Shown here: positions 1 to 64,000 of the stretch, piece after piece
Position numbering within the stretch: position 1 is the stretch's first letter
How the letters are laid out: the number at the start of each line of letters is the position of its first letter
Assembly: GCA_016929235.1 (NCBI GenBank)
Contig: JAFGJD010000005.1
Location: 27,810-91,809, forward strand
Direction of reading: 5' to 3'
Length of the DNA stretch: 64,000 bases
Origin: Candidatus Babeliales bacterium
GTDB taxonomy: Bacteria; Babelota; Babeliae; Babelales; JABCYS01
Program-made: the position numbers and the translations under genes
Notes under the pieces: model-generated
The model's database searches: none
The model's input: the letters and a program-made list of their open reading frames with translations, nothing else
What the model was told of the DNA's origin: nothing

Positions 1-273
1 ATAGATGTTGTTGATCGTGTTGGTGAAGAGTTTGAAGATGATGGGGAAACATCTTCTGTAGTACAGTTTATGAACTATGCTCTTCCGTTTACGATTTTGG
101 GACTTAATGTTTTGATAGCATGTGTTCTTCTTAGAGAAAAGAGAGGTCTGGAAAAAGTTGGGAAGGCATTAAAAAGGGCGGACACCGAAGTTACAACACA
201 TATGAATGCATGTGCTCGTAAGGTTGGTGAAGTTAGAGAACAGATTAGCCAAGAGCATGTAGGAGAGTCATGA
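1..273 (+). CDS. single-pass membrane protein, 5'-truncated by the window edge (member of the tandem family)
   Basis: Frame 1 is open from nt 1 to TGA 271-273. TM helix ALPFTILGLNVLIACVLL is followed by a basic tail REKRGLEKVGKALKR. The stop overlaps the next start in ATGA. Confidence 0.55.
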   Translation: MDVVDRVGEEFEDDGETSSVVQFMNYALPFTILGLNVLIACVLLREKRGLEKVGKALKRADTEVTTHMNACARKVGEVREQISQEHVGES

Positions 274-920
274 TGAATAAATTTCTCACGTATGTAATTT
301 GTTTTAGTCTTACTTTTTCATGTGCGGCTTCAACACGTAGACAACCTCGATCTAGTGAGCTGGTACCGCTGATTTCAAGCGCTGCAGGAGGATTACTTGT
401 TGCAGTTAATCTCGTGTTGTTGCACCGTGTTCGGCATAGCCGAAGATGGGTTAACAAAGTAATAAAGGATGGCAAGAATCATCAAGCACAAGCTATTCGT
501 GGCTTAAAATACGAGGTGAGGCAGTTGTCTATGACTGATGAGATGAGCGAATCAGGCGAAGAACAGCCGTTGAAGGCTATAACAGAGGGTGAGGTTGTGC
601 AGCAAGAACAATCTATGCCAACAGCTGAACCAGCACCAGAGGAACAAGCTGGTGGTGCGGCGGTTGATCCGCAAGCATTATGGCAAGGGTTTGTATACCA
701 AGAATGTAATCCGTATTGGGATCCGTATGGGTTCTGGCCATGGCAGTGGGTGCAACAATGGTGGCAGGGTCAACAGCAATGGGAGGCATACCAACAACAA
801 CAGGCCGCAGTATATTGGCAGCAATATCAGCAGCAATTATTCCAGCAGCAACAACAGATGGCTGCTCTCGTAGATCAGGCGGCGAGGGGATGCGTTGACG
901 CTGAACGGGGGACAGAATGA
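270..920 (+). CDS. signal peptide + TM protein with Gln/Trp-rich C-terminal tail (tandem family)
   Basis: 216 aa. Signal-like N-terminus MMNKFLTYVICFSLTFSCAAS, TM GGLLVAVNLVLL, basic stretch HRVRHSRRW, and a GLKYEVR motif shared with neighbours. ATGA overlaps at both ends. Confidence 0.7.
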   Translation: MMNKFLTYVICFSLTFSCAASTRRQPRSSELVPLISSAAGGLLVAVNLVLLHRVRHSRRWVNKVIKDGKNHQAQAIRGLKYEVRQLSMTDEMSESGEEQPLKAITEGEVVQQEQSMPTAEPAPEEQAGGAAVDPQALWQGFVYQECNPYWDPYGFWPWQWVQQWWQGQQQWEAYQQQQAAVYWQQYQQQLFQQQQQMAALVDQAARGCVDAERGTE

Positions 921-1324
921 AACTAAGATTTCTGGTACTGTCACTTTTATGTATGAGTCTACTCCATGCCCCTACACAACCAGAGCCAACTATTAATGAA
1001 ACAAGCGCAGAGCAAGAGACTACATCTGAATCATGGACGGCGAATCCATGGGTTGTGCCGTTGTGCCTGTCGGGTGTTGTTGCAGTGTTGATTGGTGATT
1101 TGAGTGTTGCAGTCTGGCGTACGCATACCATGGTAAATAAATTGAAGTATGAACGAAGAAGTATGCAAAAACTGGGGGGAAAATTTGCGATGGCTGCTCG
1201 GTATTATGCCCGAAGAGGTCATCATCAATTGCCTGTTCGGGTTTCTCGCAAAAAACGGCGATCAAAGCCTGGCGGTAGACCAGCTTCAACGGAGCCGTTG
1301 GACGCTGGTCGTGAAACTGAATAG
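917..1324 (+). CDS. signal peptide + TM protein (tandem family)
   Basis: 135 aa. Signal MKLRFLVLSLLCMSLLHA, TM VVPLCLSGVVAVLIGDLSVAV, then a KLKYERR motif and a basic tail. The start overlaps the previous stop (ATGA). Confidence 0.7.
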   Translation: MKLRFLVLSLLCMSLLHAPTQPEPTINETSAEQETTSESWTANPWVVPLCLSGVVAVLIGDLSVAVWRTHTMVNKLKYERRSMQKLGGKFAMAARYYARRGHHQLPVRVSRKKRRSKPGGRPASTEPLDAGRETE

Positions 1325-1349
1325 CATTACTTAGCAAAAAGGGGCATGT

Positions 1350-2165
1350 GTGAAGCATTATAAGCTTATTGGGTTAATCGTGTCGTTGGGAACGATGACA
1401 CTTCTTGCAGAGCCTGTCGATATACGAGTAAATCAAGAGCTGCAGCGCTCTGAACAAGCGGATGGTTGGTGGAGGTCGTTTCTTGCACCTTGGGCACCGG
1501 CAGGGGCATTGTGTGCAGTTGTTTTGGTTGCTACAGCGGTTATGGCAGGCAGGCTGCAGAGCCAATCTGAGAAATTTGGAAGAGCAGCGCAAAGTTTTCG
1601 AAAAGATCAGGCAAAAGCTCGTTCGGTAACAGGTATGGCATACACCGTATCTGCAAAAGTCTTCAAGGCGTTGAAGCAAGAGCGAGAGCGAGCCGAAAGA
1701 CGAGAGCGAACATATTTACGCTTCATTGAAGAGGAAAGAAGCAGGAAGTCGGGTGATGATATGGCGCATGTCCTTACGGGAGGTCAAGATGATGAAGCCG
1801 AGGTGGGCCCTGAGGCGCTTGATGAACTTGAAAAACAGCTTGAAGAACTTATGCGGCGCCAACTTATTGCCATAGATCGCCCGAGGGCAGGTGAACTAGG
1901 TGCCGATGTAATACATCAGGATATTATCGCCACCATGGAGGCTTTGGCCGAAGCCGAGTTAAAAGCATTGGAGGAGGGTGGTGATTCATCGGAGTGGGAC
2001 CAATATTCACCTGGAGCAGCTGGTGGTCCTGAGCCTAAACCGATTCGTGGTCCTGGTGATATTGCCCCGAGGCAAACGCCGGCCCTTGTAATGAATTCTG
2101 AAGCCGCCCTTGAGTTGAAACAAGGACGAGCCGCTTATCAAGATGGTCAATTAGAAAGCATTTAG
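1350..2165 (+). CDS. signal peptide + TM protein with charged coiled-coil tail (tandem family)
   Basis: 271 aa. GTG start with a purine-rich stretch AAAAAGGGG upstream. Signal MKHYKLIGLIVSLGTMTLLA, TM ALCAVVLVATAVMAG, and an E/R/K-rich helical C-terminus. Confidence 0.65.
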   Translation: MKHYKLIGLIVSLGTMTLLAEPVDIRVNQELQRSEQADGWWRSFLAPWAPAGALCAVVLVATAVMAGRLQSQSEKFGRAAQSFRKDQAKARSVTGMAYTVSAKVFKALKQERERAERRERTYLRFIEEERSRKSGDDMAHVLTGGQDDEAEVGPEALDELEKQLEELMRRQLIAIDRPRAGELGADVIHQDIIATMEALAEAELKALEEGGDSSEWDQYSPGAAGGPEPKPIRGPGDIAPRQTPALVMNSEAALELKQGRAAYQDGQLESI

Positions 2166-2266
2166 TCCAGAATATGTAAATTTTTTGCATAGGGGATGTG
2201 TATATGTGAATACAATATTATGAAATGGTAGGTAGTTTAATTGTATGGCCTGACAGAGGGTGTTTC

Positions 2267-2737
2267 ATGAAGTTGTTGAAATGGCTGAGTTGTGTATTGA
2301 TAGTAACACGTTCATTAATTGCTGCAGAGAGTGATGTAGCTGCTGCCGAGCCGCAACCAGCTGCACAAAGTATCATTTGGATAGCGCCAACAGTTGTTGT
2401 TGGGATTGGCTTTGTGACCACATTAGTTAATTTACTTCTTTTTAATCGCTTACATCATGAGGTAGATAATTGTCGTCGCGTTATGAGTTTGCAAGGTGCA
2501 GTTCTTAAGTATGTTTATGAACAACAATCTGGAAGAAAATTACCACCCAAATTAACAAGAAGAATATATAGAGAAGCTTTCAGAACAATGGAAAGGGCTG
2601 AGTTTGAAGGCGTGTTTGGTGCGAAAGAATTGCAGGCAGTTCTGCATGACAAAAGGCTGCAAGCGCCTCCATCCTATCACACTCAAGTTGCTACTGGAGA
2701 CGACAGTTCAGATGGTGAAGAATTAACCGTTAGATAA
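2267..2737 (+). CDS. signal peptide + TM protein (tandem family)
   Basis: Start placed at ATG 2267 (MKLLKWLSCVLIV), with AGAGGG 7 nt upstream. The ORF track starts at 2225. TM TVVVGIGFVTTLVNLLLF, then NRLHHE...VLKYVYE. The 3' end overlaps convergent mrdA by 15 nt. Confidence 0.65.
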   Translation: MKLLKWLSCVLIVTRSLIAAESDVAAAEPQPAAQSIIWIAPTVVVGIGFVTTLVNLLLFNRLHHEVDNCRRVMSLQGAVLKYVYEQQSGRKLPPKLTRRIYREAFRTMERAEFEGVFGAKELQAVLHDKRLQAPPSYHTQVATGDDSSDGEELTVR

Positions 2738-4450
2738 TGTACGTGAGTTAATAAGCTTGCGATATTCAAGTAAGAAGTTTTTTGCGGTTATTGTAGCCGG
2801 TCGAGAATTTCCTGCGTGCTCAAGAAGAGCAACCAAGACAAATGGTTGCTCTTCTTTGATACGGCAATGTGCAACAAACCATGCATGTTCCAATAAGTTT
2901 GTACCAAGTGTCCTGAATTTGAGACTACTGACTTGAGCGGTGCCTGTTTTAGCGTATACCTCAATATCCTTGAGTTTGTTTAAACGCCGACCAGTACCTT
3001 CAGTTACGGCAGAGCGCATTCCTTGTTGTAAAAACTCTCTGGTCTTTTTTGAGATTCTGAGCGGTTCTTTTTCAATTATTTCGGATTCTAGTATGCGTGG
3101 TTTTACTAGGTATCCCTCAAATATACTGGCGATCATACGGATGATTTGTATTGGTGTGACGAGTAAGAATCCTTGTCCGATTGCTGTCGAAAGAGTCTCC
3201 CCTTGCCACCAACGTTCATGACGAGTTTGTTGTTTCCATTGTCGGTCAGGAATTAATCCCGTTTTTTCAGGAAAGAGTACATTTGTTTTTTTTCCTAATC
3301 CAAATCGCCGTGCATAATCAGCTAGTGTGTCAATATTGATATGTTTTCCGATGTGATAAAAGAGAATATTGCATGATTCAGCAAGTGCTTCCTGTACACT
3401 CAGAGATCCATGTCCAGTATGACGAACACACCAGTGTCGATATCCGCCAAATTCATAATATCCCTTGCAATATACAATGTCGTCGGGCTCAATAAACCCT
3501 TGCTCTAGGGCGGCACTGGTTGTCACGAGTTTGAAGATCGATGCTGGTGGGTAGCAGGCATCAAATGCTCGATTTAAAAGAGCCTTCTTTTCTAATAGTT
3601 CTTGCCAACTCTGCATATCTACTGTTTTTAAAAAGATATTGGGGTCAAACGTTGGACGTGATACCAATGCTTTGATTGCTCCGGTTTTTGGGTCCATGAT
3701 AATAAATACGCCTGCGCTTTCTGCTGGAAAAATAAGTTCTGCAATTTTTTGCATTTCAAAATCAAGTGTTGTTTGAAGTGTCATGCCAGATGCGGCTTGT
3801 TTGATTTGCGCTTGTTCAAGACTCTTGCCAACAGAGTTTATTTTTTTTTTAAGTAATCCATCTTCACCCCTGAGATCTTGTTCACATAGTTTTTCAAGAC
3901 CCATTTTCCCAACATCTTCATAGCGAATATTGCCGAGAAAGCCGACTATATGGCTGGCGAGTGGGCCGTTAGGATAGAGGCGTGTGAATTGTGTGGGGAG
4001 GTCTAGATTCGGATGATTGGGAAATTGTTCGACAACCTGGCTTAACTGCTCAAAAGAAAGATCACGTGCAAGTAGGAGCTTCCTGCCAAATCGTTCGCAG
4101 ATGGCGATTTGTGTTTTGAGATCGTCACTCAATGGTTCGGTCAGTATCGTATCAATAGAATCAAGAACAAGATTTTGTTGATCGGATAATCGACGTTTAT
4201 GTGTTCCGTGCCAATAGAGATCAACCACTGGGCGGTTTGTTGCTAGGAGTACTCCGTTTATGTCGGTAATACTTCCGCGTTGTGAAAGAATTGGCTCCAT
4301 TCGTGTGTAATTTTTTGTGCATAACGTGAGAAAATAATGATGTTGTGTAATCTGCAACAGGTACAATCTTGCTGTAATCACAGCAAAGCAAGCTATGCAT
4401 CCAATAATGAGCAGCGAGAGCTTGATTCTGACAGATGCTATGGCGGTCAT
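2723..4450 (-). CDS. mrdA: penicillin-binding protein 2 (elongation transpeptidase)
   Basis: 575 aa. N-terminal TM anchor. Transpeptidase motifs SxxK (ASIFK), SxN (SCN) and KTG (KTGT). 5-nt gap to the upstream xer gene. Confidence 0.9.
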   Translation of the reverse strand: MTAIASVRIKLSLLIIGCIACFAVITARLYLLQITQHHYFLTLCTKNYTRMEPILSQRGSITDINGVLLATNRPVVDLYWHGTHKRRLSDQQNLVLDSIDTILTEPLSDDLKTQIAICERFGRKLLLARDLSFEQLSQVVEQFPNHPNLDLPTQFTRLYPNGPLASHIVGFLGNIRYEDVGKMGLEKLCEQDLRGEDGLLKKKINSVGKSLEQAQIKQAASGMTLQTTLDFEMQKIAELIFPAESAGVFIIMDPKTGAIKALVSRPTFDPNIFLKTVDMQSWQELLEKKALLNRAFDACYPPASIFKLVTTSAALEQGFIEPDDIVYCKGYYEFGGYRHWCVRHTGHGSLSVQEALAESCNILFYHIGKHINIDTLADYARRFGLGKKTNVLFPEKTGLIPDRQWKQQTRHERWWQGETLSTAIGQGFLLVTPIQIIRMIASIFEGYLVKPRILESEIIEKEPLRISKKTREFLQQGMRSAVTEGTGRRLNKLKDIEVYAKTGTAQVSSLKFRTLGTNLLEHAWFVAHCRIKEEQPFVLVALLEHAGNSRPATITAKNFLLEYRKLINSRTLSNG

Positions 4451-4455
4451 TGTCG

Positions 4456-5382
4456 TTACTCAGCAGGAACTTTCTTAGTCATGTCGTGAATTGGATGAAT
4501 TGTGTCACACATCTCAGCCAATTGTGCAGATGTTACATGCGTGTATCGTTCTGTGCTTGCCAATGTTTTGTGCCCAAGGAGCTCTTGCACGACTCGTAGA
4601 TCAACGCCTTGATTTAAAAGATGTGTTGCAAATGAGTGTCTGATTTTATGTGGTGTGATATGACGATCAACTTTTAAAAACTTTCTGAACATTTCAAAAA
4701 TTCTTTGTACCGAGCGGGTTGTAAGAGGTGTATTGCGGTAGCTTACAAAAAGATGTTCATCCCGATTTGTTGTATGTGGGCGTTCTTCTGAAAGGTATTC
4801 GATGATACGTGCTTTTGCTTTTTCACCAAATAATGCAATGCGTTCTTTTCTTCCTTTACCATAAATACGAATTACTTTGTCTTCGATATTAATATCACGA
4901 ATGTGAATTCCGATTAATTCTGAACAACGAATGCCAGTAGCGTACAGAAGCTCCAGGATTGCCTTATCGCGCTTAGGATGACGGCCCGGAAGATCTGAAT
5001 CTTGTACAGTATCAAGGAGGTGGAATATCTCATCAACACTTAAATACACGGGAAGTTTTTTATCAACACGAGGTCTGGTGAGCTTGAGCGAGAGGTCCTT
5101 TCCAAATGTTTTGATAAATTTTTCAAATGATTTAAAACATGACATTTTTCGAGCAATGGAACTTTTGTCAATTTTTTTATAGTACAGATGTACGAAAAAA
5201 CGTTCTATAGTTTGTTGCAGTGGAAGCGCCTGCTGTTCGGTTCTTTCGATCTCGTTCCAAAATTCTATGAATTGCTTGAGATCAGCAGCGTATGCACGAA
5301 CAGTATTATGAGACATATTCCGTTCGATTTTTAAGTGATCTAAAAAGGTGTCTTTTTTTTCGGTGAACTCGGAAATTCGCAT
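4456..5382 (-). CDS. tyrosine site-specific recombinase, XerC/XerD family
   Basis: R-H-R-Y signature contexts ATGIRCSEL, HKIRHSFATHLL and LGHKTLASTERYTHV. Start moved to ATG 5382 (AAGGAG 7 nt upstream). The ORF track starts at 5412. Confidence 0.85.
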   Translation of the reverse strand: MRISEFTEKKDTFLDHLKIERNMSHNTVRAYAADLKQFIEFWNEIERTEQQALPLQQTIERFFVHLYYKKIDKSSIARKMSCFKSFEKFIKTFGKDLSLKLTRPRVDKKLPVYLSVDEIFHLLDTVQDSDLPGRHPKRDKAILELLYATGIRCSELIGIHIRDINIEDKVIRIYGKGRKERIALFGEKAKARIIEYLSEERPHTTNRDEHLFVSYRNTPLTTRSVQRIFEMFRKFLKVDRHITPHKIRHSFATHLLNQGVDLRVVQELLGHKTLASTERYTHVTSAQLAEMCDTIHPIHDMTKKVPAE

Positions 5383-5464
5383 GATTATCTCCTTTTCGTG
5401 TCTGCGGATCATGCGTGCATCTTAAAATATCCGACATTCTTAATCAAGAAAGGATATTATATTA

Positions 5465-5902
5465 TCAGGTGCCGACTCTTCGGCCTCTTCCCCAAGGATG
5501 GCCCGTATTCCATTTGCTCCAGAGTGTGTCAGGAGATTGGCAGAATAAGCTTCCTATAGCACCGAGTGCATGAGCGGAGATGGATGGAGAGTGTTCATAA
5601 TAGGCATGTGCGATGGCATCTTGTGTATCCAGGGTCCAATGTGCGGCGAGCCAGGCGGCAATGGCATGGAGATAGAATCCCTTGTCAGTGATAATCCGAT
5701 TTCTGAGTTGTTTAGTTGCAAACTGTGTAAGATAGTGAATGCTAAAGGCAGCTGCTGTTTGAGCAATAAAACTTTTTATTCGCATGTTCATAGAGGTGTG
5801 GTGCCTGTGCCTTTGCATGAATGAGTGGAATTCTTCTTCGGTCGATGCCGCCAAAGCAAGTGAGCTGAGCATGCATGTGCTTAGTAGTAGTTTTTTTATC
5901 AT
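5465..5902 (-). CDS. hypothetical secreted His-rich protein
   Basis: Signal peptide MIKKLLLSTCMLSSLALAAS. GGAG upstream of ATG 5902. Lies 18 nt downstream of the 922-aa regulator gene. No family recognised. Confidence 0.55.
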   Translation of the reverse strand: MIKKLLLSTCMLSSLALAASTEEEFHSFMQRHRHHTSMNMRIKSFIAQTAAAFSIHYLTQFATKQLRNRIITDKGFYLHAIAAWLAAHWTLDTQDAIAHAYYEHSPSISAHALGAIGSLFCQSPDTLWSKWNTGHPWGRGRRVGT

Positions 5903-5920
5903 ACCGTATAACTCCATGTA

Positions 5921-8689
5921 TTATTCCAAATGAAATTCTTTACAACGACGGCTAACCGATGAGCGATTTACGCCAAGGAACGTTGCTATTTTATTTTGGT
6001 TTTTGAACTTATGCCATAAAAGGATCATGACTTTTTTGTCACGAAGTGCTTGCTTTCCTAAACGAGCTGCGTGTGCAAGATCAGGATCGGTACCCGTGTA
6101 GGTAAGATTAAACTCGGTGTCGTGTGTCGGTGCAACATTGTTTTTTTTCGATTTTTGAGATAGCAATATATGAATTTTTGCTCTGAGTCCATGCAAGCTG
6201 AGCGGCCTGTGTTCAAGTATTTTGGCCTTATCCTTCTCCGTGAGTGAAAAGAGATTCTTAAAGGTGTTATTCCTGATTGCTTGATCATTATACTGTTCTG
6301 CAAGTTCTAATAACTCATCAGAATGCAATGATAGTAATGACGGCATGTGTAGAGTTCCCTGTTTGAGACTTTCTAATAGTTCCCTTGAGAACTTACCATC
6401 GTGTACAAGAGTTTGTAGATTTTTGTCGGTAGAGCATATGATGCGTGCGTCACTTGAGCGCTTAATGTCACTCTTGAATAATCTGAAGTATCCATACTTG
6501 AGATATTCGGTCAGATGCTTTTGTGCATCAAGTGAGAGTCTATCAACATTTGGGATAAAGATTGTCCCGACCTTATTGGCCTGTTCAAACAGGGAAGGCG
6601 CTTCGGTTTTGCCAAAGATTGGGTTTAGACCAAAAAGTTGTATCGCTGTATCCACTTCATTTTGTGGTAATGCATCAGAAGATAGAGAGACAGTATGGAG
6701 TTTTGTCCTGCCGCTCATGATGTGTAAACAGTTAACAATGGATACAGTGTCTTCCTCAGGTACATCAACTAGGATTGCTGTGTTTGAAAGGGCCATTTTC
6801 ATGAGCTTCAGTTTAAAATCTGTCATCATGGCGCCATTGCCAGGGATAACGTTATTGATCATATTTCCGGCTTTTGTGGCATGAAGATAGAGCAGGTAGT
6901 CCCACTGACTTGGATCTGAAAGTGACTCCAAGTGTTCATTTAAGATATCTGCAATTTGAGGAGGTCGTAGTACCATGAGCACATTATTATGCTCTAGATT
7001 AGGAATCCCAATTAAGGTAATTCTATTTCCATTTACATCGTACGCTGACATATTGACTTGCCCACGATAAATTTCAACTTGTTTTGCGAGTCTCCTTAGG
7101 GCTTTTACTAGGGGGTGACCATCTTGCGTATTGATGTTTTCAGGAACGAATTGGTGTATTGCCTGGTTGCCCAAAAAGAATTTACGATTTTTATAAAACA
7201 GAATTCCTTGTTCACGTTCTCGTGCTTTTTTCATGAAGAGCCAGATGCTTTCTTTCAGATGTCGTATCTCCTGTATTTTCGAATGCAAAGCCTCTTCTAT
7301 AATTTTATCCTTTTGTAGTAGGGCATTTAAATTTTTGTTCTGTAGTAGATGAAGAATGTTTCCAAGATAACTTGCAAACACAATCATTTCGTCACGTTCA
7401 ACATTATTATAGAATTCTTTTTTCTTACGAGCTTCTTGTTCAACTATAATATATCCGGTTAATGTATTGTTATCCCAGATAGGTAAGAAGATGTCTGCGT
7501 TAATAGTCGCAAGGAATGATAAGATTTTTTTATTGGTTTCATCATCATTATAAAAAACATCGAATGCTAATTCGTCAGTAATAAAAATTTTCTTTTCTTT
7601 CAAGATCTCTAGGACATTGTTGCTTGGTGAGTTTAAACTTATAAAATTTTCTGCAGTAGATTCGAGATAATCATGTTCACCATATTGTTGTGCCTTTTCA
7701 TTCCCCTCTGTGTTTAGTGGTCTAATAATTAAATGTGTTCTGTGATAAGGAACATTAAACGCAACTTTGAAGAAGTTTCGTACAGTATGGAGTAACTCTT
7801 GTGATGTTGTAATACAACCGAGCTGTTCCAGGATTTCTCTAAAGTTATCAATGAAGTTAAATGAGTCTTTAAGTTCAACATGTTGTTTCATATTAAGGAA
7901 CCGAAGCCCCATCATTTGTTTGGCAATGAAATAAATAGCGGTTGTCATCAACATACTAGCAACACTGTATACTGCGGGGCTGTTGGTTATGGGTTGTGCA
8001 AATTTCAGATTATTCCAGAACGAAAATGGTGACCACTGAATGAGATCAGCAAGGATGTAAGGGATGAAGATGATTTGTATAAGCGTTTTTGCTTGATGTT
8101 TTAGTAGCTTCGGTAGAGATGCCCTATGTACTTTGCCGAGTGCTATAAACAGAAGCGGTAATGTGAAAAGCTCGTAAATACATGCGATTGTTTCAAGTCG
8201 AATTTCAAAGGGTGTAAGCGTCTTGAGGTTATAATAAAAGAATGCAAAGTAAAAAAACGACGCTGAAAGGCATGCCGCACCAAATATGTATGCTTTATGT
8301 ACCCATGAAAGTGGGCTGTTTTTATTGATCAGACTCTCTACAAAGAGAGCAACAACTGAAGATTGTAAAGCAAAAAATGCCCAACCCAAACGTAGGAGGA
8401 AAAACTGTGCCATAGGGGGAATATGAAAAAAAGTTCGACCAAGAAGAACAATAATCCATACAAAATCAACGATAAACGAACTTGTTAGTAATACAAGTAA
8501 TGTTCGCCATGGCCGCACCGGTTTGGACGCTTTGTAGCCATGTATTGCTAGCCTGAGTGCAATAGAGGCCTTCACTATAATTGATGAGGCCATGACAACT
8601 ACAAGAAATGCTGGATTTATCGTGATTTTATAAAGGTTTGAAAGTAGTTGTATCATGGCGATTGCGTCCTTCTTGTTGTTGGTGTACAA
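5921..8689 (-). CDS. membrane-anchored regulator: multi-TM N-domain, GAF-like region, degenerate sigma54-activator-like domain, Fis-type HTH
   Basis: 922 aa. About 7 hydrophobic helices in the first ~270 aa. The C-terminus NQNKIATFLGVNRSSVSRRCKEF resembles a Fis/NtrC HTH. The preceding ~230 aa align in order with an NtrC AAA+ core but lack Walker A, Walker B and GAFTGA. TTG at 8689 or, more likely, ATG at 8656 is the start. Confidence 0.6.
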   Translation of the reverse strand: MYTNNKKDAIAMIQLLSNLYKITINPAFLVVVMASSIIVKASIALRLAIHGYKASKPVRPWRTLLVLLTSSFIVDFVWIIVLLGRTFFHIPPMAQFFLLRLGWAFFALQSSVVALFVESLINKNSPLSWVHKAYIFGAACLSASFFYFAFFYYNLKTLTPFEIRLETIACIYELFTLPLLFIALGKVHRASLPKLLKHQAKTLIQIIFIPYILADLIQWSPFSFWNNLKFAQPITNSPAVYSVASMLMTTAIYFIAKQMMGLRFLNMKQHVELKDSFNFIDNFREILEQLGCITTSQELLHTVRNFFKVAFNVPYHRTHLIIRPLNTEGNEKAQQYGEHDYLESTAENFISLNSPSNNVLEILKEKKIFITDELAFDVFYNDDETNKKILSFLATINADIFLPIWDNNTLTGYIIVEQEARKKKEFYNNVERDEMIVFASYLGNILHLLQNKNLNALLQKDKIIEEALHSKIQEIRHLKESIWLFMKKAREREQGILFYKNRKFFLGNQAIHQFVPENINTQDGHPLVKALRRLAKQVEIYRGQVNMSAYDVNGNRITLIGIPNLEHNNVLMVLRPPQIADILNEHLESLSDPSQWDYLLYLHATKAGNMINNVIPGNGAMMTDFKLKLMKMALSNTAILVDVPEEDTVSIVNCLHIMSGRTKLHTVSLSSDALPQNEVDTAIQLFGLNPIFGKTEAPSLFEQANKVGTIFIPNVDRLSLDAQKHLTEYLKYGYFRLFKSDIKRSSDARIICSTDKNLQTLVHDGKFSRELLESLKQGTLHMPSLLSLHSDELLELAEQYNDQAIRNNTFKNLFSLTEKDKAKILEHRPLSLHGLRAKIHILLSQKSKKNNVAPTHDTEFNLTYTGTDPDLAHAARLGKQALRDKKVMILLWHKFKNQNKIATFLGVNRSSVSRRCKEFHLE

Positions 8690-8848
8690 TCCAGATGGTT
8701 TTAATAATCAGAGGTCCAACTTAATCGAAAGGGTTGTCATGTTTATGCTCCTTCTCTCGTTTTTTCTGTTCACAAGCCCTCCGGGCTGGCCTTAGTTGCA
8801 ACAAGGTACCAGCATTTTTTGGTTTAACCAAATGGCGGGGATAAATGG

Positions 8849-9514
8849 ATGGGTATTGTAAGCAATGAACATCGGCTCCGGGTGATCGAAGTACTGCAAA
8901 CACTAGAAAAAGCAACAAGAGACATGCCGGAGCCGATGATTTTTTTGCTTAAAAAGCACTTCGGCCCTGATTCATTTATCATTTTGATAGGTTGCTTGTT
9001 GAGTTTGCGTGCTAAGGATTCCGTGACATATCCCCTCTGTTTAGAGCTCTTTAAAATAGTGCGTACACCGCAACAACTTCTTTCTCTTTCTCGCGAAAAA
9101 TTAGAAAAAATACTTTATCCCCTTGGTTTTCAACGACGTAAGGCTGCTACGTTGCATACCGTGTGTCGTGAGTTGCTTGACCGGTTCGATGGGAACGTTC
9201 CGTGTAATGAAAAAGCGTTGCGTTCAATTAGGGGGATTGGCCATAAAACAACAGCCTTGGTATTGGCGGAGGCATGTGATACTCCGGCTATCTGTGTTGA
9301 TACACATGTGCATAGGCTAGCGAATCAGCTAGGGCTAGTTCAAACTAAGAGTACTGAGGCGACTGAGCAGGAACTTAAGAAATTAGTTCCTCAGGAGAAA
9401 TGGGTCGTGGTCAATCGGGTGTTTGTAACATGGGGGCAGCAAGTGCCTCGTAAAGAACAGATTTCCAAAATTATCGAGTTACTCAATGAAAAAAACGTAC
9501 CGTGTGACTCTTGA
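8849..9514 (+). CDS. HhH-GPD DNA glycosylase, endonuclease III-like, without Fe-S cluster motif
   Basis: Helix-hairpin-helix LRSIRGIGHKTTALVLAEA with Lys. Catalytic Asp context VDTHVHRLANQLG. No C-terminal Cys-x6-Cys-x2-Cys-x5-Cys. Confidence 0.75.
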   Translation: MGIVSNEHRLRVIEVLQTLEKATRDMPEPMIFLLKKHFGPDSFIILIGCLLSLRAKDSVTYPLCLELFKIVRTPQQLLSLSREKLEKILYPLGFQRRKAATLHTVCRELLDRFDGNVPCNEKALRSIRGIGHKTTALVLAEACDTPAICVDTHVHRLANQLGLVQTKSTEATEQELKKLVPQEKWVVVNRVFVTWGQQVPRKEQISKIIELLNEKNVPCDS

Positions 9515-9535
9515 GCTACACGGTACGTTTTTTTG
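9490..9535. terminator. bidirectional rho-independent terminator between convergent genes
   Basis: AAAAAA-CGTACCGTGT-(12 nt loop)-ACACGGTACG-TTTTTTT. 10-bp perfect stem (9496-9505 / 9518-9527) flanked by an A-tract and a T-tract. Confidence 0.8.
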
Positions 9536-9546
9536 AAATGCCTATT

Positions 9547-9738
9547 TTAGGCTTTCTTTTTTGACACCCGGCGGCGTTTTTTGGCTGTTTTGCGCTTGGT
9601 GGTCTTACGCTTTGCAGTTTTACGGCGAGTTGTTTTACGCTTAACTGTCTTGCGCTTTGTCGTTTTACGCTTGGTGGTTTTGCGCTTAACTGTCTTGCGC
9701 TTTGCCGTCTTGCGCTTTGCTGTTTTTCTCTTCTTCAT
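9547..9738 (-). CDS. small highly basic KRKTx-repeat protein (histone H1/Hc-like composition)
   Basis: 63 aa from ATG 9738 (AAGGAG 5 nt upstream). MK + 10 x (K/R)RKT(A/V/T) + KKRRRVSKKKA. The ORF track starts at 9777. Confidence 0.7.
   Translation of the reverse strand: MKKRKTAKRKTAKRKTVKRKTTKRKTTKRKTVKRKTTRRKTAKRKTTKRKTAKKRRRVSKKKA
9583..9732 (-). repeat. 10 tandem 15-nt coding repeats (KRKTx units)
   Basis: 15-nt periodicity is visible in the DNA (cttgcgctt.. / ttttacgctt.. units). It encodes KRKTA KRKTA KRKTV KRKTT KRKTT KRKTV KRKTT RRKTA KRKTT KRKTA. Confidence 0.85.
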
Positions 9739-9846
9739 TACGGGCTCCTTAGAATGAGGTTGGAGATATACCATCAATTTAAAGATACAAGTTGTACGTC
9801 AAAAAAAGCAATAGTTGTGCAATAAATTTCTTATACAGATACGAAT

Positions 9847-11553
9847 TTATTGTTCTTTTGCCTCTAAGATAACCTGTTCAATCGTAAGCCCGAATGCCTG
9901 TGATCCATCGTGCTTTCGGAGGGTGATAGTTTTTGCATCTGCTTCTTTTTTACCAAGGATGAGCATCCAAGGGATTTTGGCAAGTTGTGCTGTTTTGATC
10001 TTCGCAGAAATCTTTTCCGAACTCTCATCAACTTCTACACGAAGACCAGCATCCCTGAGTTTTTTGTATACTATTTGAGCATATGCTTTTTGTTCATCCG
10101 TAATGGTAAGGATACACGCCTGAACTGGGGAAAGCCAGAGAGGCAGGATGCCTTTGTAGTGTTCAAGGACTACTGCAAAAAAGCGTTCTAATGACCCATA
10201 GATAGCGCGATGTATCATAACAGGTCGTTGTCGTGTGCCCCCAGGTGCGATATACGTCATGTCGAAATTTTCTGGGTTGCAGAAGTCTACTTGTATGGTT
10301 CCTCCTTGCCATTCGCGACCCATCGAGTCTCTGAATACGAATTCAATCTTGGGACCATAGAATGCGCCTTCGCCTTCCTGTAGGTTATAGTCTACCTTGG
10401 CAAGATTGAGTGCATTTTTGAGGGCGTTAGTTGCCTTCTCCCAGAGTGCAGCGTCGCCCATTGACTCTTCAGGTCTGGTTGAGAGCCCAACCGTGATGTC
10501 ATGGAATCCAAACTTCTTAAGAACTCTGAAAGTGAGCTCGATTGTCTCTAAGATCTCCTGTTCCATCTGATCCACGGTACAATAAATATGTGCATCGTCT
10601 ATGGTAAACGCGCGCGCACGCATGAGGCCATGAAGGACCCCTGATAATTCATAGCGGTGTACGAGTCCAAATTCAGATAATTTGAGCGGAAGCTCGCGAT
10701 ATGAGCGAGGTCGATCTTTGTAAATTAAGATAGATCCAGGGCAGTTCATAGGCCGAACGGCATAGGTGGTATCCTCTTCATGTACAGTGCAAAAGTACAT
10801 CTTATCTTTATAAAAATCCCAGTGGCCTGAGCGTTTCCATAACTCGTTGCTAAGTAATACAGGCGTTTGGAGTTCTTGGTAATTGAGTGCCGTAAGTTCC
10901 GTGCGAAGGTACTCAATCATAATATTGAGTATAGTCTTACCCTTTGGGTGAAAGAACGGGAATCCAACTCCCTCATCGTGAAACGAAAAAAGTTCTAGTT
11001 GTTTTCCAAGGCGTCTGTGATCACATAGTTTTGCCTGTTCACTGGCGTCCTCGAATGCAATAAGATCATCTTTGGTGAAAAAGACAATTCCGCTAAGACG
11101 TTGTAGCGCTTGGTTGCTTCTATCAGCGCGCCAATATGAACCAGAGATGCCGGTGAGCTTAAAATGCTTAATATCACCAGTTGTTAAAACGTGGCCACCC
11201 TTACACAGATCATAGAAATCACCTTGGGTTGCGATACCAACCGTTTCTTCTGGAATCTGGTTGATCATCTCGAGTTTGAAAGGATTGTCCTTGAACAACT
11301 TCAAAGCTTCTGCCTTAGGAACCTGTTTGTGCTCTATGGGCAGGTTGCGTTGAGCAATCTCAAGCATCCGTTGTTCGATCTTAGGAAGATCACTTTCTTT
11401 GAAATTGTGTAAAGGCAGAAAGTCGTAAAAGAACCCTGTTTCTGTTGCTGGTCCAATCGTAAGCAGTGTTCCTGGATACAGTTCAGTAACTGCATGGGCA
11501 AGAAGATGAGCTGCCGAATGACGCAATAACAGAATATCTTTGTCAGGAGCCAT
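9847..11553 (-). CDS. thrS: threonyl-tRNA synthetase (short form lacking the N-terminal TGS domain)
   Basis: 568 aa. Begins directly at the editing-domain HxxxH motif (RHSAAHLLAHAV). Class II core and C-terminal anticodon-binding domain are present. Confidence 0.92.
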   Translation of the reverse strand: MAPDKDILLLRHSAAHLLAHAVTELYPGTLLTIGPATETGFFYDFLPLHNFKESDLPKIEQRMLEIAQRNLPIEHKQVPKAEALKLFKDNPFKLEMINQIPEETVGIATQGDFYDLCKGGHVLTTGDIKHFKLTGISGSYWRADRSNQALQRLSGIVFFTKDDLIAFEDASEQAKLCDHRRLGKQLELFSFHDEGVGFPFFHPKGKTILNIMIEYLRTELTALNYQELQTPVLLSNELWKRSGHWDFYKDKMYFCTVHEEDTTYAVRPMNCPGSILIYKDRPRSYRELPLKLSEFGLVHRYELSGVLHGLMRARAFTIDDAHIYCTVDQMEQEILETIELTFRVLKKFGFHDITVGLSTRPEESMGDAALWEKATNALKNALNLAKVDYNLQEGEGAFYGPKIEFVFRDSMGREWQGGTIQVDFCNPENFDMTYIAPGGTRQRPVMIHRAIYGSLERFFAVVLEHYKGILPLWLSPVQACILTITDEQKAYAQIVYKKLRDAGLRVEVDESSEKISAKIKTAQLAKIPWMLILGKKEADAKTITLRKHDGSQAFGLTIEQVILEAKEQ

Positions 11554-11620
11554 GGGGGATTCCTTTACTAGTAGAATGAAAACAATACTTTGTGCAGTAT
11601 AGTACTAACTTAGAGAAAAA

Positions 11621-13180
11621 TTAAATATAGCTTGCCATAGCTGTATCTGCTTGTGAGGCTTTTTCTCGTTCGATCGTCTCCAGAATTGCTGTCGTACTGA
11701 TAGCTGTGCTTCTGCTGGTCCTCATCATTCGAAGGGATTTAAGCACGACACCTGCAATTGTTCTTCCAGAAAAACCGTCCATCTGTTCTGAGAATTCATT
11801 GAGGTGCTCAAGAACATCTTCCTCAACAGGAATCTCTCTTCGTTCTGCAAATTTTTTAAGATGGAGTTCAAAGATGCGTTTGCGTTCATCATGACCAGGA
11901 AGCGGAAACTCAACCTTTTCACCGACACGGTCCATAACTGCTCGATCAAGTAAGTTTGGCATGTTAGTTGCAAATACAAACATGATGTTGTCTGAAGCTT
12001 GGCCAGTTACCTGTGATAAGAATGCATCGGTTAGTTTTTTAGAACGCTCGCTGACATTTGGATTGGAGCGACTTGCCAAAAATGTTTCTGCTTCGTCGAC
12101 AAAAACAACAAGCGGGCGACGGCTTGTCTTCGCCCATTCAAAGAATGAGTGAAGCTGTGTAATATCATCTCCTGGTTTGAACTGTGAAAAGTCCGCACCA
12201 GATAAAATTGCGTAGTCACATTCGGAGTATTCCGCGAGTGCTTTTGCAAACATGGTTTTACCGGTTCCCGGAGGCCCATAAAACAGTACGTTCATAAGTG
12301 GGTCGCCATTAGCGTGTGCTTCTTTAGTAGAATCGGCAATTTCCATCAAAAGAGCTTCTTTTTCTGGTCTGAGCACAACGTCCAAGATGCCATTTGATTC
12401 TGGTTTATTGACGACAGTGTGCCACCAACTTGAAAGCAGCGTTTCTCGTGATGATTCTCGAACAAGTTGTGGTTGTCCAAGTCGGGCGCCAACATATTCA
12501 GCAAGGACTTTGGACATTTCTTTTGCTCCATAAATACCTGCAAACGTTGCGACGATAGCCCCAGAAAACAACATGAGGGTTCGTGGTTGACGGATATATT
12601 GTAGCGTCGCTAGATAGCGTTGGTTAGCCCCATGTTGTTCTTGGTGTGCTCGAACCGCAGCTTCGCGCAAGCGAGCCCCTGCGTTGGCTTGATCACGTAG
12701 AATATCGCGGCTAAGTTGTCCAAATTCTTCAAATTGTTGCACTGCGATGTCGGCACCTGATCGTTGGAATCCTCTAAGTTCATCTTCCAAAGCTCTAATT
12801 TGGCGATCTAATCTTTGTGCCTCTATATCATCCCGACGGTGCAAGGCTTGGATGTGCTGTGTTCTAAGTGCAGCTATAGTCTCTTCCAATCTTCTTATTC
12901 TGTCTCGATTATTGCGTCGATTTTCTTCTTGTAGCTGCTGGAGTGCGTGTCCAGCACCTTCGACAACCTCTCCCATCATTACTCCAAACGCGCGTGCATT
13001 TCGAGTAATCCATGCTGGGACTTGCCAGCCTGCACCATCTTCGGCTTGCGCTGCTCGAGGCTGTCCGCCTTGTTGCATGCCTTGTACAAGACCTAGGAGC
13101 TGTTGGAAATCTTCCATCGCATGCATTGATGGTATGCTGACTAGGAAAGAAAAAAATAAACAGTATTTACGGTTTATCAT
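11621..13180 (-). CDS. membrane AAA+ ATPase with N-terminal coiled coil, ATAD3-like
   Basis: 519 aa. Signal-like MINRKYCLFFSFLVSIPSMHA, R/E/Q coiled coil, TM LMLFSGAIVATFAGIYGA, Walker A GPPGTGKT, Walker B VVFVDEA. The linker ARLGQPQLVRESSR and AAA blocks resemble ATAD3 as I recall it. Confidence 0.75.
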   Translation of the reverse strand: MINRKYCLFFSFLVSIPSMHAMEDFQQLLGLVQGMQQGGQPRAAQAEDGAGWQVPAWITRNARAFGVMMGEVVEGAGHALQQLQEENRRNNRDRIRRLEETIAALRTQHIQALHRRDDIEAQRLDRQIRALEDELRGFQRSGADIAVQQFEEFGQLSRDILRDQANAGARLREAAVRAHQEQHGANQRYLATLQYIRQPRTLMLFSGAIVATFAGIYGAKEMSKVLAEYVGARLGQPQLVRESSRETLLSSWWHTVVNKPESNGILDVVLRPEKEALLMEIADSTKEAHANGDPLMNVLFYGPPGTGKTMFAKALAEYSECDYAILSGADFSQFKPGDDITQLHSFFEWAKTSRRPLVVFVDEAETFLASRSNPNVSERSKKLTDAFLSQVTGQASDNIMFVFATNMPNLLDRAVMDRVGEKVEFPLPGHDERKRIFELHLKKFAERREIPVEEDVLEHLNEFSEQMDGFSGRTIAGVVLKSLRMMRTSRSTAISTTAILETIEREKASQADTAMASYI

Positions 13181-13195
13181 TAAAGCTCCTTATGA

Positions 13196-14590
13196 TTATC
13201 TTCGTGCTTGATTTATTACTAGTTTAATTACTCTATACGCGCCATAACAGTAGATTCCCAAAAAACAAAGCGCTGGAAAATGCAGAGTTCTATTGGTTAC
13301 CCAGTTTGTATACCAACTACATAGATTGCGTGACAAAAGATTATGTACTTCATGACTTGTCTCAATATATGCTCTTAGTGCAAGATCAGTCTCTTGAAGC
13401 TCTTTTATAGCCTCGTGTGTTGGATTGTGGTGAACCTTTTCGCGTGCATTATGATAGTTTTCTAAAACAAGATAGAACTCAAACCGTGTTGCTATTGCCT
13501 CAGTTACCCACATGCGGAGATACAGCGCTGAAATCATGTTTGCGACCATCATCAGAGAAAGATATTTAGCACAGAGAATAGCTGGTTTTGAGTACAGCCA
13601 CGATAAGCGGGGTGGGATTAAAAATGACAAGAGCGTAGGTAATATTTTTTCGCGTTGTTCTTCTATAGTGTCATTGATTACATTCATTTCGCCTACGCGA
13701 GATCCAAGCATGCGAAGTCGTTGTATAACTGAAGGAAGAGTTAAAATATTTTGTATGTTGCGATCGGTAGTGAGCCAGGCCAATCTGTGGGTTGGGAGCA
13801 TTAATATGAAATTGAGTATTGGATGTTTAATAAAACTGGTAAGCCATTGTGTAGTTGTTCCTAATCCAAGCGGCCGTTGCTCTTGTGATACTTCGAGCTG
13901 CCCTTCGGCGTTCTTTTTATAAATACACCATGAACGTGGATTCAATGGCTCATTTGCTAATGAGGATCGTCGCCAAGCGGGCAGGTATTCATTTGCGCTA
14001 ATGACACCAGCAAGAGCAAACATGGTTTTTGGTGTTCTAACGTTATGCAGCGGCATCTCTAGAAGATTAAAGAATCTGGTAAATTCACTAGCTAAGAAGG
14101 AAGAGCATGCCAGAGAATAAGGATCTTTTGCGATAAACAACATATCACTTGCAATATGTTTGAGGAGGTCCATCATTTCAGTGGTATGTTTTGTACATAC
14201 TTGATACACATGCTCAACTTGCTGGCTTTGAATTGTCTTTAGAAGCATGACATCTGCGGCAAGTAAGCCGGTAAATTCTGTCATGTAGACAAGATCTTTG
14301 TTATAGACTCCCACGGCAGGGAGGCCTAGGGGGAGTTTCATCTGACCGCGCAATGTATTTTGCCACATGATTTGGGCATTGCGCTGGTCGCGTTGTTCTT
14401 TAAAAAATGCAGGAAGATCTTGGTTGGTAAGTTGTTGTGCTTGTTCTATCGTTGCTGGAATATTTGCTACGGCATTGTTGAGTGCTTCCATATCAATCTG
14501 AACATCAAGTGCAGGTCCACCTTCTTGTGCGCAACATTCTGCGACAAGAAATAAAAACATAAAAAAAATCTTTACAGTGCGGTGAATCAT
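13196..14590 (-). CDS. hypothetical envelope protein (signal peptide, C-terminal TM)
   Basis: 464 aa. Signal MIHRTVKIFFMFLFLVAECCAQ. C-terminal hydrophobic helix LHFPALCFLGIYCYGAY. Lies 15 nt upstream of the AAA+ gene on the same strand. No family recognised. Confidence 0.6.
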   Translation of the reverse strand: MIHRTVKIFFMFLFLVAECCAQEGGPALDVQIDMEALNNAVANIPATIEQAQQLTNQDLPAFFKEQRDQRNAQIMWQNTLRGQMKLPLGLPAVGVYNKDLVYMTEFTGLLAADVMLLKTIQSQQVEHVYQVCTKHTTEMMDLLKHIASDMLFIAKDPYSLACSSFLASEFTRFFNLLEMPLHNVRTPKTMFALAGVISANEYLPAWRRSSLANEPLNPRSWCIYKKNAEGQLEVSQEQRPLGLGTTTQWLTSFIKHPILNFILMLPTHRLAWLTTDRNIQNILTLPSVIQRLRMLGSRVGEMNVINDTIEEQREKILPTLLSFLIPPRLSWLYSKPAILCAKYLSLMMVANMISALYLRMWVTEAIATRFEFYLVLENYHNAREKVHHNPTHEAIKELQETDLALRAYIETSHEVHNLLSRNLCSWYTNWVTNRTLHFPALCFLGIYCYGAYRVIKLVINQARR

Positions 14591-14768
14591 TGAAAGTGTC
14601 CCTTGATAGCCATCGCAATTACTTGATCAAACTACAGTAGCCAGTTGTTGTAGTTTTGTCTAGTATAAACGCATTTTTTGCTTATTGGCGCTGCTTTTTA
14701 GCGTCATTGCTCTTTCTTGTAGTATAGTCAAAGTGATACGTTCTGGGTTTTAAAAACGAAGGGGTAGT

Positions 14769-16154
14769 ATGGCAGAAGGAAAGTTGTATGTACTAGATAC
14801 AAATGTATTGATACATGATCCACGTGCACTGTTCACCTTCGGAAAAGATCATGTTGGTATACCGTTTGTTGTTTTGGAAGAACTTGATCAATTCAAACGC
14901 GAAAGTTCTGATCGTGGTCGCAATGCGCGCGAAGCAATACGCTATCTCGATAGTTTGCGATCACGCGGATTTTTATCTGATGGGGTTCAACTTGATTCTG
15001 GTGGAACGATACGATTGATCTTGCCAACAACAGATGTATCAGTGAAGGGTATCCTACAAAAAGATCTTGCAGACAATGATATCCTCATGACAACATTGCT
15101 CATGCGCAAAGCCGGGTGGGATGCTATCTTTGTTTCCAAGGATTTGAATGCTCGTGTGAAAGCAGATGTACTTGGCATACCCGCTGAAGATTATTTGAAG
15201 GGTGTCGTCACGTGGGATGAGGTATACAAAGGCTGGGTTACCATTGAGGTTCCATCGGTACAGCTCAAAAAACAAGAGCCAGAAGAACTGCAACAGTTGC
15301 TTGCACAACAGACCTTACATCCTAACGAGTTTGTGATGTTGCAAGCGCGCAATAATCCATTCAACTATAGCATTTTTCGGTACATCAGCGGCAAAATATT
15401 CAAGCCAGTATATCAACCGCGCCTTGATTGGCCGCTTGAGGCGCGCAATCCACACCAGCTCATGGCTTTGGATTTATTACTTGATCCTACAGTAAAAATG
15501 GTCAGCCTTATTGGTCCTGCAGGAACAGGTAAAACCTTTCTCGCTTTGCTTGCAGGTCTTCATCAGGTTCTTATGCAAGATGAGTATCAAAAACTGCTAG
15601 TGTCTCGTCCTGTTATACCGCTTGGGCCAGACATTGGATATCTACCAGGCGATGTACAGGAAAAACTTCGTAGTTGGATGCAGCCTGTTTTTGATAACGT
15701 TGATCTTATGATTCATACTGCCGGTATCCATCATCATGTTTCTGAAGTTGAACGTGGCTATCACGAACATCAAAAGAAACGACATAAGAAATACAAGGAA
15801 AATGACACGAAACGGATTTTTTCGATTGAACAGCTTGAGATGGAAGGAAAGATTAGTTTAGAAGCAATCACGTACATGCGAGGAAGATCCATTCCGTTCC
15901 AGTTTATTCTTATTGATGAGGTACAGAATCTCAGTCCTCACGAAGTAAAAACAATTCTTAGTCGTGTTGGCGAGGGAAGTAAGATTGTGATTGCAGGCGA
16001 TCCATTCCAGATAGATGCTCCGTACCTTGATTTCAGCAGCAATGGGTTAGTGGTCGCTAGCAACAAATTTAAGGGTCAGTCGTTATTTGGTAATGTCTTC
16101 CTTGAGATCAGCGAGCGTAGCGAATTGAGTAGACTTGCTGCAGAGCTTTTGTAG
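14769..16154 (+). CDS. PIN-domain / PhoH-like ATPase fusion (PhoH2/YlaK type)
   Basis: N-terminal PIN (LYVLDTNVLIHDP). Walker A GPAGTGKTFLAL. Walker B ILIDEVQNL. Confidence 0.85.
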   Translation: MAEGKLYVLDTNVLIHDPRALFTFGKDHVGIPFVVLEELDQFKRESSDRGRNAREAIRYLDSLRSRGFLSDGVQLDSGGTIRLILPTTDVSVKGILQKDLADNDILMTTLLMRKAGWDAIFVSKDLNARVKADVLGIPAEDYLKGVVTWDEVYKGWVTIEVPSVQLKKQEPEELQQLLAQQTLHPNEFVMLQARNNPFNYSIFRYISGKIFKPVYQPRLDWPLEARNPHQLMALDLLLDPTVKMVSLIGPAGTGKTFLALLAGLHQVLMQDEYQKLLVSRPVIPLGPDIGYLPGDVQEKLRSWMQPVFDNVDLMIHTAGIHHHVSEVERGYHEHQKKRHKKYKENDTKRIFSIEQLEMEGKISLEAITYMRGRSIPFQFILIDEVQNLSPHEVKTILSRVGEGSKIVIAGDPFQIDAPYLDFSSNGLVVASNKFKGQSLFGNVFLEISERSELSRLAAELL

Positions 16155-16331
16155 CGGGCTGCAACAGATTAATCGTGCCGTAATCGCCTTAAGTGCGAAT
16201 CCCAGTGGTTTGTGCTTGAGTTGGTATAATGCGTAGCGGCTACATGTGACCTGATATCTACACGCAACTGGACCAAGTAATGGTCTAAGACCAACAATCA
16301 GAAATGATAAAAAGTAATTAACGACCTTCAT
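16083..16331 (-). CDS. yidD: membrane protein insertion efficiency factor YidD
   Basis: 82 aa. LLGPVACRYQVTCSRYALYQL....RLICCSPL matches the conserved YidD Cys pattern. Overlaps rnpA by 14 nt and the convergent PhoH gene by 72 nt. Confidence 0.75.
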   Translation of the reverse strand: MKVVNYFLSFLIVGLRPLLGPVACRYQVTCSRYALYQLKHKPLGFALKAITARLICCSPLQKLCSKSTQFATLADLKEDITK

Positions 16332-16653
16332 GGATGACTTTGGTCATGAGCTTTATAATCTCTTCAAATGAGAGAGTTGCTGCAGGTGGTGCAACAAGAA
16401 CAATAAGATCCTTGTTGTGTTCATAAAACTTTTGTTCATAAAAAATTGATTTGATTTGGCGCCTAAGCTTATTACGGGCTACAGCAGTACCAACTCTTTT
16501 GGGAACAACAATCAGAATGCGGCCATAAGCTTTTGTCGCAGGAGCGACTCTAAATGCAAGTCCGCGCTGCCGAAAGAGGAACGCGGACCGCTTGAATAAC
16601 TCATCTCTCTCTCGCTTGGTAAAAACCGTCAATCCGCGAGGTAGAGCAACCAT
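16318..16653 (-). CDS. rnpA: ribonuclease P protein component
   Basis: 111 aa. Basic RNR-like motif VARNKLRRQIK. Located immediately downstream of rpmH. Confidence 0.85.
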   Translation of the reverse strand: MVALPRGLTVFTKRERDELFKRSAFLFRQRGLAFRVAPATKAYGRILIVVPKRVGTAVARNKLRRQIKSIFYEQKFYEHNKDLIVLVAPPAATLSFEEIIKLMTKVIHEGR

Positions 16654-16667
16654 TATAGTTCCTAGTT

Positions 16668-16823
16668 TTAGTTATTGACCTTACGTGCTCTGACTGCAAG
16701 GCGCTTTCTGCCCTTACGGCGACGGCGTGCAATGATCTTGCGTCCGTCTTTAGTGGACATGCGCTTTCTGAATCCGTGTTTGCGATTACGCTTCTTACGC
16801 TTGAGAGTAAACGTTACTGACAT
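16668..16823 (-). CDS. rpmH: 50S ribosomal protein L34
   Basis: Hand-translated 51-aa ORF, below the ORF-track cutoff: [57 protein letters not shown] lies upstream. Classic rpmH-rnpA-yidD order. Confidence 0.9.
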
Positions 16824-16924
16824 TGAAGTTCCTTTGTTTCAGAGCATCCGTGATGCTAGGCATCGATGTATGCAGGAAATTTTTATCTAGATATACCGTA
16901 GTGTAACGGGAAATCAGACCTTTA

Positions 16925-17845
16925 TCAATCTGAGGATCCCAGATAGCGCTCAACATCAAGGGCAGCGGCGCAGCCTGAACCAGCGGACGTGATTGCCTGC
17001 CGATAACGGGCATCAGCGACATCTCCTGCAGCAAAGACTCCCTGCCGAGAGGTTAGGGTATGCTTAGTGAGCTTGATGTGCCCGTACTCGGTTAGATCGA
17101 GCTGATCCTTGAATGCCTGTGTATTAGGGGCGTGTCCTATCGCGATAAAGACCCCATCAACTTGCAGATTATGGGAAGTGTTGGTTTTTTGGTTAGTGAT
17201 AGTTGCTCCAGTGACTCGTTGACCATTGCCGCTGATTTTGGTGACTGTGCTGTTATAGATAATGGTGATGTCCTGATGTTCCTTGACTCTGATTTGCATT
17301 GCATGGGATGCGGTCAACTTATCCTCAATTTGAACGATCGTGATTTTGTTGGTGAACTTAGTCATGAATAAGGCATCTTCCATAGCAGTATCACCACCGC
17401 CAACGATTACTACCGGTTGATTTTTATAGAATGCGCCATCACATACAGTACAAGTTGTGACACCTTTTCCCCAGTACTCATCTTCACCGAGACAGCCAAG
17501 CCGTTTTGGTGTTGCTCCACTGGCTATAATGAGTGCTTTTGTCGTGAGCTTTTTGTCTTTATCTGTCCACAGGGTGATTGGTTGTGTGGCAAGGTCAGCT
17601 CTCGTGATGGTTGCCTGAAGGAATTCACATCCAAGATGCTGAGCATGTTCACGTATATTTTTCATGAGTGTTGGTCCGAGAATTGATTGTTCGCCAGGCC
17701 AATTTTCAACTGCAGTTGTTCCCATGAGCTGACCACCAGGTGTTGAGCCGTCGATGATGAGGGGTTTGAGATTGGCTCGTGCGGCATAGATGCCTGCAGT
17801 AAGTCCAGCAGGCCCCGAGCCAATGATGATCAATTGATGAACCAT
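16925..17845 (-). CDS. trxB: thioredoxin-disulfide reductase
   Basis: FAD motif IIGSGPAGLTAG, redox-active CTVC, NADPH motif VGGGDTAMEDA, and GVFAAGDV. Confidence 0.92.
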   Translation of the reverse strand: MVHQLIIIGSGPAGLTAGIYAARANLKPLIIDGSTPGGQLMGTTAVENWPGEQSILGPTLMKNIREHAQHLGCEFLQATITRADLATQPITLWTDKDKKLTTKALIIASGATPKRLGCLGEDEYWGKGVTTCTVCDGAFYKNQPVVIVGGGDTAMEDALFMTKFTNKITIVQIEDKLTASHAMQIRVKEHQDITIIYNSTVTKISGNGQRVTGATITNQKTNTSHNLQVDGVFIAIGHAPNTQAFKDQLDLTEYGHIKLTKHTLTSRQGVFAAGDVADARYRQAITSAGSGCAAALDVERYLGSSD

Positions 17846-17852
17846 ATGCCCT

Positions 17853-19151
17853 CTATCTTCTTGTTAAATGAAAAATAACATGATTTACAGTTTTTTCTCG
17901 AAGGCAAAAATTACCTAATGCCGATTCTGAGAGGGGTGTTTGCATTCCATTGATGCGTGTCACGGGTACACCAAAGTGAAGAAACTCTCGTGTGCGAGCT
18001 CGCTTGAGAAGATTAAGATACTGCCGTACATCGTTACGATTAATGGTGATGCTTTCTTTTAGTGCAAGTTGATCAATCAAGATCATTTCTTTCATCTGTT
18101 TTTCTGACAACTTCTTGATAGTTTCTTCAAAGCCCTTTTGTGTTCTATAGACTTGGTAATCTGGAGTTCGGTGCATGATCTCTAGTAACTCCTGTTGCTG
18201 GCGCAAGAGGATATGTTGAGGTACTTCAAATTTATGATGTTTGAATAATACCTTGAATGCCTCCTCGGTCATCTCTCTTCGTTGTGAAACATCGTTACGG
18301 TACGAAAAAACTTCAATTAGTTTTTTATGAATCTCTTTATGGGTGCGTAACCGAAAATATGTTTTAAAATCATTCAGGGAAAATTTTATGTCATGGACTA
18401 CATCGAGAATGGTGATGCCAAATGTATAGTGTGTATCGAGTTGACTGCTAAAATATTCTTGGAAGCATTCTGCTGAGGTATAAAATGTGTCACCATTCTG
18501 TTTTCCACAGAATAATTTTTGAAACGGTTTATCTATTTCTTCATTACCGATTTTGAGCCACATTGTTTGGTGGTATGCGTCAAAGAGTGAACATTGTGTA
18601 TGATCGGTTACTGCGATATCAAAGCAGACCCAGTCGCGAATAGAAATTGGTTCATCATCACGTAATATGACGTCGTCTTCATTTTTAATAAACAGTTGTA
18701 CTTGACGATCGAGGTCACGATAATTTTTTCGTTTTGGAGCCTTAAAGGGATAAAACTTCCAGCCTTTGAGTGCCAGCTCTTCTGGAATGGTGCACTCAAA
18801 GGTAAATTGTGCATCCTTTCCCGGTTCTAGTTCAACATTGGTTAGTTTTGGGTCGCCTGTATAGATAATTTTTTCAGATCTCATTGCTTCGATAAGATGC
18901 GTGCGAACCATATAGTTGAGCATAAACTCTTGTACTTGGTGAGTAATCGGAGAGTGAAATGTTTTTGCGATATATGACGTAGGGGCCTTTCCGTGTGCAA
19001 AGCCATGTGCTTGCGTGTAGTGTTTTTGCGCTCGAGATGTTTCAGCATACAGTCGTTCTATGAACGGAGCTGGGACGGTAATGTTAACGGTACAGAATTT
19101 TGGATGAGATTTTTGAAAGGAAAAACGAAGCTGACAAGCTTCTGTGTTCAT
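17853..19151 (-). CDS. tig: trigger factor (divergent)
   Basis: 432 aa. The ribosome-binding signature GFRxGxxP appears as HGFAHGKAP. Length and helical C-terminus fit. Otherwise divergent. Confidence 0.6.
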   Translation of the reverse strand: MNTEACQLRFSFQKSHPKFCTVNITVPAPFIERLYAETSRAQKHYTQAHGFAHGKAPTSYIAKTFHSPITHQVQEFMLNYMVRTHLIEAMRSEKIIYTGDPKLTNVELEPGKDAQFTFECTIPEELALKGWKFYPFKAPKRKNYRDLDRQVQLFIKNEDDVILRDDEPISIRDWVCFDIAVTDHTQCSLFDAYHQTMWLKIGNEEIDKPFQKLFCGKQNGDTFYTSAECFQEYFSSQLDTHYTFGITILDVVHDIKFSLNDFKTYFRLRTHKEIHKKLIEVFSYRNDVSQRREMTEEAFKVLFKHHKFEVPQHILLRQQQELLEIMHRTPDYQVYRTQKGFEETIKKLSEKQMKEMILIDQLALKESITINRNDVRQYLNLLKRARTREFLHFGVPVTRINGMQTPLSESALGNFCLREKTVNHVIFHLTRR

Positions 19152-19170
19152 TGGCTCATACTCCTTTTTT

Positions 19171-19257
19171 TGGTGCAGGAGAAGGGACTTGAACCCCCAC
19201 TCTCTTTCGAGAACTGGAACCTAAATCCAGCGCGTCTGCCAATTTCGCCACTCCTGC
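19171..19257 (-). tRNA. tRNA-Leu (anticodon TAG), CCA encoded
   Basis: Hand-folded. Acceptor GCAGGAG/CTCCTGC, D-arm GCGAAATTGGCAGACGC, anticodon stem CTGGA/TCCAG with loop TTTAGGT, long variable arm, T-loop TTCAAGT. Confidence 0.85.
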
Positions 19258-19265
19258 ATTTTTTC

Positions 19266-19342
19266 TGGTGAGCCGCATTGGACTCGAACCAATAACCCAC
19301 AGATTAAGAGTCTGTTGCTCTACCAAATTGAGCTAGCGGCCC
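19266..19342 (-). tRNA. tRNA-Lys (anticodon CTT), CCA encoded
   Basis: Hand-folded. Acceptor GGGCCGC/GCGGCTC, D-arm GCTC-AATTGGTA-GAGC, anticodon stem ACAGA/TCTGT with loop CTCTTAA, T-arm ATTGG-TTCGAGT-CCAAT. Confidence 0.9.
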
Positions 19343-19404
19343 ATGTGTTCTGAAGATGTTTATACCAGAAGCTTTCACCAGTATCAATGATTCAGTTAGT
19401 GAAG

Positions 19405-19995
19405 TCAAACTGCTCGAATATCCTTCTCTTTTTTATCGCTTATGGTCTGGGCTTTGGCCATGTACTGATCAGTGATTTTTTGGAGGTTGTTCTGTAGGAC
19501 CTTAGAAAAGTCCTCAGATATTTCCCTGTCCTGCTCTGCCTTTTTGACAAGGGAGCGGAAATCGTTGCGTACAGTCCGAATTCTATTACGGCAATCTTCG
19601 AGTTTTTTGCCAAGAGCTTTTACAAGCTCCTCGCGTCGCTCGCCGCTGACTTCTGGAAGCTGGATGCGGATAATGTCACCATCATTAACAGGAGTGATGC
19701 CAAGGTGCGAGGCAAGAATCCCTTTCTCGATATCTGCGATGATGCTCTTGTCCCATGGCTGGACCATGAGTAACCGTGCATCAGGGACAGAGATGGCAGC
19801 GACTTCTTTGAGTTTCATTTGTGTGCCGCCGTATGCCGTAACCATAATCCCTTCGATCATGGACGGGTGTGCGCGGCCGGTTCTGATGGTCGTGAGCTCA
19901 TGCTCAAAATGAGCGATAGGCGCATCCATCTTTTCCTGTACCGCTTTGTCAAACTCATGAGAATAGGTGTTCTTGAGTGAAAGATTATTAAGCAT
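19405..19995 (-). CDS. frr: ribosome recycling factor
   Basis: 196 aa. IRTGRAHPSMIEGIMVTAYG and the overall RRF pattern. Confidence 0.92.
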   Translation of the reverse strand: MLNNLSLKNTYSHEFDKAVQEKMDAPIAHFEHELTTIRTGRAHPSMIEGIMVTAYGGTQMKLKEVAAISVPDARLLMVQPWDKSIIADIEKGILASHLGITPVNDGDIIRIQLPEVSGERREELVKALGKKLEDCRNRIRTVRNDFRSLVKKAEQDREISEDFSKVLQNNLQKITDQYMAKAQTISDKKEKDIRAV

Positions 19996-20015
19996 AGGAA
20001 GACTCCTGTGGCTTA

Positions 20016-20612
20016 TTACAAACTAATGTCAAATCGTGAGAACCGTCTTATTTTGATATTTTCACCCATTTTTGCAATCAGTTCCTTCAGATAGTCCTCA
20101 ACTGTAAGCTGGTCGTTCTTTACATATGATTGCTGCATAAGACAAACGTCTGAATACAGCTTGTTGAGTTTGCCTTCAACGATCTTATCAAGCATTTTTT
20201 CAGGCTTTCCGGATTCCTTGAGCTGTTCTTTCATGATGTCTTTTTCGTGTTCAAGGAATTTGGAATCAACACTTTCTGGATCAAGATAAAGGGGCTTCAT
20301 GGCTGCGATATGTAAGCAAATGTCGGCAGCAAACTGCTTGATCTCATCGGTACGAGCCACAAAGTCAGTTTCACAGTTTACCTCAAGGAGGACGCCAACC
20401 CGGCTTCCTGGGTGAATGTAGGCATGGACGAGTCCTTCTCCGGTAGCATTACCAGCACGTTTTGCTGCGACCGATGCTCCCTTTTTACGGAGTAATTCTG
20501 CGGCTTGTTCAAGGTCTCCACCAGCTTCGATGAGGGCTTTTTTGCAATCCATCATGCCAACGCCGGTACGGGCACGTAGTTGTTGGATGAGATCCATACT
20601 GATTTTAGTCAT
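20016..20612 (-). CDS. tsf: elongation factor Ts (short form)
   Basis: 198 aa. UBA-like N-terminus LRARTGVGMMDCKKALIEAGGDLEQAAELLRKKG. Confidence 0.9.
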   Translation of the reverse strand: MTKISMDLIQQLRARTGVGMMDCKKALIEAGGDLEQAAELLRKKGASVAAKRAGNATGEGLVHAYIHPGSRVGVLLEVNCETDFVARTDEIKQFAADICLHIAAMKPLYLDPESVDSKFLEHEKDIMKEQLKESGKPEKMLDKIVEGKLNKLYSDVCLMQQSYVKNDQLTVEDYLKELIAKMGENIKIRRFSRFDISL

Positions 20613-20740
20613 AGAGTCAGTTCCTTACATAGAGATAATCGTGAGGCGATCATTTCTTGTAAGTCTGCCAGATTACTGAATTTTGACAATGCTGCTCCTG
20701 GCTACCATATTGCGACAGGCTAACGTGTAGGTATTCGATT

Positions 20741-22933
20741 TTAGTTGTCGTTGCCTAGAACCGCTACAATGGCAGTTACAAATGATGCAACTGCTGCAAC
20801 TTTTAAGGCGGTTTGTAATGCGTCTAATATTCCTTGTGCCTTAAATATCCAGCGCCGTTCTCGTACAGTCCCCAAAATAATTGACTTCCATTTTGGTGAA
20901 AGATATTGCGAATTAGTTACAGCATTGATGAGGTTCTCGGTTGCTTCTTCTAATTTATCGCCAGCTTCTGCGGACTCTGCTCGTATATCTTCTACGCCAC
21001 GGGTGATATCGAGGCGTACTTGTTCAATCCACTCATTTTCAAATCGACCTCGTTCTTCCTCTGAGAATGGTGTGCTAGGATCCAAAACTTCTGCCTTACT
21101 TGCTAATTCACGTGCTTTTTGTCTGAGTTGATCAGGTGCTGTTGCTATATCTCCAATATCTGCTGCCAGATCATAGTAATAACTTGCTCGTTGAGAGAAA
21201 TACTGTGTTTCCCATTGCACTTGACGTGTATCTCGTGTACCTCGGCCGATAACGGCTTGATCAAGTTCTGTTTGTGTTCGTTGTGCACGCGCTTCATATC
21301 CTCGTGCCATCATAAGATAATCTTTAACTGCCGGAGCAGTAGTTGGCTTTCCAAATTGTCCATCAAGAATTGCTCGACCAGCTGGGGAGTCTGAAAGCGC
21401 ATTGAAGCGGAAGATTGCTTCTTCCATCTGACGAGCTTCTTCTGGTTTGTTAGCGTGTTCGAAAATAACCTGAGAGACTCGGAATGTTTTAACAAGGTTA
21501 TTCCTGAATCCCTCATACGTTCCATCCGCGCTCGTGACTTCGAGGAGAGAGTTCCATAAAAGACGATGAGTCATTTTTTGTAAAAGTTCCTGTTGTTCTG
21601 TCTCAATACTCTCTTTCCTCTCGGCGCTTGTTTCAGGCTTGCGCCACTCTTCAATGAGGGCTTGGTATCTTTCCACAAACTCCTGGTTTCTCAATTCAAT
21701 TTTTGCACGAGCACCTTCGCTGACAAAAAGAACACGGCTCCTGAATGCTGCTAGCTCTGTATAGATCTGCATAAGATTATCAGTGATGGTATCAACTTGA
21801 TCTGGGCGCAATTTTTGTTCATTGAGTTTGCGCAATTCTAGCTGTGCTCGGCCGGTTTTCCAGCGCAGTTGTTGCTGTCGTTGTTCACGGGTCATATTAC
21901 GTTCTGTACTTGGTCGGCGGGCCTCTAGGGCCTTTCTGAGTAGGATTGCCGTTTCAATTTGATCTAGTGGCACAGTACGGGGGTTTTCTGTTTGTCCTTT
22001 GAGTTTGTCAAAGAGCTTATTAGAGACATCTTCATCGGGATCCACTTCAACTGCAGTTTGTTCGCCGTCGACTTCTTTAAACAGCCAGAAGGAACTATTT
22101 GTGTTAGGATCGATTCTGCATGCAAAGATGTCTGGAAAACTTTCTTGAACGTCTTTTGGTAACTCTGCAAAACGAAACTCTGGAATGACATCAAAGCTTG
22201 TTACCTTGAGCTGGTTCAACAAGGGCGCATCACACAGAAGTTTGTATTGTGCGTATACAGAGCTATCAATACCTTCAACACCTTCTTCTACTCGGAAAAA
22301 TCTCACGCGATACTGCTCTCTAAGGGTTTCGTGCATATACCTGTCACTATCCCGTTGCGTGGCAAGTTCCCCGATGAATTTTTGAGTATATCCTGCAGAT
22401 TCTCCAACGAGTGTTACTTGGTCAAGCAAAAATGCTCGATCAAGTACGAGTCCCTGTTTGAAAATATCAGCTGCAAGATCAGTGACGTCTCGACATGCGT
22501 TGAAAACCGCTTCTCCTGAGGGATTTGACTCAGTGGAAAATGTTTTTAGTTGCTTGATTCTGTTATTGAAGACATCGAGGGCGTTAGTCTGTTGGATATC
22601 AGTTTGTAGCTGTGTGACTCTCGGGGTTTCTTGTTGTAACCGCGTAAGCTCGGCTTGTTTTGCAAAATAATCTTCTCTAAGAGCGGAATCTTGTTCCATT
22701 GCCCCTTCTCGCTCGAGTTGCTCTATTTCTTGTCTTAGAGATTGTTCTTGTTGTTGCCGTTCTTCACGGAATCTTTTGTATTCTTCTCTTCTGAAAAGGT
22801 CTCTTGCGTCTGTTCTTTCAAGCTGCTCACGGGGACGTTCAACGGGTTCAACCCTCATTTCAGCGGGTGCATTCAGAATTAATGGCATGCCACATGAAAG
22901 CATCGCAATCAGTAGGTGGATGGTGCGCTTCAT
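20741..22933 (-). CDS. large secreted coiled-coil protein with C-terminal TM anchor
   Basis: 730 aa. Signal MKRTIHLLIAMLSCGMPLILNAPA, E/R/Q-rich heptad-like sequence, C-terminal LKVAAVASFVTAIVAVLG. No family recognised. Confidence 0.6.
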   Translation of the reverse strand: MKRTIHLLIAMLSCGMPLILNAPAEMRVEPVERPREQLERTDARDLFRREEYKRFREERQQQEQSLRQEIEQLEREGAMEQDSALREDYFAKQAELTRLQQETPRVTQLQTDIQQTNALDVFNNRIKQLKTFSTESNPSGEAVFNACRDVTDLAADIFKQGLVLDRAFLLDQVTLVGESAGYTQKFIGELATQRDSDRYMHETLREQYRVRFFRVEEGVEGIDSSVYAQYKLLCDAPLLNQLKVTSFDVIPEFRFAELPKDVQESFPDIFACRIDPNTNSSFWLFKEVDGEQTAVEVDPDEDVSNKLFDKLKGQTENPRTVPLDQIETAILLRKALEARRPSTERNMTREQRQQQLRWKTGRAQLELRKLNEQKLRPDQVDTITDNLMQIYTELAAFRSRVLFVSEGARAKIELRNQEFVERYQALIEEWRKPETSAERKESIETEQQELLQKMTHRLLWNSLLEVTSADGTYEGFRNNLVKTFRVSQVIFEHANKPEEARQMEEAIFRFNALSDSPAGRAILDGQFGKPTTAPAVKDYLMMARGYEARAQRTQTELDQAVIGRGTRDTRQVQWETQYFSQRASYYYDLAADIGDIATAPDQLRQKARELASKAEVLDPSTPFSEEERGRFENEWIEQVRLDITRGVEDIRAESAEAGDKLEEATENLINAVTNSQYLSPKWKSIILGTVRERRWIFKAQGILDALQTALKVAAVASFVTAIVAVLGNDN

Positions 22934-23003
22934 AACGACTCCTTTTTACAACGCATAAGTTGTTAGAAGGCTAACATGGAGACTCGTGTGTAAACAAGAG
23001 TTG

Positions 23004-24653
23004 TTACATCGACGCAGGCTGTGAAATGCCTAGCAGGGATAGTACTTGATGAAATGTTTTGTTGAGGATGTGAATCGTTGCCAATCGGCCACGACTTTGT
23101 GTGATCTGATCTTCCTCAATAACGCGGTATTTTGCGTAGTAGCTATGGAAGGTTTGTGCAAGCTCGATTGTGTAGTATGACAATAGATGTATTTGGTAAC
23201 TTGCTCCAATGACGTTGAGAAGTTGCTTGAGAGATGCAATCTTTTTGAGGAGCATTGCTTCTGCACGGGTAACATGCTTACAGTCATCATGCGTAATATC
23301 AAGAAGCTCGGCATATTGTTGAGCTTTTTCTAAGATGCTGCGCGTACGTACGTATGCATATTGAATATAATATACGGGATTGTCATCGGTTTTTTTGAGT
23401 GCAAGTTCGAGATCGAAGTCAAGATGCGCTTCTGGCTTACGATTCAAATAAAAGAATCGTGCGACATCAGTTCCGACCGTATCAATGATGTCCTGGAGCG
23501 TAACCATGTGTCCTGCGCGTTTTGACATACGCAACTGTTGATCTCCTTCTCTGAGTGATACGAGCTGATACAAAATCACATCAAGACGATTCGGATCATA
23601 GTTCATAGCTTCCGCCATGCCTTTGAGTCGCGTGACATAACTATGATGATCTTGGCCAAGAATCATAATAAGGTGATCGAATCCGCGGTTAAACTTATCT
23701 TTCATGTACGCAAAGTCTGCAGCTGCATACGTAAGCTCTCCAGATGATTTTTTGAGGACACGATCCTTGTCGTCACCAAACTCCGTTGCCTTGAACCATA
23801 CCGCTCCATCTTTTTCATACGTGTGCTTATCATGAGCAAGTTGTTCTAGTTCCCGATCGATTGTGCCATTTTCATGGAGTGTTTTTTCTGAGAACCACAT
23901 ATCAAAAGTAATGCCGTATTTTTTGAGCGTTGCCTCAATACGTTTGAGTAGATGTGTGTGCGCGTACTCAATAAAGAATGCATCTGGTTGTGCAAGGAGA
24001 GATTTTCCATATTCTTTGACGCAGGTGCGCGCAAGTTCAACCAGGTACTCACCACGGTAACCGTCTTCAGGGAGGCTTACCAACTCACCTAGTTCTTGTT
24101 GGCAGCGGATCTTGAATGACGCACCTAGTTTATTCATCTGGGAACCAGCATCATTAATGTAATATTCTTTCGTAACCTTATGTCCGAGGAATCTTAGGAC
24201 ATTGCCCAGTACATCTCCAATGATGCCGCCGCGTCCGTGACCAAGATGTAATGGACCGGTAGGGTTGGCACTGACGAATTCAATCGAATACTTTTGTGGC
24301 GTGAGGCCTGATGGTTTAAAAAATGATGCTCCTGCTGCGTATAGATCTGAAGCGAGTTGAGTGAGCGCTTGGTCGGTAAGGGTGATGTTGAGAAAGCCAG
24401 GACCAGCTATATCTAGCTTTTTGATCAGGGCATGGTTCAATTTTGTTACTATCTCCTGCGCGATCTCACGCGGATTGCGCTTCAGTTCTTTTGCTACTAC
24501 GAGTGCCGCATTGGATGAAAGGTCTCCAAACGCTTGTTTGGATTCTTCGAGGTTGAGGGAGCAGGTGATTTGGGAGAGGGTTGTATCTGATGGTGAGTAC
24601 AGCTTTTTGACGACTGTGGTTAGAAGGTGCGCTATGGCTTCGATCGAATTCAT
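23004..24653 (-). CDS. argS: arginyl-tRNA synthetase
   Basis: 549 aa. Class I HIGH region SANPTGPLHLGHGRG. ArgRS-type N- and C-terminal domains. Confidence 0.92.
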   Translation of the reverse strand: MNSIEAIAHLLTTVVKKLYSPSDTTLSQITCSLNLEESKQAFGDLSSNAALVVAKELKRNPREIAQEIVTKLNHALIKKLDIAGPGFLNITLTDQALTQLASDLYAAGASFFKPSGLTPQKYSIEFVSANPTGPLHLGHGRGGIIGDVLGNVLRFLGHKVTKEYYINDAGSQMNKLGASFKIRCQQELGELVSLPEDGYRGEYLVELARTCVKEYGKSLLAQPDAFFIEYAHTHLLKRIEATLKKYGITFDMWFSEKTLHENGTIDRELEQLAHDKHTYEKDGAVWFKATEFGDDKDRVLKKSSGELTYAAADFAYMKDKFNRGFDHLIMILGQDHHSYVTRLKGMAEAMNYDPNRLDVILYQLVSLREGDQQLRMSKRAGHMVTLQDIIDTVGTDVARFFYLNRKPEAHLDFDLELALKKTDDNPVYYIQYAYVRTRSILEKAQQYAELLDITHDDCKHVTRAEAMLLKKIASLKQLLNVIGASYQIHLLSYYTIELAQTFHSYYAKYRVIEEDQITQSRGRLATIHILNKTFHQVLSLLGISQPASM

Positions 24654-24983
24654 AGAATATCCATTGCATGGTTAGGATGAGGAACGTTTGGATTGAGTCT
24701 AGGATAAACGGGATTATTTGGGAAGCAGAAACAGGAAAACCCAGGCAATTTACTCGGATCTGAAAAGGAGTATCTAAAAAGATTCGAGTACGGAAGGGAA
24801 TATCCTGCCTGGGTTTACGTCTTTATAACCTTCTTCCTGAGTATATCCAAACAGGAATCAGCTTGCAATATATCAAGATAGGTCAAATTATATATATGAC
24901 AAATTGTATGAAGATTGGTGCGTGACGAATGGGATCGGTATGCTATCCTGAAAAGGGGATGGGGTTTTATGTATGGAGTGACT

Positions 24984-26042
24984 ATGAAGAAGGTAGCGGT
25001 TTTAGTTTCGGGTGGTGTGGACAGCTCTGTGGCATTGCGTTTATTGCAAGACCAGGGCTACGATGTTACTGCCTTCTACCTCAAAATTTGGCTTGAAGAC
25101 GATCTGTCGTTTCTGGGAACCTGCCCTTGGGAAGATGACCTCAAGCAGGTGAATGAGGTCTGTGAACAGGCCAAGGTTCCACTCAAGATTGTGTCGCTTC
25201 AACGAGCGTATCTTGATCGTGTGGTTTCTTACACTGTAGATGAAGTGCGAGCAGGGCGTACGCCAAATCCAGACATAATGTGTAACCAAAGGATTAAGTT
25301 TGGCGCATTTTTTGATGTAATCGGTGGTGAATATGATCTTATTGCAACGGGTCACTACGCAAAGGTGGCTCGATTAAAAGATGATTGTGTGGAGCTTCAT
25401 TGTTCTCCAGATCCAGTTAAGGATCAAACCTATTTCTTATCGTATCTATCGCAAAATCAGCTCAAGAAATTGATCTTTCCGCTTGGCGATCTGACTAAGG
25501 AGCAGGTTCGTGAGCTGGCAAGACGTTATGACCTTCCAAATAAAGCTCGCAAGGACAGTCAAGGATTGTGCTTTCTAGGAAAGATTAAGTTTCGTGATTT
25601 TGTGAAGCATCATGTTGGGGTGCAACCTGGTGATATTATTGAGTATGAAACAGGAGTCAGACTTGGTTCACACGACGGATTTTACTTCTATACATTGGGA
25701 CAACGACAGGGTTTGGGATTGGCAGGAGGACCTTGGTATGTTGTTTCCAAAGATCAGGTTTCTAACCGGGTGTTTGTATCTAAAAATTATTTTAGCGATG
25801 ATAAAATTCGTAATGAACTTAAGATTGATAAAGTATCATGGTTCTCAGGTACACGGTCTGACCTCACAGAATTGAAGATCAAGCTTCGCCATGGCCCTCA
25901 GTATCATGATGGGCGATTGCGATATCATGCCGACGGTTCTATAACGATCACATTGGCCCAACGAGATCAAGGGATTGCGCCCGGACAGTTTGCGGCTCTT
26001 TATGATGGTCCTGTCTGTTTAGGCGCTGGGATTATTGTTTGA
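24984..26042 (+). CDS. mnmA: tRNA 2-thiouridine(34) synthase
   Basis: PP-loop VLVSGGVDSSV and conserved Cys contexts (CNQRIKF, GLCFLG). Start set at ATG 24984 (GGAGTG upstream). The ORF track starts at 24915. Confidence 0.9.
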   Translation: MKKVAVLVSGGVDSSVALRLLQDQGYDVTAFYLKIWLEDDLSFLGTCPWEDDLKQVNEVCEQAKVPLKIVSLQRAYLDRVVSYTVDEVRAGRTPNPDIMCNQRIKFGAFFDVIGGEYDLIATGHYAKVARLKDDCVELHCSPDPVKDQTYFLSYLSQNQLKKLIFPLGDLTKEQVRELARRYDLPNKARKDSQGLCFLGKIKFRDFVKHHVGVQPGDIIEYETGVRLGSHDGFYFYTLGQRQGLGLAGGPWYVVSKDQVSNRVFVSKNYFSDDKIRNELKIDKVSWFSGTRSDLTELKIKLRHGPQYHDGRLRYHADGSITITLAQRDQGIAPGQFAALYDGPVCLGAGIIV

Positions 26043-26113
26043 ATTAATAACTCACACGTGATATATCTTGTGCCTCGTAGTCTCTTCTCACGTTCTTACA
26101 TACTAGGCAGGGC

Positions 26114-26740
26114 ATGCGCACAATCAATCTGCGACGGTTTAAACTCTCTGTACTTACTCGTCTTCCTGTTCGCGAAACTAAGATTACGCTTCCAACGATG
26201 TTCACGTTGCTGCGTTTTGTCTTAACGCCATTTATTGTCGCATCCATGGTGTTGCAGCATTGGGGACTTGCCTTTTGGCTGTTTGTTATAGCGGCTGTAA
26301 GTGATGTACTTGATGGATTTCTTGCCCGTATCATGAACAAAAGAACCTTCTTAGGCGCAGCACTTGATCCGCTCGCTGATAAGTTTTTAATTGTCTCATG
26401 TTTTTTGACACTTACATTTGTACAGTCTCCCTTATTCGGTATTCCTGTTTGGTTCGTTATGTTCGTCTTGTGTAAAGAAGTACTGCATATTGCTGGCGCC
26501 ATTACTATCTATTTGGTTGTCGGTGAACTCGATATTAAGCCAACTAAGTTGGGCAAAGCTACAACATTGGTGCAAATCACGTTCATTTCATGGCTCTTTT
26601 TTTGTTACTTCTTCCATTGGCTACCGATTAAAACATATAACTTTATGCTTGGGTTGTTGTTGACTATGGTAGGTTCCGCATTTCTTGACTATACGCGCAC
26701 AGGTATACGTTTCTTGAAACAACACGTTGTGAGGAATTAG
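26114..26740 (+). CDS. CDP-alcohol phosphatidyltransferase (PgsA-like)
   Basis: Signature D-x2-DG-x2-AR-x8-G-x3-D-x3-D is present as DVLDGFLARIMNKRTFLGAALDPLADK. Multi-TM. Confidence 0.85.
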   Translation: MRTINLRRFKLSVLTRLPVRETKITLPTMFTLLRFVLTPFIVASMVLQHWGLAFWLFVIAAVSDVLDGFLARIMNKRTFLGAALDPLADKFLIVSCFLTLTFVQSPLFGIPVWFVMFVLCKEVLHIAGAITIYLVVGELDIKPTKLGKATTLVQITFISWLFFCYFFHWLPIKTYNFMLGLLLTMVGSAFLDYTRTGIRFLKQHVVRN

Positions 26741-26742
26741 AC

Positions 26743-27153
26743 ATGCGTAGCATTAGCATTATGATATGCCTTTGTTTGATCGCGTCAGCAGAAGCAGAGT
26801 CGTTTATTCTTAAAAAAGAATCCTCTGGCCAGCGTGCTGCAGTATTGCGTGATGAGATTGCTGAATCATATGGAGAAGTTGCAAAAACCTCGTCGCGATT
26901 AATTCAATCGTTAGGTGGTATTACTGAGGCGCTGATTGCGCGTACAATGGATCTAGTGAATGGTGCGGCATGCGCCGTGCACAATAGCAATGTTGGAACA
27001 CTTGAGCGCTATAAGCAAGCCTTGGATGAGTGCGAGCATGTTTTGAATGAGACTTTGATCTATGCTCAAAAGGTTGAAAAGTCACTCCGTTGTGATGCCA
27101 AGCTTATGGCAGATGATTCGAAGCGAAACATAGCGCGAAATTCTACTATCTAA
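26743..27153 (+). CDS. hypothetical secreted protein
   Basis: 136 aa. Signal MRSISIMICLCLIASAEA. Starts 2 nt after the pgsA-like stop. Confidence 0.55.
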   Translation: MRSISIMICLCLIASAEAESFILKKESSGQRAAVLRDEIAESYGEVAKTSSRLIQSLGGITEALIARTMDLVNGAACAVHNSNVGTLERYKQALDECEHVLNETLIYAQKVEKSLRCDAKLMADDSKRNIARNSTI

Positions 27154-27186
27154 CTTACCTTAAGGCATGAAAGGATCATAGTAAAT

Positions 27187-27477
27187 ATGAAGTATATTCT
27201 CATAAGCAGCATGATGGTTTGTATTGGGAGTGCTGTGGGCATGGACCAACAGGATAACATTGCACAACGGCTTGCGCGACTTGAGCGGGCAGAAAAGCAA
27301 GCAAAAAAAAAGTTGTCCGCGGCTGAAAAAGAGCGCAGGAGGGCAGACCGAGAATGCGCTGCGGAGATGAGACGGGAAGAACAGACGCGGGAGAAACGCA
27401 TGCAACGATATGAGCAGGAGATAGGCGCAGATTATGATCTTACGCGATATAATCCTGGTGAGCATGATGATGATTAA
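27187..27477 (+). CDS. hypothetical small secreted charged protein
   Basis: 96 aa. Signal MKYILISSMMVCIGSAVG, then an E/R/K-rich helix and an acidic end GEHDDD. Confidence 0.5.
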   Translation: MKYILISSMMVCIGSAVGMDQQDNIAQRLARLERAEKQAKKKLSAAEKERRRADRECAAEMRREEQTREKRMQRYEQEIGADYDLTRYNPGEHDDD

Positions 27478-27589
27478 GTCTCTAGAGAAAAACAACTAAC
27501 AACTCGGTGCTCAATATGAGAAAATATGATACAGTAGAGCACTAATAATTAAGATGTAGTACGCACCATTGTTCGAGAGGAAAAAGAAA

Positions 27590-28126
27590 ATGGCTAGCTT
27601 TAATCGCGTTGTTATGATGGGCAACCTTACCCGTGATCCAGATTACAAACAACTTTCTTCTGGACAAGGCGTTTGCCGTTTGGGGATTGCATCAAATCGT
27701 CAATTTAAAAACAGACAAACTGGTGCTATGGTTCAAGAAGTATGTTTTGTAGACGTTGATGTTTGGGGTCCCCAAGCAGAAAGTTGTCGTCAGTACCTGC
27801 AAAAAGGGCGAGGCGTTCTTATTGAAGGACGTTTGAAGTTTGATACCTGGCAGGATCAAGATGGTAATGCACGGAACAAGCATTCGATTGTTGCTGATCG
27901 CGTGATCTTCATGGCGGCGACACAAGCCGATGAAACAGGGTTAAAATCTGAGTCATATTCGGGTATTGGTGATTCCGAAATGGAACAGGAACTTAATAAG
28001 CAAATTAATGAAGTAAAAGCTCGTACCAAATCTGCTCAAAAAACTTCCAAAGAGAAAACTTCAGGGCAGACTCAGGATTTCCAATTAGCTGACGAGCCTC
28101 CCTTTGAGGACGATTTGCCGTTCTAG
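27590..28126 (+). CDS. ssb: single-stranded DNA-binding protein
   Basis: OB-fold start MASFNRVVMMGNLTRDP. Acidic C-terminal tip FEDDLPF. Start at ATG 27590 (GAGAGG upstream). Confidence 0.92.
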   Translation: MASFNRVVMMGNLTRDPDYKQLSSGQGVCRLGIASNRQFKNRQTGAMVQEVCFVDVDVWGPQAESCRQYLQKGRGVLIEGRLKFDTWQDQDGNARNKHSIVADRVIFMAATQADETGLKSESYSGIGDSEMEQELNKQINEVKARTKSAQKTSKEKTSGQTQDFQLADEPPFEDDLPF

Positions 28127-28265
28127 CCTGATCTGGAGAGATTTTTGAGCTAGCTCTTATTGCGGTGGTATTTTACCTCTATCCCTGGGGACAAGTGTGT
28201 TTTAATCCAGCCTAATGTTGACAAATAGAATTCTCATATGAGAGGCTGAGATAAGAAACGTAGTC

Positions 28266-28754
28266 ATGAAAATGCAGTACATGCACAAGGGAGTAGATGG
28301 TATGTTCAACCGGAGAAATGTGCGCATCCTATGGGCGATTTTGGGATATTGTCATGTTATGGCAGTAGAACCTGCTTCTGTCGAGAACAGCCATGCTGTG
28401 CTTGTATTTGATCGGTTATTTCCAGAAACAGCATATAGTATTGCCTTCAAACAGTGCGTTACGATGTGGCAAACATTGCGAGCGCGTCGTGGTCTTGGGA
28501 TATCTGAAGAGCAAACCGGCGAGTTGGTTGACCATCTTGTCGCGCTTCACGGAGCTGTTGATTGCGTTATTGAACAAAGAAGTTGCTTGCTGGATGATAT
28601 TGAGTATTTATCTGACGTTGTTAGTACCATTGCAGATGAACATACGGGAAGTATTCCCAATGAACAAGATAGAACGGTCATTTGTTCACGAGTACTGTTA
28701 GAGCGGTTGCAGAAAAAATTAGAGGATGTTGTGGCTGCATGTGAGCGTACTTAA
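28266..28754 (+). CDS. hypothetical protein with signal-like N-terminus
   Basis: 162 aa. The start is uncertain (an alternative is ATG 28302, MFNRRNVRILWAILGYCHVMA). No family recognised. Confidence 0.45.
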   Translation: MKMQYMHKGVDGMFNRRNVRILWAILGYCHVMAVEPASVENSHAVLVFDRLFPETAYSIAFKQCVTMWQTLRARRGLGISEEQTGELVDHLVALHGAVDCVIEQRSCLLDDIEYLSDVVSTIADEHTGSIPNEQDRTVICSRVLLERLQKKLEDVVAACERT

Positions 28755-30040
28755 AAATGCCACGTCATATTGACTTCGCCAGCGGCTCCACCAGTCATAG
28801 TATTAAAGATTCTTTGCCCTCCCACAGGAATGTTCATAAGGAATGTAACATTCGGCATTGCGGTGTTTCCCTCAGCTCCTAAATCGAATTCCCAGACAAT
28901 ATGAATTACATGCATAGACCATGATTGTAGTTGTTCATCTCCATTGACCACTGGATAGGGAAATGTTCCGGTATTACTTGGTAAATATTTTGTTGAAAGT
29001 CGTTGATTAAATGAGTAGGCAGTGGTCCACGAAAATGCATCATGGATATGATCAAGTTTAACATAGGCACCAAGGTGCCAGACGGTTCCTGGACGAACAA
29101 GTGCCGTTCCCTTGGCTAGCTTAATAAACCCATTTTGTAATGAACTGGTGCGCATGCGCACTATTTTTTCTTTTTCACTAAAGATAATGCCACCAAGGTT
29201 GGCTCCAACAGTTAGCCACTCAAATGCACCCAATGATGCGTCAATCGAAAAGGGGAATCCATAGTGACCGTTGTACCCTGTGGGGAGATCAAATACTGAA
29301 TTCTCGTTTTTTTCATGGCCAGTTGGAAGCAGGATTCCGGTCTTGATTGTTGCATCGATGTAATCAAGTTCTCGAGTATCTTGATAGTTGGTGGTCCAGC
29401 CTGCCATGATTGTAATATCACCAAACCCAGTTGTTTCAACGCGTCCAGCAGTTAATCCATAGTGAGCGAGAATGGTTTGATACCCTCCAAGAAAATCCAG
29501 CCATGTCTGAGTATATCGATGAGGCTCAATATTGTCGGCAGGTGTCTTATCATTAAAGCCGATCATTTCAATTTTGAGCTGTCGTATTGGCATATAGACT
29601 TCTCCAAAGAATCCCTTTGTAAAATTCTGTTGAACAAGTAGCGCCCCCTCAAACAGAGAAAATTGACCAAAATATTTTACTTGGCCAAAAGTCCCACGGT
29701 CAGGGAGATCATTAAGATTATTGACCAGAGTTTCGAGAGGATTTCCGGCAGAGACACTAGGGACGTTGTCGCCTATGTGATGGAGATTCTCAAAGCCATA
29801 GAGATTAAGTAGAGTGGACTCCTTGTTTCCTGAGCTATTACGGCTGGTAGATGCAGAGCCGCCGGTCAGGAGCATCGCAGCTGTGGAGAGGCTTGGGCGT
29901 TCGAATCTCGGTTCACCCCAAAAAAGGGGTGGGCGATAAAAATGGGCATTATCCCGGCAGATGGCCATATGAAAACATGTCATGAGCGGGAATAAAGAAA
30001 GCGCCTTAAGCGCCCTAATAAAGCCTCGACCCAGTTTCAA
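28751..30040 (-). CDS. putative outer-membrane beta-barrel protein
   Basis: 429 aa. Alternating hydrophobic pattern. C-terminal aromatic beta-signal ...EVNMTWHF. TTG start, and the signal region is uncertain. Confidence 0.45.
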   Translation of the reverse strand: MKLGRGFIRALKALSLFPLMTCFHMAICRDNAHFYRPPLFWGEPRFERPSLSTAAMLLTGGSASTSRNSSGNKESTLLNLYGFENLHHIGDNVPSVSAGNPLETLVNNLNDLPDRGTFGQVKYFGQFSLFEGALLVQQNFTKGFFGEVYMPIRQLKIEMIGFNDKTPADNIEPHRYTQTWLDFLGGYQTILAHYGLTAGRVETTGFGDITIMAGWTTNYQDTRELDYIDATIKTGILLPTGHEKNENSVFDLPTGYNGHYGFPFSIDASLGAFEWLTVGANLGGIIFSEKEKIVRMRTSSLQNGFIKLAKGTALVRPGTVWHLGAYVKLDHIHDAFSWTTAYSFNQRLSTKYLPSNTGTFPYPVVNGDEQLQSWSMHVIHIVWEFDLGAEGNTAMPNVTFLMNIPVGGQRIFNTMTGGAAGEVNMTWHF

Positions 30041-30123
30041 GGATAGTCCTTTTTTCTAATCTACAATGTCCCGTAATGTATAGAACAAATAGCTGCAAAA
30101 GAAAAGGGGACTTTACCGAGTTC

Positions 30124-30151
30124 TTGTGGGGGAAATCAAGTCTGGTATACT
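30124..30151 (+). promoter_or_regulatory. candidate sigma70-type promoter of grpE
   Basis: TTGTGG - 16 nt - TATACT, about 45 nt upstream of the grpE ATG. Confidence 0.3.
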
Positions 30152-30196
30152 AATCCGTAGAGGGTCCCAGAATAGAAACCGTTAAGGACAAGGTGT

Positions 30197-30742
30197 ATGA
30201 GTATATCCAACGATCATAAGCAATCCGCAAATCAAGAAGCACATTCTATTACAACAGAATCAGTACAAATGGCTGCGGAAGAACAGCCTGATCCCTTAGC
30301 CAGTTGCCAAAATGAGCTGGTTGAATGGAAAAACCGCTGTTTACGTGCGACGGCTGATTTTGAAAATTTCAAGAAACGAACCGAAAAAGAAAAGGTGAAC
30401 TGGATCAAGATGGCTCAGGGTAACCTGATTCAAGATCTCCTCGAGGTGATTGATGACTTTGAGCGGGCTCTCAATCAGACACATGAAAATGGTTCTGAGC
30501 AAGAGCTCGATGCATGGCTTAGGGGATTCAAGTTGACTAGTAAGTCTTTATATAAATTCCTTGAAAAATTTGATGTTACTGAGATTACTGAACATGAACA
30601 TTTCAACCCTGAATTTCACGAAGCAGTTCTACATGTTGAATCTCCAGACCATATTTCTGGAGCGATTGTCGACGTGATCCAGAAGGGATACATGTTCAAG
30701 GATATGGTGTTGCGTCCCGCAAAAGTATCGGTTGCTAAATAA
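30197..30742 (+). CDS. grpE: nucleotide exchange factor GrpE
   Basis: 181 aa. RATADFENFKKRTEKE and a C-terminal beta-domain pattern. Confidence 0.9.
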   Translation: MSISNDHKQSANQEAHSITTESVQMAAEEQPDPLASCQNELVEWKNRCLRATADFENFKKRTEKEKVNWIKMAQGNLIQDLLEVIDDFERALNQTHENGSEQELDAWLRGFKLTSKSLYKFLEKFDVTEITEHEHFNPEFHEAVLHVESPDHISGAIVDVIQKGYMFKDMVLRPAKVSVAK

Positions 30743-30758
30743 ACCTTGCTGCCAGTTT

Positions 30759-31520
30759 TTATTTTTGCGCTTCGATATGAAGCAGCGGTGTGACAAGATC
30801 AATTGAGCGATCTTTGCTTTTCTTTTGACCTGTATACATGCGGTCTACAATGGCGTTTGTAAACATTTGTGATTTATTATGTGATAGCCCTGTTGCGTAT
30901 GGTACCCATGCCATCAACCACTGAGCAAGACTTTCTGCATTGCTAAATGAAGAAACAGCATCCATTGATGTGATAGTGATGTTTTTAAATCCAGCCTCGG
31001 TTAATAATGTATGATACACATCAGCTGATTGCGCATAAAAGATATTGCCTTTAATCGGACATTGTTGTTTCCAGTAGGGGTCATTAAATATTGTGGCTAT
31101 GTCCCTGTTCTCTCCACCAGTAGTTCGTATAAGTAGCCGCCCTCCAGGATGAAGCGCGTTGTACATATTGTTCAATGCTGCTCGTTGGTCCCTTATCCAG
31201 TGCAATGTTGAAAAACTGACAATTAGATCGTATGTATTACGAATATCCAATATTTGAATGTCAGCTTTCTGGAATGTGAGATTTTGTATATCGTGATGTA
31301 GTTCTTGTGCGTAGCCGATCATGTCCTGGGAATTATCAATGCCCAGGACTTGTCCATTGGGAACGAGCTCCGCAATTGTCGCTGTGACTCTGCCATCGCC
31401 ACAACCGACATCTAGGACTTGTTCTGTGCCACCAAAGGTATGCGAGTCAAGTGCGTCATAGGCACTTTCTTCCTGAGGAACAGAATGTTTAGTGTAATGT
31501 TTTCCACACCACTTTGTCAT
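30759..31520 (-). CDS. class I SAM-dependent methyltransferase
   Basis: Motif I VLDVGCGDGRVT and post-I acidic GIDNS. 253 aa. Confidence 0.8.
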   Translation of the reverse strand: MTKWCGKHYTKHSVPQEESAYDALDSHTFGGTEQVLDVGCGDGRVTATIAELVPNGQVLGIDNSQDMIGYAQELHHDIQNLTFQKADIQILDIRNTYDLIVSFSTLHWIRDQRAALNNMYNALHPGGRLLIRTTGGENRDIATIFNDPYWKQQCPIKGNIFYAQSADVYHTLLTEAGFKNITITSMDAVSSFSNAESLAQWLMAWVPYATGLSHNKSQMFTNAIVDRMYTGQKKSKDRSIDLVTPLLHIEAQK

Positions 31521-31524
31521 GGCG

Positions 31525-32592
31525 TTACCTTAAATAGATCGCCAAAGTAATCTCAATGAAAATCAACAGTGCGATTAACAGCGATAGTAAATCTTCTCGT
31601 GCGCCGTCAATGCGGTTGAAGTATACCGTTCGGACATCTTTGATGATGGCTAGTTTTTTATCGATTGAATCCTTCCAGCTCTTGAGATCTAATTTGTCTA
31701 CTAGCAACGAATAGATCTCGGTAAAGTAGGGTTCTCCGACGAGTTTGATACTACTTTCTAGTCGTTCTGTAATTACAGATATATCAACTTTGAGCCGTCC
31801 TAGATCACCAATTGGATGTGTTGAGCCTACAAATGGTAGATATGCCTTGAAGGGAGGCTTTGTTGCTTCTTGTTCATAGACATTATAAAGCTGTCGATCT
31901 AACACGCGATCAAAATACTGAAGCTCAAGCTTGTGTAAGTTTGAGAACTCGAATAGATCAAGAATTTCATAATATTCTGCGTCGTACGTGAACGCGGCTT
32001 CGGTATCAATAATGATCAGATCGCCACGATAGTATCCGGTTGCATCAGCAAGGATCTCTTCTTTTTGGAATTCAGATAATGATTCAGTTTCAAATCGTAG
32101 CGCTGACGCGATGATACCACCGTACTTGTTTTTCAATTCAGTGGCCGACACTTCTGGGTTTGGATCGACCTGGATTACAAAGTAGGACGAACGAAGATGA
32201 AAGAAATGTGGCTGCTTAATAAAATCTTTAATCTTTTTATATACAAGGACCGCATCGCTGTGACTTTGTTTTTGTGAATCATTATAAATAGTAATCAGCT
32301 TTTTCCTGATATTGTCGAGTGTATCATTAAACGGAATTTGATAGGTTAACGACAATACGCCAAAGTGGTGTAGCTTGCTGCTTACACATCTAGAACGAGC
32401 ATTGTGTGGATGTGGCAACTCAATTGAAAGTGGCGCATGATAGTTTTTAAAATACTTTGGCTGTGATAGCGGGAGAAGCTGCACGCGCTGTGATTCTTTG
32501 ATGGAGTCAAGATTAATTTCATCACCAAAATCAAATGCGTGGAATATAAAAAGATTTCCAGAAAAAACATAATCGTTCTTGTGTATTGTCAT
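31525..32592 (-). CDS. hypothetical protein with C-terminal TM helix (possibly DUF155/RMD1-like)
   Basis: 355 aa. The C-terminal LLSLLIALLIFIEITLAIYL resembles the DUF155 tail. Weak call. Lies 4 nt upstream of the methyltransferase. Confidence 0.35.
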   Translation of the reverse strand: MTIHKNDYVFSGNLFIFHAFDFGDEINLDSIKESQRVQLLPLSQPKYFKNYHAPLSIELPHPHNARSRCVSSKLHHFGVLSLTYQIPFNDTLDNIRKKLITIYNDSQKQSHSDAVLVYKKIKDFIKQPHFFHLRSSYFVIQVDPNPEVSATELKNKYGGIIASALRFETESLSEFQKEEILADATGYYRGDLIIIDTEAAFTYDAEYYEILDLFEFSNLHKLELQYFDRVLDRQLYNVYEQEATKPPFKAYLPFVGSTHPIGDLGRLKVDISVITERLESSIKLVGEPYFTEIYSLLVDKLDLKSWKDSIDKKLAIIKDVRTVYFNRIDGAREDLLSLLIALLIFIEITLAIYLR

Positions 32593-32602
32593 GATGTATT
32601 CC

Positions 32603-34423
32603 TTATTTTTTCAGGATGCTTAGGAATGCTTCTTGTGGTACATCCACATTGCCGATTTTTTTCATACGTTTTTTACCGGCTTTTTGTTTTTCAAGTAATT
32701 TTCGTTTTCGTGTGATATCGCCGCCATAACATTTGGCAATCACGTCTTTGCGTAACGGTGATAGCGTTTCGCGTGCAAGAACTTTTGAGCCAATAGCCGC
32801 CTGGATAGCAACCTGGAATAATTGTCGTGGAATTACCTTGCGCAAGCGTTGAACCATATCACGACCAATATAATATGCGTTATCTCTATGTGTGATAAAT
32901 GTGAGTGCATCAACTGCTTTGCCATTTAAAAGAATATCCATTTTGACTAAGTCGGCTGGTTCGTAACCTGATTCTTCATAATCAAAGCTTGCATAGCCCG
33001 AGGTTAGTGACTTGAGTTGATCATAAAAATCTGTAGCAACTTCAGTCAGTGGTAATTTGTATCTGAGAATAAGTCTGTTTTCGGTCAGAAATCGCATATC
33101 GAGTTGCTGCCCGCGTTTTTCCGTACACAGCTTGATAATGTTACCGAGATACTGTTGTGGAAGAATGATGGTTGCATCAATCATGGGTTCATAGATGACA
33201 TCGATTTTGTTTGGTTCGGGGAAATCCGCTGGATTTTCTATATCAATCATTTTATCTGTGTTGGCGAGTTTAATTTTATAAAGAACGTTTGGTGCTGTCG
33301 CAATGACAGACATGCCATATTCTTGTTCTAGTCGTTCTTTGAATACGTCCATGTGCAGCAGGCCAAGAAATCCGCAGTGGAACCCGACACCTAGTGCTGC
33401 GGATGTTTTCTTTTGTACGGACACACTCGCATCATTGAGTGTCAATTTTTCAATAGCTTCCCTGAGCTGTTCAAACTCCGTTGTATCAACAGGATAGATT
33501 CCTGCAAACACCATTGGCTTTGCCGGTTTGAATCCTGGGAAAGCCTTGCCGATATTGGTTGCGTGGAAGATGGTATCTCCGACACGAGCTTCCTGCACGG
33601 TTTTCATCCCGGTAATGATGTATCCAACTTGTCCTGCATATAATGCATCAGTTGGTGTTTGATCTGGATGCATCAGACCAAGTTCGAGAATTTCATACTT
33701 TTTACCACTTTGTGCAAGTGTGACTGTATCGCCTTTTTTCAGTACTCCGTTTTTGAGTGCAACCAGACAGACAACGCCTCGATAATCGTCATACCATGAA
33801 TCGAATAATAAGGCTTTGAGTGGTTCTGCTAAAGCGCCTTGTGGCGCGGGGATATGTTCGATGATGGCATCAAGAACATCTGTCATTCCCTGTCCCGTTT
33901 TGGCAGAAGCAAGAATGATATCTTTTTGTTCGAAGTCGAACAATGTTTTCATTTCACCCATGACTCGTTTTGGGTCTGCATTACTCATATCAATTTTGTT
34001 GATAATAGGGATAATGCTGAGATCTTGATCAAAGGCGAGATAAAAGTTTGCCATAGTTTGAGCTTGTACGCCTTGGCATGCATCAACAAGTAGAAGCGCT
34101 CCCTGGCAAGCATACAATGATCGTGAGACTTCATAGCTAAAATCGACGTGGCCTGGAGTATCAATCAAGTTCAACAAATATTGCTCACCCTTATAGGTAT
34201 AGAACATAGATGCAGTTTGTGCTTTCACGGTAATGCCACGTTCTTTTTCTACCTGGAGCTTGTCTAAAAATTGTTCGTTTTTTGTTCTGGTAGATACCGT
34301 GCCCGTGATTTCCAAAAGTCGATCAGAAAGGGTCGATTTTCCGTGATCGATATGTGCAATCACAGAAAAATTCCTGATGCGCTCAGGCGGGAATGACTGT
34401 AAATCTTTACTAGGTAATGCCAT
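32603..34423 (-). CDS. lepA: translation elongation factor 4
   Basis: 606 aa. G-motifs AHIDHGKST, DTPGHVDF and NKID. LepA-specific C-terminal domain. Confidence 0.95.
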   Translation of the reverse strand: MALPSKDLQSFPPERIRNFSVIAHIDHGKSTLSDRLLEITGTVSTRTKNEQFLDKLQVEKERGITVKAQTASMFYTYKGEQYLLNLIDTPGHVDFSYEVSRSLYACQGALLLVDACQGVQAQTMANFYLAFDQDLSIIPIINKIDMSNADPKRVMGEMKTLFDFEQKDIILASAKTGQGMTDVLDAIIEHIPAPQGALAEPLKALLFDSWYDDYRGVVCLVALKNGVLKKGDTVTLAQSGKKYEILELGLMHPDQTPTDALYAGQVGYIITGMKTVQEARVGDTIFHATNIGKAFPGFKPAKPMVFAGIYPVDTTEFEQLREAIEKLTLNDASVSVQKKTSAALGVGFHCGFLGLLHMDVFKERLEQEYGMSVIATAPNVLYKIKLANTDKMIDIENPADFPEPNKIDVIYEPMIDATIILPQQYLGNIIKLCTEKRGQQLDMRFLTENRLILRYKLPLTEVATDFYDQLKSLTSGYASFDYEESGYEPADLVKMDILLNGKAVDALTFITHRDNAYYIGRDMVQRLRKVIPRQLFQVAIQAAIGSKVLARETLSPLRKDVIAKCYGGDITRKRKLLEKQKAGKKRMKKIGNVDVPQEAFLSILKK

Positions 34424-34535
34424 GATTTTTTCTCTACTCTATGGAGTGACTGTCCAGAGTCTCAAGCGGACAGGTTGCGCGTATACTCAAAAGTGTATGG
34501 AAATGCTGTGGCTTTGCAACTATTTGCCAAGAGGA

Positions 34536-35198
34536 CTAGCTTCCCAAATTATTCAGATCCGCTGCAATGTCATTCATAGGATCATACGTGATAGTATTGT
34601 CAGTACTCATCTGGATGAGATGGTTCATGATGCGCTCCCAGAGTTGATCTTGTAGCTCATAGGCGTATGGATGAAATGCCCCGAGGACTTCCAATGCGTT
34701 GAGGCCCTCTTTGTTTCTATGTTGTGCGTCTTCAGGCGGAAGATTTTGTAAAAGAACTTCAATGACCTTTGCCTCTGCTGGGATTCCGAACCACAAATCA
34801 CGGGGCACACTTATTAGCATGGGGAAGCTTACCAGCCATGCATAGACTGCCATCGTAGGAGATTTTTCAGAAATAAGATAAGCGAGGGCAGAAAGTAAGG
34901 TGCTTCCCATAAGTGAATTGGTGATGCGCCTTCCGAAATCTTTGCCAGTTCCTTTTATTTTGCTGATCATAGAGTTTCCATAGATACGCATTGCTGCCGT
35001 CAGTGGTGGATCCTCATATTGGCCCACACGAGTTGAAAGATTGGCACCACGCTGAATAGCATTGTGAACGAGCCTTGGCTTGCTTTGCATAATACCAGTC
35101 CATAGGTCACGCGTTGCTTGGGAGGGCGTCGCAGATATGGCCAGGTCGGTGCAGTTCCACAGAAATAGTACGGTTGCTACAAGATATGTTTGCTTCAT
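34536..35198 (-). CDS. hypothetical signal-peptide protein with ankyrin-like motifs and hydrophobic segments
   Basis: 220 aa. Signal MKQTYLVATVLFLWNCTDLAISA. ANK-like LVHNAIQRGANLSTRVGQYEDPPLTAAM and NKEGLNALEVL. The ATG directly abuts the stop codon of the Lon gene. Confidence 0.55.
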   Translation of the reverse strand: MKQTYLVATVLFLWNCTDLAISATPSQATRDLWTGIMQSKPRLVHNAIQRGANLSTRVGQYEDPPLTAAMRIYGNSMISKIKGTGKDFGRRITNSLMGSTLLSALAYLISEKSPTMAVYAWLVSFPMLISVPRDLWFGIPAEAKVIEVLLQNLPPEDAQHRNKEGLNALEVLGAFHPYAYELQDQLWERIMNHLIQMSTDNTITYDPMNDIAADLNNLGS

Positions 35199-37277
35199 TT
35201 ATACCTCTTGCTCTAAGAGTACAAGGTCAAATACCTGTCTCACATCATCTACAAAAAAGAGCTCGATATTATCGCTTAAGTCTTCTTTGCATTCTTCGAC
35301 ATCTTGGCGATTAGCTTCGGGTAGAATGATCTTAGTAATCCCGATTCGTTCTGCGCCAAGAATCTTTTCTTTGACCCCACCGATAGGAAACACGCGACCA
35401 GTTAAAGTCACTTCACCTGTCATAGCGAACGTGTTATTGACGGGCCGATTGGTGAGTGCTGATGCGATTGCTACCGTCATCGCAACACCAGCAGAATTGC
35501 CGTCTTTTGTAGCAGCGCTTGGTGCATGAATATACCAATCATAATTTTGTATTGCATCTCGGTCGACGCCGAAAATATCAATGTGTGATTTAATAAAATT
35601 CATAGAAACGTGTGCTGAATCAAGACATGTGTTTATCATGTTTCCAGTGATATGAAGCTGGCCTTTTCCAGATGACTTTTGCACTTCGAATGTCTTTACG
35701 TTGCCAAATCCCAGTGATGGAATTACGATCAAGCCATTTACTACACCGACGCGACTTTTTTGAATATATGCTTGCTCGAGGTCTGGATTATACCCTACGC
35801 CAAGAAAGGGAACAAGATTATTTGGCGTTAACGTGGGAAGTGTTCCTTGCTCAGCGAGTTGAAGCGCCGCTTTTGAGCATATAGTGCGCATTTGCTCTTC
35901 TAGCTTTCTTACGCCTGGTTCAATGGCATAGTGTTCTATGATGTGTTTCAGGGTTGCTTTATCTAAAACAAGTCCTTTTTCTCCCATACCTGTTTCCCGT
36001 AATACCTTAGGAATAATATGATGAGCCGCAATGTGGATTTTTTCATCGAGTGTGTAGCTATTAAACTCAACAATCTCCATGCGATCGAGTAATACTGGAT
36101 CAATGTCATATATGTTGTTGGCAGTGGCAATAAAGGTTACCTGTGAGAGATCAAAAGGAACATCGAGATAGTGATCTACAAATTGACTATTTTGTTCTGG
36201 GTCAAGTACTTCAAGGAGTGCAGCGGCAGGGTCCCCGTGCCATGAGTTTTCTCGTGCCAATTTGTCTACTTCATCAAGAAGAATGACGGGATTATTGGTT
36301 CCTGCAGCTTTAAGTGCTTTTAGGATATTGCCTGGCTGTGATCCGATGTAAGTTTTCTGGAATCCACGGATTGCGCTCTCTTCGTGTACGCCTCCCAGAG
36401 CAACTCGTTCAAATTTTTTACCAAGTCCGCGCGCGATTGAGCGTGCCAGCGTTGTTTTTCCTGTGCCTGGAGGGCCAGAAAAGCATAGAATTTGAGGTTT
36501 TGTATGATCACTAAATTGTTGAGTTGCGAGGTGTTCGAGGATTTTGTTTTTTGCTTTTTGAATTCCGTGGTGGTCTCGGTCAAGACTTTCCCTAACTTCA
36601 CCCAGTGTTGGCGCAGCATCGGTTGTTGTATTCCATGGAAGAGAAAAAAGGAATTTCAAAAATTCATGTTGCTTTGGGGCTTCATGGGCACTCATATTGC
36701 GCGAAAGTTTTTCGATTTCTTCGCGCACCCGTTGTTCAATTGTTTCAGGAAGATTCAATGCTTCGAGCTGTGCCAGATATATATCAGATTCTTGTGTGTT
36801 GAATAGAGCAGTTGTTTGTAGTTTGAGAACTAAGATGCTGAGTACGTCATCTAGGTTTGCTTTGTTGGCAAGATCGAGAGCCGTCTCACTTTCGTGGTTT
36901 TCGGCATTTAGTCTCGCATCAGGATAGAATGCTAAGAACCTGATGATGGCGAGTCGTTTTTGGTAAGCCGATTGAAAGGTTACCGGATCCGCATAGATAT
37001 GTTGGCGATGTTTACTAACCAAATCAGTTAAGACACGTGTTGCATAGATGAGGGGGGTATCACCATGTTCACCGTAATGTGCATTGATGGAGGCTCCTTC
37101 CTTGAGTGCATATTGAATAGTTTCGAGACTTCCTTGAGCAATTCCATAAAAGAGCGTTGCAGTTTTTTTCTGTTGCTCAAGACTCTCTGATTCATGCGCT
37201 TGCACAGTGGAAAGTGGCAACAAAAACATACTGAGGATAGTAAGCGAAATGCGAAATCGGTTCACGAGAGCCCCCAA
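35199..37277 (-). CDS. LonA-type ATP-dependent protease with signal peptide and ankyrin repeats replacing the LON N-domain
   Basis: 692 aa. Walker A GPPGTGKT, Walker B ILLDEVDK, catalytic Ser in KDGNSAG, Lys in IGGVKEK. N-terminus NRFRISLTILSMFLLPLSTVQA, then ANK repeats (YALKEGASINAHYGEHGDTPLIYATR; ETALDLANKANLDDVLSIL). The start is TTG 37277 or a nearby GTG. Confidence 0.85.
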   Translation of the reverse strand: MGALVNRFRISLTILSMFLLPLSTVQAHESESLEQQKKTATLFYGIAQGSLETIQYALKEGASINAHYGEHGDTPLIYATRVLTDLVSKHRQHIYADPVTFQSAYQKRLAIIRFLAFYPDARLNAENHESETALDLANKANLDDVLSILVLKLQTTALFNTQESDIYLAQLEALNLPETIEQRVREEIEKLSRNMSAHEAPKQHEFLKFLFSLPWNTTTDAAPTLGEVRESLDRDHHGIQKAKNKILEHLATQQFSDHTKPQILCFSGPPGTGKTTLARSIARGLGKKFERVALGGVHEESAIRGFQKTYIGSQPGNILKALKAAGTNNPVILLDEVDKLARENSWHGDPAAALLEVLDPEQNSQFVDHYLDVPFDLSQVTFIATANNIYDIDPVLLDRMEIVEFNSYTLDEKIHIAAHHIIPKVLRETGMGEKGLVLDKATLKHIIEHYAIEPGVRKLEEQMRTICSKAALQLAEQGTLPTLTPNNLVPFLGVGYNPDLEQAYIQKSRVGVVNGLIVIPSLGFGNVKTFEVQKSSGKGQLHITGNMINTCLDSAHVSMNFIKSHIDIFGVDRDAIQNYDWYIHAPSAATKDGNSAGVAMTVAIASALTNRPVNNTFAMTGEVTLTGRVFPIGGVKEKILGAERIGITKIILPEANRQDVEECKEDLSDNIELFFVDDVRQVFDLVLLEQEV

Positions 37278-37495
37278 GAAGTAGCAAATTGCATACTAGA
37301 AATATTGCAAACTAGTATGATCCATTTATTTGTCTTAGCAAGAACCTTGCTAGCATAGCAGGCGCGGGGGTTGCGAAGCAAGGGCTTATTTCTTAAATGG
37401 TGCATCGGATAATTCTTGTGTTCTCGTGCTTGCCGGGGTATGCTGTGGCTACCATGTTATTATCGAAAAATAAGCCTCTGTAAAGGGATCAGTTC

Positions 37496-40183
37496 ATGGA
37501 GCCTACCATTCACGGTCATGATGGAAATAGTTCAATTAAGCCAGTGCTGATTGAGGAGGAATTAAAGACCTCCTTTCTTGATTACGCGATGTCGGTAATT
37601 GTTAGTCGCGCAATACCTGATGTACGTGATGGCCTTAAGCCGGTCCATAGGCGTATTTTATATTCTATGTATCAATCAGGCTTCTTTTATAATAAGCCGC
37701 ACCGCAAGTCTGTTCGTGTTGTTGGTGACGTGCTTTCCAACTATCACCCCCATGGCGATGCTGCTGTGTACAATACAATGGTGGGGATGGTTCAAGAGTT
37801 TTCTAAACGATATCCATTACTTGACGGCCAAGGTAACTGGGGTTCTATTGATGGTGATAACGCAGCTGCTATGCGTTATACCGAAGTTCGTATGATGCGT
37901 ATTTCAGAAGAGCTACTTGCCGATCTTGGCAAAGAAACCGTTCCCTTTGTTCCTAACTTTGATGAATCGACCGTTGAGCCGACGGTGTTGCCAAGTAAAA
38001 TACCGAATCTTTTAGTAAATGGAACTGCCGGGATTGCCGTCGGTATGGCGACTGCGTTGCCGCCCCATAACTTGGGCGAAGTAATCGATGGCTGCTTAGC
38101 ATTGCTAGATAACAGTGCCATTTCTGATGAAGAATTATTTGACAAGATTCCTGCACCTGACTTTCCAACAGGTGGTATTATTTGTGGCAGAAGCGGTATC
38201 GTTCAGGCATATAGGACTGGGCGTGGCAATGTGATCCTTCGTGGTGTTATTGATGTTGAGGAAACCAAAAAGGGTACTTCGCTTATTGTGTCAGAGCTGC
38301 CATATCAAGTGAATAAGGCTGAGCTAACGATTAAGATTGCAAACCTCGTTAAGGACAAAATTATTGATGGTATCTCCAACATTCGCGACGAATCAAACAA
38401 AAAAGGCATACGTCTTGTTATTGATATCAAACGTGGGGAGAATCCTCAGGTTGTTTTAAACCAGCTTTATAAGTATACCGATCTTTCGACGTCGATTTCT
38501 TTCTTGATGTTAGCATTGCTTGATAATAAACCCTTGATCTTTACGTTACGTGATATGTTGCGTGAATTCTTGGTCCATCGTGAAGAGGTTGTATATAAGC
38601 GGACTCAGTTTGATCTGAATAAAGCACAGGCCCGTGAGCATATTCTTGCAGGTTTATTAATTGCGCTAGCTGATATCGATAATGTTATTGCATTGATCAA
38701 GAAATCTAAATCTGCGCCTGATGCTATTTTGGAATTGAATAAAAAATTCTTACTCAGTGATGAACAAAGCAAAGCCATCTTGGAAATGAAGCTTCAAAGG
38801 CTTACCGGACTTGAACGTGAAAAGATTCAAAATGAGATGGGAACGATCAAAGAGTTAATTAAAACACTCGAAAACATTCTTGAAAATCGTGACGTTTTGC
38901 ACGAAGAAATTCGTAAAGAGCTGCAAGAGATTAAAGACAAGTACGGTGACAAGCGTCGTAGCCGTATTGAAGGTGCTGTTGATATTCTCACAGAAGCAGA
39001 CTTGATTCCTGATGAAGAAGTGGTTGTAACGTTGACACGCAAGGGATATATCAAGCGTGTACCTCTCGAAATTTATAACGTACAACACCGTGGCGGGAAG
39101 GGAAAAATGGGCGCAGCAAAACTTGATGAAAAAGATGACTTCATTGAAGACGTATTTATAGCCCGCAATCACGACGAGCTACTCTTTTTCACTAACTACG
39201 GTCGCGTATACAGTTTGCCAACCTACGTGGTTCCTGAGGCTTCGCGCACAGCGCGCGGACGCGCTGTCATCAATATCCTCAAACTGAACGAGGGTGAACG
39301 TGTTGTAAAACTGTTGTGTACGCGTGATATGGAAGATAAGTTCATTGTTATGTTGTCGCGTAACGGTATTATCAAACGAACAGCAGCCTCTAGTTTTACT
39401 AAGATTCGTCAGACTGGTATTCGTGCCGTAACGCTTCGTGATTCCGACGAGCTCACATTCTGCTCCATTAGTAATGGCGACGATACTATCGTTATCGCAA
39501 CGGCAAACGGCCAAGGCATTCGATTCAAGGAAACAGAGGTTCGTGTCATGGGCCGCCAGGCCGCCGGTGTAATGGGAATTCGACTCAAGTCGGGAGATCA
39601 CGTTGTGGGGATGGAAGTTCTTTCAGATGAACGTGACATACTCTTTGCTACTGAGCGTGGTTACGGAAAGCGTACTCGTATGGAAGATTTCCGTGTTGCT
39701 CACCGTGGTGGCTATGGGGTCAGAACTATTCCGACGGATAGCAGAAATGGCAAGGTCATCGGGCTAGCAGTGGTTGGTGAAGAAGCAAGTATTCTTCTGA
39801 TCGATACGCTTGGTAAGATTATTCGCCTCTCTCCAAAGGAAATTAGGACCATGGGCCGTCAGGCAAAAGGTGTCCGTCTCATTAGGCTTGAGCCTGATCA
39901 GCAGCTTACAGCCGTGGTTGCCTTTGAGGAACAGGATGATTCTCCTGAAACTTCGGAAGCTGAACTACAAGAATCTTCACAAAAGGCCTCTGCTCCACAG
40001 GGTGCTGTCAAGGTTAAGATGAGTGGACCAGAAAACCCAACCGAATCGTTCTTTATGGGTGGTTATCCAGATGAGGATGGAGAGTCCGACTACATCTCTG
40101 GGGGTCTGAAAAAGGAGGCAAATGAGCAGCTTAAGCTGTTCGGCCCTGGTGATGATGTGGATGATGATGGATACGCCTTTTAG
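37496..40183 (+). CDS. gyrA: DNA gyrase subunit A
   Basis: 895 aa. YAMSVIVSRAIPDVRDGLKPVHRRILY, active-site Tyr context AAMRYTEVR, beta-pinwheel CTD and an acidic tail. Confidence 0.95.
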   Translation: MEPTIHGHDGNSSIKPVLIEEELKTSFLDYAMSVIVSRAIPDVRDGLKPVHRRILYSMYQSGFFYNKPHRKSVRVVGDVLSNYHPHGDAAVYNTMVGMVQEFSKRYPLLDGQGNWGSIDGDNAAAMRYTEVRMMRISEELLADLGKETVPFVPNFDESTVEPTVLPSKIPNLLVNGTAGIAVGMATALPPHNLGEVIDGCLALLDNSAISDEELFDKIPAPDFPTGGIICGRSGIVQAYRTGRGNVILRGVIDVEETKKGTSLIVSELPYQVNKAELTIKIANLVKDKIIDGISNIRDESNKKGIRLVIDIKRGENPQVVLNQLYKYTDLSTSISFLMLALLDNKPLIFTLRDMLREFLVHREEVVYKRTQFDLNKAQAREHILAGLLIALADIDNVIALIKKSKSAPDAILELNKKFLLSDEQSKAILEMKLQRLTGLEREKIQNEMGTIKELIKTLENILENRDVLHEEIRKELQEIKDKYGDKRRSRIEGAVDILTEADLIPDEEVVVTLTRKGYIKRVPLEIYNVQHRGGKGKMGAAKLDEKDDFIEDVFIARNHDELLFFTNYGRVYSLPTYVVPEASRTARGRAVINILKLNEGERVVKLLCTRDMEDKFIVMLSRNGIIKRTAASSFTKIRQTGIRAVTLRDSDELTFCSISNGDDTIVIATANGQGIRFKETEVRVMGRQAAGVMGIRLKSGDHVVGMEVLSDERDILFATERGYGKRTRMEDFRVAHRGGYGVRTIPTDSRNGKVIGLAVVGEEASILLIDTLGKIIRLSPKEIRTMGRQAKGVRLIRLEPDQQLTAVVAFEEQDDSPETSEAELQESSQKASAPQGAVKVKMSGPENPTESFFMGGYPDEDGESDYISGGLKKEANEQLKLFGPGDDVDDDGYAF

Positions 40184-40300
40184 GAGCTTGGCATTTTACC
40201 GCTAACTGTGTATCATGGAAACATCGTATCAAGGATACGTCGTATCAGAGATACATTCGAAAATAACCGAGAAATAACTACTTTCTGGAGATAGTACGTC

Positions 40301-40564
40301 ATGCCAGTACCAAAACGTAAGCGCTCGCGAGCGCGTCGTGATAAGCGATTTGCTAACAAAGGTGTTAAAGCCAAGTCCTTCGGTGATTGCTCCAATTGTA
40401 AACAGCCGGTCATGCCTCACCAGGTATGTCAGGGATGTGGATTCTATGGTGGTCGGAAGATCATGGTAACCAAGCAAGAACGTGCTCAGCTCCGTAAAGA
40501 GCGTCAAAAGACAAAACGAGCAGCCGCTCCTCAGGCTGCAGCACCCGAATCCCAGGGTGAGTAA
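40301..40564 (+). CDS. rpmF: 50S ribosomal protein L32 (with C-terminal extension)
   Basis: MPVPKRKRSRARRDKR... and zinc-ribbon Cys pairs CSNC / CQGC. Confidence 0.9.
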   Translation: MPVPKRKRSRARRDKRFANKGVKAKSFGDCSNCKQPVMPHQVCQGCGFYGGRKIMVTKQERAQLRKERQKTKRAAAPQAAAPESQGE

Positions 40565-40571
40565 AAGATAG

Positions 40572-40598
40572 GCCCCTCCCTCAGCGGAGGGGCTTTTG
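40572..40598 (+). terminator. rho-independent terminator after rpmF
   Basis: GCCCCTCC-ctcagc-GGAGGGGC followed by TTTT. Confidence 0.8.
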
Positions 40599-40662
40599 CA
40601 TAAATAACTCCCATCTATAGTATGAAAATATGCCCCTAGAGGGCTTTTTCTATATGGAGGTT

Positions 40663-41400
40663 ATGATGAATAGAAAATTTTTATCAATTTTACTGGTGGC
40701 ACTATTGGGTCTTACAGGGTGTGGCGGTCACAAAGTATCGTATCGACCAGTCGAGCTTAAGGCTCAGCCTGTTCAGTCGAAAACTCAAGATGACATTGCA
40801 GTTTCTGCTAGGTGTTTAACTGATGCAGAAACGACACATTACTTTGGCGAAGAAGTTGATTTTGCCAAGGGTAGAAAGATTGTTCCTGTCCAGATTGCTG
40901 TTAAGAATGATAGGCCTACAGGGCAGCGTGTTATTGTCAACGCTGAAAATGTTCAAGTCGCTGTGGTTCCAGAACATGTGATTCTTGAACGTGGATCATT
41001 CCCTCCTGGAAATTCAACGCTTACTAATGTAGTCGGGTTGCCGTTGGCATACGCTGGAGCTGGCTTTGGCACGTGCATTATAGCGTCTGTTCTTTCTAGC
41101 TCGCAAGCTTGGAAGTTTTTTGCAGGATGGCAGGTCGCTATACCATTGACCCTGATAACAGGACTTTTGTGGTGGTTGGCGATTGAACTCTCGATTCCTG
41201 GTCCTGGCCATAAGTTCAAGAGCGATATTCGTCGTAAGACATTGAAAGAACTTTCTGTTCTTCCTGGCAAAAGCGAAACACGTTTGATCTTTGTGTATGA
41301 AGACGAACTCCCAGCATCATTAGATGTGGTTGTTAGAACGTGTGCAAAGAAAAGACGTAATGACCAGATGGTTGCGTTTCACGTTCCAGTGCAGAAGTAA
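40663..41400 (+). CDS. lipoprotein with C-terminal hydrophobic segments
   Basis: Lipobox LLGLTGC in MMNRKFLSILLVALLGLTGCGG. GGAGG upstream of ATG 40663. Two hydrophobic helices near residues 140-190. Confidence 0.65.
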   Translation: MMNRKFLSILLVALLGLTGCGGHKVSYRPVELKAQPVQSKTQDDIAVSARCLTDAETTHYFGEEVDFAKGRKIVPVQIAVKNDRPTGQRVIVNAENVQVAVVPEHVILERGSFPPGNSTLTNVVGLPLAYAGAGFGTCIIASVLSSSQAWKFFAGWQVAIPLTLITGLLWWLAIELSIPGPGHKFKSDIRRKTLKELSVLPGKSETRLIFVYEDELPASLDVVVRTCAKKRRNDQMVAFHVPVQK

Positions 41401-41548
41401 CCGCGCTGATTTATAGATTTGTAATATGAAGATGAGCGTCCGGGGTATCCTGGGCGCTTCTTTGTTGTATCTTGCCTTTTACCCCCAGTATGCTACGTTT
41501 TCCCTAGTATTTTTCCTCAGAAAATTCTTATCTCGTGTGGAGTAACGC

Positions 41549-42238
41549 ATGGCACAAAGTTTCCTTTCGTATTGGTGGGGTGAGTATCGTAAGGTTCCGT
41601 ATTACCAAGAGCTCCTAATAGGCGGTCTTGCGGTTATCCTAGGATTAGGGGGATCGTACTGGTATCGATCAATGGTAAGTGCTCGTGAGTTGAAAGCGCA
41701 TAAAGCATTTACTGAGTGTTACGAGGTCTACGAACAAGCAGCACTTGCACAGTATGCAGAAAAAGATGACAAGAAGGCAGAACAACTTTGGGAAGAAGCA
41801 GAACTAGCCTTCAGGACAGGCTACCAACAAAACACTCGTTCCTATCTGGGACCTTATTTCTTGGCATTCGAGTCAGAAACCCTTGCACGCCGAGGATTGC
41901 TCGATAAGGCTATTGAGAGCCTTGATGAGTTTCTTTCTAAAATTAGTTCCTCCAGTAAGTTATATGGACCATACGCGGTTAAGCGTGCGCTCATGAAGAT
42001 GGATTCTCCAGACGTAGCAGTTAAGCAAGCTGGGCTCGATGAGCTTCAAGATGAGTCTCGTAATGTCCAAAATATGCACCGCGATGTAGCGCTCTATTTT
42101 CTTGGTCAGTATTACACAAGCATTGGTGAGTCTGACAAAGCGCGCGGCGCTTGGGATGAGATTGCCGATATCGGTTCTGCACAAGACAAGACAACACAAT
42201 CACCGTGGATGCAGCTTGTCAAACCACTGACAGCCTAA
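41549..42238 (+). CDS. membrane-anchored TPR-like protein, YfgM-like
   Basis: 229 aa. N-terminal TM LLIGGLAVILGLGG. The helical repeat body and end GESDKARGAWDE resemble the YfgM GDKQGARSAWE region as I recall it. Confidence 0.4.
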   Translation: MAQSFLSYWWGEYRKVPYYQELLIGGLAVILGLGGSYWYRSMVSARELKAHKAFTECYEVYEQAALAQYAEKDDKKAEQLWEEAELAFRTGYQQNTRSYLGPYFLAFESETLARRGLLDKAIESLDEFLSKISSSSKLYGPYAVKRALMKMDSPDVAVKQAGLDELQDESRNVQNMHRDVALYFLGQYYTSIGESDKARGAWDEIADIGSAQDKTTQSPWMQLVKPLTA

Positions 42239-42252
42239 CGGACGGGGATTTC

Positions 42253-43677
42253 ATGAAGAACATTCGTGTTCGGTTTGCGCCATCTCCTACGGGGCATCTA
42301 CATATTGGTAGTGCTCGCGTTGCGTTATTCAATTGGTTGTTTGCACAACATAACAATGGCACGTACGTTGTCCGTATTGAAGATACTGACACAGAACGAT
42401 CGACGCAGGAGTATGCAACCTCTGTTATTGACGCATTGTCATGGCTGGGACTTGAAAGCCAAGAGCCGCTCGTGGTTCAATCAACACGAATCGATCGTTA
42501 TAAGGAAGTCATTACACAACTTCTCAACGAGGGAAAGGCCTATCGTTGTTTCGTATCGGAAGAAGACATTGAAGCATATAAACGCGCGCGTATGGAGCAC
42601 GGTGAACCGATGGGTTACCGTAGTCCATGGCGCGATAAGCAGCCCTCTGAGCAAGATCTCCAAAAGCCGTATGCGATTCGTTTGAAAGTACCTGATGACC
42701 GGATAACAGTCACCTTTGTTGATGAGATTCATGGTGAGATAGCTGTTGAAACAGCACAGTTGGATGATCTGATTATTCAGCGATCTGATGGGATGCCGAC
42801 CTACAATTTTGTGGTCGTGATTGATGATCATGACATGGAGATTTCTCACGTCATTCGTGGCGAGGATCACATCTCCAATACTCCAAAACAGATTATTTTA
42901 TATGAAGCGTGTGGTTTTGAGGTACCTGTCTTTGCTCATGTTCCCCTTATTCTTGGTCCATCAGGCGAGAAATTGAGTAAGCGCGATGCTGCGGTATCTG
43001 TGTTGGATTATCGACGTAATGGATATTTGTCAGATGCGTTTTGCAATTATCTGGTTCGACTAGGATGGTCACATGGAGATCAAGAATTATTTTCTCGAGA
43101 ACAGATGATTAGCTATTTTACGCTTGAGCATGTGGGAACCAAAGGTTCTATTTTCGATGAAGATAAACTGAAGTGGTTCAATTCGATCTATATTAAAGAG
43201 ACTGATGCAATCGATTTGTTGGCGATTATACAGCGTGACGTACGCCCTGATTTTGCACAGTGTGTTCCTCGCTTTTCTCAAGAGCAGCAACTTAAATTGA
43301 TTGACATATATAAACCTCGTCATGCAACTCTCTCCGAGATTGCTAATGAGATAATTGAGCTTTATTCGCCATCACAAGTTCTTCCAAAGGATGCACTTGT
43401 GGAGTGGGCAACTTTTGAGAATGTTACTCGCTTACATGCAGTGCAAAATCTTCTTCAGGAAGCGGCTAGTTTTGATGAAGAATCATTACATCATCTCCTT
43501 AAGGGGTATTGTGCTGAATATAGTATAAAATTTTCTCTGATTGCTCAGCCGATTCGACTGGCATTGACGGGGACACCTTCTAGTCCTGGTATTTATGCAC
43601 TTCTTTCCTGTCTTGGCAAAGAAGAAAGTTTACAGCGCATAGGTAACTTCGTTACATTGTTACAAACGGTAACGTAA
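42253..43677 (+). CDS. gltX: glutamyl-tRNA synthetase
   Basis: MKNIRVRFAPSPTGHLHIGSAR (HIGH) and KLSKR (KMSKS). Start at ATG 42253. The ORF-track extension to 42205 overlaps the previous gene. Confidence 0.93.
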   Translation: MKNIRVRFAPSPTGHLHIGSARVALFNWLFAQHNNGTYVVRIEDTDTERSTQEYATSVIDALSWLGLESQEPLVVQSTRIDRYKEVITQLLNEGKAYRCFVSEEDIEAYKRARMEHGEPMGYRSPWRDKQPSEQDLQKPYAIRLKVPDDRITVTFVDEIHGEIAVETAQLDDLIIQRSDGMPTYNFVVVIDDHDMEISHVIRGEDHISNTPKQIILYEACGFEVPVFAHVPLILGPSGEKLSKRDAAVSVLDYRRNGYLSDAFCNYLVRLGWSHGDQELFSREQMISYFTLEHVGTKGSIFDEDKLKWFNSIYIKETDAIDLLAIIQRDVRPDFAQCVPRFSQEQQLKLIDIYKPRHATLSEIANEIIELYSPSQVLPKDALVEWATFENVTRLHAVQNLLQEAASFDEESLHHLLKGYCAEYSIKFSLIAQPIRLALTGTPSSPGIYALLSCLGKEESLQRIGNFVTLLQTVT

Positions 43678-43714
43678 GGAAGAGTTGTAAGTACGCGTAA
43701 CCCATGAGGTGTTC

Positions 43715-44650
43715 ATGAAGATTGCGGTCCTGTTTCCAGGATATGGAAGTCAATATGTTGGTATGGCAAAAGAACTCTATGATACCTCTCGCACAGTCCA
43801 GGAATTTTTCGAAGAAGCGGCACATTGTCTTGATAAGAATTTCGTAAAACTTTGTTTTGCATCGTCTGATGTTGAAATTAGCAAACTTGAAAACGCTCTT
43901 CTTGCTAATTTCCTTGTTAGCTCAGCCTTATATTCTGTTCTAAAAGAACAAGTAGATCTGCGGCCCAGTGTTACAGCAGGATATGGGTTTGGAGGATTTG
44001 CTGCTTTATTTTCTGCTGGGGGTTTAAATTTTCCTGATGGTTTGTATTTGATTAATAAATACATTGCTTTTTTTCATGAGTCTTTTCCCCATTTGGATAA
44101 GGTAGCCGTGCATGTGTCAGGATTTGATCTTGAAGCACTGCAGCAGGTGATTGATGAAGTGAATGAGGGGACATATATTGCCGCTTTTGAGACTGACAAA
44201 GATCATGTTGTGATTGTTCCGTCCGATTCGCTTGGACATTTGAAATATCTTCTTAAAGAGCATGGTATTAAGAAGATCAAGCCGTTCCCTGATATTGAGG
44301 GTCTTCATTCTGCGGATATGGAGCCTGTAGTAAGTCAACTCATGTTATATTCAGAAAAGGTTGATTTTAAAGATCTGCAGATTCCATTGCTTGCTAGTTG
44401 TGATACACGGATAGTTACTGATAAGGGGGATATTAAGGATGCAATGCGGCGTCATATGCTCTTTCCATTACAGTGGTATAGTGCTTTGCTGTCGTTGCAT
44501 GATTATGATTTGTTCATTGAAATTGGTCCTGGTACGGTCCTATCAGAACAAATAAAAAACTTGTATCCTAACAAGCAGGTTATTTCGATTAATACCTTAG
44601 ATGATATTGATCGAGCAAAAAGCATTTTCGAATTGAAACACACAGTATAG
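43715..44650 (+). CDS. FabD-like acyltransferase homologue lacking catalytic Ser/Arg (probable pseudo-enzyme)
   Basis: Aligns end to end with malonyl-CoA:ACP transacylase (FPGYGSQYVGM; LQWYSAL; EIGPGTVL). The GHSLGE nucleophile elbow reads GYGFGG, and the Arg117-equivalent region reads INKYIAFF. Confidence 0.7.
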   Translation: MKIAVLFPGYGSQYVGMAKELYDTSRTVQEFFEEAAHCLDKNFVKLCFASSDVEISKLENALLANFLVSSALYSVLKEQVDLRPSVTAGYGFGGFAALFSAGGLNFPDGLYLINKYIAFFHESFPHLDKVAVHVSGFDLEALQQVIDEVNEGTYIAAFETDKDHVVIVPSDSLGHLKYLLKEHGIKKIKPFPDIEGLHSADMEPVVSQLMLYSEKVDFKDLQIPLLASCDTRIVTDKGDIKDAMRRHMLFPLQWYSALLSLHDYDLFIEIGPGTVLSEQIKNLYPNKQVISINTLDDIDRAKSIFELKHTV

Positions 44651-44659
44651 GGAGAAACA

Positions 44660-44911
44660 ATGTCATCATTTGATCGAAGTGATACTGCGGCAAAACTATG
44701 TTCCATCCTTACAAAAGAATTAAAAGTAGATGCTGCATCATTAAAAGAAGAAAAAACATTTAAAGAACTAGGTGCTGATTCTCTTGATATGTTTGAAATT
44801 ACACTCAAGGTAGAAGAAGCGTTTGGTTTGGAGATTCCTGATAATGATGCTGAACAACTCCAAACGATCAAAGCGACAGTTGATTATCTTCAATCTAAAA
44901 GAACAAAATAA
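44660..44911 (+). CDS. acpP: acyl carrier protein
   Basis: 83 aa. Phosphopantetheine site LGADSLDMFE and an acidic helix II. Confidence 0.9.
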   Translation: MSSFDRSDTAAKLCSILTKELKVDAASLKEEKTFKELGADSLDMFEITLKVEEAFGLEIPDNDAEQLQTIKATVDYLQSKRTK

Positions 44912-44941
44912 ATAAGTTCGTACTAAGTGATTTACAATGGA

Positions 44942-44973
44942 AACGGCCCGGGATATTTTCCCGGGCCGTTTTG
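44942..44973. terminator. bidirectional rho-independent terminator (acpP / convergent OMP gene)
   Basis: AAACGGCCCGGGA-tattt-TCCCGGGCCGTTT. A 13-bp stem whose A/T ends double as the flanking A-tract and T-tract. Confidence 0.85.
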
Positions 44974-45022
44974 AGTACTAGCTGATTTGGCTTAGCCCTA
45001 CATGACTAAACAAGAATATTGA

Positions 45023-46780
45023 TTAGTTATAGGCATAGCCACATTTGCCCCAGACACCCCAGCTACGGACTGCCTTGTTCTTAGCTCCAAGCTCAGCTTC
45101 TGCGCCAAGATCGAAGAAGATAGGGCCATGATTGTCGAAGAACTTAGCTTCGCCGACATCCCATGTGTAACCAATGTTACCAAATACCTTATGAGCAACC
45201 ATGCGAGGACGCATTCCGCTGTTCACATCAACAACATCGCTGAGGGTATCAGTGGTTGCAATGACGTTGGTCAATGCAGCTGCTGTACCGTTACCGGCTG
45301 TGTTGTCAGTGTGCTTGATGCTGCCCATACCATATGTCGTTGAGTAGTCAATGTAGTTATCGCTTACATACTGAACACCCTTGACACCGAAGTAACGAAC
45401 GGTTGATGTTCCGCAGCATTCATCGCAGTCGCTGTAGGTGCATGGATCACAAAGATTTGCTGGACAATCGAAGCTTTCGCAATCGCGTGCCTTGATTTCG
45501 TAACCGAGATCAAAGTTCCAGTTCTTGTGTTTGAGGTTGAAGTAGAAGAGACCGTCTACTAACCAATCAAATCCTGATTTGACACATACGGTGAAAATAT
45601 CAGCAAAGTTACGGAGGCGACCATTGTAGGTCAATGTTCCAGCTACGTCTTCAAATTCCTTCATCAAGAGGTAACGTGACCACTTGGTGTCGGTTGGACG
45701 ATAGGTGCCGGTCTTCATATCGAAGAGACGGCATTCTTCGCCCTTGAACACGTGGGTTACGTTTGCATCACCGAAGAAGTACATTGAGGTGGTTTGTTCA
45801 TCATTTTCAAACAGACGAACTTGACCTTGAAGACCACCACCTAATTGCCAACGACGGTAACCAATGCGAGGATCAAAGATTGAGCGGTTTACTTCCATTG
45901 TTCCGGTTGGGAACACGGTGCGTGCGTACAATCCAAGATTTCCGCGATCACCATCTACCAAGGTATATCCAAGATGGAGAGGAATATCTGCTATGCCAAC
46001 CTTATCTTGTGGGCAGTTGCAGATAATACGTCCTGCTTGGAGAGGAATATCCTTATCACCAAAGGTATATTTACCGCTGAATGCTTTGCAAATCGAATCG
46101 ATGGTTCTTGGTCCAGCATAGTTACCACGGTTGACGTAGAGACCTGTAGTGGTTGTAAGACGGTTTTCCATTACGTTTGGAGCGAAAGCTGAGCCACCAC
46201 GCTGGGTTGTGGTTTCGCAGGTTTCCATGGTCCAGATGGTGTAAGCTATAGGTAGCTTTGACCACATGTAAAGACCTTCTGCCCAACGATCCATGCCGAG
46301 ATAGAAGCTTGGCTCAAAGATGAAGTTTTCAATCTTTGGTTTAAGCTCTAATGTTCCGCGGAATGTTGGAGACATACCGAGATCTTCAGCACGGATGTCA
46401 ATAGTACCATCTAAGTTTTCACCAACAACGAATTGGTTTCCATTGGTGCATTCGCATGCAGGTGAGAAGTAACGACCTAGACGTTCTGGATTAAAGCTGT
46501 GTTGATATTCAAATGCTGCTGCTTTTACCCAGTTCCAATCTTCGAGACCATCTATGTTCATAAGATGGCCTTGACCCATGTAATCACGAGCTCTATTCAT
46601 ACCTTGTGAGAAAGGAAGAATATCAGGACGTGCACATACATAGTTGTCTTTGCCACAACCATAGTGTGTATAGGTATCGCTGCAGTCGGAATCGCAAGCG
46701 TCGTCACAATCAGCCAAAGCGCGTCCCGCCATACCTGCTATTAAAGCAAGGCAGAAAACGCTTCTTAACGTTAATTTCAT
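45023..46780 (-). CDS. cysteine-rich outer-membrane protein, paralogue A
   Basis: 585 aa. Signal MKLTLRSVFCLALIAGMAGRALA. Acidic Cys clusters DCDDACDSDCSD...GCGKDNYVC and DCESFDCPANLCDPCTYSDCDECC. Beta-strand-like alternation. Strong RBS AAGGAG. Confidence 0.7.
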   Translation of the reverse strand: MKLTLRSVFCLALIAGMAGRALADCDDACDSDCSDTYTHYGCGKDNYVCARPDILPFSQGMNRARDYMGQGHLMNIDGLEDWNWVKAAAFEYQHSFNPERLGRYFSPACECTNGNQFVVGENLDGTIDIRAEDLGMSPTFRGTLELKPKIENFIFEPSFYLGMDRWAEGLYMWSKLPIAYTIWTMETCETTTQRGGSAFAPNVMENRLTTTTGLYVNRGNYAGPRTIDSICKAFSGKYTFGDKDIPLQAGRIICNCPQDKVGIADIPLHLGYTLVDGDRGNLGLYARTVFPTGTMEVNRSIFDPRIGYRRWQLGGGLQGQVRLFENDEQTTSMYFFGDANVTHVFKGEECRLFDMKTGTYRPTDTKWSRYLLMKEFEDVAGTLTYNGRLRNFADIFTVCVKSGFDWLVDGLFYFNLKHKNWNFDLGYEIKARDCESFDCPANLCDPCTYSDCDECCGTSTVRYFGVKGVQYVSDNYIDYSTTYGMGSIKHTDNTAGNGTAAALTNVIATTDTLSDVVDVNSGMRPRMVAHKVFGNIGYTWDVGEAKFFDNHGPIFFDLGAEAELGAKNKAVRSWGVWGKCGYAYN

Positions 46781-47114
46781 ATGATACTCCTTTTCAGATC
46801 CATATATGGATTGAAAACTCTATATAAAATAAATCATGAGATGCGTATAAGAATGAATTAAAAACTCCTTTTTTCTCGCGGGACACCCTCCTTTCGTACT
46901 GAAATAATGAGCGTTCTTTATTTCACTTCACTAAGCCTTTTTTCTTAATTGCGACAACCAGGTGCAGGTATCTAATGAAAGTATTAGCAAATAGCTTGAG
47001 CAATTGCAACTTATTGATCAATAAGTTTTTCTTAGGAACTATGTAGAGAGGAAAAAGAGCTTATTTAAAGATAAAATCGCTCGTTTCCTTCACATTTTTA
47101 TGAAACAAAACTAT

Positions 47115-47146
47115 GCAGGAGACCCGGTCCAAGCCGAGTCTCCTGA
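47115..47146 (-). terminator. candidate terminator of OMP paralogue B
   Basis: CAGGAGAC-(14 nt)-GTCTCCTG hairpin about 40 nt after the stop. On the minus strand it is followed by the T-rich ATAGTTTTGTTTC. Confidence 0.5.
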
Positions 47147-47181
47147 CATTTTTGTGCTTCATGCTGTGTGATGTGTGGAGC

Positions 47182-48843
47182 TTAGTTGTAACTTACGCCG
47201 AGTTTGCCCCAGACACCCCATTGGCGTAACGCCTTGTTCTTATCACCAAATTCTACTTCAACGCCAAGGTTGCTATATATAGGATAGTCGCGGTCTTCCC
47301 ACGTATAACCAAACGTTCCGTAGATTTTGTGTGAAAGCATACGCGGTCTGCGTCCGCTCTCTACATCAACGATACTGGTGAGTGTATCTGCTGTGCCAAA
47401 TGTATTTGTAGCAGTTGCGGCAGCAGCGGCATGGTTGCCAGTGCTTGCATCAGAGATGGTTGCTGTTGGTTGAATGTTGGTGTTGCTTACAAGTTGTGTT
47501 CCCTTGACGCCGTACCTGAGGGTTGATGTAGAAGTGCATGAACAATCTTCACAATCGTCACCATAGGCTGGGTCACAAATCTTGAGACATTCACAGTCGA
47601 AGTCTTCGCATGCGCGGGCCTTTAATTCATAGCCGAGATTTCCAATCCAACCTTCGTGTTTTAACTCGAGGAAGAAGAGGAAATCAACCATCCAGTTAAA
47701 GCCAGATTTGATGCAGACATTGAAGATGTCAGCAAAGTTGCGGAGACGTCCCGTGTACGCGAGATTTGCATCAAATTCTTTTAGGAGAAGATAGCGAGAC
47801 CAGGTTCCATTATTTAATTTATCAAATAGACGGCATTCATCGTTTTTGAAGATGTGTGTTACATACAAGTCAGTGAATGCATTCAAAGAAGTTTCATCAT
47901 CTTTATTGTATAATTCAAGACGACCTTGTACTCCACCACCGAGCTGCCAACGACGGTATCCAACGCGAGGGTCAAAGATCGATTGGCGCACTTCTTTCGT
48001 TCCCGTTGGGAATACAGTCCTGAGGTAGAGACCGAGATATCCTTTGTCACGGGTTAGAAAGTTCCAGCCAAGATGTACCGGAATATCAGCAACGCCGGTC
48101 TTGGAATCACCACAAGATGGAATGCGACCTGCTTGCAGTGCAAGATCCTTATCGCCCCATGTTACGGTTCCTGCAAATGCTTGCTTGATGCTCTTTGCTT
48201 GAACGCGGACAGGATCATTTCCAACATCCATAAGATTTTCTAAGAAGTTGGTCCCACCAGCTTGTGATGAGGTTTCACAAATCTCAAGATCCCAATTGGT
48301 ATAGTTAACTGGTATTTTAAACCAGAGATACATACCTTCAACCCAGCGATCCAATCCAAGATAGAAACTGGGTTCAAATACAAAGTTTTTGATTTCAGGG
48401 CGTAGACAGAGTGTTGCTCGGAAGGTTGGAGAAAGTCCGAGATCTTCGCCACGTACGTGTACGCCGCTCGTATTGTCTGGGCCTACGGTAAAACAGTTAT
48501 TACAGCAACTTGGTGACAGATGTTTACCAAGGCGTTCTTTGTCGAAATTTTGATTGTACGCAAATGCTGCAGATAGAGCCCAGTTCCAATCATCGCGGTC
48601 GATGAGATTTTGTAAATGAGCTTGTCCTGCATAATCACGAGCGCGATTTTCGCCTTGTGAGAATGGAAGGAAGTCTGGACGAGCACATGCATCGACACCC
48701 TCAGCGCATCCACGAGCCCCGTTACATGTTGTCGTCGAGCTGCATGAAGTGCAATTGACGGCACAGCAGCCATCATTATCACAGTCTGCATACGCTGCAT
48801 TAACACATGCAACGAACAAGCCCAAGCATAACAATCGCTTCAT
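47182..48843 (-). CDS. cysteine-rich outer-membrane protein, paralogue B
   Basis: 553 aa. Signal MKRLLCLGLFVACVNAAYA. Shares long blocks with paralogue A (ARPDFLPFSQGENRARDY, FDPRVGYRRWQLGGG, WSRYLLLKEF, GRLRNFADIFNVCIKSGF) and the same two Cys clusters. Confidence 0.7.
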   Translation of the reverse strand: MKRLLCLGLFVACVNAAYADCDNDGCCAVNCTSCSSTTTCNGARGCAEGVDACARPDFLPFSQGENRARDYAGQAHLQNLIDRDDWNWALSAAFAYNQNFDKERLGKHLSPSCCNNCFTVGPDNTSGVHVRGEDLGLSPTFRATLCLRPEIKNFVFEPSFYLGLDRWVEGMYLWFKIPVNYTNWDLEICETSSQAGGTNFLENLMDVGNDPVRVQAKSIKQAFAGTVTWGDKDLALQAGRIPSCGDSKTGVADIPVHLGWNFLTRDKGYLGLYLRTVFPTGTKEVRQSIFDPRVGYRRWQLGGGVQGRLELYNKDDETSLNAFTDLYVTHIFKNDECRLFDKLNNGTWSRYLLLKEFDANLAYTGRLRNFADIFNVCIKSGFNWMVDFLFFLELKHEGWIGNLGYELKARACEDFDCECLKICDPAYGDDCEDCSCTSTSTLRYGVKGTQLVSNTNIQPTATISDASTGNHAAAAATATNTFGTADTLTSIVDVESGRRPRMLSHKIYGTFGYTWEDRDYPIYSNLGVEVEFGDKNKALRQWGVWGKLGVSYN

Positions 48844-49080
48844 TATGATACTCCTTATATATAGAACGGTTATTTTTTTAATATCCCTATATTCGAATTC
48901 CTCCTTTCGAATATTTTTTCTTTCTTTAAAATCATCTCAATTACTTGATCAATGTAGAAGATAAGCATGCTCCCTTGCAACAAATCGTATTTCCAGTGAT
49001 TTTATCGAGGCTTGAATTCGTTATTTTTTCGGAGCACACTCAAAAGTCGGTTTAACGATTTGTGCCAAGGTGAGGAAACT

Positions 49081-49860
49081 ATGCTCTTTATTGCTTTGTG
49101 GATTGCGATTCAGATTATTACAGAAAGTTTTCCGATTAGTAGTTCGACTCACGTTGTTTTACTTGAAAAATTAACTACCATGCTGGGATATGGAGATTGG
49201 ATCAATCGTATCCCAGACCACTTTGATGATGTTCTTCATTTTCCAACGCTTTGTGTGCTTGCATATGTTTTTTGGCCACGCTGGACTGCGATGGTGCGCA
49301 TGTTGTGGTACCATTGGCAACGAGTCGTATTATCATTGCTCAAGACAGGATCTGGTGTTTTTGTAACCATCGTGCTGTATGGATTATTTATCGTTATTGG
49401 TAAAGAGTGGTTTCCTTTGCAGCTTGGATTGAGTATGACTCTTGGCCTACTGTTATCGCTTCGTTGGGTGCCTCGTAATGCCGAGCAGCCGTATACCATG
49501 ATCATGGCTTTTATATTGGGGTTGGTGCAAGGCATAGCGCTGTTACCAGGTTTATCTCGATTGGGAACAACATATGTCGTAGCTCGGTGGTTACGATTAT
49601 CGGTACGTGATGCGCTTGAGATTTCATTTGTGTTTCAAGTGCCCCTCATTATTCCTGCGGTGGCACGAGGCCTTGTAAGTGTGTACAAGAGTCCCTTTGC
49701 CGGCGAAGTATTGAACGGCAAAACGCTGTTGGTTATGCTGGTCGCAGGTGTCGTAGCCTATAAAGCATTACTCTGGACCATGGAGCTGGCACGATCAGGT
49801 CAATTATGGAAATGGAGTTTCTATATGATTCTTCCTTTGGTTATGAGCATGCTGATCTAA
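49081..49860 (+). CDS. uppP: undecaprenyl-diphosphate phosphatase
   Basis: BacA motifs ESFPISSSTH and LLPGLSRLGTT. Multi-TM. Start at ATG 49081 (GAGGAA upstream). The ORF track starts at 49012. Confidence 0.85.
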   Translation: MLFIALWIAIQIITESFPISSSTHVVLLEKLTTMLGYGDWINRIPDHFDDVLHFPTLCVLAYVFWPRWTAMVRMLWYHWQRVVLSLLKTGSGVFVTIVLYGLFIVIGKEWFPLQLGLSMTLGLLLSLRWVPRNAEQPYTMIMAFILGLVQGIALLPGLSRLGTTYVVARWLRLSVRDALEISFVFQVPLIIPAVARGLVSVYKSPFAGEVLNGKTLLVMLVAGVVAYKALLWTMELARSGQLWKWSFYMILPLVMSMLI

Positions 49861-49894
49861 CATTCTAAAACCGCTGAATATGTAAGGAATAGTA

Positions 49895-52180
49895 ATGAGA
49901 CGTAGATCGAGAAGAAAATCATGGACAATACCATTTGCTCATGAATTGATTGCACTTGCGCTCAGTGCCGTTGGGGTATTTTTATCGTTATGTTTTGTTA
50001 GCTTTGATCCGTATGACGCATCATGGTTTTATTATAGGAGCTCAGATCTCGGTATAAATAATTGGTGTGGAGTTGTAGGTGCACACACTACAGGATTATT
50101 TCTCTACATGTTTGGCGGAGCATCACTAGTATTTGTAGGCTTCTGTTTTTATGCTGCCTATCATATTGTAGTGTATGGCCGTAATCATTTTACACTACGG
50201 TCATTGATTGCAGAAGAAGCGGATCGTCTTGTGGCACTTACTTTATTGATACCGATTCTTTCTGCACTGAGCGCGCTTCATCGTATTGATCTTTTTCATG
50301 ATATTGATCCTGGAGGACGACTAGGATATGTGATTACCATGATGATGCGGCCGTTCATTGATCGGATTGGAAGCTTCTTGGTTTTGTATACGTTGTTAAC
50401 GATGAGTGCAATTCTTTTATTTCGCGTGTCGTTTGTTAGGGCTATTCAATTTATTTTCCGTGGGGTCAAAGCCATTCTGAATGTGAAATGGTGGGGGCCA
50501 CCTGTTTCTGCAGTTGTCTATAAGGGGGTTGTTTTATCGGGGCGTCCTTTCGTATTGACCTATCACGGCCTCAGGCATTTGTGGGCTGCACAAGATGCAC
50601 AAGACGACATTTCAGTAGTCGAGTTTCAGGCTGATGAAGAAGTTGACGAGGTCGTTAAGCAAGTGCATAAGGATGCATTTTGGAATCGTTATCAAGAACA
50701 ATCAGATGTTGTTGCGGCGCAGGCAGTAGCTCGTCAACATATTCCCGAAGAGACTGATCATGAATCAGTATCGAAACCTCAGTTGCAACCTCGTAAGCCA
50801 TATCGTGTTCCCGATGCTTCTCTGTTTGAGAAAAAGAATAATCAGGATTCTTCTAAGCAGATTTCTCATGAATTAAAACAACGTGCATCAGTGTTAGAGG
50901 AGAAGCTTGAGCAGTTTGGTATCAGTGGCAAGGTCGTTACAATCAAACCCGGCCCGGTGGTAACGCTGTTTGAATATGAGCCTGCCATTCATATTAAATT
51001 AAGCAAGATTCTTGCGCTTGAAGATGATCTTGCCTTAGCGTTACGCGCTACCAGTATTCGGATCTTAGCTCCAATCCCTGGGACTGCTGTAGTTGGGTTT
51101 GAAGTTGCGAATCAAAAACGTAAGCCAGTGTATTTAGCATCCATTGTAAGATCACATGCATTCAGCTCATATGATGGAGAGCTTCCGCTTGTTCTTGGTG
51201 CTGATACAGTAGGACAGCATGTGATTGTAGATCTTGCAAAGATGCCACACTTGCTTGTGGCTGGCTCGACAGGATCCGGTAAATCAGTTGCTCTTAACAC
51301 CATGCTTATCAGTTTGCTTTCTAGTAAAACTCCTGATGAATTGAAGTTAATTCTCATTGATCCCAAACGTTTAGAGTTTTCATCATATGCAGACATTGCG
51401 CATCTCTTATTCCCGATTGTAACCGATACGCGTAAGGCTATTCCGATTTTGAAGTGGGTTGTTCAGCATATGGAAGAACGATATGAGAAGATGGCATCAT
51501 TAAATGTGCGGAATATATCAGATTACAATGCAGCAGTGGAACAAGAAGATGCCTTTCCGTTTTTAGTTGTTGTAATTGATGAGTTAGCCGATCTTATGAT
51601 GACGGCGGGACGTGATGTTGAAGACCACATTGCGCGTATTGCACAAATGGCACGAGCTGCTGGTATTCATTTATTAGTTGCAACCCAACGACCATCGGTT
51701 GATGTGATTACAGGTCTGATTAAAGTTAACTTCCCAAGTCGTGTTTCATTCCGAGTCACATCGAAAGTTGACTCACGTACTATCTTGGATGCTACTGGTG
51801 CGGATAAACTATTGGGACGAGGTGATATGTTATTTCTTGATGCGCATGCATCCCATCTCCAACGGGTGCATGGTGCGTACATTTCTGATCGTGATATTCG
51901 ATCGATTGTGCAGCATATACGTGCAGAGCGTGCGCCTAATTATCTTTCAATTGAAGAAGTCTTGGCTTCTCACGATGTATCACTTGCTGGTTCTGATGAT
52001 GCGTTATATCGAGATATTTTGACCTACTTAGATACGGTTGATGAAGTATCTATCTCTTTGTTACAGCGTCAATTCAGAATTGGATATAATCGTTCGGCAC
52101 GTATCATAGATGCATTGGAAGCACAGGGAAAGATTATGCCTGCTGATGGCGGTAAAACGCGTAAGGTTATTCGCTCATAG
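49895..52180 (+). CDS. ftsK: DNA translocase FtsK
   Basis: 761 aa. N-terminal TM domain, Walker A GSTGSGKS, Walker B VVVIDELADLMM, gamma domain LLQRQFRIGYNRSARIIDALE. Confidence 0.93.
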   Translation: MRRRSRRKSWTIPFAHELIALALSAVGVFLSLCFVSFDPYDASWFYYRSSDLGINNWCGVVGAHTTGLFLYMFGGASLVFVGFCFYAAYHIVVYGRNHFTLRSLIAEEADRLVALTLLIPILSALSALHRIDLFHDIDPGGRLGYVITMMMRPFIDRIGSFLVLYTLLTMSAILLFRVSFVRAIQFIFRGVKAILNVKWWGPPVSAVVYKGVVLSGRPFVLTYHGLRHLWAAQDAQDDISVVEFQADEEVDEVVKQVHKDAFWNRYQEQSDVVAAQAVARQHIPEETDHESVSKPQLQPRKPYRVPDASLFEKKNNQDSSKQISHELKQRASVLEEKLEQFGISGKVVTIKPGPVVTLFEYEPAIHIKLSKILALEDDLALALRATSIRILAPIPGTAVVGFEVANQKRKPVYLASIVRSHAFSSYDGELPLVLGADTVGQHVIVDLAKMPHLLVAGSTGSGKSVALNTMLISLLSSKTPDELKLILIDPKRLEFSSYADIAHLLFPIVTDTRKAIPILKWVVQHMEERYEKMASLNVRNISDYNAAVEQEDAFPFLVVVIDELADLMMTAGRDVEDHIARIAQMARAAGIHLLVATQRPSVDVITGLIKVNFPSRVSFRVTSKVDSRTILDATGADKLLGRGDMLFLDAHASHLQRVHGAYISDRDIRSIVQHIRAERAPNYLSIEEVLASHDVSLAGSDDALYRDILTYLDTVDEVSISLLQRQFRIGYNRSARIIDALEAQGKIMPADGGKTRKVIRS

Positions 52181-52279
52181 TGATTTGTTGACAAAGAGAT
52201 TAAAAGTCGCCATGTTTCCGAGGAAATTGTTTGTTGAGGAGCTTCTTCTCTTTTCATAAAAAATACGGAGTTATTGGTT

Positions 52280-53704
52280 ATGCATATAGATGCATCGTTT
52301 TTCACTACTGCCGTTTCGGGATCAAAGATTCGGCAGGGTGATTTTCCTTCTCTATTTTCCTGTTCTATTGATTCACGAATACCGCAGAAGGGTGATATTT
52401 TTTTTGCATTACGTGGTGAGCGTTCTGATGGACATGAGTTTCTGCATGAAGCGCTTGCTAATGGGGCAACTGGGGTTGTAATTTCTCAAAAACGGGAAGA
52501 CTTATTGAATCAGCTTCCTGATTCGATTTTAGTGATCACAGTGCCAGATCCTCTTTCTGCCTTAATTGCATTAGCACGTGCATGGCGCAAGAGGTTTACC
52601 TTTCCGATTGTTGCATTAACTGGCTCGGTTGGTAAGACATCAACGAAAAATTTAATTGCACATATCCTCGAGCAAAATCAATCCAATTACTTGGTTGCGC
52701 ATGGTAATCAAAATACGCAGATTGGTGTTGCTATGAATATCGTTCGTATGACTGATCAGCACGATGGTGCTGTGTTTGAGATTGGCATCAATCAACGAGG
52801 TGAAATGGGCCGCATTGTCGACATGTTGCGCCCTACAACAGCTTTGATAACCGCAATTGGGCACAGCCATATGGAAGGGTTAGGTTCGTTGGTTGATATT
52901 GCAGTAGAAAAACGAGATATCTTTAAATTCCTCAAAGAGGATAGTGTGGGATTTGTGTTTGGCGATCAGGACATTTTATCTGCTGTGTCATATCCTCATC
53001 CAGTGATTAAGTTTGGACGGAAAACAACCAATCAGATTCAAGCACGCAAAGTGGTGATTACGGATGCAGAAATACGCTGTACTCTTAAGATTTATAACAA
53101 CAAGTATGGTGTAGTATTACCGTATATTCATGGTGGTATGTTAAATAATATTTTGGCTGCTGTATCGGTGACACAGTATCTTGGTGTTCCAAAGGATACT
53201 ATTATTACTGCCATTCAAAAACCAGTCGTAGTACCACGACGGTTTCAAGTCAAACCAATTGGCGATAGTATCATGATCGATGACTGCTATAATGCAAACC
53301 CGGAGAGCATGAAGGCTGCGTTGCTTGCACTTCAACAATTAGAAACAGATGCATACAAGGTTGCTGTTCTGGGAGACATGTTGGAGCTTGGTAGCGATGC
53401 GATCTTTTGGCATCGTCAGGTCGGACGTTTTTTGCGTAAGGTTCCAAGTCTGAAACATCTCGTGCTAGTTGGGACGCAGGTTGAGCATACACAGGCGACA
53501 GCTCCGCGAACGGTAAAAGTTCATCGAGTGGCGACATGGGAAGAGGCTGTTGTGTATGTTGAGTCGATTCTTTCTCGTCGCTCTGTTATTCTGGTGAAAG
53601 GATCACGAGGAGTCGGTTTAGATAAACTTGTTGATCGCTGTGTTGTCCAACCAGAATCATCGTCAGTCCAGAAGGCCCTGCATGACCGAGAAGTATCAGC
53701 ATAA
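52280..53704 (+). CDS. murF: UDP-N-acetylmuramoyl-tripeptide--D-alanyl-D-alanine ligase
   Basis: IDSRIPQKGDIFFALRGERSDGHEF and P-loop ALTGSVGKTSTK. ATG 52280 has GGAG 9 nt upstream. Confidence 0.9.
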   Translation: MHIDASFFTTAVSGSKIRQGDFPSLFSCSIDSRIPQKGDIFFALRGERSDGHEFLHEALANGATGVVISQKREDLLNQLPDSILVITVPDPLSALIALARAWRKRFTFPIVALTGSVGKTSTKNLIAHILEQNQSNYLVAHGNQNTQIGVAMNIVRMTDQHDGAVFEIGINQRGEMGRIVDMLRPTTALITAIGHSHMEGLGSLVDIAVEKRDIFKFLKEDSVGFVFGDQDILSAVSYPHPVIKFGRKTTNQIQARKVVITDAEIRCTLKIYNNKYGVVLPYIHGGMLNNILAAVSVTQYLGVPKDTIITAIQKPVVVPRRFQVKPIGDSIMIDDCYNANPESMKAALLALQQLETDAYKVAVLGDMLELGSDAIFWHRQVGRFLRKVPSLKHLVLVGTQVEHTQATAPRTVKVHRVATWEEAVVYVESILSRRSVILVKGSRGVGLDKLVDRCVVQPESSSVQKALHDREVSA

Positions 53705-54575
53705 ATCGGTTCTTACTCATGAAGTTTTAACCTATATTGACCCCCAACCAGGGAAGGTATACTTAGATGTAACCTTTGGTGGTGGCGGTCATACCCGGGC
53801 TCTCCTGGAGCATGAGCCTGGATGTTCAGTCCTTGCAATGGATTGGGATATGGACGCGCTAGAACTCAAGGGTGAGCCTCTCCAAAAAGAATTTCCTGAC
53901 AGGTTAAGACTTTTATGGGGTAATTTTGCTCATCTTTACAAGGTATTAAAAAAGGCCGGAGTAACTCAGGTTGATGGAATACTTGCCGATCTTGGGACAT
54001 CTCAATATCAGATTGCTCATCGTCCAGGATTTTCAATTTTCAAAGAGACCGAGCTAGATATGCGCATGTCCCCAGCGCATCAAAAAACGACTGCAGCCGA
54101 CGTGATCAATCATGCATCTGAAGAGGAGCTGCGTCAGTTGTTTTGGCAGTTGGGAGAAGAGCGGTATAGCAAGCAGATTGTGGCTGCTCTTGCTAGGGCT
54201 CGTAAGGATCATCGTATTACGACGACTAAGGAATTAGCTGAACTTGTACAGGCCGCAGTTCCCTATCAGAAATATCATAAGATTCATCCGGCTACTCGGG
54301 TATTCCAGGCATTGCGAATGTATGTGAATCATGAGCTCGACAATATCCAGGCATTTCTTTCTGGTGCTGTACGGGCCCTAGTTCCCGGGGGAAGATTGGT
54401 CGTGATTAGCTTCCATTCTCTTGAAGATCGAATGGTGAAGCAGTTTTTCAAAAAAGAGCAAAACGAAGGTCGTGTGAGGATTCTTACGCCAAGGGCGGTC
54501 ATTGCTTCGGCTCAGGAATTAAAAGACAATATTTCAGCTCGATCGGCAAAACTGCGTGTGTGTGCTAAAAATTAA
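53682..54575 (+). CDS. rsmH: 16S rRNA (cytosine1402-N4)-methyltransferase
   Basis: HKSVLTHEVL, DVTFGGGGHT, DLGTSQYQ, FHSLEDRMVK. ATG 53682 overlaps the murF 3' end by 23 nt. Confidence 0.92.
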   Translation: MTEKYQHKSVLTHEVLTYIDPQPGKVYLDVTFGGGGHTRALLEHEPGCSVLAMDWDMDALELKGEPLQKEFPDRLRLLWGNFAHLYKVLKKAGVTQVDGILADLGTSQYQIAHRPGFSIFKETELDMRMSPAHQKTTAADVINHASEEELRQLFWQLGEERYSKQIVAALARARKDHRITTTKELAELVQAAVPYQKYHKIHPATRVFQALRMYVNHELDNIQAFLSGAVRALVPGGRLVVISFHSLEDRMVKQFFKKEQNEGRVRILTPRAVIASAQELKDNISARSAKLRVCAKN

Positions 54576-54611
54576 GGCGAAAAAGTGCCAGTGGAAGGCC
54601 AATTTCTTGGT

Positions 54612-54640
54612 TTGACAAAAGAAAGTTAACGAATTAGATT
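54612..54640 (+). promoter_or_regulatory. candidate sigma70-type promoter of spoVG
   Basis: TTGACA - 17 nt - TAGATT, about 120 nt upstream of the spoVG ATG. Confidence 0.45.
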
Positions 54641-54759
54641 AGGCATCGGAGTCACTGTTTTGAAGCTGTAAAAGCAAAAAGCGGGTGTAGTGGAAAAGTT
54701 AGGTAGAAAAACAGTCGAGTGGTTTTCCATCACTCATCAGTGAGATAGTAAGGACGAGA

Positions 54760-55047
54760 ATGTCTAAAAAAATTGAAATTACCGAAGTAAAGGTATATCC
54801 AGCAAAAGATAGTGGCAGGCTTAAGGCATATGCCACTATTGTGTTTGACAACTGTTTCATAGTCCGTGATTTGAAGATAATCGAGGGCGATAAAGGCTTC
54901 TTTATCTCTATGCCATCGCGGCGTAGAAAGGATGGCACATTTAGGGATATTGTGCATCCGCTCAATTCAGAAACTCGTCAAATGGTTGAGGAGTTTATCA
55001 TCGATGAATATCAAAAATCAGTCGATGGCGAAGCAGCATCATTGTAG
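54760..55047 (+). CDS. spoVG: SpoVG family nucleic-acid-binding protein
   Basis: 95 aa. EITEVKVYPAKDSGRLKAYATIVFDNCFIVRDLKIIEG..GFFISMPSRR. Confidence 0.9.
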   Translation: MSKKIEITEVKVYPAKDSGRLKAYATIVFDNCFIVRDLKIIEGDKGFFISMPSRRRKDGTFRDIVHPLNSETRQMVEEFIIDEYQKSVDGEAASL

Positions 55048-55054
55048 ATTCATT

Positions 55055-55129
55055 TGGGGCGTAGCCAAGCGGTAAGGCACCGGTTTTTGGTATCGGCATG
55101 CGAAGGTTCGAATCCTTCCGCCCCAGCCA
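55055..55129 (+). tRNA. tRNA-Gln (anticodon TTG), CCA encoded
   Basis: 75 nt. Near-identical in the D-arm and anticodon arm to E. coli tRNA-Gln as I recall it (GCCAAGCGGTAAGGCACCGGTTTTTG). Acceptor TGGGGCG/CGCCCCA, loop TTTTGGT. Confidence 0.9.
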
Positions 55130-55206
55130 TGTCTTTCTCCCGCATTTTTTTTGTTAGGCTTGTTTTTCGGACAGGTATTGTTTTTATATTCACGGAAGGA
55201 ATGCGT

Positions 55207-55758
55207 ATGAGTCTTTATTTTGTTACAGGAAATAGAAATAAGCTTCGTGAAATCCAGTTATTGCTTCCTCATGTGGAACAGCGCGATCTGGACCTAGTTG
55301 AGATCCAAGAAATCGATGCACATAAAGTAATCCAGGCTAAGTTACAAGAAGCATTTACTCATGCAGAGAATAATTCCTTCGAATTTATCGTCGAAGATAC
55401 ATCACTTTATTTAGACTGCATGAATGGGTTGCCTGGTCCATTTATCAAGTGGTTTTTACAAGCGGTTGGCGCAATGGGGCTTGCACATATAGCGCAATGT
55501 TGTGGAAATGACAAAGCGACTGCGCGTACTATTATTGGCTATGCATCGTCCCCCCAAGACATTCATTTTTTTGAGGGAGCGATTCATGGTTCTATCGTTT
55601 TACCTCGAGGTGAATCTGGCTTTGGTTGGGACCCTATTTTCTTGCCAGATGGTTATGATAAAACGTTTAGTCAAATGTCGATTGAAGAAAAGTTTTCGAT
55701 TAGCATGAGGCGGCAGGCTGTTGAAAAGCTGAAGACATATCTTGAATCAAAGGGATAA
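55207..55758 (+). CDS. non-canonical purine NTP pyrophosphatase (Ham1/ITPA type)
   Basis: FVTGNRNKLREI, VEDTSL, GLPGPFIKWF, GFGWDPIFLPDGYDKTFSQM. ATG 55207 (or 55201) follows GGAAGGA. The ORF-track N-terminus overlaps the tRNA-Gln. Confidence 0.88.
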   Translation: MSLYFVTGNRNKLREIQLLLPHVEQRDLDLVEIQEIDAHKVIQAKLQEAFTHAENNSFEFIVEDTSLYLDCMNGLPGPFIKWFLQAVGAMGLAHIAQCCGNDKATARTIIGYASSPQDIHFFEGAIHGSIVLPRGESGFGWDPIFLPDGYDKTFSQMSIEEKFSISMRRQAVEKLKTYLESKG

Positions 55759-55760
55759 TA

Positions 55761-56372
55761 ATGGGAAACCAATTATTGATTGCATCTGGTTCGAAAACAC
55801 GGCATGAACTTCTTTTTGCATCGCGCATTCCCTTCACGGTGCTTTCGCAGGAGGTTGATGAATCGCAATGTGAGAAAAGCGGATCGCTGGAAGAATGCGT
55901 CACGCGCATTGCGCACTATAAGATGGATTATGTAAATGTTTCCATGACTTATGCAAAGAATGAAGCGATTGTGTTAACTGCCGACACGCTTGGTATGGAT
56001 GCCCAGGGAGTGATTCATGGTAAGCCCGTTGATCGTGGTGATGCGGTCAAAAAGATCAAGGCATTGCGAGGGAAGGGAATAGTGGGTACAGCTTTCTGCC
56101 TCGAAAAACGTATGAAGCAAAATGGAGGTTGGGCTTCTATGGAGCGAGTCTGTCAGTATGTTGAGGCATCATATGTGTTTGATATTCCCGACAATTGGAT
56201 AGATGCTTATCTTGACGCGGTTCCTGGATATTATTCTATGAGCGGCGCTATTACGATCGAGGGGTATGGATCTCAGTTTCTTAAATCAATTACTGGCTCA
56301 TACTCGACTATTCTAGGTTTGCCTTTATTTGAATTACGGCAAGCTTTGGAGCGAATTGGATTCTTTAATTAA
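55761..56372 (+). CDS. maf: Maf-like nucleoside triphosphate pyrophosphatase
   Basis: LLIASGSKTRHELL, LTADTL, GAITIEGYGSQFLKSITGSYSTILGLPL. Confidence 0.85.
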   Translation: MGNQLLIASGSKTRHELLFASRIPFTVLSQEVDESQCEKSGSLEECVTRIAHYKMDYVNVSMTYAKNEAIVLTADTLGMDAQGVIHGKPVDRGDAVKKIKALRGKGIVGTAFCLEKRMKQNGGWASMERVCQYVEASYVFDIPDNWIDAYLDAVPGYYSMSGAITIEGYGSQFLKSITGSYSTILGLPLFELRQALERIGFFN

Positions 56373-56811
56373 GCGTACAATTTTTCCCTGGATTCCAGCG
56401 TTTGAGGAGTTCCTTTAGAAGTAACTCTTTCGGAGAGGCGTTCGTTGGGTTGGGAAGTTTATTAGTAATGCGTTCAATAGTATGTTCGATAAATGATGTG
56501 TCGCAGGACGTGGTATCAATATGACGTACCGCTGGAATGATATCATTTTTTTTCAGCGTCTTTCTAAGCTGTTGTTCTACTGCATTGTCCAGGAATACTT
56601 CCATTTTTGACAAGAAATTCACAATGTACTGATTCATGTCATCAAGTGACTCAAAATCTTGCGAAGGCTTGTTTGCGGTCATTCCCTTAAATACCGCTCT
56701 ATTAATCAGTCTTCGTAACCCTTCATTTTCATGCTCAAGTATCCATTCAATAAGTTTGACCAATTCGAGTGATACGACCACCTGCCGATCGGATATGGTG
56801 TCATCGAACAT
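56365..56811 (-). CDS. hypothetical protein
   Basis: 148-aa ORF downstream of htpX on the same strand (30-nt gap). No signal peptide or known motif. Its 3' end overlaps convergent maf by 8 nt. Confidence 0.45.
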   Translation of the reverse strand: MFDDTISDRQVVVSLELVKLIEWILEHENEGLRRLINRAVFKGMTANKPSQDFESLDDMNQYIVNFLSKMEVFLDNAVEQQLRKTLKKNDIIPAVRHIDTTSCDTSFIEHTIERITNKLPNPTNASPKELLLKELLKRWNPGKNCTLN

Positions 56812-56841
56812 AGAGCCTCCCCTGAGTGTGATTTTGATTTT

Positions 56842-57714
56842 TCATCTTACCATAGCTTCGTATATCTTGCGCAGACGTGCAACCCTTTTTTGTACTGGGG
56901 GATGAGTTGAGAACCATGAGGTCCACCCGTTGCCGCTAAACGGATTCATGATAAAGATCGAAGCCATACTGACCTGAGCATTGTCCTGGGGGTTTAGGTG
57001 AGCATAGGTCATGTGGTCATGAATTTTTTCAAGTGCAGACGCTAAAGCAAGTGGATTATGCGATGCTTTTGCTCCTGTTTCATCTGCCATAAACTCGCGT
57101 GAACGAGAAAGCGCTAGCTGTACAATCATGGCAGCAAGTGGCATAAGCATTGCCACAAAGATCATAAATAATGGATTGCCACGACGGTTTCTATCATTGG
57201 ACATTGACCCCCAGAAGGCAGCCCATCTGATCATATTGGCAAGGTATCCAATTGCAGTTGCAATAGTTGCTGCGATGGTGATGACTAAGGTATCTCTATT
57301 TTTAATGTGCGAGAGTTCGTGCGCGAGTACGCCACGAAGTTCTTCTTTGTTGAGAATTTCTAGAATACCCGATGTAACGGCGACCGAGGCATGCTTTGGT
57401 GAGCGGCCTGTTGCAAATGCATTTGCCATGCGCGTATTGACGATCCAGAGTTTAGGCATTGGTAGCTTCATGGTTTTTGTAAGCTCACGAACTATGTCAT
57501 AGACCCAGCCGTAGCGTGTCTGGTCAAGTGGTTGTGCTTGGTACATTTTGAGCACAAGTGTATCTGAGAAAAAGTACATAATTCCATTCATAAGCAGAGC
57601 CATAATAAATGCAAATGTTAGGCCGTCCTTGCCACCAGTAAGGCCACCAATGAGCAAGAATAACCCGCTAAGGATAGAGAGTAACAGAATTGTCTTGATG
57701 TGGTTAAGAATCAT
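56842..57714 (-). CDS. htpX: zinc metalloprotease HtpX (M48)
   Basis: 290 aa. HELSHIKNRD (HExxH) and 4 TM segments. Confidence 0.9.
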   Translation of the reverse strand: MILNHIKTILLLSILSGLFLLIGGLTGGKDGLTFAFIMALLMNGIMYFFSDTLVLKMYQAQPLDQTRYGWVYDIVRELTKTMKLPMPKLWIVNTRMANAFATGRSPKHASVAVTSGILEILNKEELRGVLAHELSHIKNRDTLVITIAATIATAIGYLANMIRWAAFWGSMSNDRNRRGNPLFMIFVAMLMPLAAMIVQLALSRSREFMADETGAKASHNPLALASALEKIHDHMTYAHLNPQDNAQVSMASIFIMNPFSGNGWTSWFSTHPPVQKRVARLRKIYEAMVR

Positions 57715-57726
57715 AGCGTACCCTTT

Positions 57727-58176
57727 CTAGTCTTCGTATTCGATCTCCCAACCTTCTGATTCAGTGTCAGAATCATTGCTGGTGGGATTAGACTGACATT
57801 GCTCGATTGCTTTTTGCTTGATGACCATGAGGCGGTTGGCGCTTTCTTTGATGGCAGACTTTGTTGCTTCTTCTTGTTTCGTAAGGTCCTCAGTTGCCTG
57901 CTCAAATACGGTATTCATATCTTTTTGTAGTTTCTTAATCTGTTTTCTGAGCTTTAGGATCATCTCGACACCGGCGATATTAATGCCCATATGGTGGGTT
58001 AGATAGACAATCTCCTCAAGTTTCTCAATATCATCCTCTGAGAATTGGCGTGTTTTGCCTTCAGTTCTTTTTGGGCAGATGAGGCCCTCTTTTTCGTAGA
58101 GACGGATGGTCTGCTGATGGATAGAGAACATCTCTGCGACGGCAGATATTGAGAAAAAACCTTTCTTTCGTCTCAT
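57727..58176 (-). CDS. MerR-family heat-shock regulator, HspR-like
   Basis: HTH FSISAVAEMFSIHQQTIRLYEKEGLICPKRT and a coiled-coil C-terminus. ATG 58176 has GAGAGGAGAACGGAG upstream. Lies 12 nt upstream of htpX. Confidence 0.75.
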   Translation of the reverse strand: MRRKKGFFSISAVAEMFSIHQQTIRLYEKEGLICPKRTEGKTRQFSEDDIEKLEEIVYLTHHMGINIAGVEMILKLRKQIKKLQKDMNTVFEQATEDLTKQEEATKSAIKESANRLMVIKQKAIEQCQSNPTSNDSDTESEGWEIEYED

Positions 58177-58277
58177 GGCGCTCCGTTCTCCTCTCACGAG
58201 TGGGTTATTTACTTATTTCCATTGTAGCATATATTTTTTTTGGCACTATATCAGATCCTGAATGAAACGGGGGCTCT

Positions 58278-58937
58278 ATGAAACGAGGTCTTATAGCGTT
58301 ATTACTGATGTTTGTGGGTATAAGTGAGGCTATTCAGACGAGAGTGCAATATGTCCGCTATGTCGAAGAAAAAGTGAATAATGCCATTTTTGCCCATCGG
58401 GTTGATATCATTGATGGTGTGGCCCAAGACCGATGGCTCATTAATGGTCAGAAGGTATCGGCAGAGGAATATGAAGAAGCTCTTTTGGATTCAGAGAAAG
58501 AGGAGCGTCGAGAGGAGCGTCGCAGGGTAGAAGCTCTCAAACGTCGGGAAGAAGAGGCTGAGGCACAGCACCAAGTATTCATACATGATGCTCGCAAAGA
58601 TATTGCACGTAAACGACTCGAGCTTGTGATTAAGAATGTTGAATCCGAATTACTCAAAGTTAAAGAGCCAAAGCTTGAACCATATCTTGTTTTCGATCGT
58701 CAGACAGTTGCATCCGCAGATCTATTTAATCAGCTGCAAATTGATAGTCTTCCTGAAGCAAAACGATTGATTGCGCTCGGTCATGATGTGCAGGAAGAAG
58801 ATCTGAGCAGAACAGCGGATCAGTTGGAAGCATTCGGCCCTCGTTTGCGTGACATGTTTAGGCTTACGGTGAAACAAGCGATCAACCAATGTGATGATAC
58901 ACGTTTGTTGAAAGAGTTACTTGAAATTGTTTCGTGA
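58278..58937 (+). CDS. hypothetical secreted coiled-coil protein
   Basis: 219 aa. Signal MKRGLIALLLMFVGISEA and an E/R-rich central helix. Confidence 0.55.
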   Translation: MKRGLIALLLMFVGISEAIQTRVQYVRYVEEKVNNAIFAHRVDIIDGVAQDRWLINGQKVSAEEYEEALLDSEKEERREERRRVEALKRREEEAEAQHQVFIHDARKDIARKRLELVIKNVESELLKVKEPKLEPYLVFDRQTVASADLFNQLQIDSLPEAKRLIALGHDVQEEDLSRTADQLEAFGPRLRDMFRLTVKQAINQCDDTRLLKELLEIVS

Positions 58938-58941
58938 TATA

Positions 58942-60042
58942 TTAGACATTGAAGCGAATATCAAGAAGGTCACCGTCCTTGACAATGTAATCCTGTCCTT
59001 CGGTTTTGATTTTGCCCAGTTCTTTTAGCTTTACGATTGTCCCTGCTGAAAAAAGATCTTCACAATTAAATACTTCTGCACAGATGAAACCTCGTTCAAG
59101 ATCTGAATGAATTTCTCCTGCTGCTTTTCTCACGGTGATTCCCTGTGGGATGGGCCATGCATGAGCTTCTTTTGGTCCACAGGTAAAGAATGTAATGAGT
59201 CCGAGGTTATGGTAGGTTTTTTGGATAATGGTTTCGAGCCCTGGTTTTTCAAGTCCAAACATTGCCATCATATCATGCGCTTCTTCTTCGGGTAACTGTG
59301 ACAATTCATGCTCTATTTTTGCGCAGACAGGTATAACACGTTCTTTACCAAATGTTTTGACAAGTGTTTGTACGTGTGGGTTATCCCATTCTGATCCAAT
59401 ATCTTGTTCACTAATATTGGCAATGATCATGAATTTTTTGGCAGACAATAGGTTTAATGTTGAGAGTGGCTGGAAGGCCTGCTTGATTGCTTCAATATCA
59501 CCGTGATCAAGTGCTGATCGTAGCGTGGTTAGTTGTTCAAGTTCCGCCTTGTATCCTTTTTGTTCTGCGGGGCGTGTTTGTGTTTTTTTGATCATGCCCT
59601 CGACTTTAGGAATACGTTTTTCAATTGATTCAAGATCTTTCAGAATCAGTTCTGAGACGATGATTTCGTAATCACCTAAAGGATCAATTTCTGTTTGTGT
59701 GTTGGTGACATTAGAACTTTCAAAGCAGCGGATCACGTGCAGGATAAGATCTACCTCACGTATATTACTCAAGAATGCATTGCCCAATCCTTCGCCAGCT
59801 GCAGCGCCTTTTACTAAACCTGCGATATCGACGAAGCTTACAGTACTTGGAATCAGTTTTTGTGAGTTAAAGATTGCTTGGAGTTTATCGAGTCGTGTAT
59901 CTGGAACATTGGTAATGGCCATATGGGGATCTATGGTGCAGAAGGGATAATTTTCCGCCGGGACAGATGATTTGGTGAGGGCATTGAACAACGTTGACTT
60001 CCCCACATTAGGTAGTCCGACCAGGCCGGCTCTAATACTCAT
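58942..60042 (-). CDS. ychF: ribosome-binding ATPase YchF
   Basis: 366 aa. GLVGLPNVGKSTLFNALT and a C-terminal TGS-like domain ending KDGDLLDIRFNV. Confidence 0.93.
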   Translation of the reverse strand: MSIRAGLVGLPNVGKSTLFNALTKSSVPAENYPFCTIDPHMAITNVPDTRLDKLQAIFNSQKLIPSTVSFVDIAGLVKGAAAGEGLGNAFLSNIREVDLILHVIRCFESSNVTNTQTEIDPLGDYEIIVSELILKDLESIEKRIPKVEGMIKKTQTRPAEQKGYKAELEQLTTLRSALDHGDIEAIKQAFQPLSTLNLLSAKKFMIIANISEQDIGSEWDNPHVQTLVKTFGKERVIPVCAKIEHELSQLPEEEAHDMMAMFGLEKPGLETIIQKTYHNLGLITFFTCGPKEAHAWPIPQGITVRKAAGEIHSDLERGFICAEVFNCEDLFSAGTIVKLKELGKIKTEGQDYIVKDGDLLDIRFNV

Positions 60043-60217
60043 GAATACTCCAAACTTGTACTATATAACTATGGAATTTCCCTCAGTATAGCGCATATGG
60101 GCTGTTCGTGAAATCATGCCGGGTTTGTGAGAGATCTAGACTCTTTTAATATTTTGAAGAATGAGGTATGGTCGAATTCGTGGTAGTTATTCTTTCATTT
60201 CATACAGGAGAGTTTCT

Positions 60218-60427
60218 ATGAAATGTTGTCGTACTCCTTGGGATACAGCTGCTTGCTGGATCAACGCAATTGCAGCCCTAAACATTGGACTTTGTGCCCT
60301 TGGTATTTTTGATATGTGGAAATTGAGCCCTATGTACACCATGGGTCTTGGTTATCCTCTTATGCTCTTGGTAGGTCTATCAGGTGCATGGATGATCGGA
60401 CATGCTGTTTACCACATGATCAAATAA
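60218..60427 (+). CDS. small two-TM membrane protein (DUF378-like)
   Basis: 69 aa from ATG 60218 (AGGAGA upstream). AIAALNIGLCALGIF ... LLVGLSGAWMI resembles the DUF378 pattern. Confidence 0.45.
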   Translation: MKCCRTPWDTAACWINAIAALNIGLCALGIFDMWKLSPMYTMGLGYPLMLLVGLSGAWMIGHAVYHMIK

Positions 60428-60451
60428 GATTTGAACAGATCTTATTGGAAA

Positions 60452-60479
60452 GGCTTGGCATTATGCCAGGCCTTTTTTT
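60452..60479 (+). terminator. rho-independent terminator
   Basis: GGCTTGGCA-tta-TGCCAGGCC (one G-U pair) followed by TTTTTTT. Confidence 0.75.
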
Positions 60480-60544
60480 GTTGTTACCTCTCTTTGGGAT
60501 TGGTTATAGTAGTCAGGGAGAATAAACAATGAAAAGGGAGTGTC

Positions 60545-62533
60545 ATGAATAAAAAGAGGATTATTGTTTTAGGGCTATGTTACCTATCGGTTGGAGCCCT
60601 ATTTGCGCCTGGAGCACCGGCTGGTGAGGGTGGCGCAAAACCATCAGAGTCTCGCTCTGAATTAGAACAAAGGCGTGAGGAGCGCGAACAAGAACAGCAG
60701 CGTAGAGAACAGGAGTTAGAGAGGGCGCGAGACACAAGGCGGACTGAGGAGCTTGAGCTTGAGCGCTTAAATAACGAGCGTGCTGAAATTGAGAGACAGC
60801 GTGAGCAGCGTGAACGCGAGGTATTGGAGCGAGAAGGAATTGATGCAAATGATCCTAGGGCTCAGGACGTTTTGAGAAGAGATGATCAATACAGAGCGAT
60901 TGAGCAAAGGCTTAATGACAAAGATATTACGATTGGTGAGCATGATATGACTCGACTGCAGGCAATGCAGGACGCCTTAGAAGCGTCGCAGCAGCTTGAT
61001 ATTGTTAATACAGAGCTCTCTGACATTAATGCTCAGCTTGAACGGCCAGAGTGGAAAAGACGAGTTGATGCCATTGTGTCGTCAGTCACCCAGGCATTTC
61101 AAGAATGGAGGCAGAATAAAAGTTCTTCTATTAACAATGTGATCCAAAGAGTTAAAGACTCTATTTGGGCATCATTGATTGCGACTGCCAACAATATTAT
61201 GAGTACCGGCCGTTTTATTTCAGGTAGATTAAATGCTGAATCATCTCGCATGGAGAATGATCTTATTGCAAAACAGGATGCTGTTAGAGAGGCGCAATCA
61301 TTATTCAATGAAGGTGGCGGTATGGAGTCAGAGGCTGTTCAATTGATTCGTGACGCATTAACCGAAATGAGAGATTTGAGAGTTGCAGAGAGTGAGGGGA
61401 CACTGGATGCAAAGGGGGAAGCCCGCTTACAAGAATTACAAGATACGGCTCGCAATCTGCTTGAAAGAGCTGAAGGGGAAGAGTTGCGGGTAATGAATGA
61501 ATTGCAGGATCGTGCCAATTTATTGGTCGATGCCCTTGTGGAGAGAAATAGGACTCAATCTGACATTGATGCATTTGGAACGATGAGTCATGGCATGCGC
61601 CAGGTAGTGCAGACTACCCGTGATATCAATCTCAGTGATAGAGTGGCCGGTATTGCGGAGTCATTATTTGAGGGTGGAACCCCTGAACTTGGTCGGAGGT
61701 TGAACGTTAGGACGAGTACTGTTCATTATCAAGATGGATCATCGGCCGAAGTATATGAGTTTATAGATAGACAGTCTGGCGTTAACGAGCAAGCGAGAAT
61801 TGATAAACTTCAGAATGTTGTCGACGGAATTAAGCCTGATGGACTAGATCCTGATCTCAGATCAGCGCTGAAGCAGCGATTGCAGGAAATTCGTGATGTG
61901 CTTTCAAGGGCGCAATTGCAACTTGCTGATAGTAGTAGAACCTTACAGAAGGATATAGTTATTGCAACATCATCAGCTGAGCAGGCTAGAAGTGACATTG
62001 TGCAAACATACGAGGAAAATATGGGCAAAGAAGGGTTTGAGAATGTTCCTATTCAAATTGGAGAGAATCTGATTTCTGGTCGCGATAGGATGCTGTATGC
62101 TCTTGAATATTATAAACTTGTTGAGCCAAAGCTGTTGACTGAGAGGACGCCAGAAGAGTTAGATCTAATTTTTGATTCCTTAACTCAAGAACAAGTAGAC
62201 CAAGCCGTTCAACAAAAAAAACTTGAGCTTGAATCTTTAGAAGAAAGTGAACAAGTGCAACAACAGGCGATGGAAAGGCAAATGAATTATTTCATTAGAT
62301 CTCCTGAACAGCGCGGGCAGTACAGTCAAGTCTTGAAGTATGAGCTTTTACAGAGATTAGATAGGCCTGAGGATGCAAATGCTGGATGGGATGCCTATTA
62401 TGATGCCTTGGGGCAAGGTCTGTCTTTTTTAACACCTGAGACGAGCTTCAATTATATTTCGGCAATGGGTAGATATACGGGCCAGCTTGCTGAGCTTATA
62501 GGATCTTTAGACACTCAGATTGCACTACTTTAG
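60545..62533 (+). CDS. large secreted coiled-coil protein
   Basis: 662 aa. Signal MNKKRIIVLGLCYLSVGALFAPGAPA. N-terminal E/R/Q-rich block (EQRREEREQEQQRREQELERAR...). No family recognised. Confidence 0.6.
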   Translation: MNKKRIIVLGLCYLSVGALFAPGAPAGEGGAKPSESRSELEQRREEREQEQQRREQELERARDTRRTEELELERLNNERAEIERQREQREREVLEREGIDANDPRAQDVLRRDDQYRAIEQRLNDKDITIGEHDMTRLQAMQDALEASQQLDIVNTELSDINAQLERPEWKRRVDAIVSSVTQAFQEWRQNKSSSINNVIQRVKDSIWASLIATANNIMSTGRFISGRLNAESSRMENDLIAKQDAVREAQSLFNEGGGMESEAVQLIRDALTEMRDLRVAESEGTLDAKGEARLQELQDTARNLLERAEGEELRVMNELQDRANLLVDALVERNRTQSDIDAFGTMSHGMRQVVQTTRDINLSDRVAGIAESLFEGGTPELGRRLNVRTSTVHYQDGSSAEVYEFIDRQSGVNEQARIDKLQNVVDGIKPDGLDPDLRSALKQRLQEIRDVLSRAQLQLADSSRTLQKDIVIATSSAEQARSDIVQTYEENMGKEGFENVPIQIGENLISGRDRMLYALEYYKLVEPKLLTERTPEELDLIFDSLTQEQVDQAVQQKKLELESLEESEQVQQQAMERQMNYFIRSPEQRGQYSQVLKYELLQRLDRPEDANAGWDAYYDALGQGLSFLTPETSFNYISAMGRYTGQLAELIGSLDTQIALL

Positions 62534-62550
62534 ATTTGAAAGTTTTGAAT

Positions 62551-62589
62551 AAAAAAGAGCCGCAGCTTTTACACCGCGGCTCTTTTTTT
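62551..62589. terminator. bidirectional rho-independent terminator (coiled-coil gene / convergent dnaK)
   Basis: AAAAAA-GAGCCGC-(12 nt)-GCGGCTC-TTTTTTT. Confidence 0.8.
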
Positions 62590-62607
62590 CAGTACCTGGT
62601 TGCGTAC

Positions 62608-64000
62608 TTACTCATTTATTTCAGCATCGATTGGTCCTTGGTCGGAGTGTTGATGCTGTGCTGATCCGTTTGCTTGTTGGGCGTCAGGACCAGGTTGTTG
62701 AGCTTGTGCTTCTTGCTGTTGTTTGTAGAGTTGTTCAGCAATCTTTTGTGAAGACTTTAACAGTACTTCCGTTGCCTTTTCCAGCTCATCCTTGTTGTCG
62801 GCGTGGTCTTTCAATGCAGCCTTTGCAGTTTCAACTGCAGCTTCAACATCTTTAATATCGCCTTCAGCAAGTTTCTCTTTATTTTCACGAAGTGTCTTTT
62901 CGACATTCACGATTGTGCTGTCAAGCTGATTACGCTTTTCAACAGTTTCACGTGCCTTACGATCTACTTCTTCGTTCGCCTTGGCGTCTTGGACCATCTT
63001 TTCGATTTCTTCCTTAGATAATCCACTATTGCTGGTAATGGTAATGCGTTGTTCTTTGCCCGTACCCTTGTCTTTTGCAGATACGTGTACGATACCATTA
63101 GCATCAATATCAAATGTTACTTCGATTTGTGGAACACCACGCGGAGCGTTTGGAATACCATCCAGACGGAACTGTCCAAGCATCTTATTGTCACGTGCAA
63201 ATTCACGTTCCCCTTGCACCACACGGATATCAACAGCAGTTTGATTATCTTCTGCAGTTGAGAACACTTGTGATTTCTTTGTTGGAATCGTGGTATTACG
63301 TTCAATTAACTTAGTTGCTATACCGCCAAGGGTTTCAATGCCCAATGATAATGGTGTAACATCAAGCAAGAGAACATCTTTAACATCACCAGCCAAAACA
63401 CCACCCTGGATGCCTGCTCCAAGAGAAACTACTTCATCAGGATTTACTGACTTGTTACATTCTTTACCGAAGTATGACTTTACCAACTCTTGTACTTTTG
63501 GCATACGAGTTGAACCACCAACCAAAATGACTTCGTTGATCTGATCTCGCGATAGACCAGCATCCTTCATCGCCTTTTTGCATGGTTCAAGCAAACGATC
63601 AAAAATATCTGAACACAATGACTCAAGCTTTGCGCGTGAGATTTTTACGTTCAAGTGCTTTGGTCCGGTTGCATCAGCGGTAATGTATGGAAGATTAATT
63701 TCAGTTTCATGCAATGTTGAAAGTTCAATCTTTGCTTTTTCAGCAGCTTCCCTTAACCGTTGCAATGCCATCTTATCGTTCTTAAGATCAAACCCTTGTT
63801 CCTTCTTGAATTCTTCAACAAGGTATGCAATCAAGCGTTGATCAACGTCGTCACCACCAAGGTGGGTATCACCGTTGGTAGATTTTACTTCAATAACACC
63901 ATCACTGATTTCAAGAATAGAGATATCAAACGTACCACCACCAAAGTCAAAGACAGCAATAGTCGCGTCTTTCTTTTTATCCATGCCGTATGCAAGGGCT
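62608..64000 (-). CDS. dnaK: chaperone DnaK (Hsp70), 5'-truncated by the window edge
   Basis: [30 protein letters not shown], substrate-binding and lid domains. The frame stays open to nt 64000, so the N-terminal ~185 aa lie outside the window. Confidence 0.95.

Follow-up and report, generated by a model that had tools for sequence, protein, structure and literature searches.

Eukaryotic ATAD3 (animal ATAD3A/B; plant ATAD3/SHOT1-binding ATPases) is a nuclear-encoded AAA+ protein of the mitochondrial inner membrane, which is essential in animals and mutated in human neurological disease, and whose mechanism is still poorly understood. To our knowledge, no bacterial ancestor of ATAD3 has been described. 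Additional AAA+ proteins of this general type include Msp1/ATAD1 and Bcs1, the membrane-anchored extractases/translocases of mitochondria, which combine an N-terminal transmembrane (TM) segment with a single AAA+ module and may serve as a working model. FtsH and FtsHi (chloroplast Ycf2 complex) are membrane-anchored AAA+ motors as well, with an extracytoplasmic domain followed by a TM helix and then the ATPase. The coiled coils of ATAD3A are located in the intermembrane space and its ATPase in the matrix (PMC10419812), and in the searchable literature ATAD3 is described in eukaryotes only (PMC3790746). A bacterial sister family of ATAD3 with a paired envelope protein, of the kind which the present locus appears to represent, is likewise not described in that literature.

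The window analysed here, a stretch of 64,000 nucleotides, belongs to a Candidatus Babeliales bacterium (Dependentiae/TM6), a parasite of protists. The Dependentiae are obligately parasitic and live up against the mitochondria of their hosts. The minus strand of the window, which carries all the features described below, contains a two-gene operon (11621..14590) in an order that recurs in related loci: a partner gene coding for 464 aa (13196..14590), followed by the gene of an ATAD3-like AAA+ ATPase of 519 aa (11621..13180). Both reading frames, and the gap of 15 nt between them, are present as originally predicted. No terminator-like site was found between the two genes, and the intergenic stretch (13181..13195) holds a Shine-Dalgarno sequence, AAGGAG, at 13191-13186, whose position 5 nt before the ATG at 13180 backs the start codon of the 519-aa product. 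The public gene call for the ATPase (P0001) is 501 aa in length, and that start would remove the signal peptide. The bacterial origin of the DNA is supported by the Shine-Dalgarno sequence, by the partner, which is 100% identical to the NCBI entry 'hypothetical protein JW872_02265 [Candidatus Babeliales bacterium]', by flanking bacterial housekeeping genes (thrS, nth, PIN-PhoH, rnpA, trxB and tig), and by 19 related loci in reference genomes, all of which belong to TM6/Dependentiae/Babeliales or to poorly classified MAGs. Since trxB is a recurrent neighbour across the related loci, the locus appears to have resided in the phylum for a long time.

The order of parts in the ATPase is that of ATAD3, namely a helical outer domain, one TM helix, a linker of the form LGxPxLVRE(S/T)SR and one AAA+ module with its lid. 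The hydrophobic N-terminus that had been read from the sequence is confirmed, in that residues 1-21 (13118..13180; MINRKYCLFFSFLVSIPSMHA) resemble a signal peptide, with a 12-residue hydrophobic window of 1.93 that is borderline against the values of at least 2.0 seen in most relatives. Such values occur in 69 of 87 full-length bacterial relatives, compared to 6 of 26 eukaryotic ATAD3 proteins, and a predicted N-terminal signal peptide is thus one feature that sets the bacterial protein apart from ATAD3. Cleavage is uncertain, as the -3 residue is Met. Residues 22-198 (12587..13117) form a Q/A/R-rich helical ectodomain, which is probably periplasmic; its composition over residues 22-195 is 14% Q, 14% A and 13% R, it is modelled as two long helices (56-114 and 118-196), and it aligns with the bacterial relative P0002 from residue 36 onward. 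The one predicted TM helix is also borne out, at residues 201-219 (12524..12580; TLMLFSGAIVATFAGIYGA; Kyte-Doolittle 1.62). It is followed by a juxtamembrane motif common to ATAD3, LGQPQLVRESSR, at residues 234-245 (12446..12481), identified by hhalign, in which P237 is invariant.

The AAA+ module with its lid extends over residues 263-505 (11666..12394), and Pfam AAA (PF00004) matches residues 298-427 (E=2e-25). Both Walker motifs are where they were first noticed: Walker A (GPPGTGKT, residues 302-309, 12254..12277), whose K308 does not vary among 96 bacterial and 37 eukaryotic relatives, and Walker B (VVFVDEAE, residues 358-365, 12086..12109), in which D362 and E363 are invariant. The sensor-1 residue N406 and R473 are conserved in the family, and R418 (11927..11929), the arginine of the second region of homology that is unchanged in 138/138 aligned sequences, is a putative arginine finger. 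In the pore-loop-1 region (FSQFKPG, residues 331-337, 12170..12190), F334 and G337 are each present in 79 of the 96 bacterial relatives, and G337 also in 5/5 outgroup AAA domains. In an AlphaFold2 monomer model the mean pLDDT is 80.6, with the AAA module above 94, and the structural neighbours recovered by Foldseek are FtsHi, FtsH, Rpt, Yme1 and p97, of which FtsH/FtsHi are the best (320-348 columns). The catalytic residues are intact, and both ATPase activity and an oligomeric ring are predicted. An active motor is suggested by the invariance or near-invariance of Walker A, Walker B, sensor-1, R418 and R473, together with the pore-loop aromatic and Gly and the FtsH/FtsHi fold.

The likeness to ATAD3 suspected at the outset is upheld by database searches. 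Following about 25 bacterial relatives, the top matches are all eukaryotic ATAD3 (E ~1e-53, 33-35% identity, 77% of the query) and not ordinary bacterial AAA+ clades. In BLASTP the protein and a plant ATAD3 are 34% identical across 427 aa (E=9e-65), in an alignment that takes in the TM helix and linker, and a profile built from the bacterial relatives alone recovers ATAD3 as the next family, at 345-357 bits. The ATAD3 sequence blocks named in the original prediction are real; in a mollusc ATAD3 (P0098), the animal protein compared, they align in register with the window ATPase. The possibility that this is a generic bacterial AAA+ protein, whose resemblance to ATAD3 is limited to motifs found in all classical AAA ATPases, is scarcely credible. 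Its PDB and NCBIfam matches are indeed to CDC48, PAN and FtsH, yet the PDB copy searched holds no solved ATAD3 structure that could have been matched, and the best NCBIfam AAA models reach 77-91 bits against the window protein, far from the scores of ATAD3 against the bacterial profile. Moreover, the similarity to ATAD3 takes in the TM helix and linker, over about 65 residues ahead of the AAA module, and for these reasons the generic reading fails. Comparison of the bacterial and eukaryotic TM-plus-linker profiles by hhalign over 52 columns gives a probability of 99.6% (E=3.7e-24). The generic identity, tried as a candidate, is rejected on the BLASTP alignment over the TM and linker, this hhalign result and the recovery of ATAD3 by the bacterial profile. 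The ATAD3-like proteins split from other AAA domains in 195/200 NJ bootstraps, and sequence comparison firmly places the ATPase within the ATAD3 lineage, as a genuine, if ancient, bacterial relative of the mitochondrial protein. Among the PADLOC defence models, matches of the ATPase are at the generic AAA level only (IetA, 79.5 bits; TRIP13, 64.5 bits), and the partner has none.

The kinship does not extend over the whole protein. The outer helical domain is shorter than that of ATAD3 and not detectably homologous to it (hhalign probability 0.3% against the eukaryotic N-terminus). Pfam ATAD3_N (PF12037) scores 17.8 bits, below its cut-off of 25 and over profile positions 119-265 only, a shortfall which is in keeping with the generic reading; of the ATAD3_N match that was to be looked for, the TM-linker end is common to ATAD3, and the coiled-coil part is not. 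The gene also differs from ATAD3 in its setting, since it is located in a Babeliales genome, in an operon with a Shine-Dalgarno sequence and a dedicated upstream partner gene. The pore loop is a further difference. The bacterial form SGADFSQFKxG (SGADFSQFKPG in the window ATPase) contrasts with TGGDVAPLG in ATAD3, and the ATAD3 signature xGGD[VI]xPLG, with its one-residue deletion, is not found in the window ATPase. The 37 eukaryotic ATAD3 proteins sampled all carry L at position 334 and have no residue 337; the deletion occurs in 37/37 of these, in 0/96 bacterial proteins and in 0/5 outgroups.

This distribution bears directly on the origin of the gene, for which two possibilities had been offered, a transfer from the host and a bacterial relative of the ATAD3 family. 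The latter fits the data, and the former, in the sense of a recent event, does not. The bacterial family is deep, with 28-55% identity and two lid-length classes, and the window ATPase shares 43-55% identity with the 19 genome loci over a 94-residue block. It matches the signature [YF]A[IMV][LM]SGADF..QF, as YAILSGADFSQF; at the signature E[LM]HK[LF]F[DE]W it reads QLHSFFEW, in which QLHS does not fit E[LM]HK. In a recent transfer, the parasite would have acquired the ATAD3 of a protist host, which then diverged rapidly. All of the nearest non-bacterial relatives of the ATPase are eukaryotic, genes acquired from eukaryotes are reported in Babela (PMC4378268), and long branches could hide a nested position. 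Nevertheless, a recent transfer is disfavoured because the pore-loop indel separates the eukaryotic from the bacterial proteins, and the depth of the bacterial family also stands against it. A eukaryote-type clade (sampled from plants, a mollusc, a choanoflagellate, Fonticula, Reticulomyxa and a pelagophyte) excludes all bacterial sequences, though weakly supported at 125/200 bootstraps, or 151/200 with P0149, and the tree does not contradict the indel-based case. Such an event is therefore very improbable. The opposite direction may be proposed tentatively, although it is doubtful: mitochondrial ATAD3 may descend from a bacterial envelope system of this type. An early eukaryote could have gained the gene before LECA from a Dependentiae-like intracellular bacterium or an extinct relative, since in the bacterial proteins the pore loop has its ancestral length, and in none of the trees built did they form a clade that left out the eukaryotes. 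If true, the bacterial operon, including the partner, would show what ATAD3 originally did at a double-membrane envelope.

The partner is predicted to be all-helical and, as first described, has no recognizable domain, with no match in Pfam, NCBIfam, PADLOC or the PDB; its structure model is unusable (pLDDT 34.6). Its N-terminus (residues 1-22, 14525..14590; MIHRTVKIFFMFLFLVAECCAQ) is signal-peptide-like, with a 12-residue hydrophobic window of 2.62, and such a terminus occurs in 11 of 15 family members. A conserved motif, AVGVYNKDL, lies at residues 92-100 (14291..14317; alignment A3, and BLASTP to loci L002 and L004), where the family consensus is LxxGxYGxDL and D99 is invariant. A C-terminal hydrophobic segment (residues 436-459, 13214..13285; Kyte-Doolittle 1.57) precedes the basic tail KLVINQARR. 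Both hydrophobic ends had been foreseen, the C-terminal stretch being located at 441-459, and a third stretch, at 338-356, had gone unmentioned. The C-terminal segment is moderately hydrophobic, recurs across the family with an 'LP' motif and probably serves as a membrane anchor.

The supposed orphan status of the partner does not hold, as it belongs to a divergent, fast-evolving family (about 15% identity across members) which is found upstream of the ATPase. An HMM built from 16 syntenic upstream ORFs matches the window partner over residues 49-450 (E=1.2e-10, 36 bits). This is the only significant match among the window ORFs and 500 shuffles, the best of the shuffles scoring about 3 bits. 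The two-gene arrangement is conserved: immediately upstream of the ATPase gene, 15/19 related genome loci carry a homologue of the partner on the same strand, and such a homologue also occupies this place in L001-L006 and L027. Either a short gap separates the two genes or they overlap, an arrangement suggestive of translational coupling. Since four related loci (L009, L022, L024 and L026) lack the partner, the ATPase can exist without it nearby; in L009, L024 and L026 a trxB-trx fusion takes the upstream place.

We consider that this operon has about an even chance of encoding a AAA+ motor of the inner membrane, with a stalk in the periplasm, which works together with a co-translated envelope partner. 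Both proteins would span the inner membrane, N-terminus outward and C-terminus inward. This topology is suggested by the hydrophobic leaders of the bacterial ATPases and partners counted above and by the single TM helix before the ATPase, and the expected orientation matches that of ATAD3A (PMC10419812), with the periplasm in place of the intermembrane space for the outer domain and the cytoplasm in place of the matrix for the ATPase. The ring would form on the cytoplasmic face, and not in the periplasm, because it needs ATP. The helical hairpins of about 170 residues would project into the periplasm and meet the periplasmic domain of the partner. ATP-driven movement might travel along the TM helix and linker; alternatively, the ring might pull a client such as the basic C-terminal tail of the partner; either way, the motor would remodel or hold an envelope assembly. 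The operon would thus be a bacterial counterpart of ATAD3, which in mitochondria reaches from the inner membrane across the intermembrane space to the outer membrane. Against this reading stand the uncertain cleavage of the signal peptide, the four related loci without the partner and the one-position offset of the pore-loop aromatic.

The resemblance to FtsH raises a different function. With an uncleaved leader, the protein would have exactly the layout of FtsH (TM, periplasmic domain, TM, AAA). The ATPase might act as a membrane extractase and not as a tether, in the manner of FtsH minus its protease or of Msp1/ATAD1. Its ring would thread and remove inner-membrane or periplasmic proteins, and the partner would be an adaptor or the main substrate. 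The full-length pore loop with F334 and G337 is compatible with this, as are the unfoldase motors (FtsH, FtsHi, Rpt and Yme1) among the nearest solved folds, and the hydrophobic segment and basic tail of the partner would face the ring. The -Ala-Ala C-terminal end of 22 of the 96 bacterial family members, by which they differ from ATAD3, hints at proteolytic control. However, the ATPase ends at residue 519, 14 residues past the lid. Among the best 25 of 27 families matched in Pfam (E up to 1) there is no Peptidase_M41, and the surroundings of the gene show no visible link to a protease. The same best 25 of 27 also include neither Bcs1_N nor another family-specific match to these mitochondrial proteins, and the NCBIfam FtsH model reaches 77 bits against a cut-off of 600, the sequence being much closer to ATAD3. 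The pore-loop aromatic is one position off the canonical aromatic-hydrophobic-Gly pattern, and the large, conserved periplasmic helical domain is unneeded for simple extraction. An extractase is thus unlikely, if still to be reckoned with.

The lifestyle of the phylum suggests a further role, in which both proteins are exported into host mitochondrial membranes and the ATPase, as a mimic of ATAD3, remodels the organelle. Members of the phylum rely on ATP from the host, and Chromulinavorax, in which 44% of proteins have signal sequences, is wrapped by the host mitochondrion and reshapes the mitochondria of its host (PMC6561590). Host-directed export is common in Dependentiae (PMC6561590), and is counted against an inner-membrane motor. 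Both proteins of the pair have signal-peptide-like leaders, and the partner evolves fast, as host-interface proteins often do. Yet a protein with a Sec leader and, after it, a stop-transfer TM helix is predicted to stay in the bacterial inner membrane. There is also no conservation of the N-domain, the part with which ATAD3 reaches the outer membrane, and the family was not copied recently from a host. The housekeeping surroundings of the locus and the conserved trxB linkage also disagree with such a role, which makes it quite unlikely.

The bacterial sister family would provide a simpler, operon-encoded system for the TM-linker-AAA core of ATAD3 at a two-membrane envelope, and the operon offers a candidate partner protein. 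The family is also a concrete test case for the origin of a mitochondrial inner-membrane protein without alphaproteobacterial relatives, and may provide a lead on how Dependentiae build their envelope or host interface.

The 519-aa frame (11621..13180(-)) and, 15 nt away, the 464-aa frame (13196..14590(-)) of the original prediction are both present in the window. The public call for the ATPase, P0001, is 501 aa long and starts 18 codons later than the 519-aa frame. As read from the sequence, however, an AAGGAG motif at 13191-13186 lies 5 nt 5' of the longer start, and because of this spacing the hydrophobic N-terminus is counted here as part of the ATPase. The product of the upstream gene, termed the partner, shows 100% identity with the database entry 'hypothetical protein JW872_02265 [Candidatus Babeliales bacterium]', encoded on a contig of 216,852 bp. 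The flanking genes are ordinary bacterial ones (nth, thrS, PIN-PhoH, yidD, rnpA, trxB, tig and tRNAs), and a scan for promoters and terminators returned fewer sites than shuffled sequence and was thus uninformative. Babeliales are members of Candidatus Babelota (also named Dependentiae or TM6), and the Dependentiae are obligate intracellular parasites with protists as hosts (PMC6561590, PMC4378268). Elsewhere in the window, a 76-aa ORF between nth and thrS (9547..9777(-)) consists almost wholly of 'KRKT[AVT]' pentapeptide repeats with a tandem DNA period of 15/45, and looks basic and histone-H1-like. This repeat protein and the neighbouring genes had suggested Chlamydiae as the source of the DNA, a reading overturned by the identity of the partner with a Babeliales protein. 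The first 2000 nt (1..2000) show a GC content of 0.473 and a GC skew of 0.23, both above the rest of the window, and matched no Rfam family.

The ATPase contains one hydrophobic helix (residues 201-219), consistent with the single TM helix proposed for it, and an AAA+ module, likewise proposed, that matches Pfam AAA at 298-427 (E=2e-25); Walker A (302-309), Walker B (358-365), sensor-1 N406, R418 and R473 are all intact. The likeness to ATAD3 had been claimed from several sequence blocks, and these agree nearly letter for letter with animal ATAD3 (P0098). About 25 metagenomic or bacterial relatives head the match list of the ATPase; below them it consists of eukaryotic ATAD3, with E about 1e-53, 33-35% identity and 77% of the query covered. 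The BLASTP alignment with a plant ATAD3 (E=9e-65) spans the TM helix and the linker and shows 34% identity across 427 residues. When a profile is built from the bacterial relatives alone, these score 450 bits or more, and the first proteins below them, at 345-357 bits, are ATAD3 from an oomycete, plants, a mollusc and an insect; no further bacterial family of AAA proteins intervenes. For the 52 columns of TM helix and linker, aligning the bacterial with the eukaryotic profile yields a probability of 99.6% (E=3.7e-24). Viral contigs gave only generic AAA matches to the ATPase (24-27% identity), and a reading as a defence system was rejected because its PADLOC matches are to generic AAA only.

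ATAD3 is usually regarded as eukaryote-specific. Several of the relatives have already been labelled 'ATPase family AAA domain-containing protein 3A/B' by the JGI pipeline; a literature search found no link of ATAD3 to Dependentiae, TM6 or Babela, and the published Dependentiae genome descriptions examined do not mention an ATAD3-like protein. A published ATAD3 phylogeny covers animals, plants and protists only (PMC3790746), and bacteria or prokaryotes are nowhere mentioned in a review of ATAD3A (PMC10419812).

Membership in the ATAD3 family holds for the core of the protein (TM helix, linker and AAA module) but not for its N-domain (residues 22-198) or pore-loop region. No homology was found between the N-domain and the eukaryotic ATAD3 N-terminus (hhalign probability 0.3%). 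The ATAD3_N profile of Pfam does touch the protein, but at 17.8 bits against a cut-off of 25 and only with its end, a low and partial score that the lack of homology in the helical N-domain explains. AlphaFold2 modelled the protein with a mean pLDDT of 80.6 and with values above 94 in the AAA module; the predicted order is leader, two long helices (56-114 and 118-196), membrane helix (199-234), AAA module and lid. The nearest solved folds of the model are the membrane-anchored FtsHi and FtsH, followed by Rpt, Yme1, AFG3L2 and p97; no ATAD3 structure was found in the PDB copy searched. Since the ATPase needs cytoplasmic ATP and carries an export leader and a single TM helix before the ATPase module, the helical domain would lie in the periplasm with a cleaved and an uncleaved leader alike. 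An uncleaved leader would give the same topology as in FtsH. The proposed topology also mirrors that of ATAD3A, whose coiled coils lie in the intermembrane space and whose ATPase lies in the matrix (PMC10419812).

Scanning a single genome of each bacterial species for a motif gave 19 loci, which share 43-55% identity with the query over its 94-residue block and do not include the window's own genome; every one comes from a MAG that is either TM6/Dependentiae/Babeliales or poorly classified. At 18 of these loci the ATPase start is overlapped by a same-strand ORF or has the end of one no more than 260 nt away; these ORFs encode roughly 400-720 aa, and in two of the loci they are truncated by the contig end. 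The partner had been described as an orphan with no recognisable domain. The latter part stands, as nothing was matched in Pfam, NCBIfam, PADLOC or PDB, but the partner does have a family. Sixteen syntenic upstream ORFs (14 from the 19-locus set, plus L002 and L004) form a single BLAST-connected family, and their HMM matches the window partner over residues 49-450 (E=1.2e-10, 36 bits); the best of 500 shuffles reached ~3 bits, and the other ORFs of the window gave no score. The family is highly divergent, with about 15% identity to the window partner, and possesses one invariant Asp, within an LxxGxYGxDL motif, a conserved C-terminal region and a moderately hydrophobic C-terminal segment. Fifteen members searched against Pfam gave nothing recurrent, and neither did the family profile against PDB; a structure prediction of the partner from two sequences was unusable (pLDDT 34.6). 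The notion that the partner is a split-off N-terminal half of ATAD3 was rejected, since hhalign gave a probability of 0.04% for its match to the eukaryotic N-terminus and of 0.2% for that to the bacterial N-domain. The partner itself has a hydrophobic segment at each terminus, and in view of this leader and C-terminal anchor most of it should be periplasmic, with a short basic tail facing the cytoplasm.

Every partner homologue that the HMM detected sits immediately upstream of an ATPase gene: 15 of the 19 loci have one, as do L001-L006 and the divergent L027. The partner is missing from this position in four of the 19 loci, where it is replaced by a trxB-trx fusion (L009, L024 and L026) or by an unrelated low-complexity ORF (L022). 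Word-indexed searches returned 2 proteins only with the partner profile and one new bacterial member only with the bacterial ATPase profile, numbers which say little about family size; the cluster-representative search and the genome scan were better sources in this respect. The original observation is confirmed and its interpretation supported with refinements, and there is very little doubt about the family identity of the ATPase or the conserved pairing with its partner. The recurrence of trxB as a neighbour of the ATAD3-like locus is an argument that the locus has long been part of these genomes.

In seven loci (L006/L013, L008, L009, L011, L015, L024 and L026) trxB lies directly downstream of the ATAD3-like gene on the opposite strand, L010 and L022 have trxB-like ORFs of similar length farther upstream, and the trxB of the window (16925..17845) is located ~2.3 kb past the start of the partner gene. 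In one Dependentiae MAG (L006, 1..3925), pilM-like and secretin (GspD/PilQ) genes are followed directly by the gene pair. The TM6 bacterium UASB340 has two ATAD3-like genes in a single genome (L008 and L023); that of L008 encodes 320 aa from the first ATG, yet its open frame of about 490 codons (37-1512) may be full length. The region upstream of it is cut by the contig end. At L028 (8227..10479(-)), two more AAA genes (356 and 391 aa) adjoin a partner-less ATAD3-like gene, P0169, whose product does reach a Pfam ATAD3_N match.

Among 1.84 billion cluster representatives, 700 proteins matched at E 1e-30 or better. The tree sample comprised 96 bacterial-type and 37 eukaryote-type single-AAA proteins, mostly from the top 150 of these matches, with further sequences from the ATPase protein search and the 19-locus scan. 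The tree comes from neighbour joining (268 columns, 200 bootstraps), a weak method on long branches and the main gap of the analysis. In 97.5% of bootstraps the ATAD3-like proteins are split from other AAA domains, and a eukaryote-type clade, including plants, mollusc, choanoflagellate, Fonticula, Reticulomyxa and pelagophyte, appears in 62.5%, or in 75.5% with P0149 added; monophyly of the bacterial type appears in 0%. Two long eukaryote-type proteins from large metagenome contigs (P0188 and P0195) were rejected as bacterial copies, their neighbours being eukaryotic genes. An independent character agrees with the tree: the D330-F347 interval is one residue shorter in all 37 eukaryote-type proteins than in 5/5 outgroup AAA domains and 87/96 bacterial proteins, and the pore-loop Gly common to bacteria and outgroups is lacking in the eukaryote type. 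Of the two origins first considered, a bacterial relative of the ATAD3 family is upheld, while a recent host-derived copy is opposed by the pore-loop indel and the eukaryote-only clade. Indel and tree together argue that the bacterial family retains the ancestral pore-loop state and is not from within crown eukaryotic ATAD3; the split is an ancient one, which may have run in either direction. Descent of eukaryotic ATAD3 from such a bacterial system is conceivable, if rather doubtful.

The lid region (positions equivalent to residues 433-469 of the window ATPase) falls into two length classes among the bacterial relatives, one of about 37 residues, to which the window ATPase belongs, and one of about 51; it is variable in eukaryotic ATAD3, mostly 43 residues or more, and about 30 in the outgroups. 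Lid length class may serve as a marker of branching order. At the C-terminus, 22/96 bacterial ATAD3-like proteins (P0013, P0016, P0017, P0018 and P0189 among them) end in -Ala-Ala, resembling an ssrA-type degradation tag, as against 1/37 eukaryotic ones; 38/96 end in -Ala, although alanine constitutes only 9.5% of residues. The window ATPase ends in MASYI, without -Ala-Ala.

An exported, host-directed mimic of ATAD3 is a possible reading with which the biology of the Dependentiae is compatible (PMC6561590), but the stop-transfer TM helix and the ancient divergence from ATAD3 fit it poorly, and the N-domain is unrelated to that of ATAD3. The ATPase and its partner may instead work as an envelope motor, a proposal that we hold with middling confidence. 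The ATPase would form an inner-membrane AAA+ ring, the periplasmic stalks of which would act with the partner in an envelope assembly, while ATP hydrolysis would move the stalks or pull on a client; an extractase that lacks a protease would differ little from this proposal. In the system described here a known AAA lineage occurs in bacteria, where its outer domain is different and where it has an export leader, a pore loop of apparently ancestral type and a dedicated partner.

What the first reader, a model, noticed from the sequence alone, without database searches (positions are those of the whole stretch)
34536..37277. LonA protease with its substrate-recognition N-domain replaced by a signal peptide and ankyrin repeats, coupled to an ANK/TM partner
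**Seen in the sequence**
- Residues ~170-692 are a complete LonA.
- They contain the helical linker LPETIEQRVREEIEKLSRNMS...LPWN, Walker A/B, and the catalytic Ser (KDGNSAG) and Lys (IGGVKEK). The E. coli contexts are PKDGPSAG and IGGLKEK.
- The usual ~200-aa LON N-terminal (PUA-like) domain that selects substrates is absent.
- In its place are a signal-peptide-like segment (NRFRISLTILSMFLLPLSTVQA|HE) and at least two ankyrin-type repeats.
- The next gene starts with no spacer after the Lon stop. It encodes a 220-aa protein with a signal peptide, ANK-like motifs and hydrophobic segments.

**Inference**
- An export signal on an ATP-dependent protease makes little sense for the ATP-free periplasm.
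- It is therefore either an N-terminal membrane anchor with a cytoplasmic body, or the protein is delivered into a host cytosol.
- In the host, ankyrin repeats, which are typical eukaryote-interaction modules, would retarget Lon to host substrates.
- Either way this is a re-targeted Lon with a dedicated partner.
Basis: partly seen in the sequence, partly recalled or inferred. Interest (0 to 1): 0.7.

Follow-up and report, generated by a model that had tools for sequence, protein, structure and literature searches.

The report
Signal-peptide ankyrin-Lon protease with partner
A bacterium from a group that lives inside protists (Babeliales) encodes a Lon ATP-driven protease whose usual substrate-choosing head is replaced by an export signal and three ankyrin repeats. 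It is always followed by a small ankyrin partner gene, so this is a conserved, undescribed variant that probably works outside the bacterial cytoplasm.

Summary
Window 35199-37265 (-) encodes a 688-aa protein (GTG start). It has a 23-residue Sec-type signal peptide, a three-repeat ankyrin domain and an intact LonA core. The core equals residues ~250-end of canonical Lon and keeps every ATPase and Ser-Lys protease motif. The LON N-domain is absent.

The next gene (34536-35198, zero spacer) encodes a 220-aa protein. It has a signal peptide and divergent ankyrin repeats related to those of the Lon.

The exact proteins are in NCBI as "AAA family ATPase" and "hypothetical protein" from a Candidatus Babeliales MAG.

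About nine divergent orthologues exist. All have the signal peptide and the ankyrin domain. All eight loci examined have the partner gene in the same position. Five of the seven other loci keep gyrA upstream, and five keep lepA downstream.

The pair evolves much faster than its neighbours: 37-44% and 25-37% identity, against 70-75% for LepA and GyrA.

Charge distribution and the short hydrophobic core argue for export, not for a cytoplasmic body on a membrane anchor. In an ATP-importing intracellular parasite, neither the periplasm nor the host cytosol lacks ATP.

I found no description of this architecture in the literature. It is a new variant of a known kind, and its localisation is untested.

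The parts
35199..37265 (-). ANK-Lon coding sequence, 688 aa plus stop. GTG start at 37265-37263; TAA stop at 35201-35199.
   Evidence: ORF list. Start choice. The identical NCBI protein MBN1549486.1 is 688 aa.
37271..37275 (-). GGGGG Shine-Dalgarno-like run, 5 nt upstream of the GTG start.
   Evidence: Most genes in the window carry an AAGGA/GGAG-type site at this distance. The alternative TTG and ATG starts have none.
37197..37265 (-). Signal peptide, residues 1-23 (MNRFRISLTILSMFLLPLSTVQA | HE).
   Evidence: n-region +2/-0, hydrophobic core KD11 2.42 but KD19 1.40, V-Q-A at -3/-1, acidic mature N-terminus. The same layout is in all 9 orthologues and 3 related Lons. Housekeeping proteins of the window fail the same test.
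36801..37163 (-). Ankyrin-repeat domain, residues ~35-155. Three repeats; the middle one has elongated helices.
   Evidence: The profile hits only ANK/DARPin chains. AF2 pLDDT 90. All Foldseek hits listed are ANK or designed repeat proteins, e.g. 1n0q TM 0.84, rmsd 1.5 A. In the 1.84-billion library the profile also gives many repeated matches in giant proteins, presumably ankyrin-rich though their identity was not checked.
35835..36785 (-). LonA three-helix bundle plus AAA+ module and lid, residues ~161-477. Walker A at 264, pore-loop Tyr (QKTYIG), Walker B at 327, sensor-1 at 378, Arg finger at 392, sensor-2 (EPGVR).
   Evidence: Pfam AAA and Lon_lid. TIGR00763. Alignment to 3m6a, 7p6u and others. 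Motif scan.
35217..35822 (-). S16 Lon protease domain, residues ~482-683. Catalytic Ser in KDGNSAG, Lys in IGGVKEK.
   Evidence: Pfam Lon_C 8e-52. Alignment to Lon structures. The dyad is conserved in all relatives.
35204..35207 (-). GAGG ribosome-binding site of the partner gene. It lies inside the last codons of the Lon gene.
34536..35198 (-). Partner gene, 220 aa: signal-peptide-like N-terminus, an ANK repeat related to the Lon's first repeat, two moderately hydrophobic central segments, and C-terminal ANK-like repeat(s).
   Evidence: ORF. Identical to NCBI MBN1549485.1. Orthologues sit directly downstream of ANK-Lon in the 7 other loci. hhalign to the Lon ANK domain gives 97.4% probability, E 1e-11. 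PDB profile hits are all ANK. Hydropathy.

Best explanation
**What it is.** A LonA paralogue of a Babeliales (Dependentiae) intracellular bacterium, rebuilt for work outside the bacterial cytoplasm.

**Proposed mechanism.**
1. A cleavable Sec signal peptide sends the unfolded chain across the inner membrane.
2. The mature protein keeps a complete, self-sufficient Lon chamber: three-helix bundle, AAA+ unfoldase and Ser-Lys protease.
3. It carries a three-repeat ankyrin domain where canonical Lon carries the N-domain that recognises damaged or degron-tagged proteins. Substrate choice is therefore handed to a specific protein-binding module.
4. A co-translated, co-exported ankyrin protein, related to the Lon's own first repeat, acts with it. 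It could be an adaptor, an anchor or a keeper.
5. ATP comes from the host, because these bacteria live in host cytoplasm and import host ATP through their envelope.

**Location.** I favour action at the host side, reached by type II secretion or vesicles and directed at host or co-secreted proteins. A purely periplasmic role is the close second.

**Shown:** the domain architecture, intact catalytic motifs, conservation of the signal peptide, ankyrin domain and partner, and fast evolution relative to neighbours.

**Inferred:** export, signal-peptide cleavage, the ATP source, the role of the ankyrin domain, the role of the partner and the final compartment.
For: - **Architecture.**
- **Catalytic competence.** Walker A/B, sensor-1, Arg finger, sensor-2, Ser and Lys are present in all 9 orthologues.
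- **Export signal.** All 9 orthologues have a basic n-region, a hydrophobic core too short for a membrane helix in most (KD19 below 1.6 in 6 of the 9 orthologues; 1.74-1.97 in three) and a mostly acidic start of the mature chain. Most have a -3/-1 small-residue site.
- **Controls for the signal test.** LepA, GyrA, ArgS and GltX of the same window are negative. A canonical Lon next to a signal-peptide Lon in L004 has a normal LON domain and, read by eye, no signal (N-terminus printed).
- **Conserved operon.** The partner follows the Lon in all 8 loci; gyrA lies upstream in 5 of the other 7 loci and lepA downstream in 5. Stop and start are 0-6 nt apart or overlapping in 7 of 8.
- **Partner.** It is an ANK protein related to the Lon's ANK domain.
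- **Evolutionary rate.** ANK-Lon is 37-44% identical and the partner 25-37%, against LepA 73-75% and GyrA 70-72% in the same loci. This is as expected for host-interface proteins.
- **Literature, organism biology.** Dependentiae import host ATP. In Chromulinavorax 44% of proteins, and 78% of ankyrin proteins, carry signal peptides. In Babela 79 of 126 ankyrin proteins do, and type II is the only secretion system (PMC6561590, PMC4378268, PMC4776705).
- **Literature, Lon biochemistry.** A Lon lacking residues 1-241 keeps ATPase and peptidase activity but loses recognition of damaged substrates (PMC8087443).
- **Further exported-looking ATPases.** A second AAA+ protein with a signal-like N-terminus lies in the same window (11621-13180). 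Three other signal-peptide Lons with tandem AAA+ modules exist.
Against: - There is no experimental or SignalP-grade prediction of cleavage or export. My signal test is a hand-made heuristic.
- No bacterial AAA+ protease is known to work outside the cytoplasm.
- A 450-kDa hexamer is an awkward type II secretion cargo, so it would have to assemble after export.
- Single-copy, syntenic, vertical inheritance in a housekeeping neighbourhood looks more like a core envelope function than a typical expanding effector family.
- The partner's structure could not be modelled (pLDDT 36), so its role is guesswork.
- The presence of a canonical lon, NTT translocases or type II secretion genes in this particular genome could not be checked. 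None is in the 64-kb window.
Confidence: 0.42

Rival explanations
1. A periplasm-resident Lon. The protein is exported by Sec but stays in the periplasm, possibly held at the inner membrane by the partner's hydrophobic hairpin. There it unfolds and degrades or processes exported bacterial proteins, using host ATP that diffuses through the outer membrane on its way to the ATP/ADP translocases.
For: - The export evidence is the same as for the best explanation.
- The locus is single-copy and syntenic in a housekeeping neighbourhood across divergent genomes.
- The partner has two central hydrophobic segments.
- Periplasmic ankyrin proteins exist; Bd3460 of Bdellovibrio is among the Foldseek hits.
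- A very large share of Dependentiae proteins is exported (PMC6561590), which would create a need for envelope quality control.
Against: - The ANK domain and the partner diverge fast, which fits a changing host target better.
- Published readings of signal-peptide ANK proteins in this phylum favour secretion to the host (PMC4378268).
- No precedent exists for a periplasmic AAA+ protease.
- The partner's hydrophobic segments are weak (KD19 1.25-1.7), poorly conserved, and below my threshold in at least one orthologue.
Confidence: 0.28
2. A membrane-anchored cytoplasmic Lon. The N-terminal hydrophobic segment is an uncleaved anchor with the N-terminus outside. The ANK-Lon body stays in the cytoplasm at the membrane, as with FtsH or archaeal LonB.
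For: - ATP supply would be unproblematic.
- Membrane-tethered AAA+ proteases are well known.
- In three orthologues (P0127, P0180, P0215) the hydrophobic stretch is stronger, with KD19 1.74-1.97.
Against: - The positive-inside rule points the other way in all 12 sequences: +1 to +3 before the hydrophobic segment and none negative. In 8 of 12 the 15 residues after it are net acidic; P0161 is +2 and P0002 and P0003 are 0.
- In most members the core is 11-14 residues with a helix-breaking Pro/Ser/Thr tail and an AXA-type site.
- The protein has no other membrane segment.
Confidence: 0.1
3. An ordinary cytoplasmic Lon paralogue. The 'signal peptide' is an artefact of choosing too early a start, and translation really begins at the internal ATG (residue 17 of the ORF), as one automatic gene call assumed (P0001, 676 aa).
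For: One metagenome gene caller chose that ATG. It is the only ATG candidate.
Against: - The ATG has no ribosome-binding site, while the GTG has one.
- NCBI's annotation uses the GTG.
- A start at the ATG would still leave half of the hydrophobic core (MFLLPLSTVQA).
- The other eight orthologues have a full basic-plus-hydrophobic N-terminus (P0273's gene call is truncated; its cluster-mate P0125 shows the full one), in eight of the nine starting at an ATG called by the source.
Confidence: 0.04

Closest known systems
Canonical LonA (E. coli Lon, B. subtilis LonA, Meiothermus taiwanensis LonA, human LONP1)
   Same: Residues ~161-688 align end to end with LonA from its residue ~250: three-helix bundle, AAA+ module, lid and S16 protease. 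All ATPase motifs, the pore-loop Tyr and the LonA-type Ser-Lys site are kept. Identity to canonical Lons over this part is 45-47%.
   Different: The LON N-terminal domain and its long helical region (about 250 residues) are absent. A signal peptide and ankyrin repeats stand in their place. The TIGR00763 score is below the equivalog cut-off (551.8 against 608). The family evolves much faster than neighbouring housekeeping genes.
Skd3 / human CLPB, a mitochondrial intermembrane-space disaggregase (PMC9584538)
   Same: It has the same design logic: an N-terminal targeting signal, then an ankyrin-repeat domain, then a single HCLR-clade AAA+ ring. It works in a compartment outside the 'bacterial-type' cytoplasm that still contains ATP. 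Its ankyrin domain is needed for substrate handling.
   Different: Skd3 has a ClpB-type AAA+ module and no protease domain. It is eukaryotic. There is no evidence of common descent of the fusion, so the resemblance is in architecture only.
Signal-peptide ankyrin proteins of Dependentiae (Babela massiliensis, Chromulinavorax destructans)
   Same: The phylum is the same, and so is the signal-peptide-plus-ANK layout. Such proteins are read as secreted host-interaction factors (PMC4378268, PMC6561590).
   Different: Those are mostly stand-alone repeat proteins in large, expanding families. Here the ANK module is fused to an ATP-dependent protease, is single-copy, and is syntenic across genomes.
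Signal-peptide Lons with tandem AAA+ modules (P0006 from a Babeliales MAG; P0002 and P0003 from metagenomes)
   Same: They have a signal-peptide-like N-terminus, a LonA-type core and intact motifs. In a neighbour-joining tree they group with the ANK-Lons against canonical Lons in 177 of 200 bootstraps. P0006 also has Pfam-significant ANK repeats.
   Different: They carry two AAA+ modules. P0002 and P0003 have a non-ANK N-region with no Pfam hit. No homologous partner gene follows them.
Membrane-bound AAA+ proteases (FtsH, archaeal LonB)
   Same: An AAA+ protease associated with a hydrophobic N-terminal or internal segment.
   Different: LonB's membrane hairpin is inserted inside the AAA+ module, and its active-site motif differs. 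FtsH has two membrane helices and a metalloprotease. Here there is a single short signal-type segment and a LonA core.
PTEX HSP101 of Plasmodium (from my own knowledge, not tested here)
   Same: An intracellular parasite exports a signal-peptide-bearing AAA+ unfoldase beyond its own plasma membrane, to work in the host-facing compartment.
   Different: It is eukaryotic, ClpB-like, part of a translocon, and has no protease domain.

Membership tests
LonA (endopeptidase La, MEROPS S16, TIGR00763) | N-terminal LON substrate-binding domain (PF02190) | tested here: not met
   No PF02190 hit even at E<=1. Alignment to Lon structures and to TIGR00763 starts at their residue ~250. The N-region is an ANK fold.
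LonA (endopeptidase La, MEROPS S16, TIGR00763) | AAA+ module with Walker A/B, sensor-1, Arg finger, sensor-2, pore-loop Tyr, and the Lon lid | tested here: met
   Pfam AAA 2.5e-26 and Lon_lid 8.6e-12. Motifs found.
LonA (endopeptidase La, MEROPS S16, TIGR00763) | C-terminal S16 protease with a Ser-Lys dyad and a LonA-type motif (PKDGPSAG) | tested here: met
   Lon_C 8.3e-52. KDGNSAG and IGGVKEK align with the catalytic Ser and Lys of Lon structures. Only Pro to Asn differs.
LonA (endopeptidase La, MEROPS S16, TIGR00763) | Score above NCBIfam's equivalog cut-off | tested here: not met
   551.8 bits against a cut-off of 608.05. NCBI names the identical protein only 'AAA family ATPase'.
LonA (endopeptidase La, MEROPS S16, TIGR00763) | Hexameric, ATP-dependent proteolysis | not testable with these tools
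   Needs biochemistry. The retained part equals the AAAP construct, which is active in vitro (PMC8087443).
Ankyrin-repeat domain | Sequence match to ANK profiles | tested here: met
   The single sequence is below Pfam's cut-off (Ank_2 23.8 against 27.3). The 9-sequence family profile hits 352 PDB sequences at E<=0.01. All 60 listed are ankyrin-repeat, DARPin or related designed repeat proteins; best E 3e-23.
Ankyrin-repeat domain | Stacked helix-turn-helix repeats with beta-hairpin loops | tested here: met
   AF2 model pLDDT 90, pTM 0.82. Foldseek top hits are all ANK. The three-repeat designs 1n0q and 2xen superpose at TM 0.84-0.85 (normalised to target) and rmsd 1.5-1.6 A over 111 columns.
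Sec (type I) signal peptide | Basic n-region, hydrophobic core of 7-15 residues, small residues at -3/-1, no early positive charge in the mature chain | tested here: met
   Hand-made test. The window protein has +2, KD11 2.42, VQA|HE and net -1 after the site. All relatives show the same layout. Cytoplasmic housekeeping proteins are negative. SignalP and DeepTMHMM were not available.
Sec (type I) signal peptide | Actual cleavage and translocation | not testable with these tools
   Needs reporter fusions or N-terminal proteomics.
LonB (membrane-bound Lon) | Membrane hairpin inserted in the AAA+ module; LonB-type active-site motif | tested here: not met
   No 19-residue window above KD 1.8 anywhere in the window protein. 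TIGR00764 and TIGR02902 match only the protease domain, at 93-106 bits against cut-offs of 517-723.
BREX BrxL and other defence-system Lon-like proteins | Full-length match to BrxL or another PADLOC model, and defence-gene neighbours | tested here: not met
   BrxL scores 50.6 bits over the protease domain only. TIGR02653 scores 49 against 628. The neighbours are gyrA, lepA and other housekeeping genes.
Secreted effector of Dependentiae (type II or vesicle cargo) | Presence outside the bacterium during infection | not testable with these tools
   Only the general pattern from the literature applies (PMC4378268, PMC6561590).

The most novel reading that the evidence does not exclude
This family is a bacterial AAA+ protease that operates outside the bacterial cytoplasm, which I found no precedent for. 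It would be a Sec-exported, ankyrin-guided Lon that runs on the host's ATP, either in the periplasm of an energy parasite or in the host cell, together with a co-exported ankyrin partner. Along with the other signal-peptide AAA+ proteins seen here, it would mean that ATP-importing intracellular bacteria have broken the textbook rule that the bacterial envelope has no ATP-driven proteostasis.
Probability: 0.55. Interest if true: 0.8.

Novelty: new variant of a known kind. Interest (0 to 1): 0.62.

Why it matters
Lon is one of the best-studied ATP-dependent proteases. Its N-domain is regarded as the element that chooses substrates, and bacterial AAA+ proteases are regarded as strictly cytoplasmic or facing the cytoplasm. 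This family is a natural experiment that swaps the N-domain for a specific protein-binding module, adds an export signal and keeps every catalytic motif.

If export is real, several things follow:
- ATP-dependent unfolding and degradation would occur beyond the inner membrane in bacteria that steal host ATP.
- It would be a candidate mechanism for remodelling host or envelope proteins in Dependentiae, a widespread but barely studied phylum.
- It would be an independent parallel to mitochondrial Skd3.
- It would give protein engineers a natural template for retargeting Lon with repeat-protein binders.

Tried and rejected
- **GTDB genome scan.** I scanned the 185,579 species-representative genomes with the N-terminal family alignment. 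It found 71 pattern matches, none of them a relative. The window's genome and its close relatives are therefore not in that collection. I could not look for a canonical lon, NTT translocases or type II secretion genes in the same genome.
- **Hand-made DNA patterns.** I considered degenerate DNA patterns and rejected them, because thousands of chance hits were expected.
- **Metagenome scan.** 258 pattern matches, no relative.
- **Partner structure.** A 3-sequence alignment gave pLDDT 36, which is unusable, so I ran no fold search on it.
- **Partner homologue searches.** They returned only three proteins.
- **Promoter and terminator scan.** Counts were no better than in shuffled sequence.
- **Rfam.** No RNA family in the region.
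- **Defence-system reading.** Rejected: only weak, partial matches to BrxL and others.
- **Lipoprotein or Tat signals.** Rejected by eye: no lipobox Cys at +1 and no twin-arginine motif in the family (sequences).
- **Divergent LON N-domain.** Rejected by profile and fold searches.
- **Literature.** Searches for ANK-Lon fusions, exported or periplasmic Lon, or secreted Lon-like effectors found nothing specific.


Full report
**What is there.**
- The finding covers two adjacent genes on the minus strand, between lepA (32603-34423, -) and gyrA (37496-40183, +).
- The larger ORF can start at TTG 37277, GTG 37265 or ATG 37229. An in-frame TAG lies just upstream.
- Most genes of the window carry an AAGGA/GGAG-type ribosome-binding site 5-9 nt before the start. 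Only the GTG has such a site (GGGGG, 5 nt upstream).
- The identical protein is in NCBI as MBN1549486.1, 'AAA family ATPase [Candidatus Babeliales bacterium]'. It is 688 aa, which is the GTG start. The downstream protein is MBN1549485.1, 'hypothetical protein'.
- A metagenome gene caller chose the ATG instead (P0001, 676 aa).
- The source is therefore a MAG of the order Babeliales, phylum Dependentiae/TM6. All characterised members of that group are intracellular parasites of protists (PMC4378268, PMC6561590, PMC4776705).

**The Lon core.**
- Pfam finds AAA (2.5e-26), Lon_lid (8.6e-12) and Lon_C (8.3e-52), and no LON N-domain.
- TIGR00763 'lon' matches residues 165-687 to model positions 256-795. 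It scores 551.8 bits, below the 608 cut-off.
- Solved Lon structures align in one stretch from their residue ~250 to the end. These are B. subtilis 3m6a, M. taiwanensis 4ypl/7fd4, the E. coli/Yersinia-type 6u5z and human LONP1.
- Walker A, pore-loop Tyr, Walker B, sensor-1, Arg finger, sensor-2, catalytic Ser (KDGNSAG) and Lys (IGGVKEK) are all present.
- The retained part corresponds to the 'AAAP' construct of MtaLonA (residues 242-793). That construct keeps wild-type ATPase and peptidase activity and degrades disordered casein, but cannot handle damaged folded substrates. That task belongs to the N-domain (PMC8087443).

**The N-terminal 160 residues.**
- Residues 1-23 are MNRFRISLTILSMFLLPLSTVQA|HE. 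There are two basic residues, a hydrophobic core that scores high over 11 residues (KD 2.42) but not over 19 (1.40), V-Q-A at -3/-1, and an acidic start of the mature chain.
- Alone, the following region only brushes Pfam's ankyrin models (23.8 bits against 27.3).
- A 9-sequence family profile of this region hits 352 PDB sequences at E<=0.01. Every one of the 60 listed is an ankyrin-repeat, DARPin or related designed repeat protein; best E 3e-23.
- In the 1.84-billion-protein library the same profile, extended to the Lon linker, gives dozens of repeated matches inside giant proteins, presumably ankyrin-rich though I did not check what they are.
- An AlphaFold model is confident (pLDDT 90, pTM 0.82). 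Foldseek returns only ankyrin proteins. Three-repeat designs superpose at TM 0.84-0.85 and rmsd 1.5-1.6 A.
- The domain is three ankyrin repeats, the middle one with elongated helices. It is not a divergent LON domain.

**The family.**
- A search of 5.8 billion proteins returned three proteins with the same layout: P0004 (692 aa), P0005 (684 aa) and P0007 (728 aa), at 43-46% identity.
- The exhaustive profile search added P0125/P0273, P0127, P0161, P0180 and P0215.
- Among the best 150 of 1.84 billion cluster representatives, about seven belong to this family. It is rare.
- Every member has a basic n-region (+1 to +3, no acidic residue) and a short hydrophobic core. In most the chain after it is net acidic, and most have a small-residue cleavage site.
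- Every member keeps all ATPase and protease motifs.
- The same crude signal test is negative for LepA, GyrA, ArgS, GltX and other cytoplasmic proteins of the window.

**The partner and the operon.**
- The 220-aa ORF starts directly after the Lon stop (...GAGG TA TAA ATG). Its ribosome-binding site lies inside the Lon gene.
- In all seven other loci I could inspect, a 208-229-aa protein without a Pfam hit follows the Lon. It overlaps by 1-4 nt or sits 4-5 nt away in six of them, and 62 nt away in one.
- The wider order is conserved: gyrA (divergent), ANK-Lon, partner, lepA, MJ0711_N-like gene.
- The partners align with one another at 22-37% identity.
- Their profile hits only ankyrin proteins in the PDB (best E 7e-7). 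Three of seven weakly match Pfam Ank_4.
- Profile-profile comparison with the Lon's own ankyrin domain gives 97.4% probability, E 1e-11, over the first repeat.
- Each partner has a signal-peptide-like N-terminus. Most have two central segments of moderate hydrophobicity (KD19 1.25-1.7) that are poorly conserved in sequence and length.
- The structure prediction failed (pLDDT 36). Whether these segments form a membrane hairpin or an extended helical insert in the repeat stack remains open.

**Evolutionary behaviour.**

| Protein, compared with the window across the same loci | Identity |
|---|---|
| LepA | 73-75% |
| GyrA | 70-72% |
| MJ0711_N-like protein | 62-67% |
| ANK-Lon, whole protein | 37-44% |
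| ANK-Lon, ANK region | 27-37% |
| ANK-Lon, Lon core | 41-46% |
| Partner | 25-37% |

- Within this one lineage, the Lon core has diverged as much as it differs from canonical Lons of other phyla (44-46%).
- The pair is therefore vertically inherited and never lost, yet it evolves quickly.

**Relatives with other heads.**
- Three longer proteins also have signal-peptide-like N-termini and LonA cores, but with two AAA+ modules.
- P0006 comes from a Babeliales MAG and has Pfam-significant ankyrin repeats.
- P0002 and P0003 have an N-region without a Pfam hit.
- P0003 lies immediately after a canonical Lon. That Lon has a normal LON domain and, read by eye, no signal peptide.
- In a neighbour-joining tree of the last AAA+ module plus protease, all signal-peptide Lons separate from 16 canonical Lons in 177 of 200 bootstraps. 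Strict monophyly of the ANK-Lons alone gets only 79 of 200.
- This hints at one origin of exported Lons followed by swaps of the head domain. The method and the sampling are both weak.

**How it most likely works.**
- The sequence features say the chain is handed to Sec and that the body leaves the cytoplasm.
Dependentiae lack energy metabolism and import host ATP with inner-membrane ATP/ADP translocases (PMC4776705, PMC6561590). Host ATP must therefore be present in their periplasm whenever they are inside a host. This step is my inference.
- In Babela, 79 of 126 ankyrin proteins carry signal peptides. They are read as secreted into the amoeba through the only secretion system present, type II (PMC4378268).
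- In Chromulinavorax, 44% of all proteins and 78% of ankyrin proteins carry signal peptides. Outer-membrane vesicles are seen early in infection (PMC6561590).
- I therefore read ANK-Lon as an exported Lon whose substrate choice is made by the ankyrin domain and its ankyrin partner.
- I put export at about 0.7. Of that, about 0.42 is action on the host side and about 0.28 is a periplasmic role.
- The fast evolution of the ANK parts favours a host-side target. The stable single-copy synteny and the partner's hydrophobic segments favour an envelope role.
- An N-out anchor with a cytoplasmic body gets about 0.1, because it contradicts the charge distribution. A start-codon artefact gets about 0.04.

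**Comparison with what is known.**
- By membership tests it is not a canonical LonA. The N-domain is absent and the equivalog cut-off is missed. It clearly works with a LonA engine.
- It is not LonB: there is no membrane insert and the motif is wrong.
- It is not a BREX or other defence Lon.
- The nearest design analogue is mitochondrial Skd3/CLPB, with a targeting signal, ankyrin repeats and an AAA+ ring in the intermembrane space (PMC9584538). Skd3 has no protease and is unrelated in origin.
- I found no paper that describes an ankyrin-Lon fusion or an exported bacterial Lon. That search covers open-access full text only.
- Databases name these proteins generically: 'AAA family ATPase', 'ATP-dependent Lon protease', 'S16 family serine protease'.

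**Verdict.** It is a new variant of a known kind, of moderate-to-high interest, and the interesting part (extracytoplasmic ATP-dependent proteolysis) is still inference.

**Main gaps.**
- No proper signal-peptide or topology predictor was available.
- There is no complex model of the Lon with its partner.
- I had no access to the rest of the genome.
- The collection scans for further loci found nothing.

Noticed in passing
window 11621-13180 (-) and 13196-14590 (-): A second AAA+ ATPase with an apparent export signal. The 519-aa protein starts MINRKYCLFFSFLVSIPSMHA|MED. It continues with a long charged coiled-coil-like region, one hydrophobic segment (~200-220) and a classic-clade AAA domain (Pfam AAA 2e-25; best PDB matches are Cdc48/p97 D2). 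From memory, the layout and the motif RLGQPQLVRESSR recall mitochondrial ATAD3; I did not test this. The upstream 464-aa neighbour also has a signal-like N-terminus and no Pfam hit.
   Followed up: partly
L004 5512-7860 and 8001-11381; L003 8001-11243: Signal-peptide Lons with two tandem AAA+ modules. P0003 (1126 aa) sits directly after a canonical Lon (782 aa, LON domain, no signal). P0006 (1080 aa, Babeliales MAG GCA_035944115.1) has Pfam-significant ankyrin repeats in front. In an NJ tree they group with the ANK-Lons (177 of 200 bootstraps).
   Followed up: partly
window 45023-46780 (-) and 47182-48843 (-): Two paralogous proteins, 50% identical over 595 columns. Each has a signal peptide, a Cys-rich N-terminal stretch (ADCDDACDSDCSD / ADCDNDGCCAVNC), no Pfam hit and an aromatic C-terminus (..YAYN / ..VSYN). 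They may be cysteine-rich outer-membrane proteins.
   Followed up: partly
window 5921-8689 (-): A 922-aa protein with about five membrane-like segments and a Sigma54_activat-type AAA domain at residues 651-779. This is an unusual combination.
   Followed up: no
window 20741-22933 (-), 60545-62533 (+), 28751-30040 (-): Large ORFs (730, 662 and 429 aa) with no Pfam hit. The first two have signal-peptide-like N-termini, in line with the high share of exported orphan proteins reported for Dependentiae.
   Followed up: no
window 31525-32592 (-): The 355-aa gene after lepA gave no Pfam hit at E<=1e-5 in my scan. Its syntenic counterparts in related loci are recorded with PF27233 (MJ0711_N). They are 62-67% identical to it.
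   Followed up: partly
window 35199-37277 (-): Public gene calls for the identical sequence disagree on the start. A Logan assembly call begins at the internal ATG (676 aa) and cuts the signal peptide in half. NCBI uses the GTG (688 aa). The mechanical ORF begins at a TTG (692 aa).
   Followed up: yes
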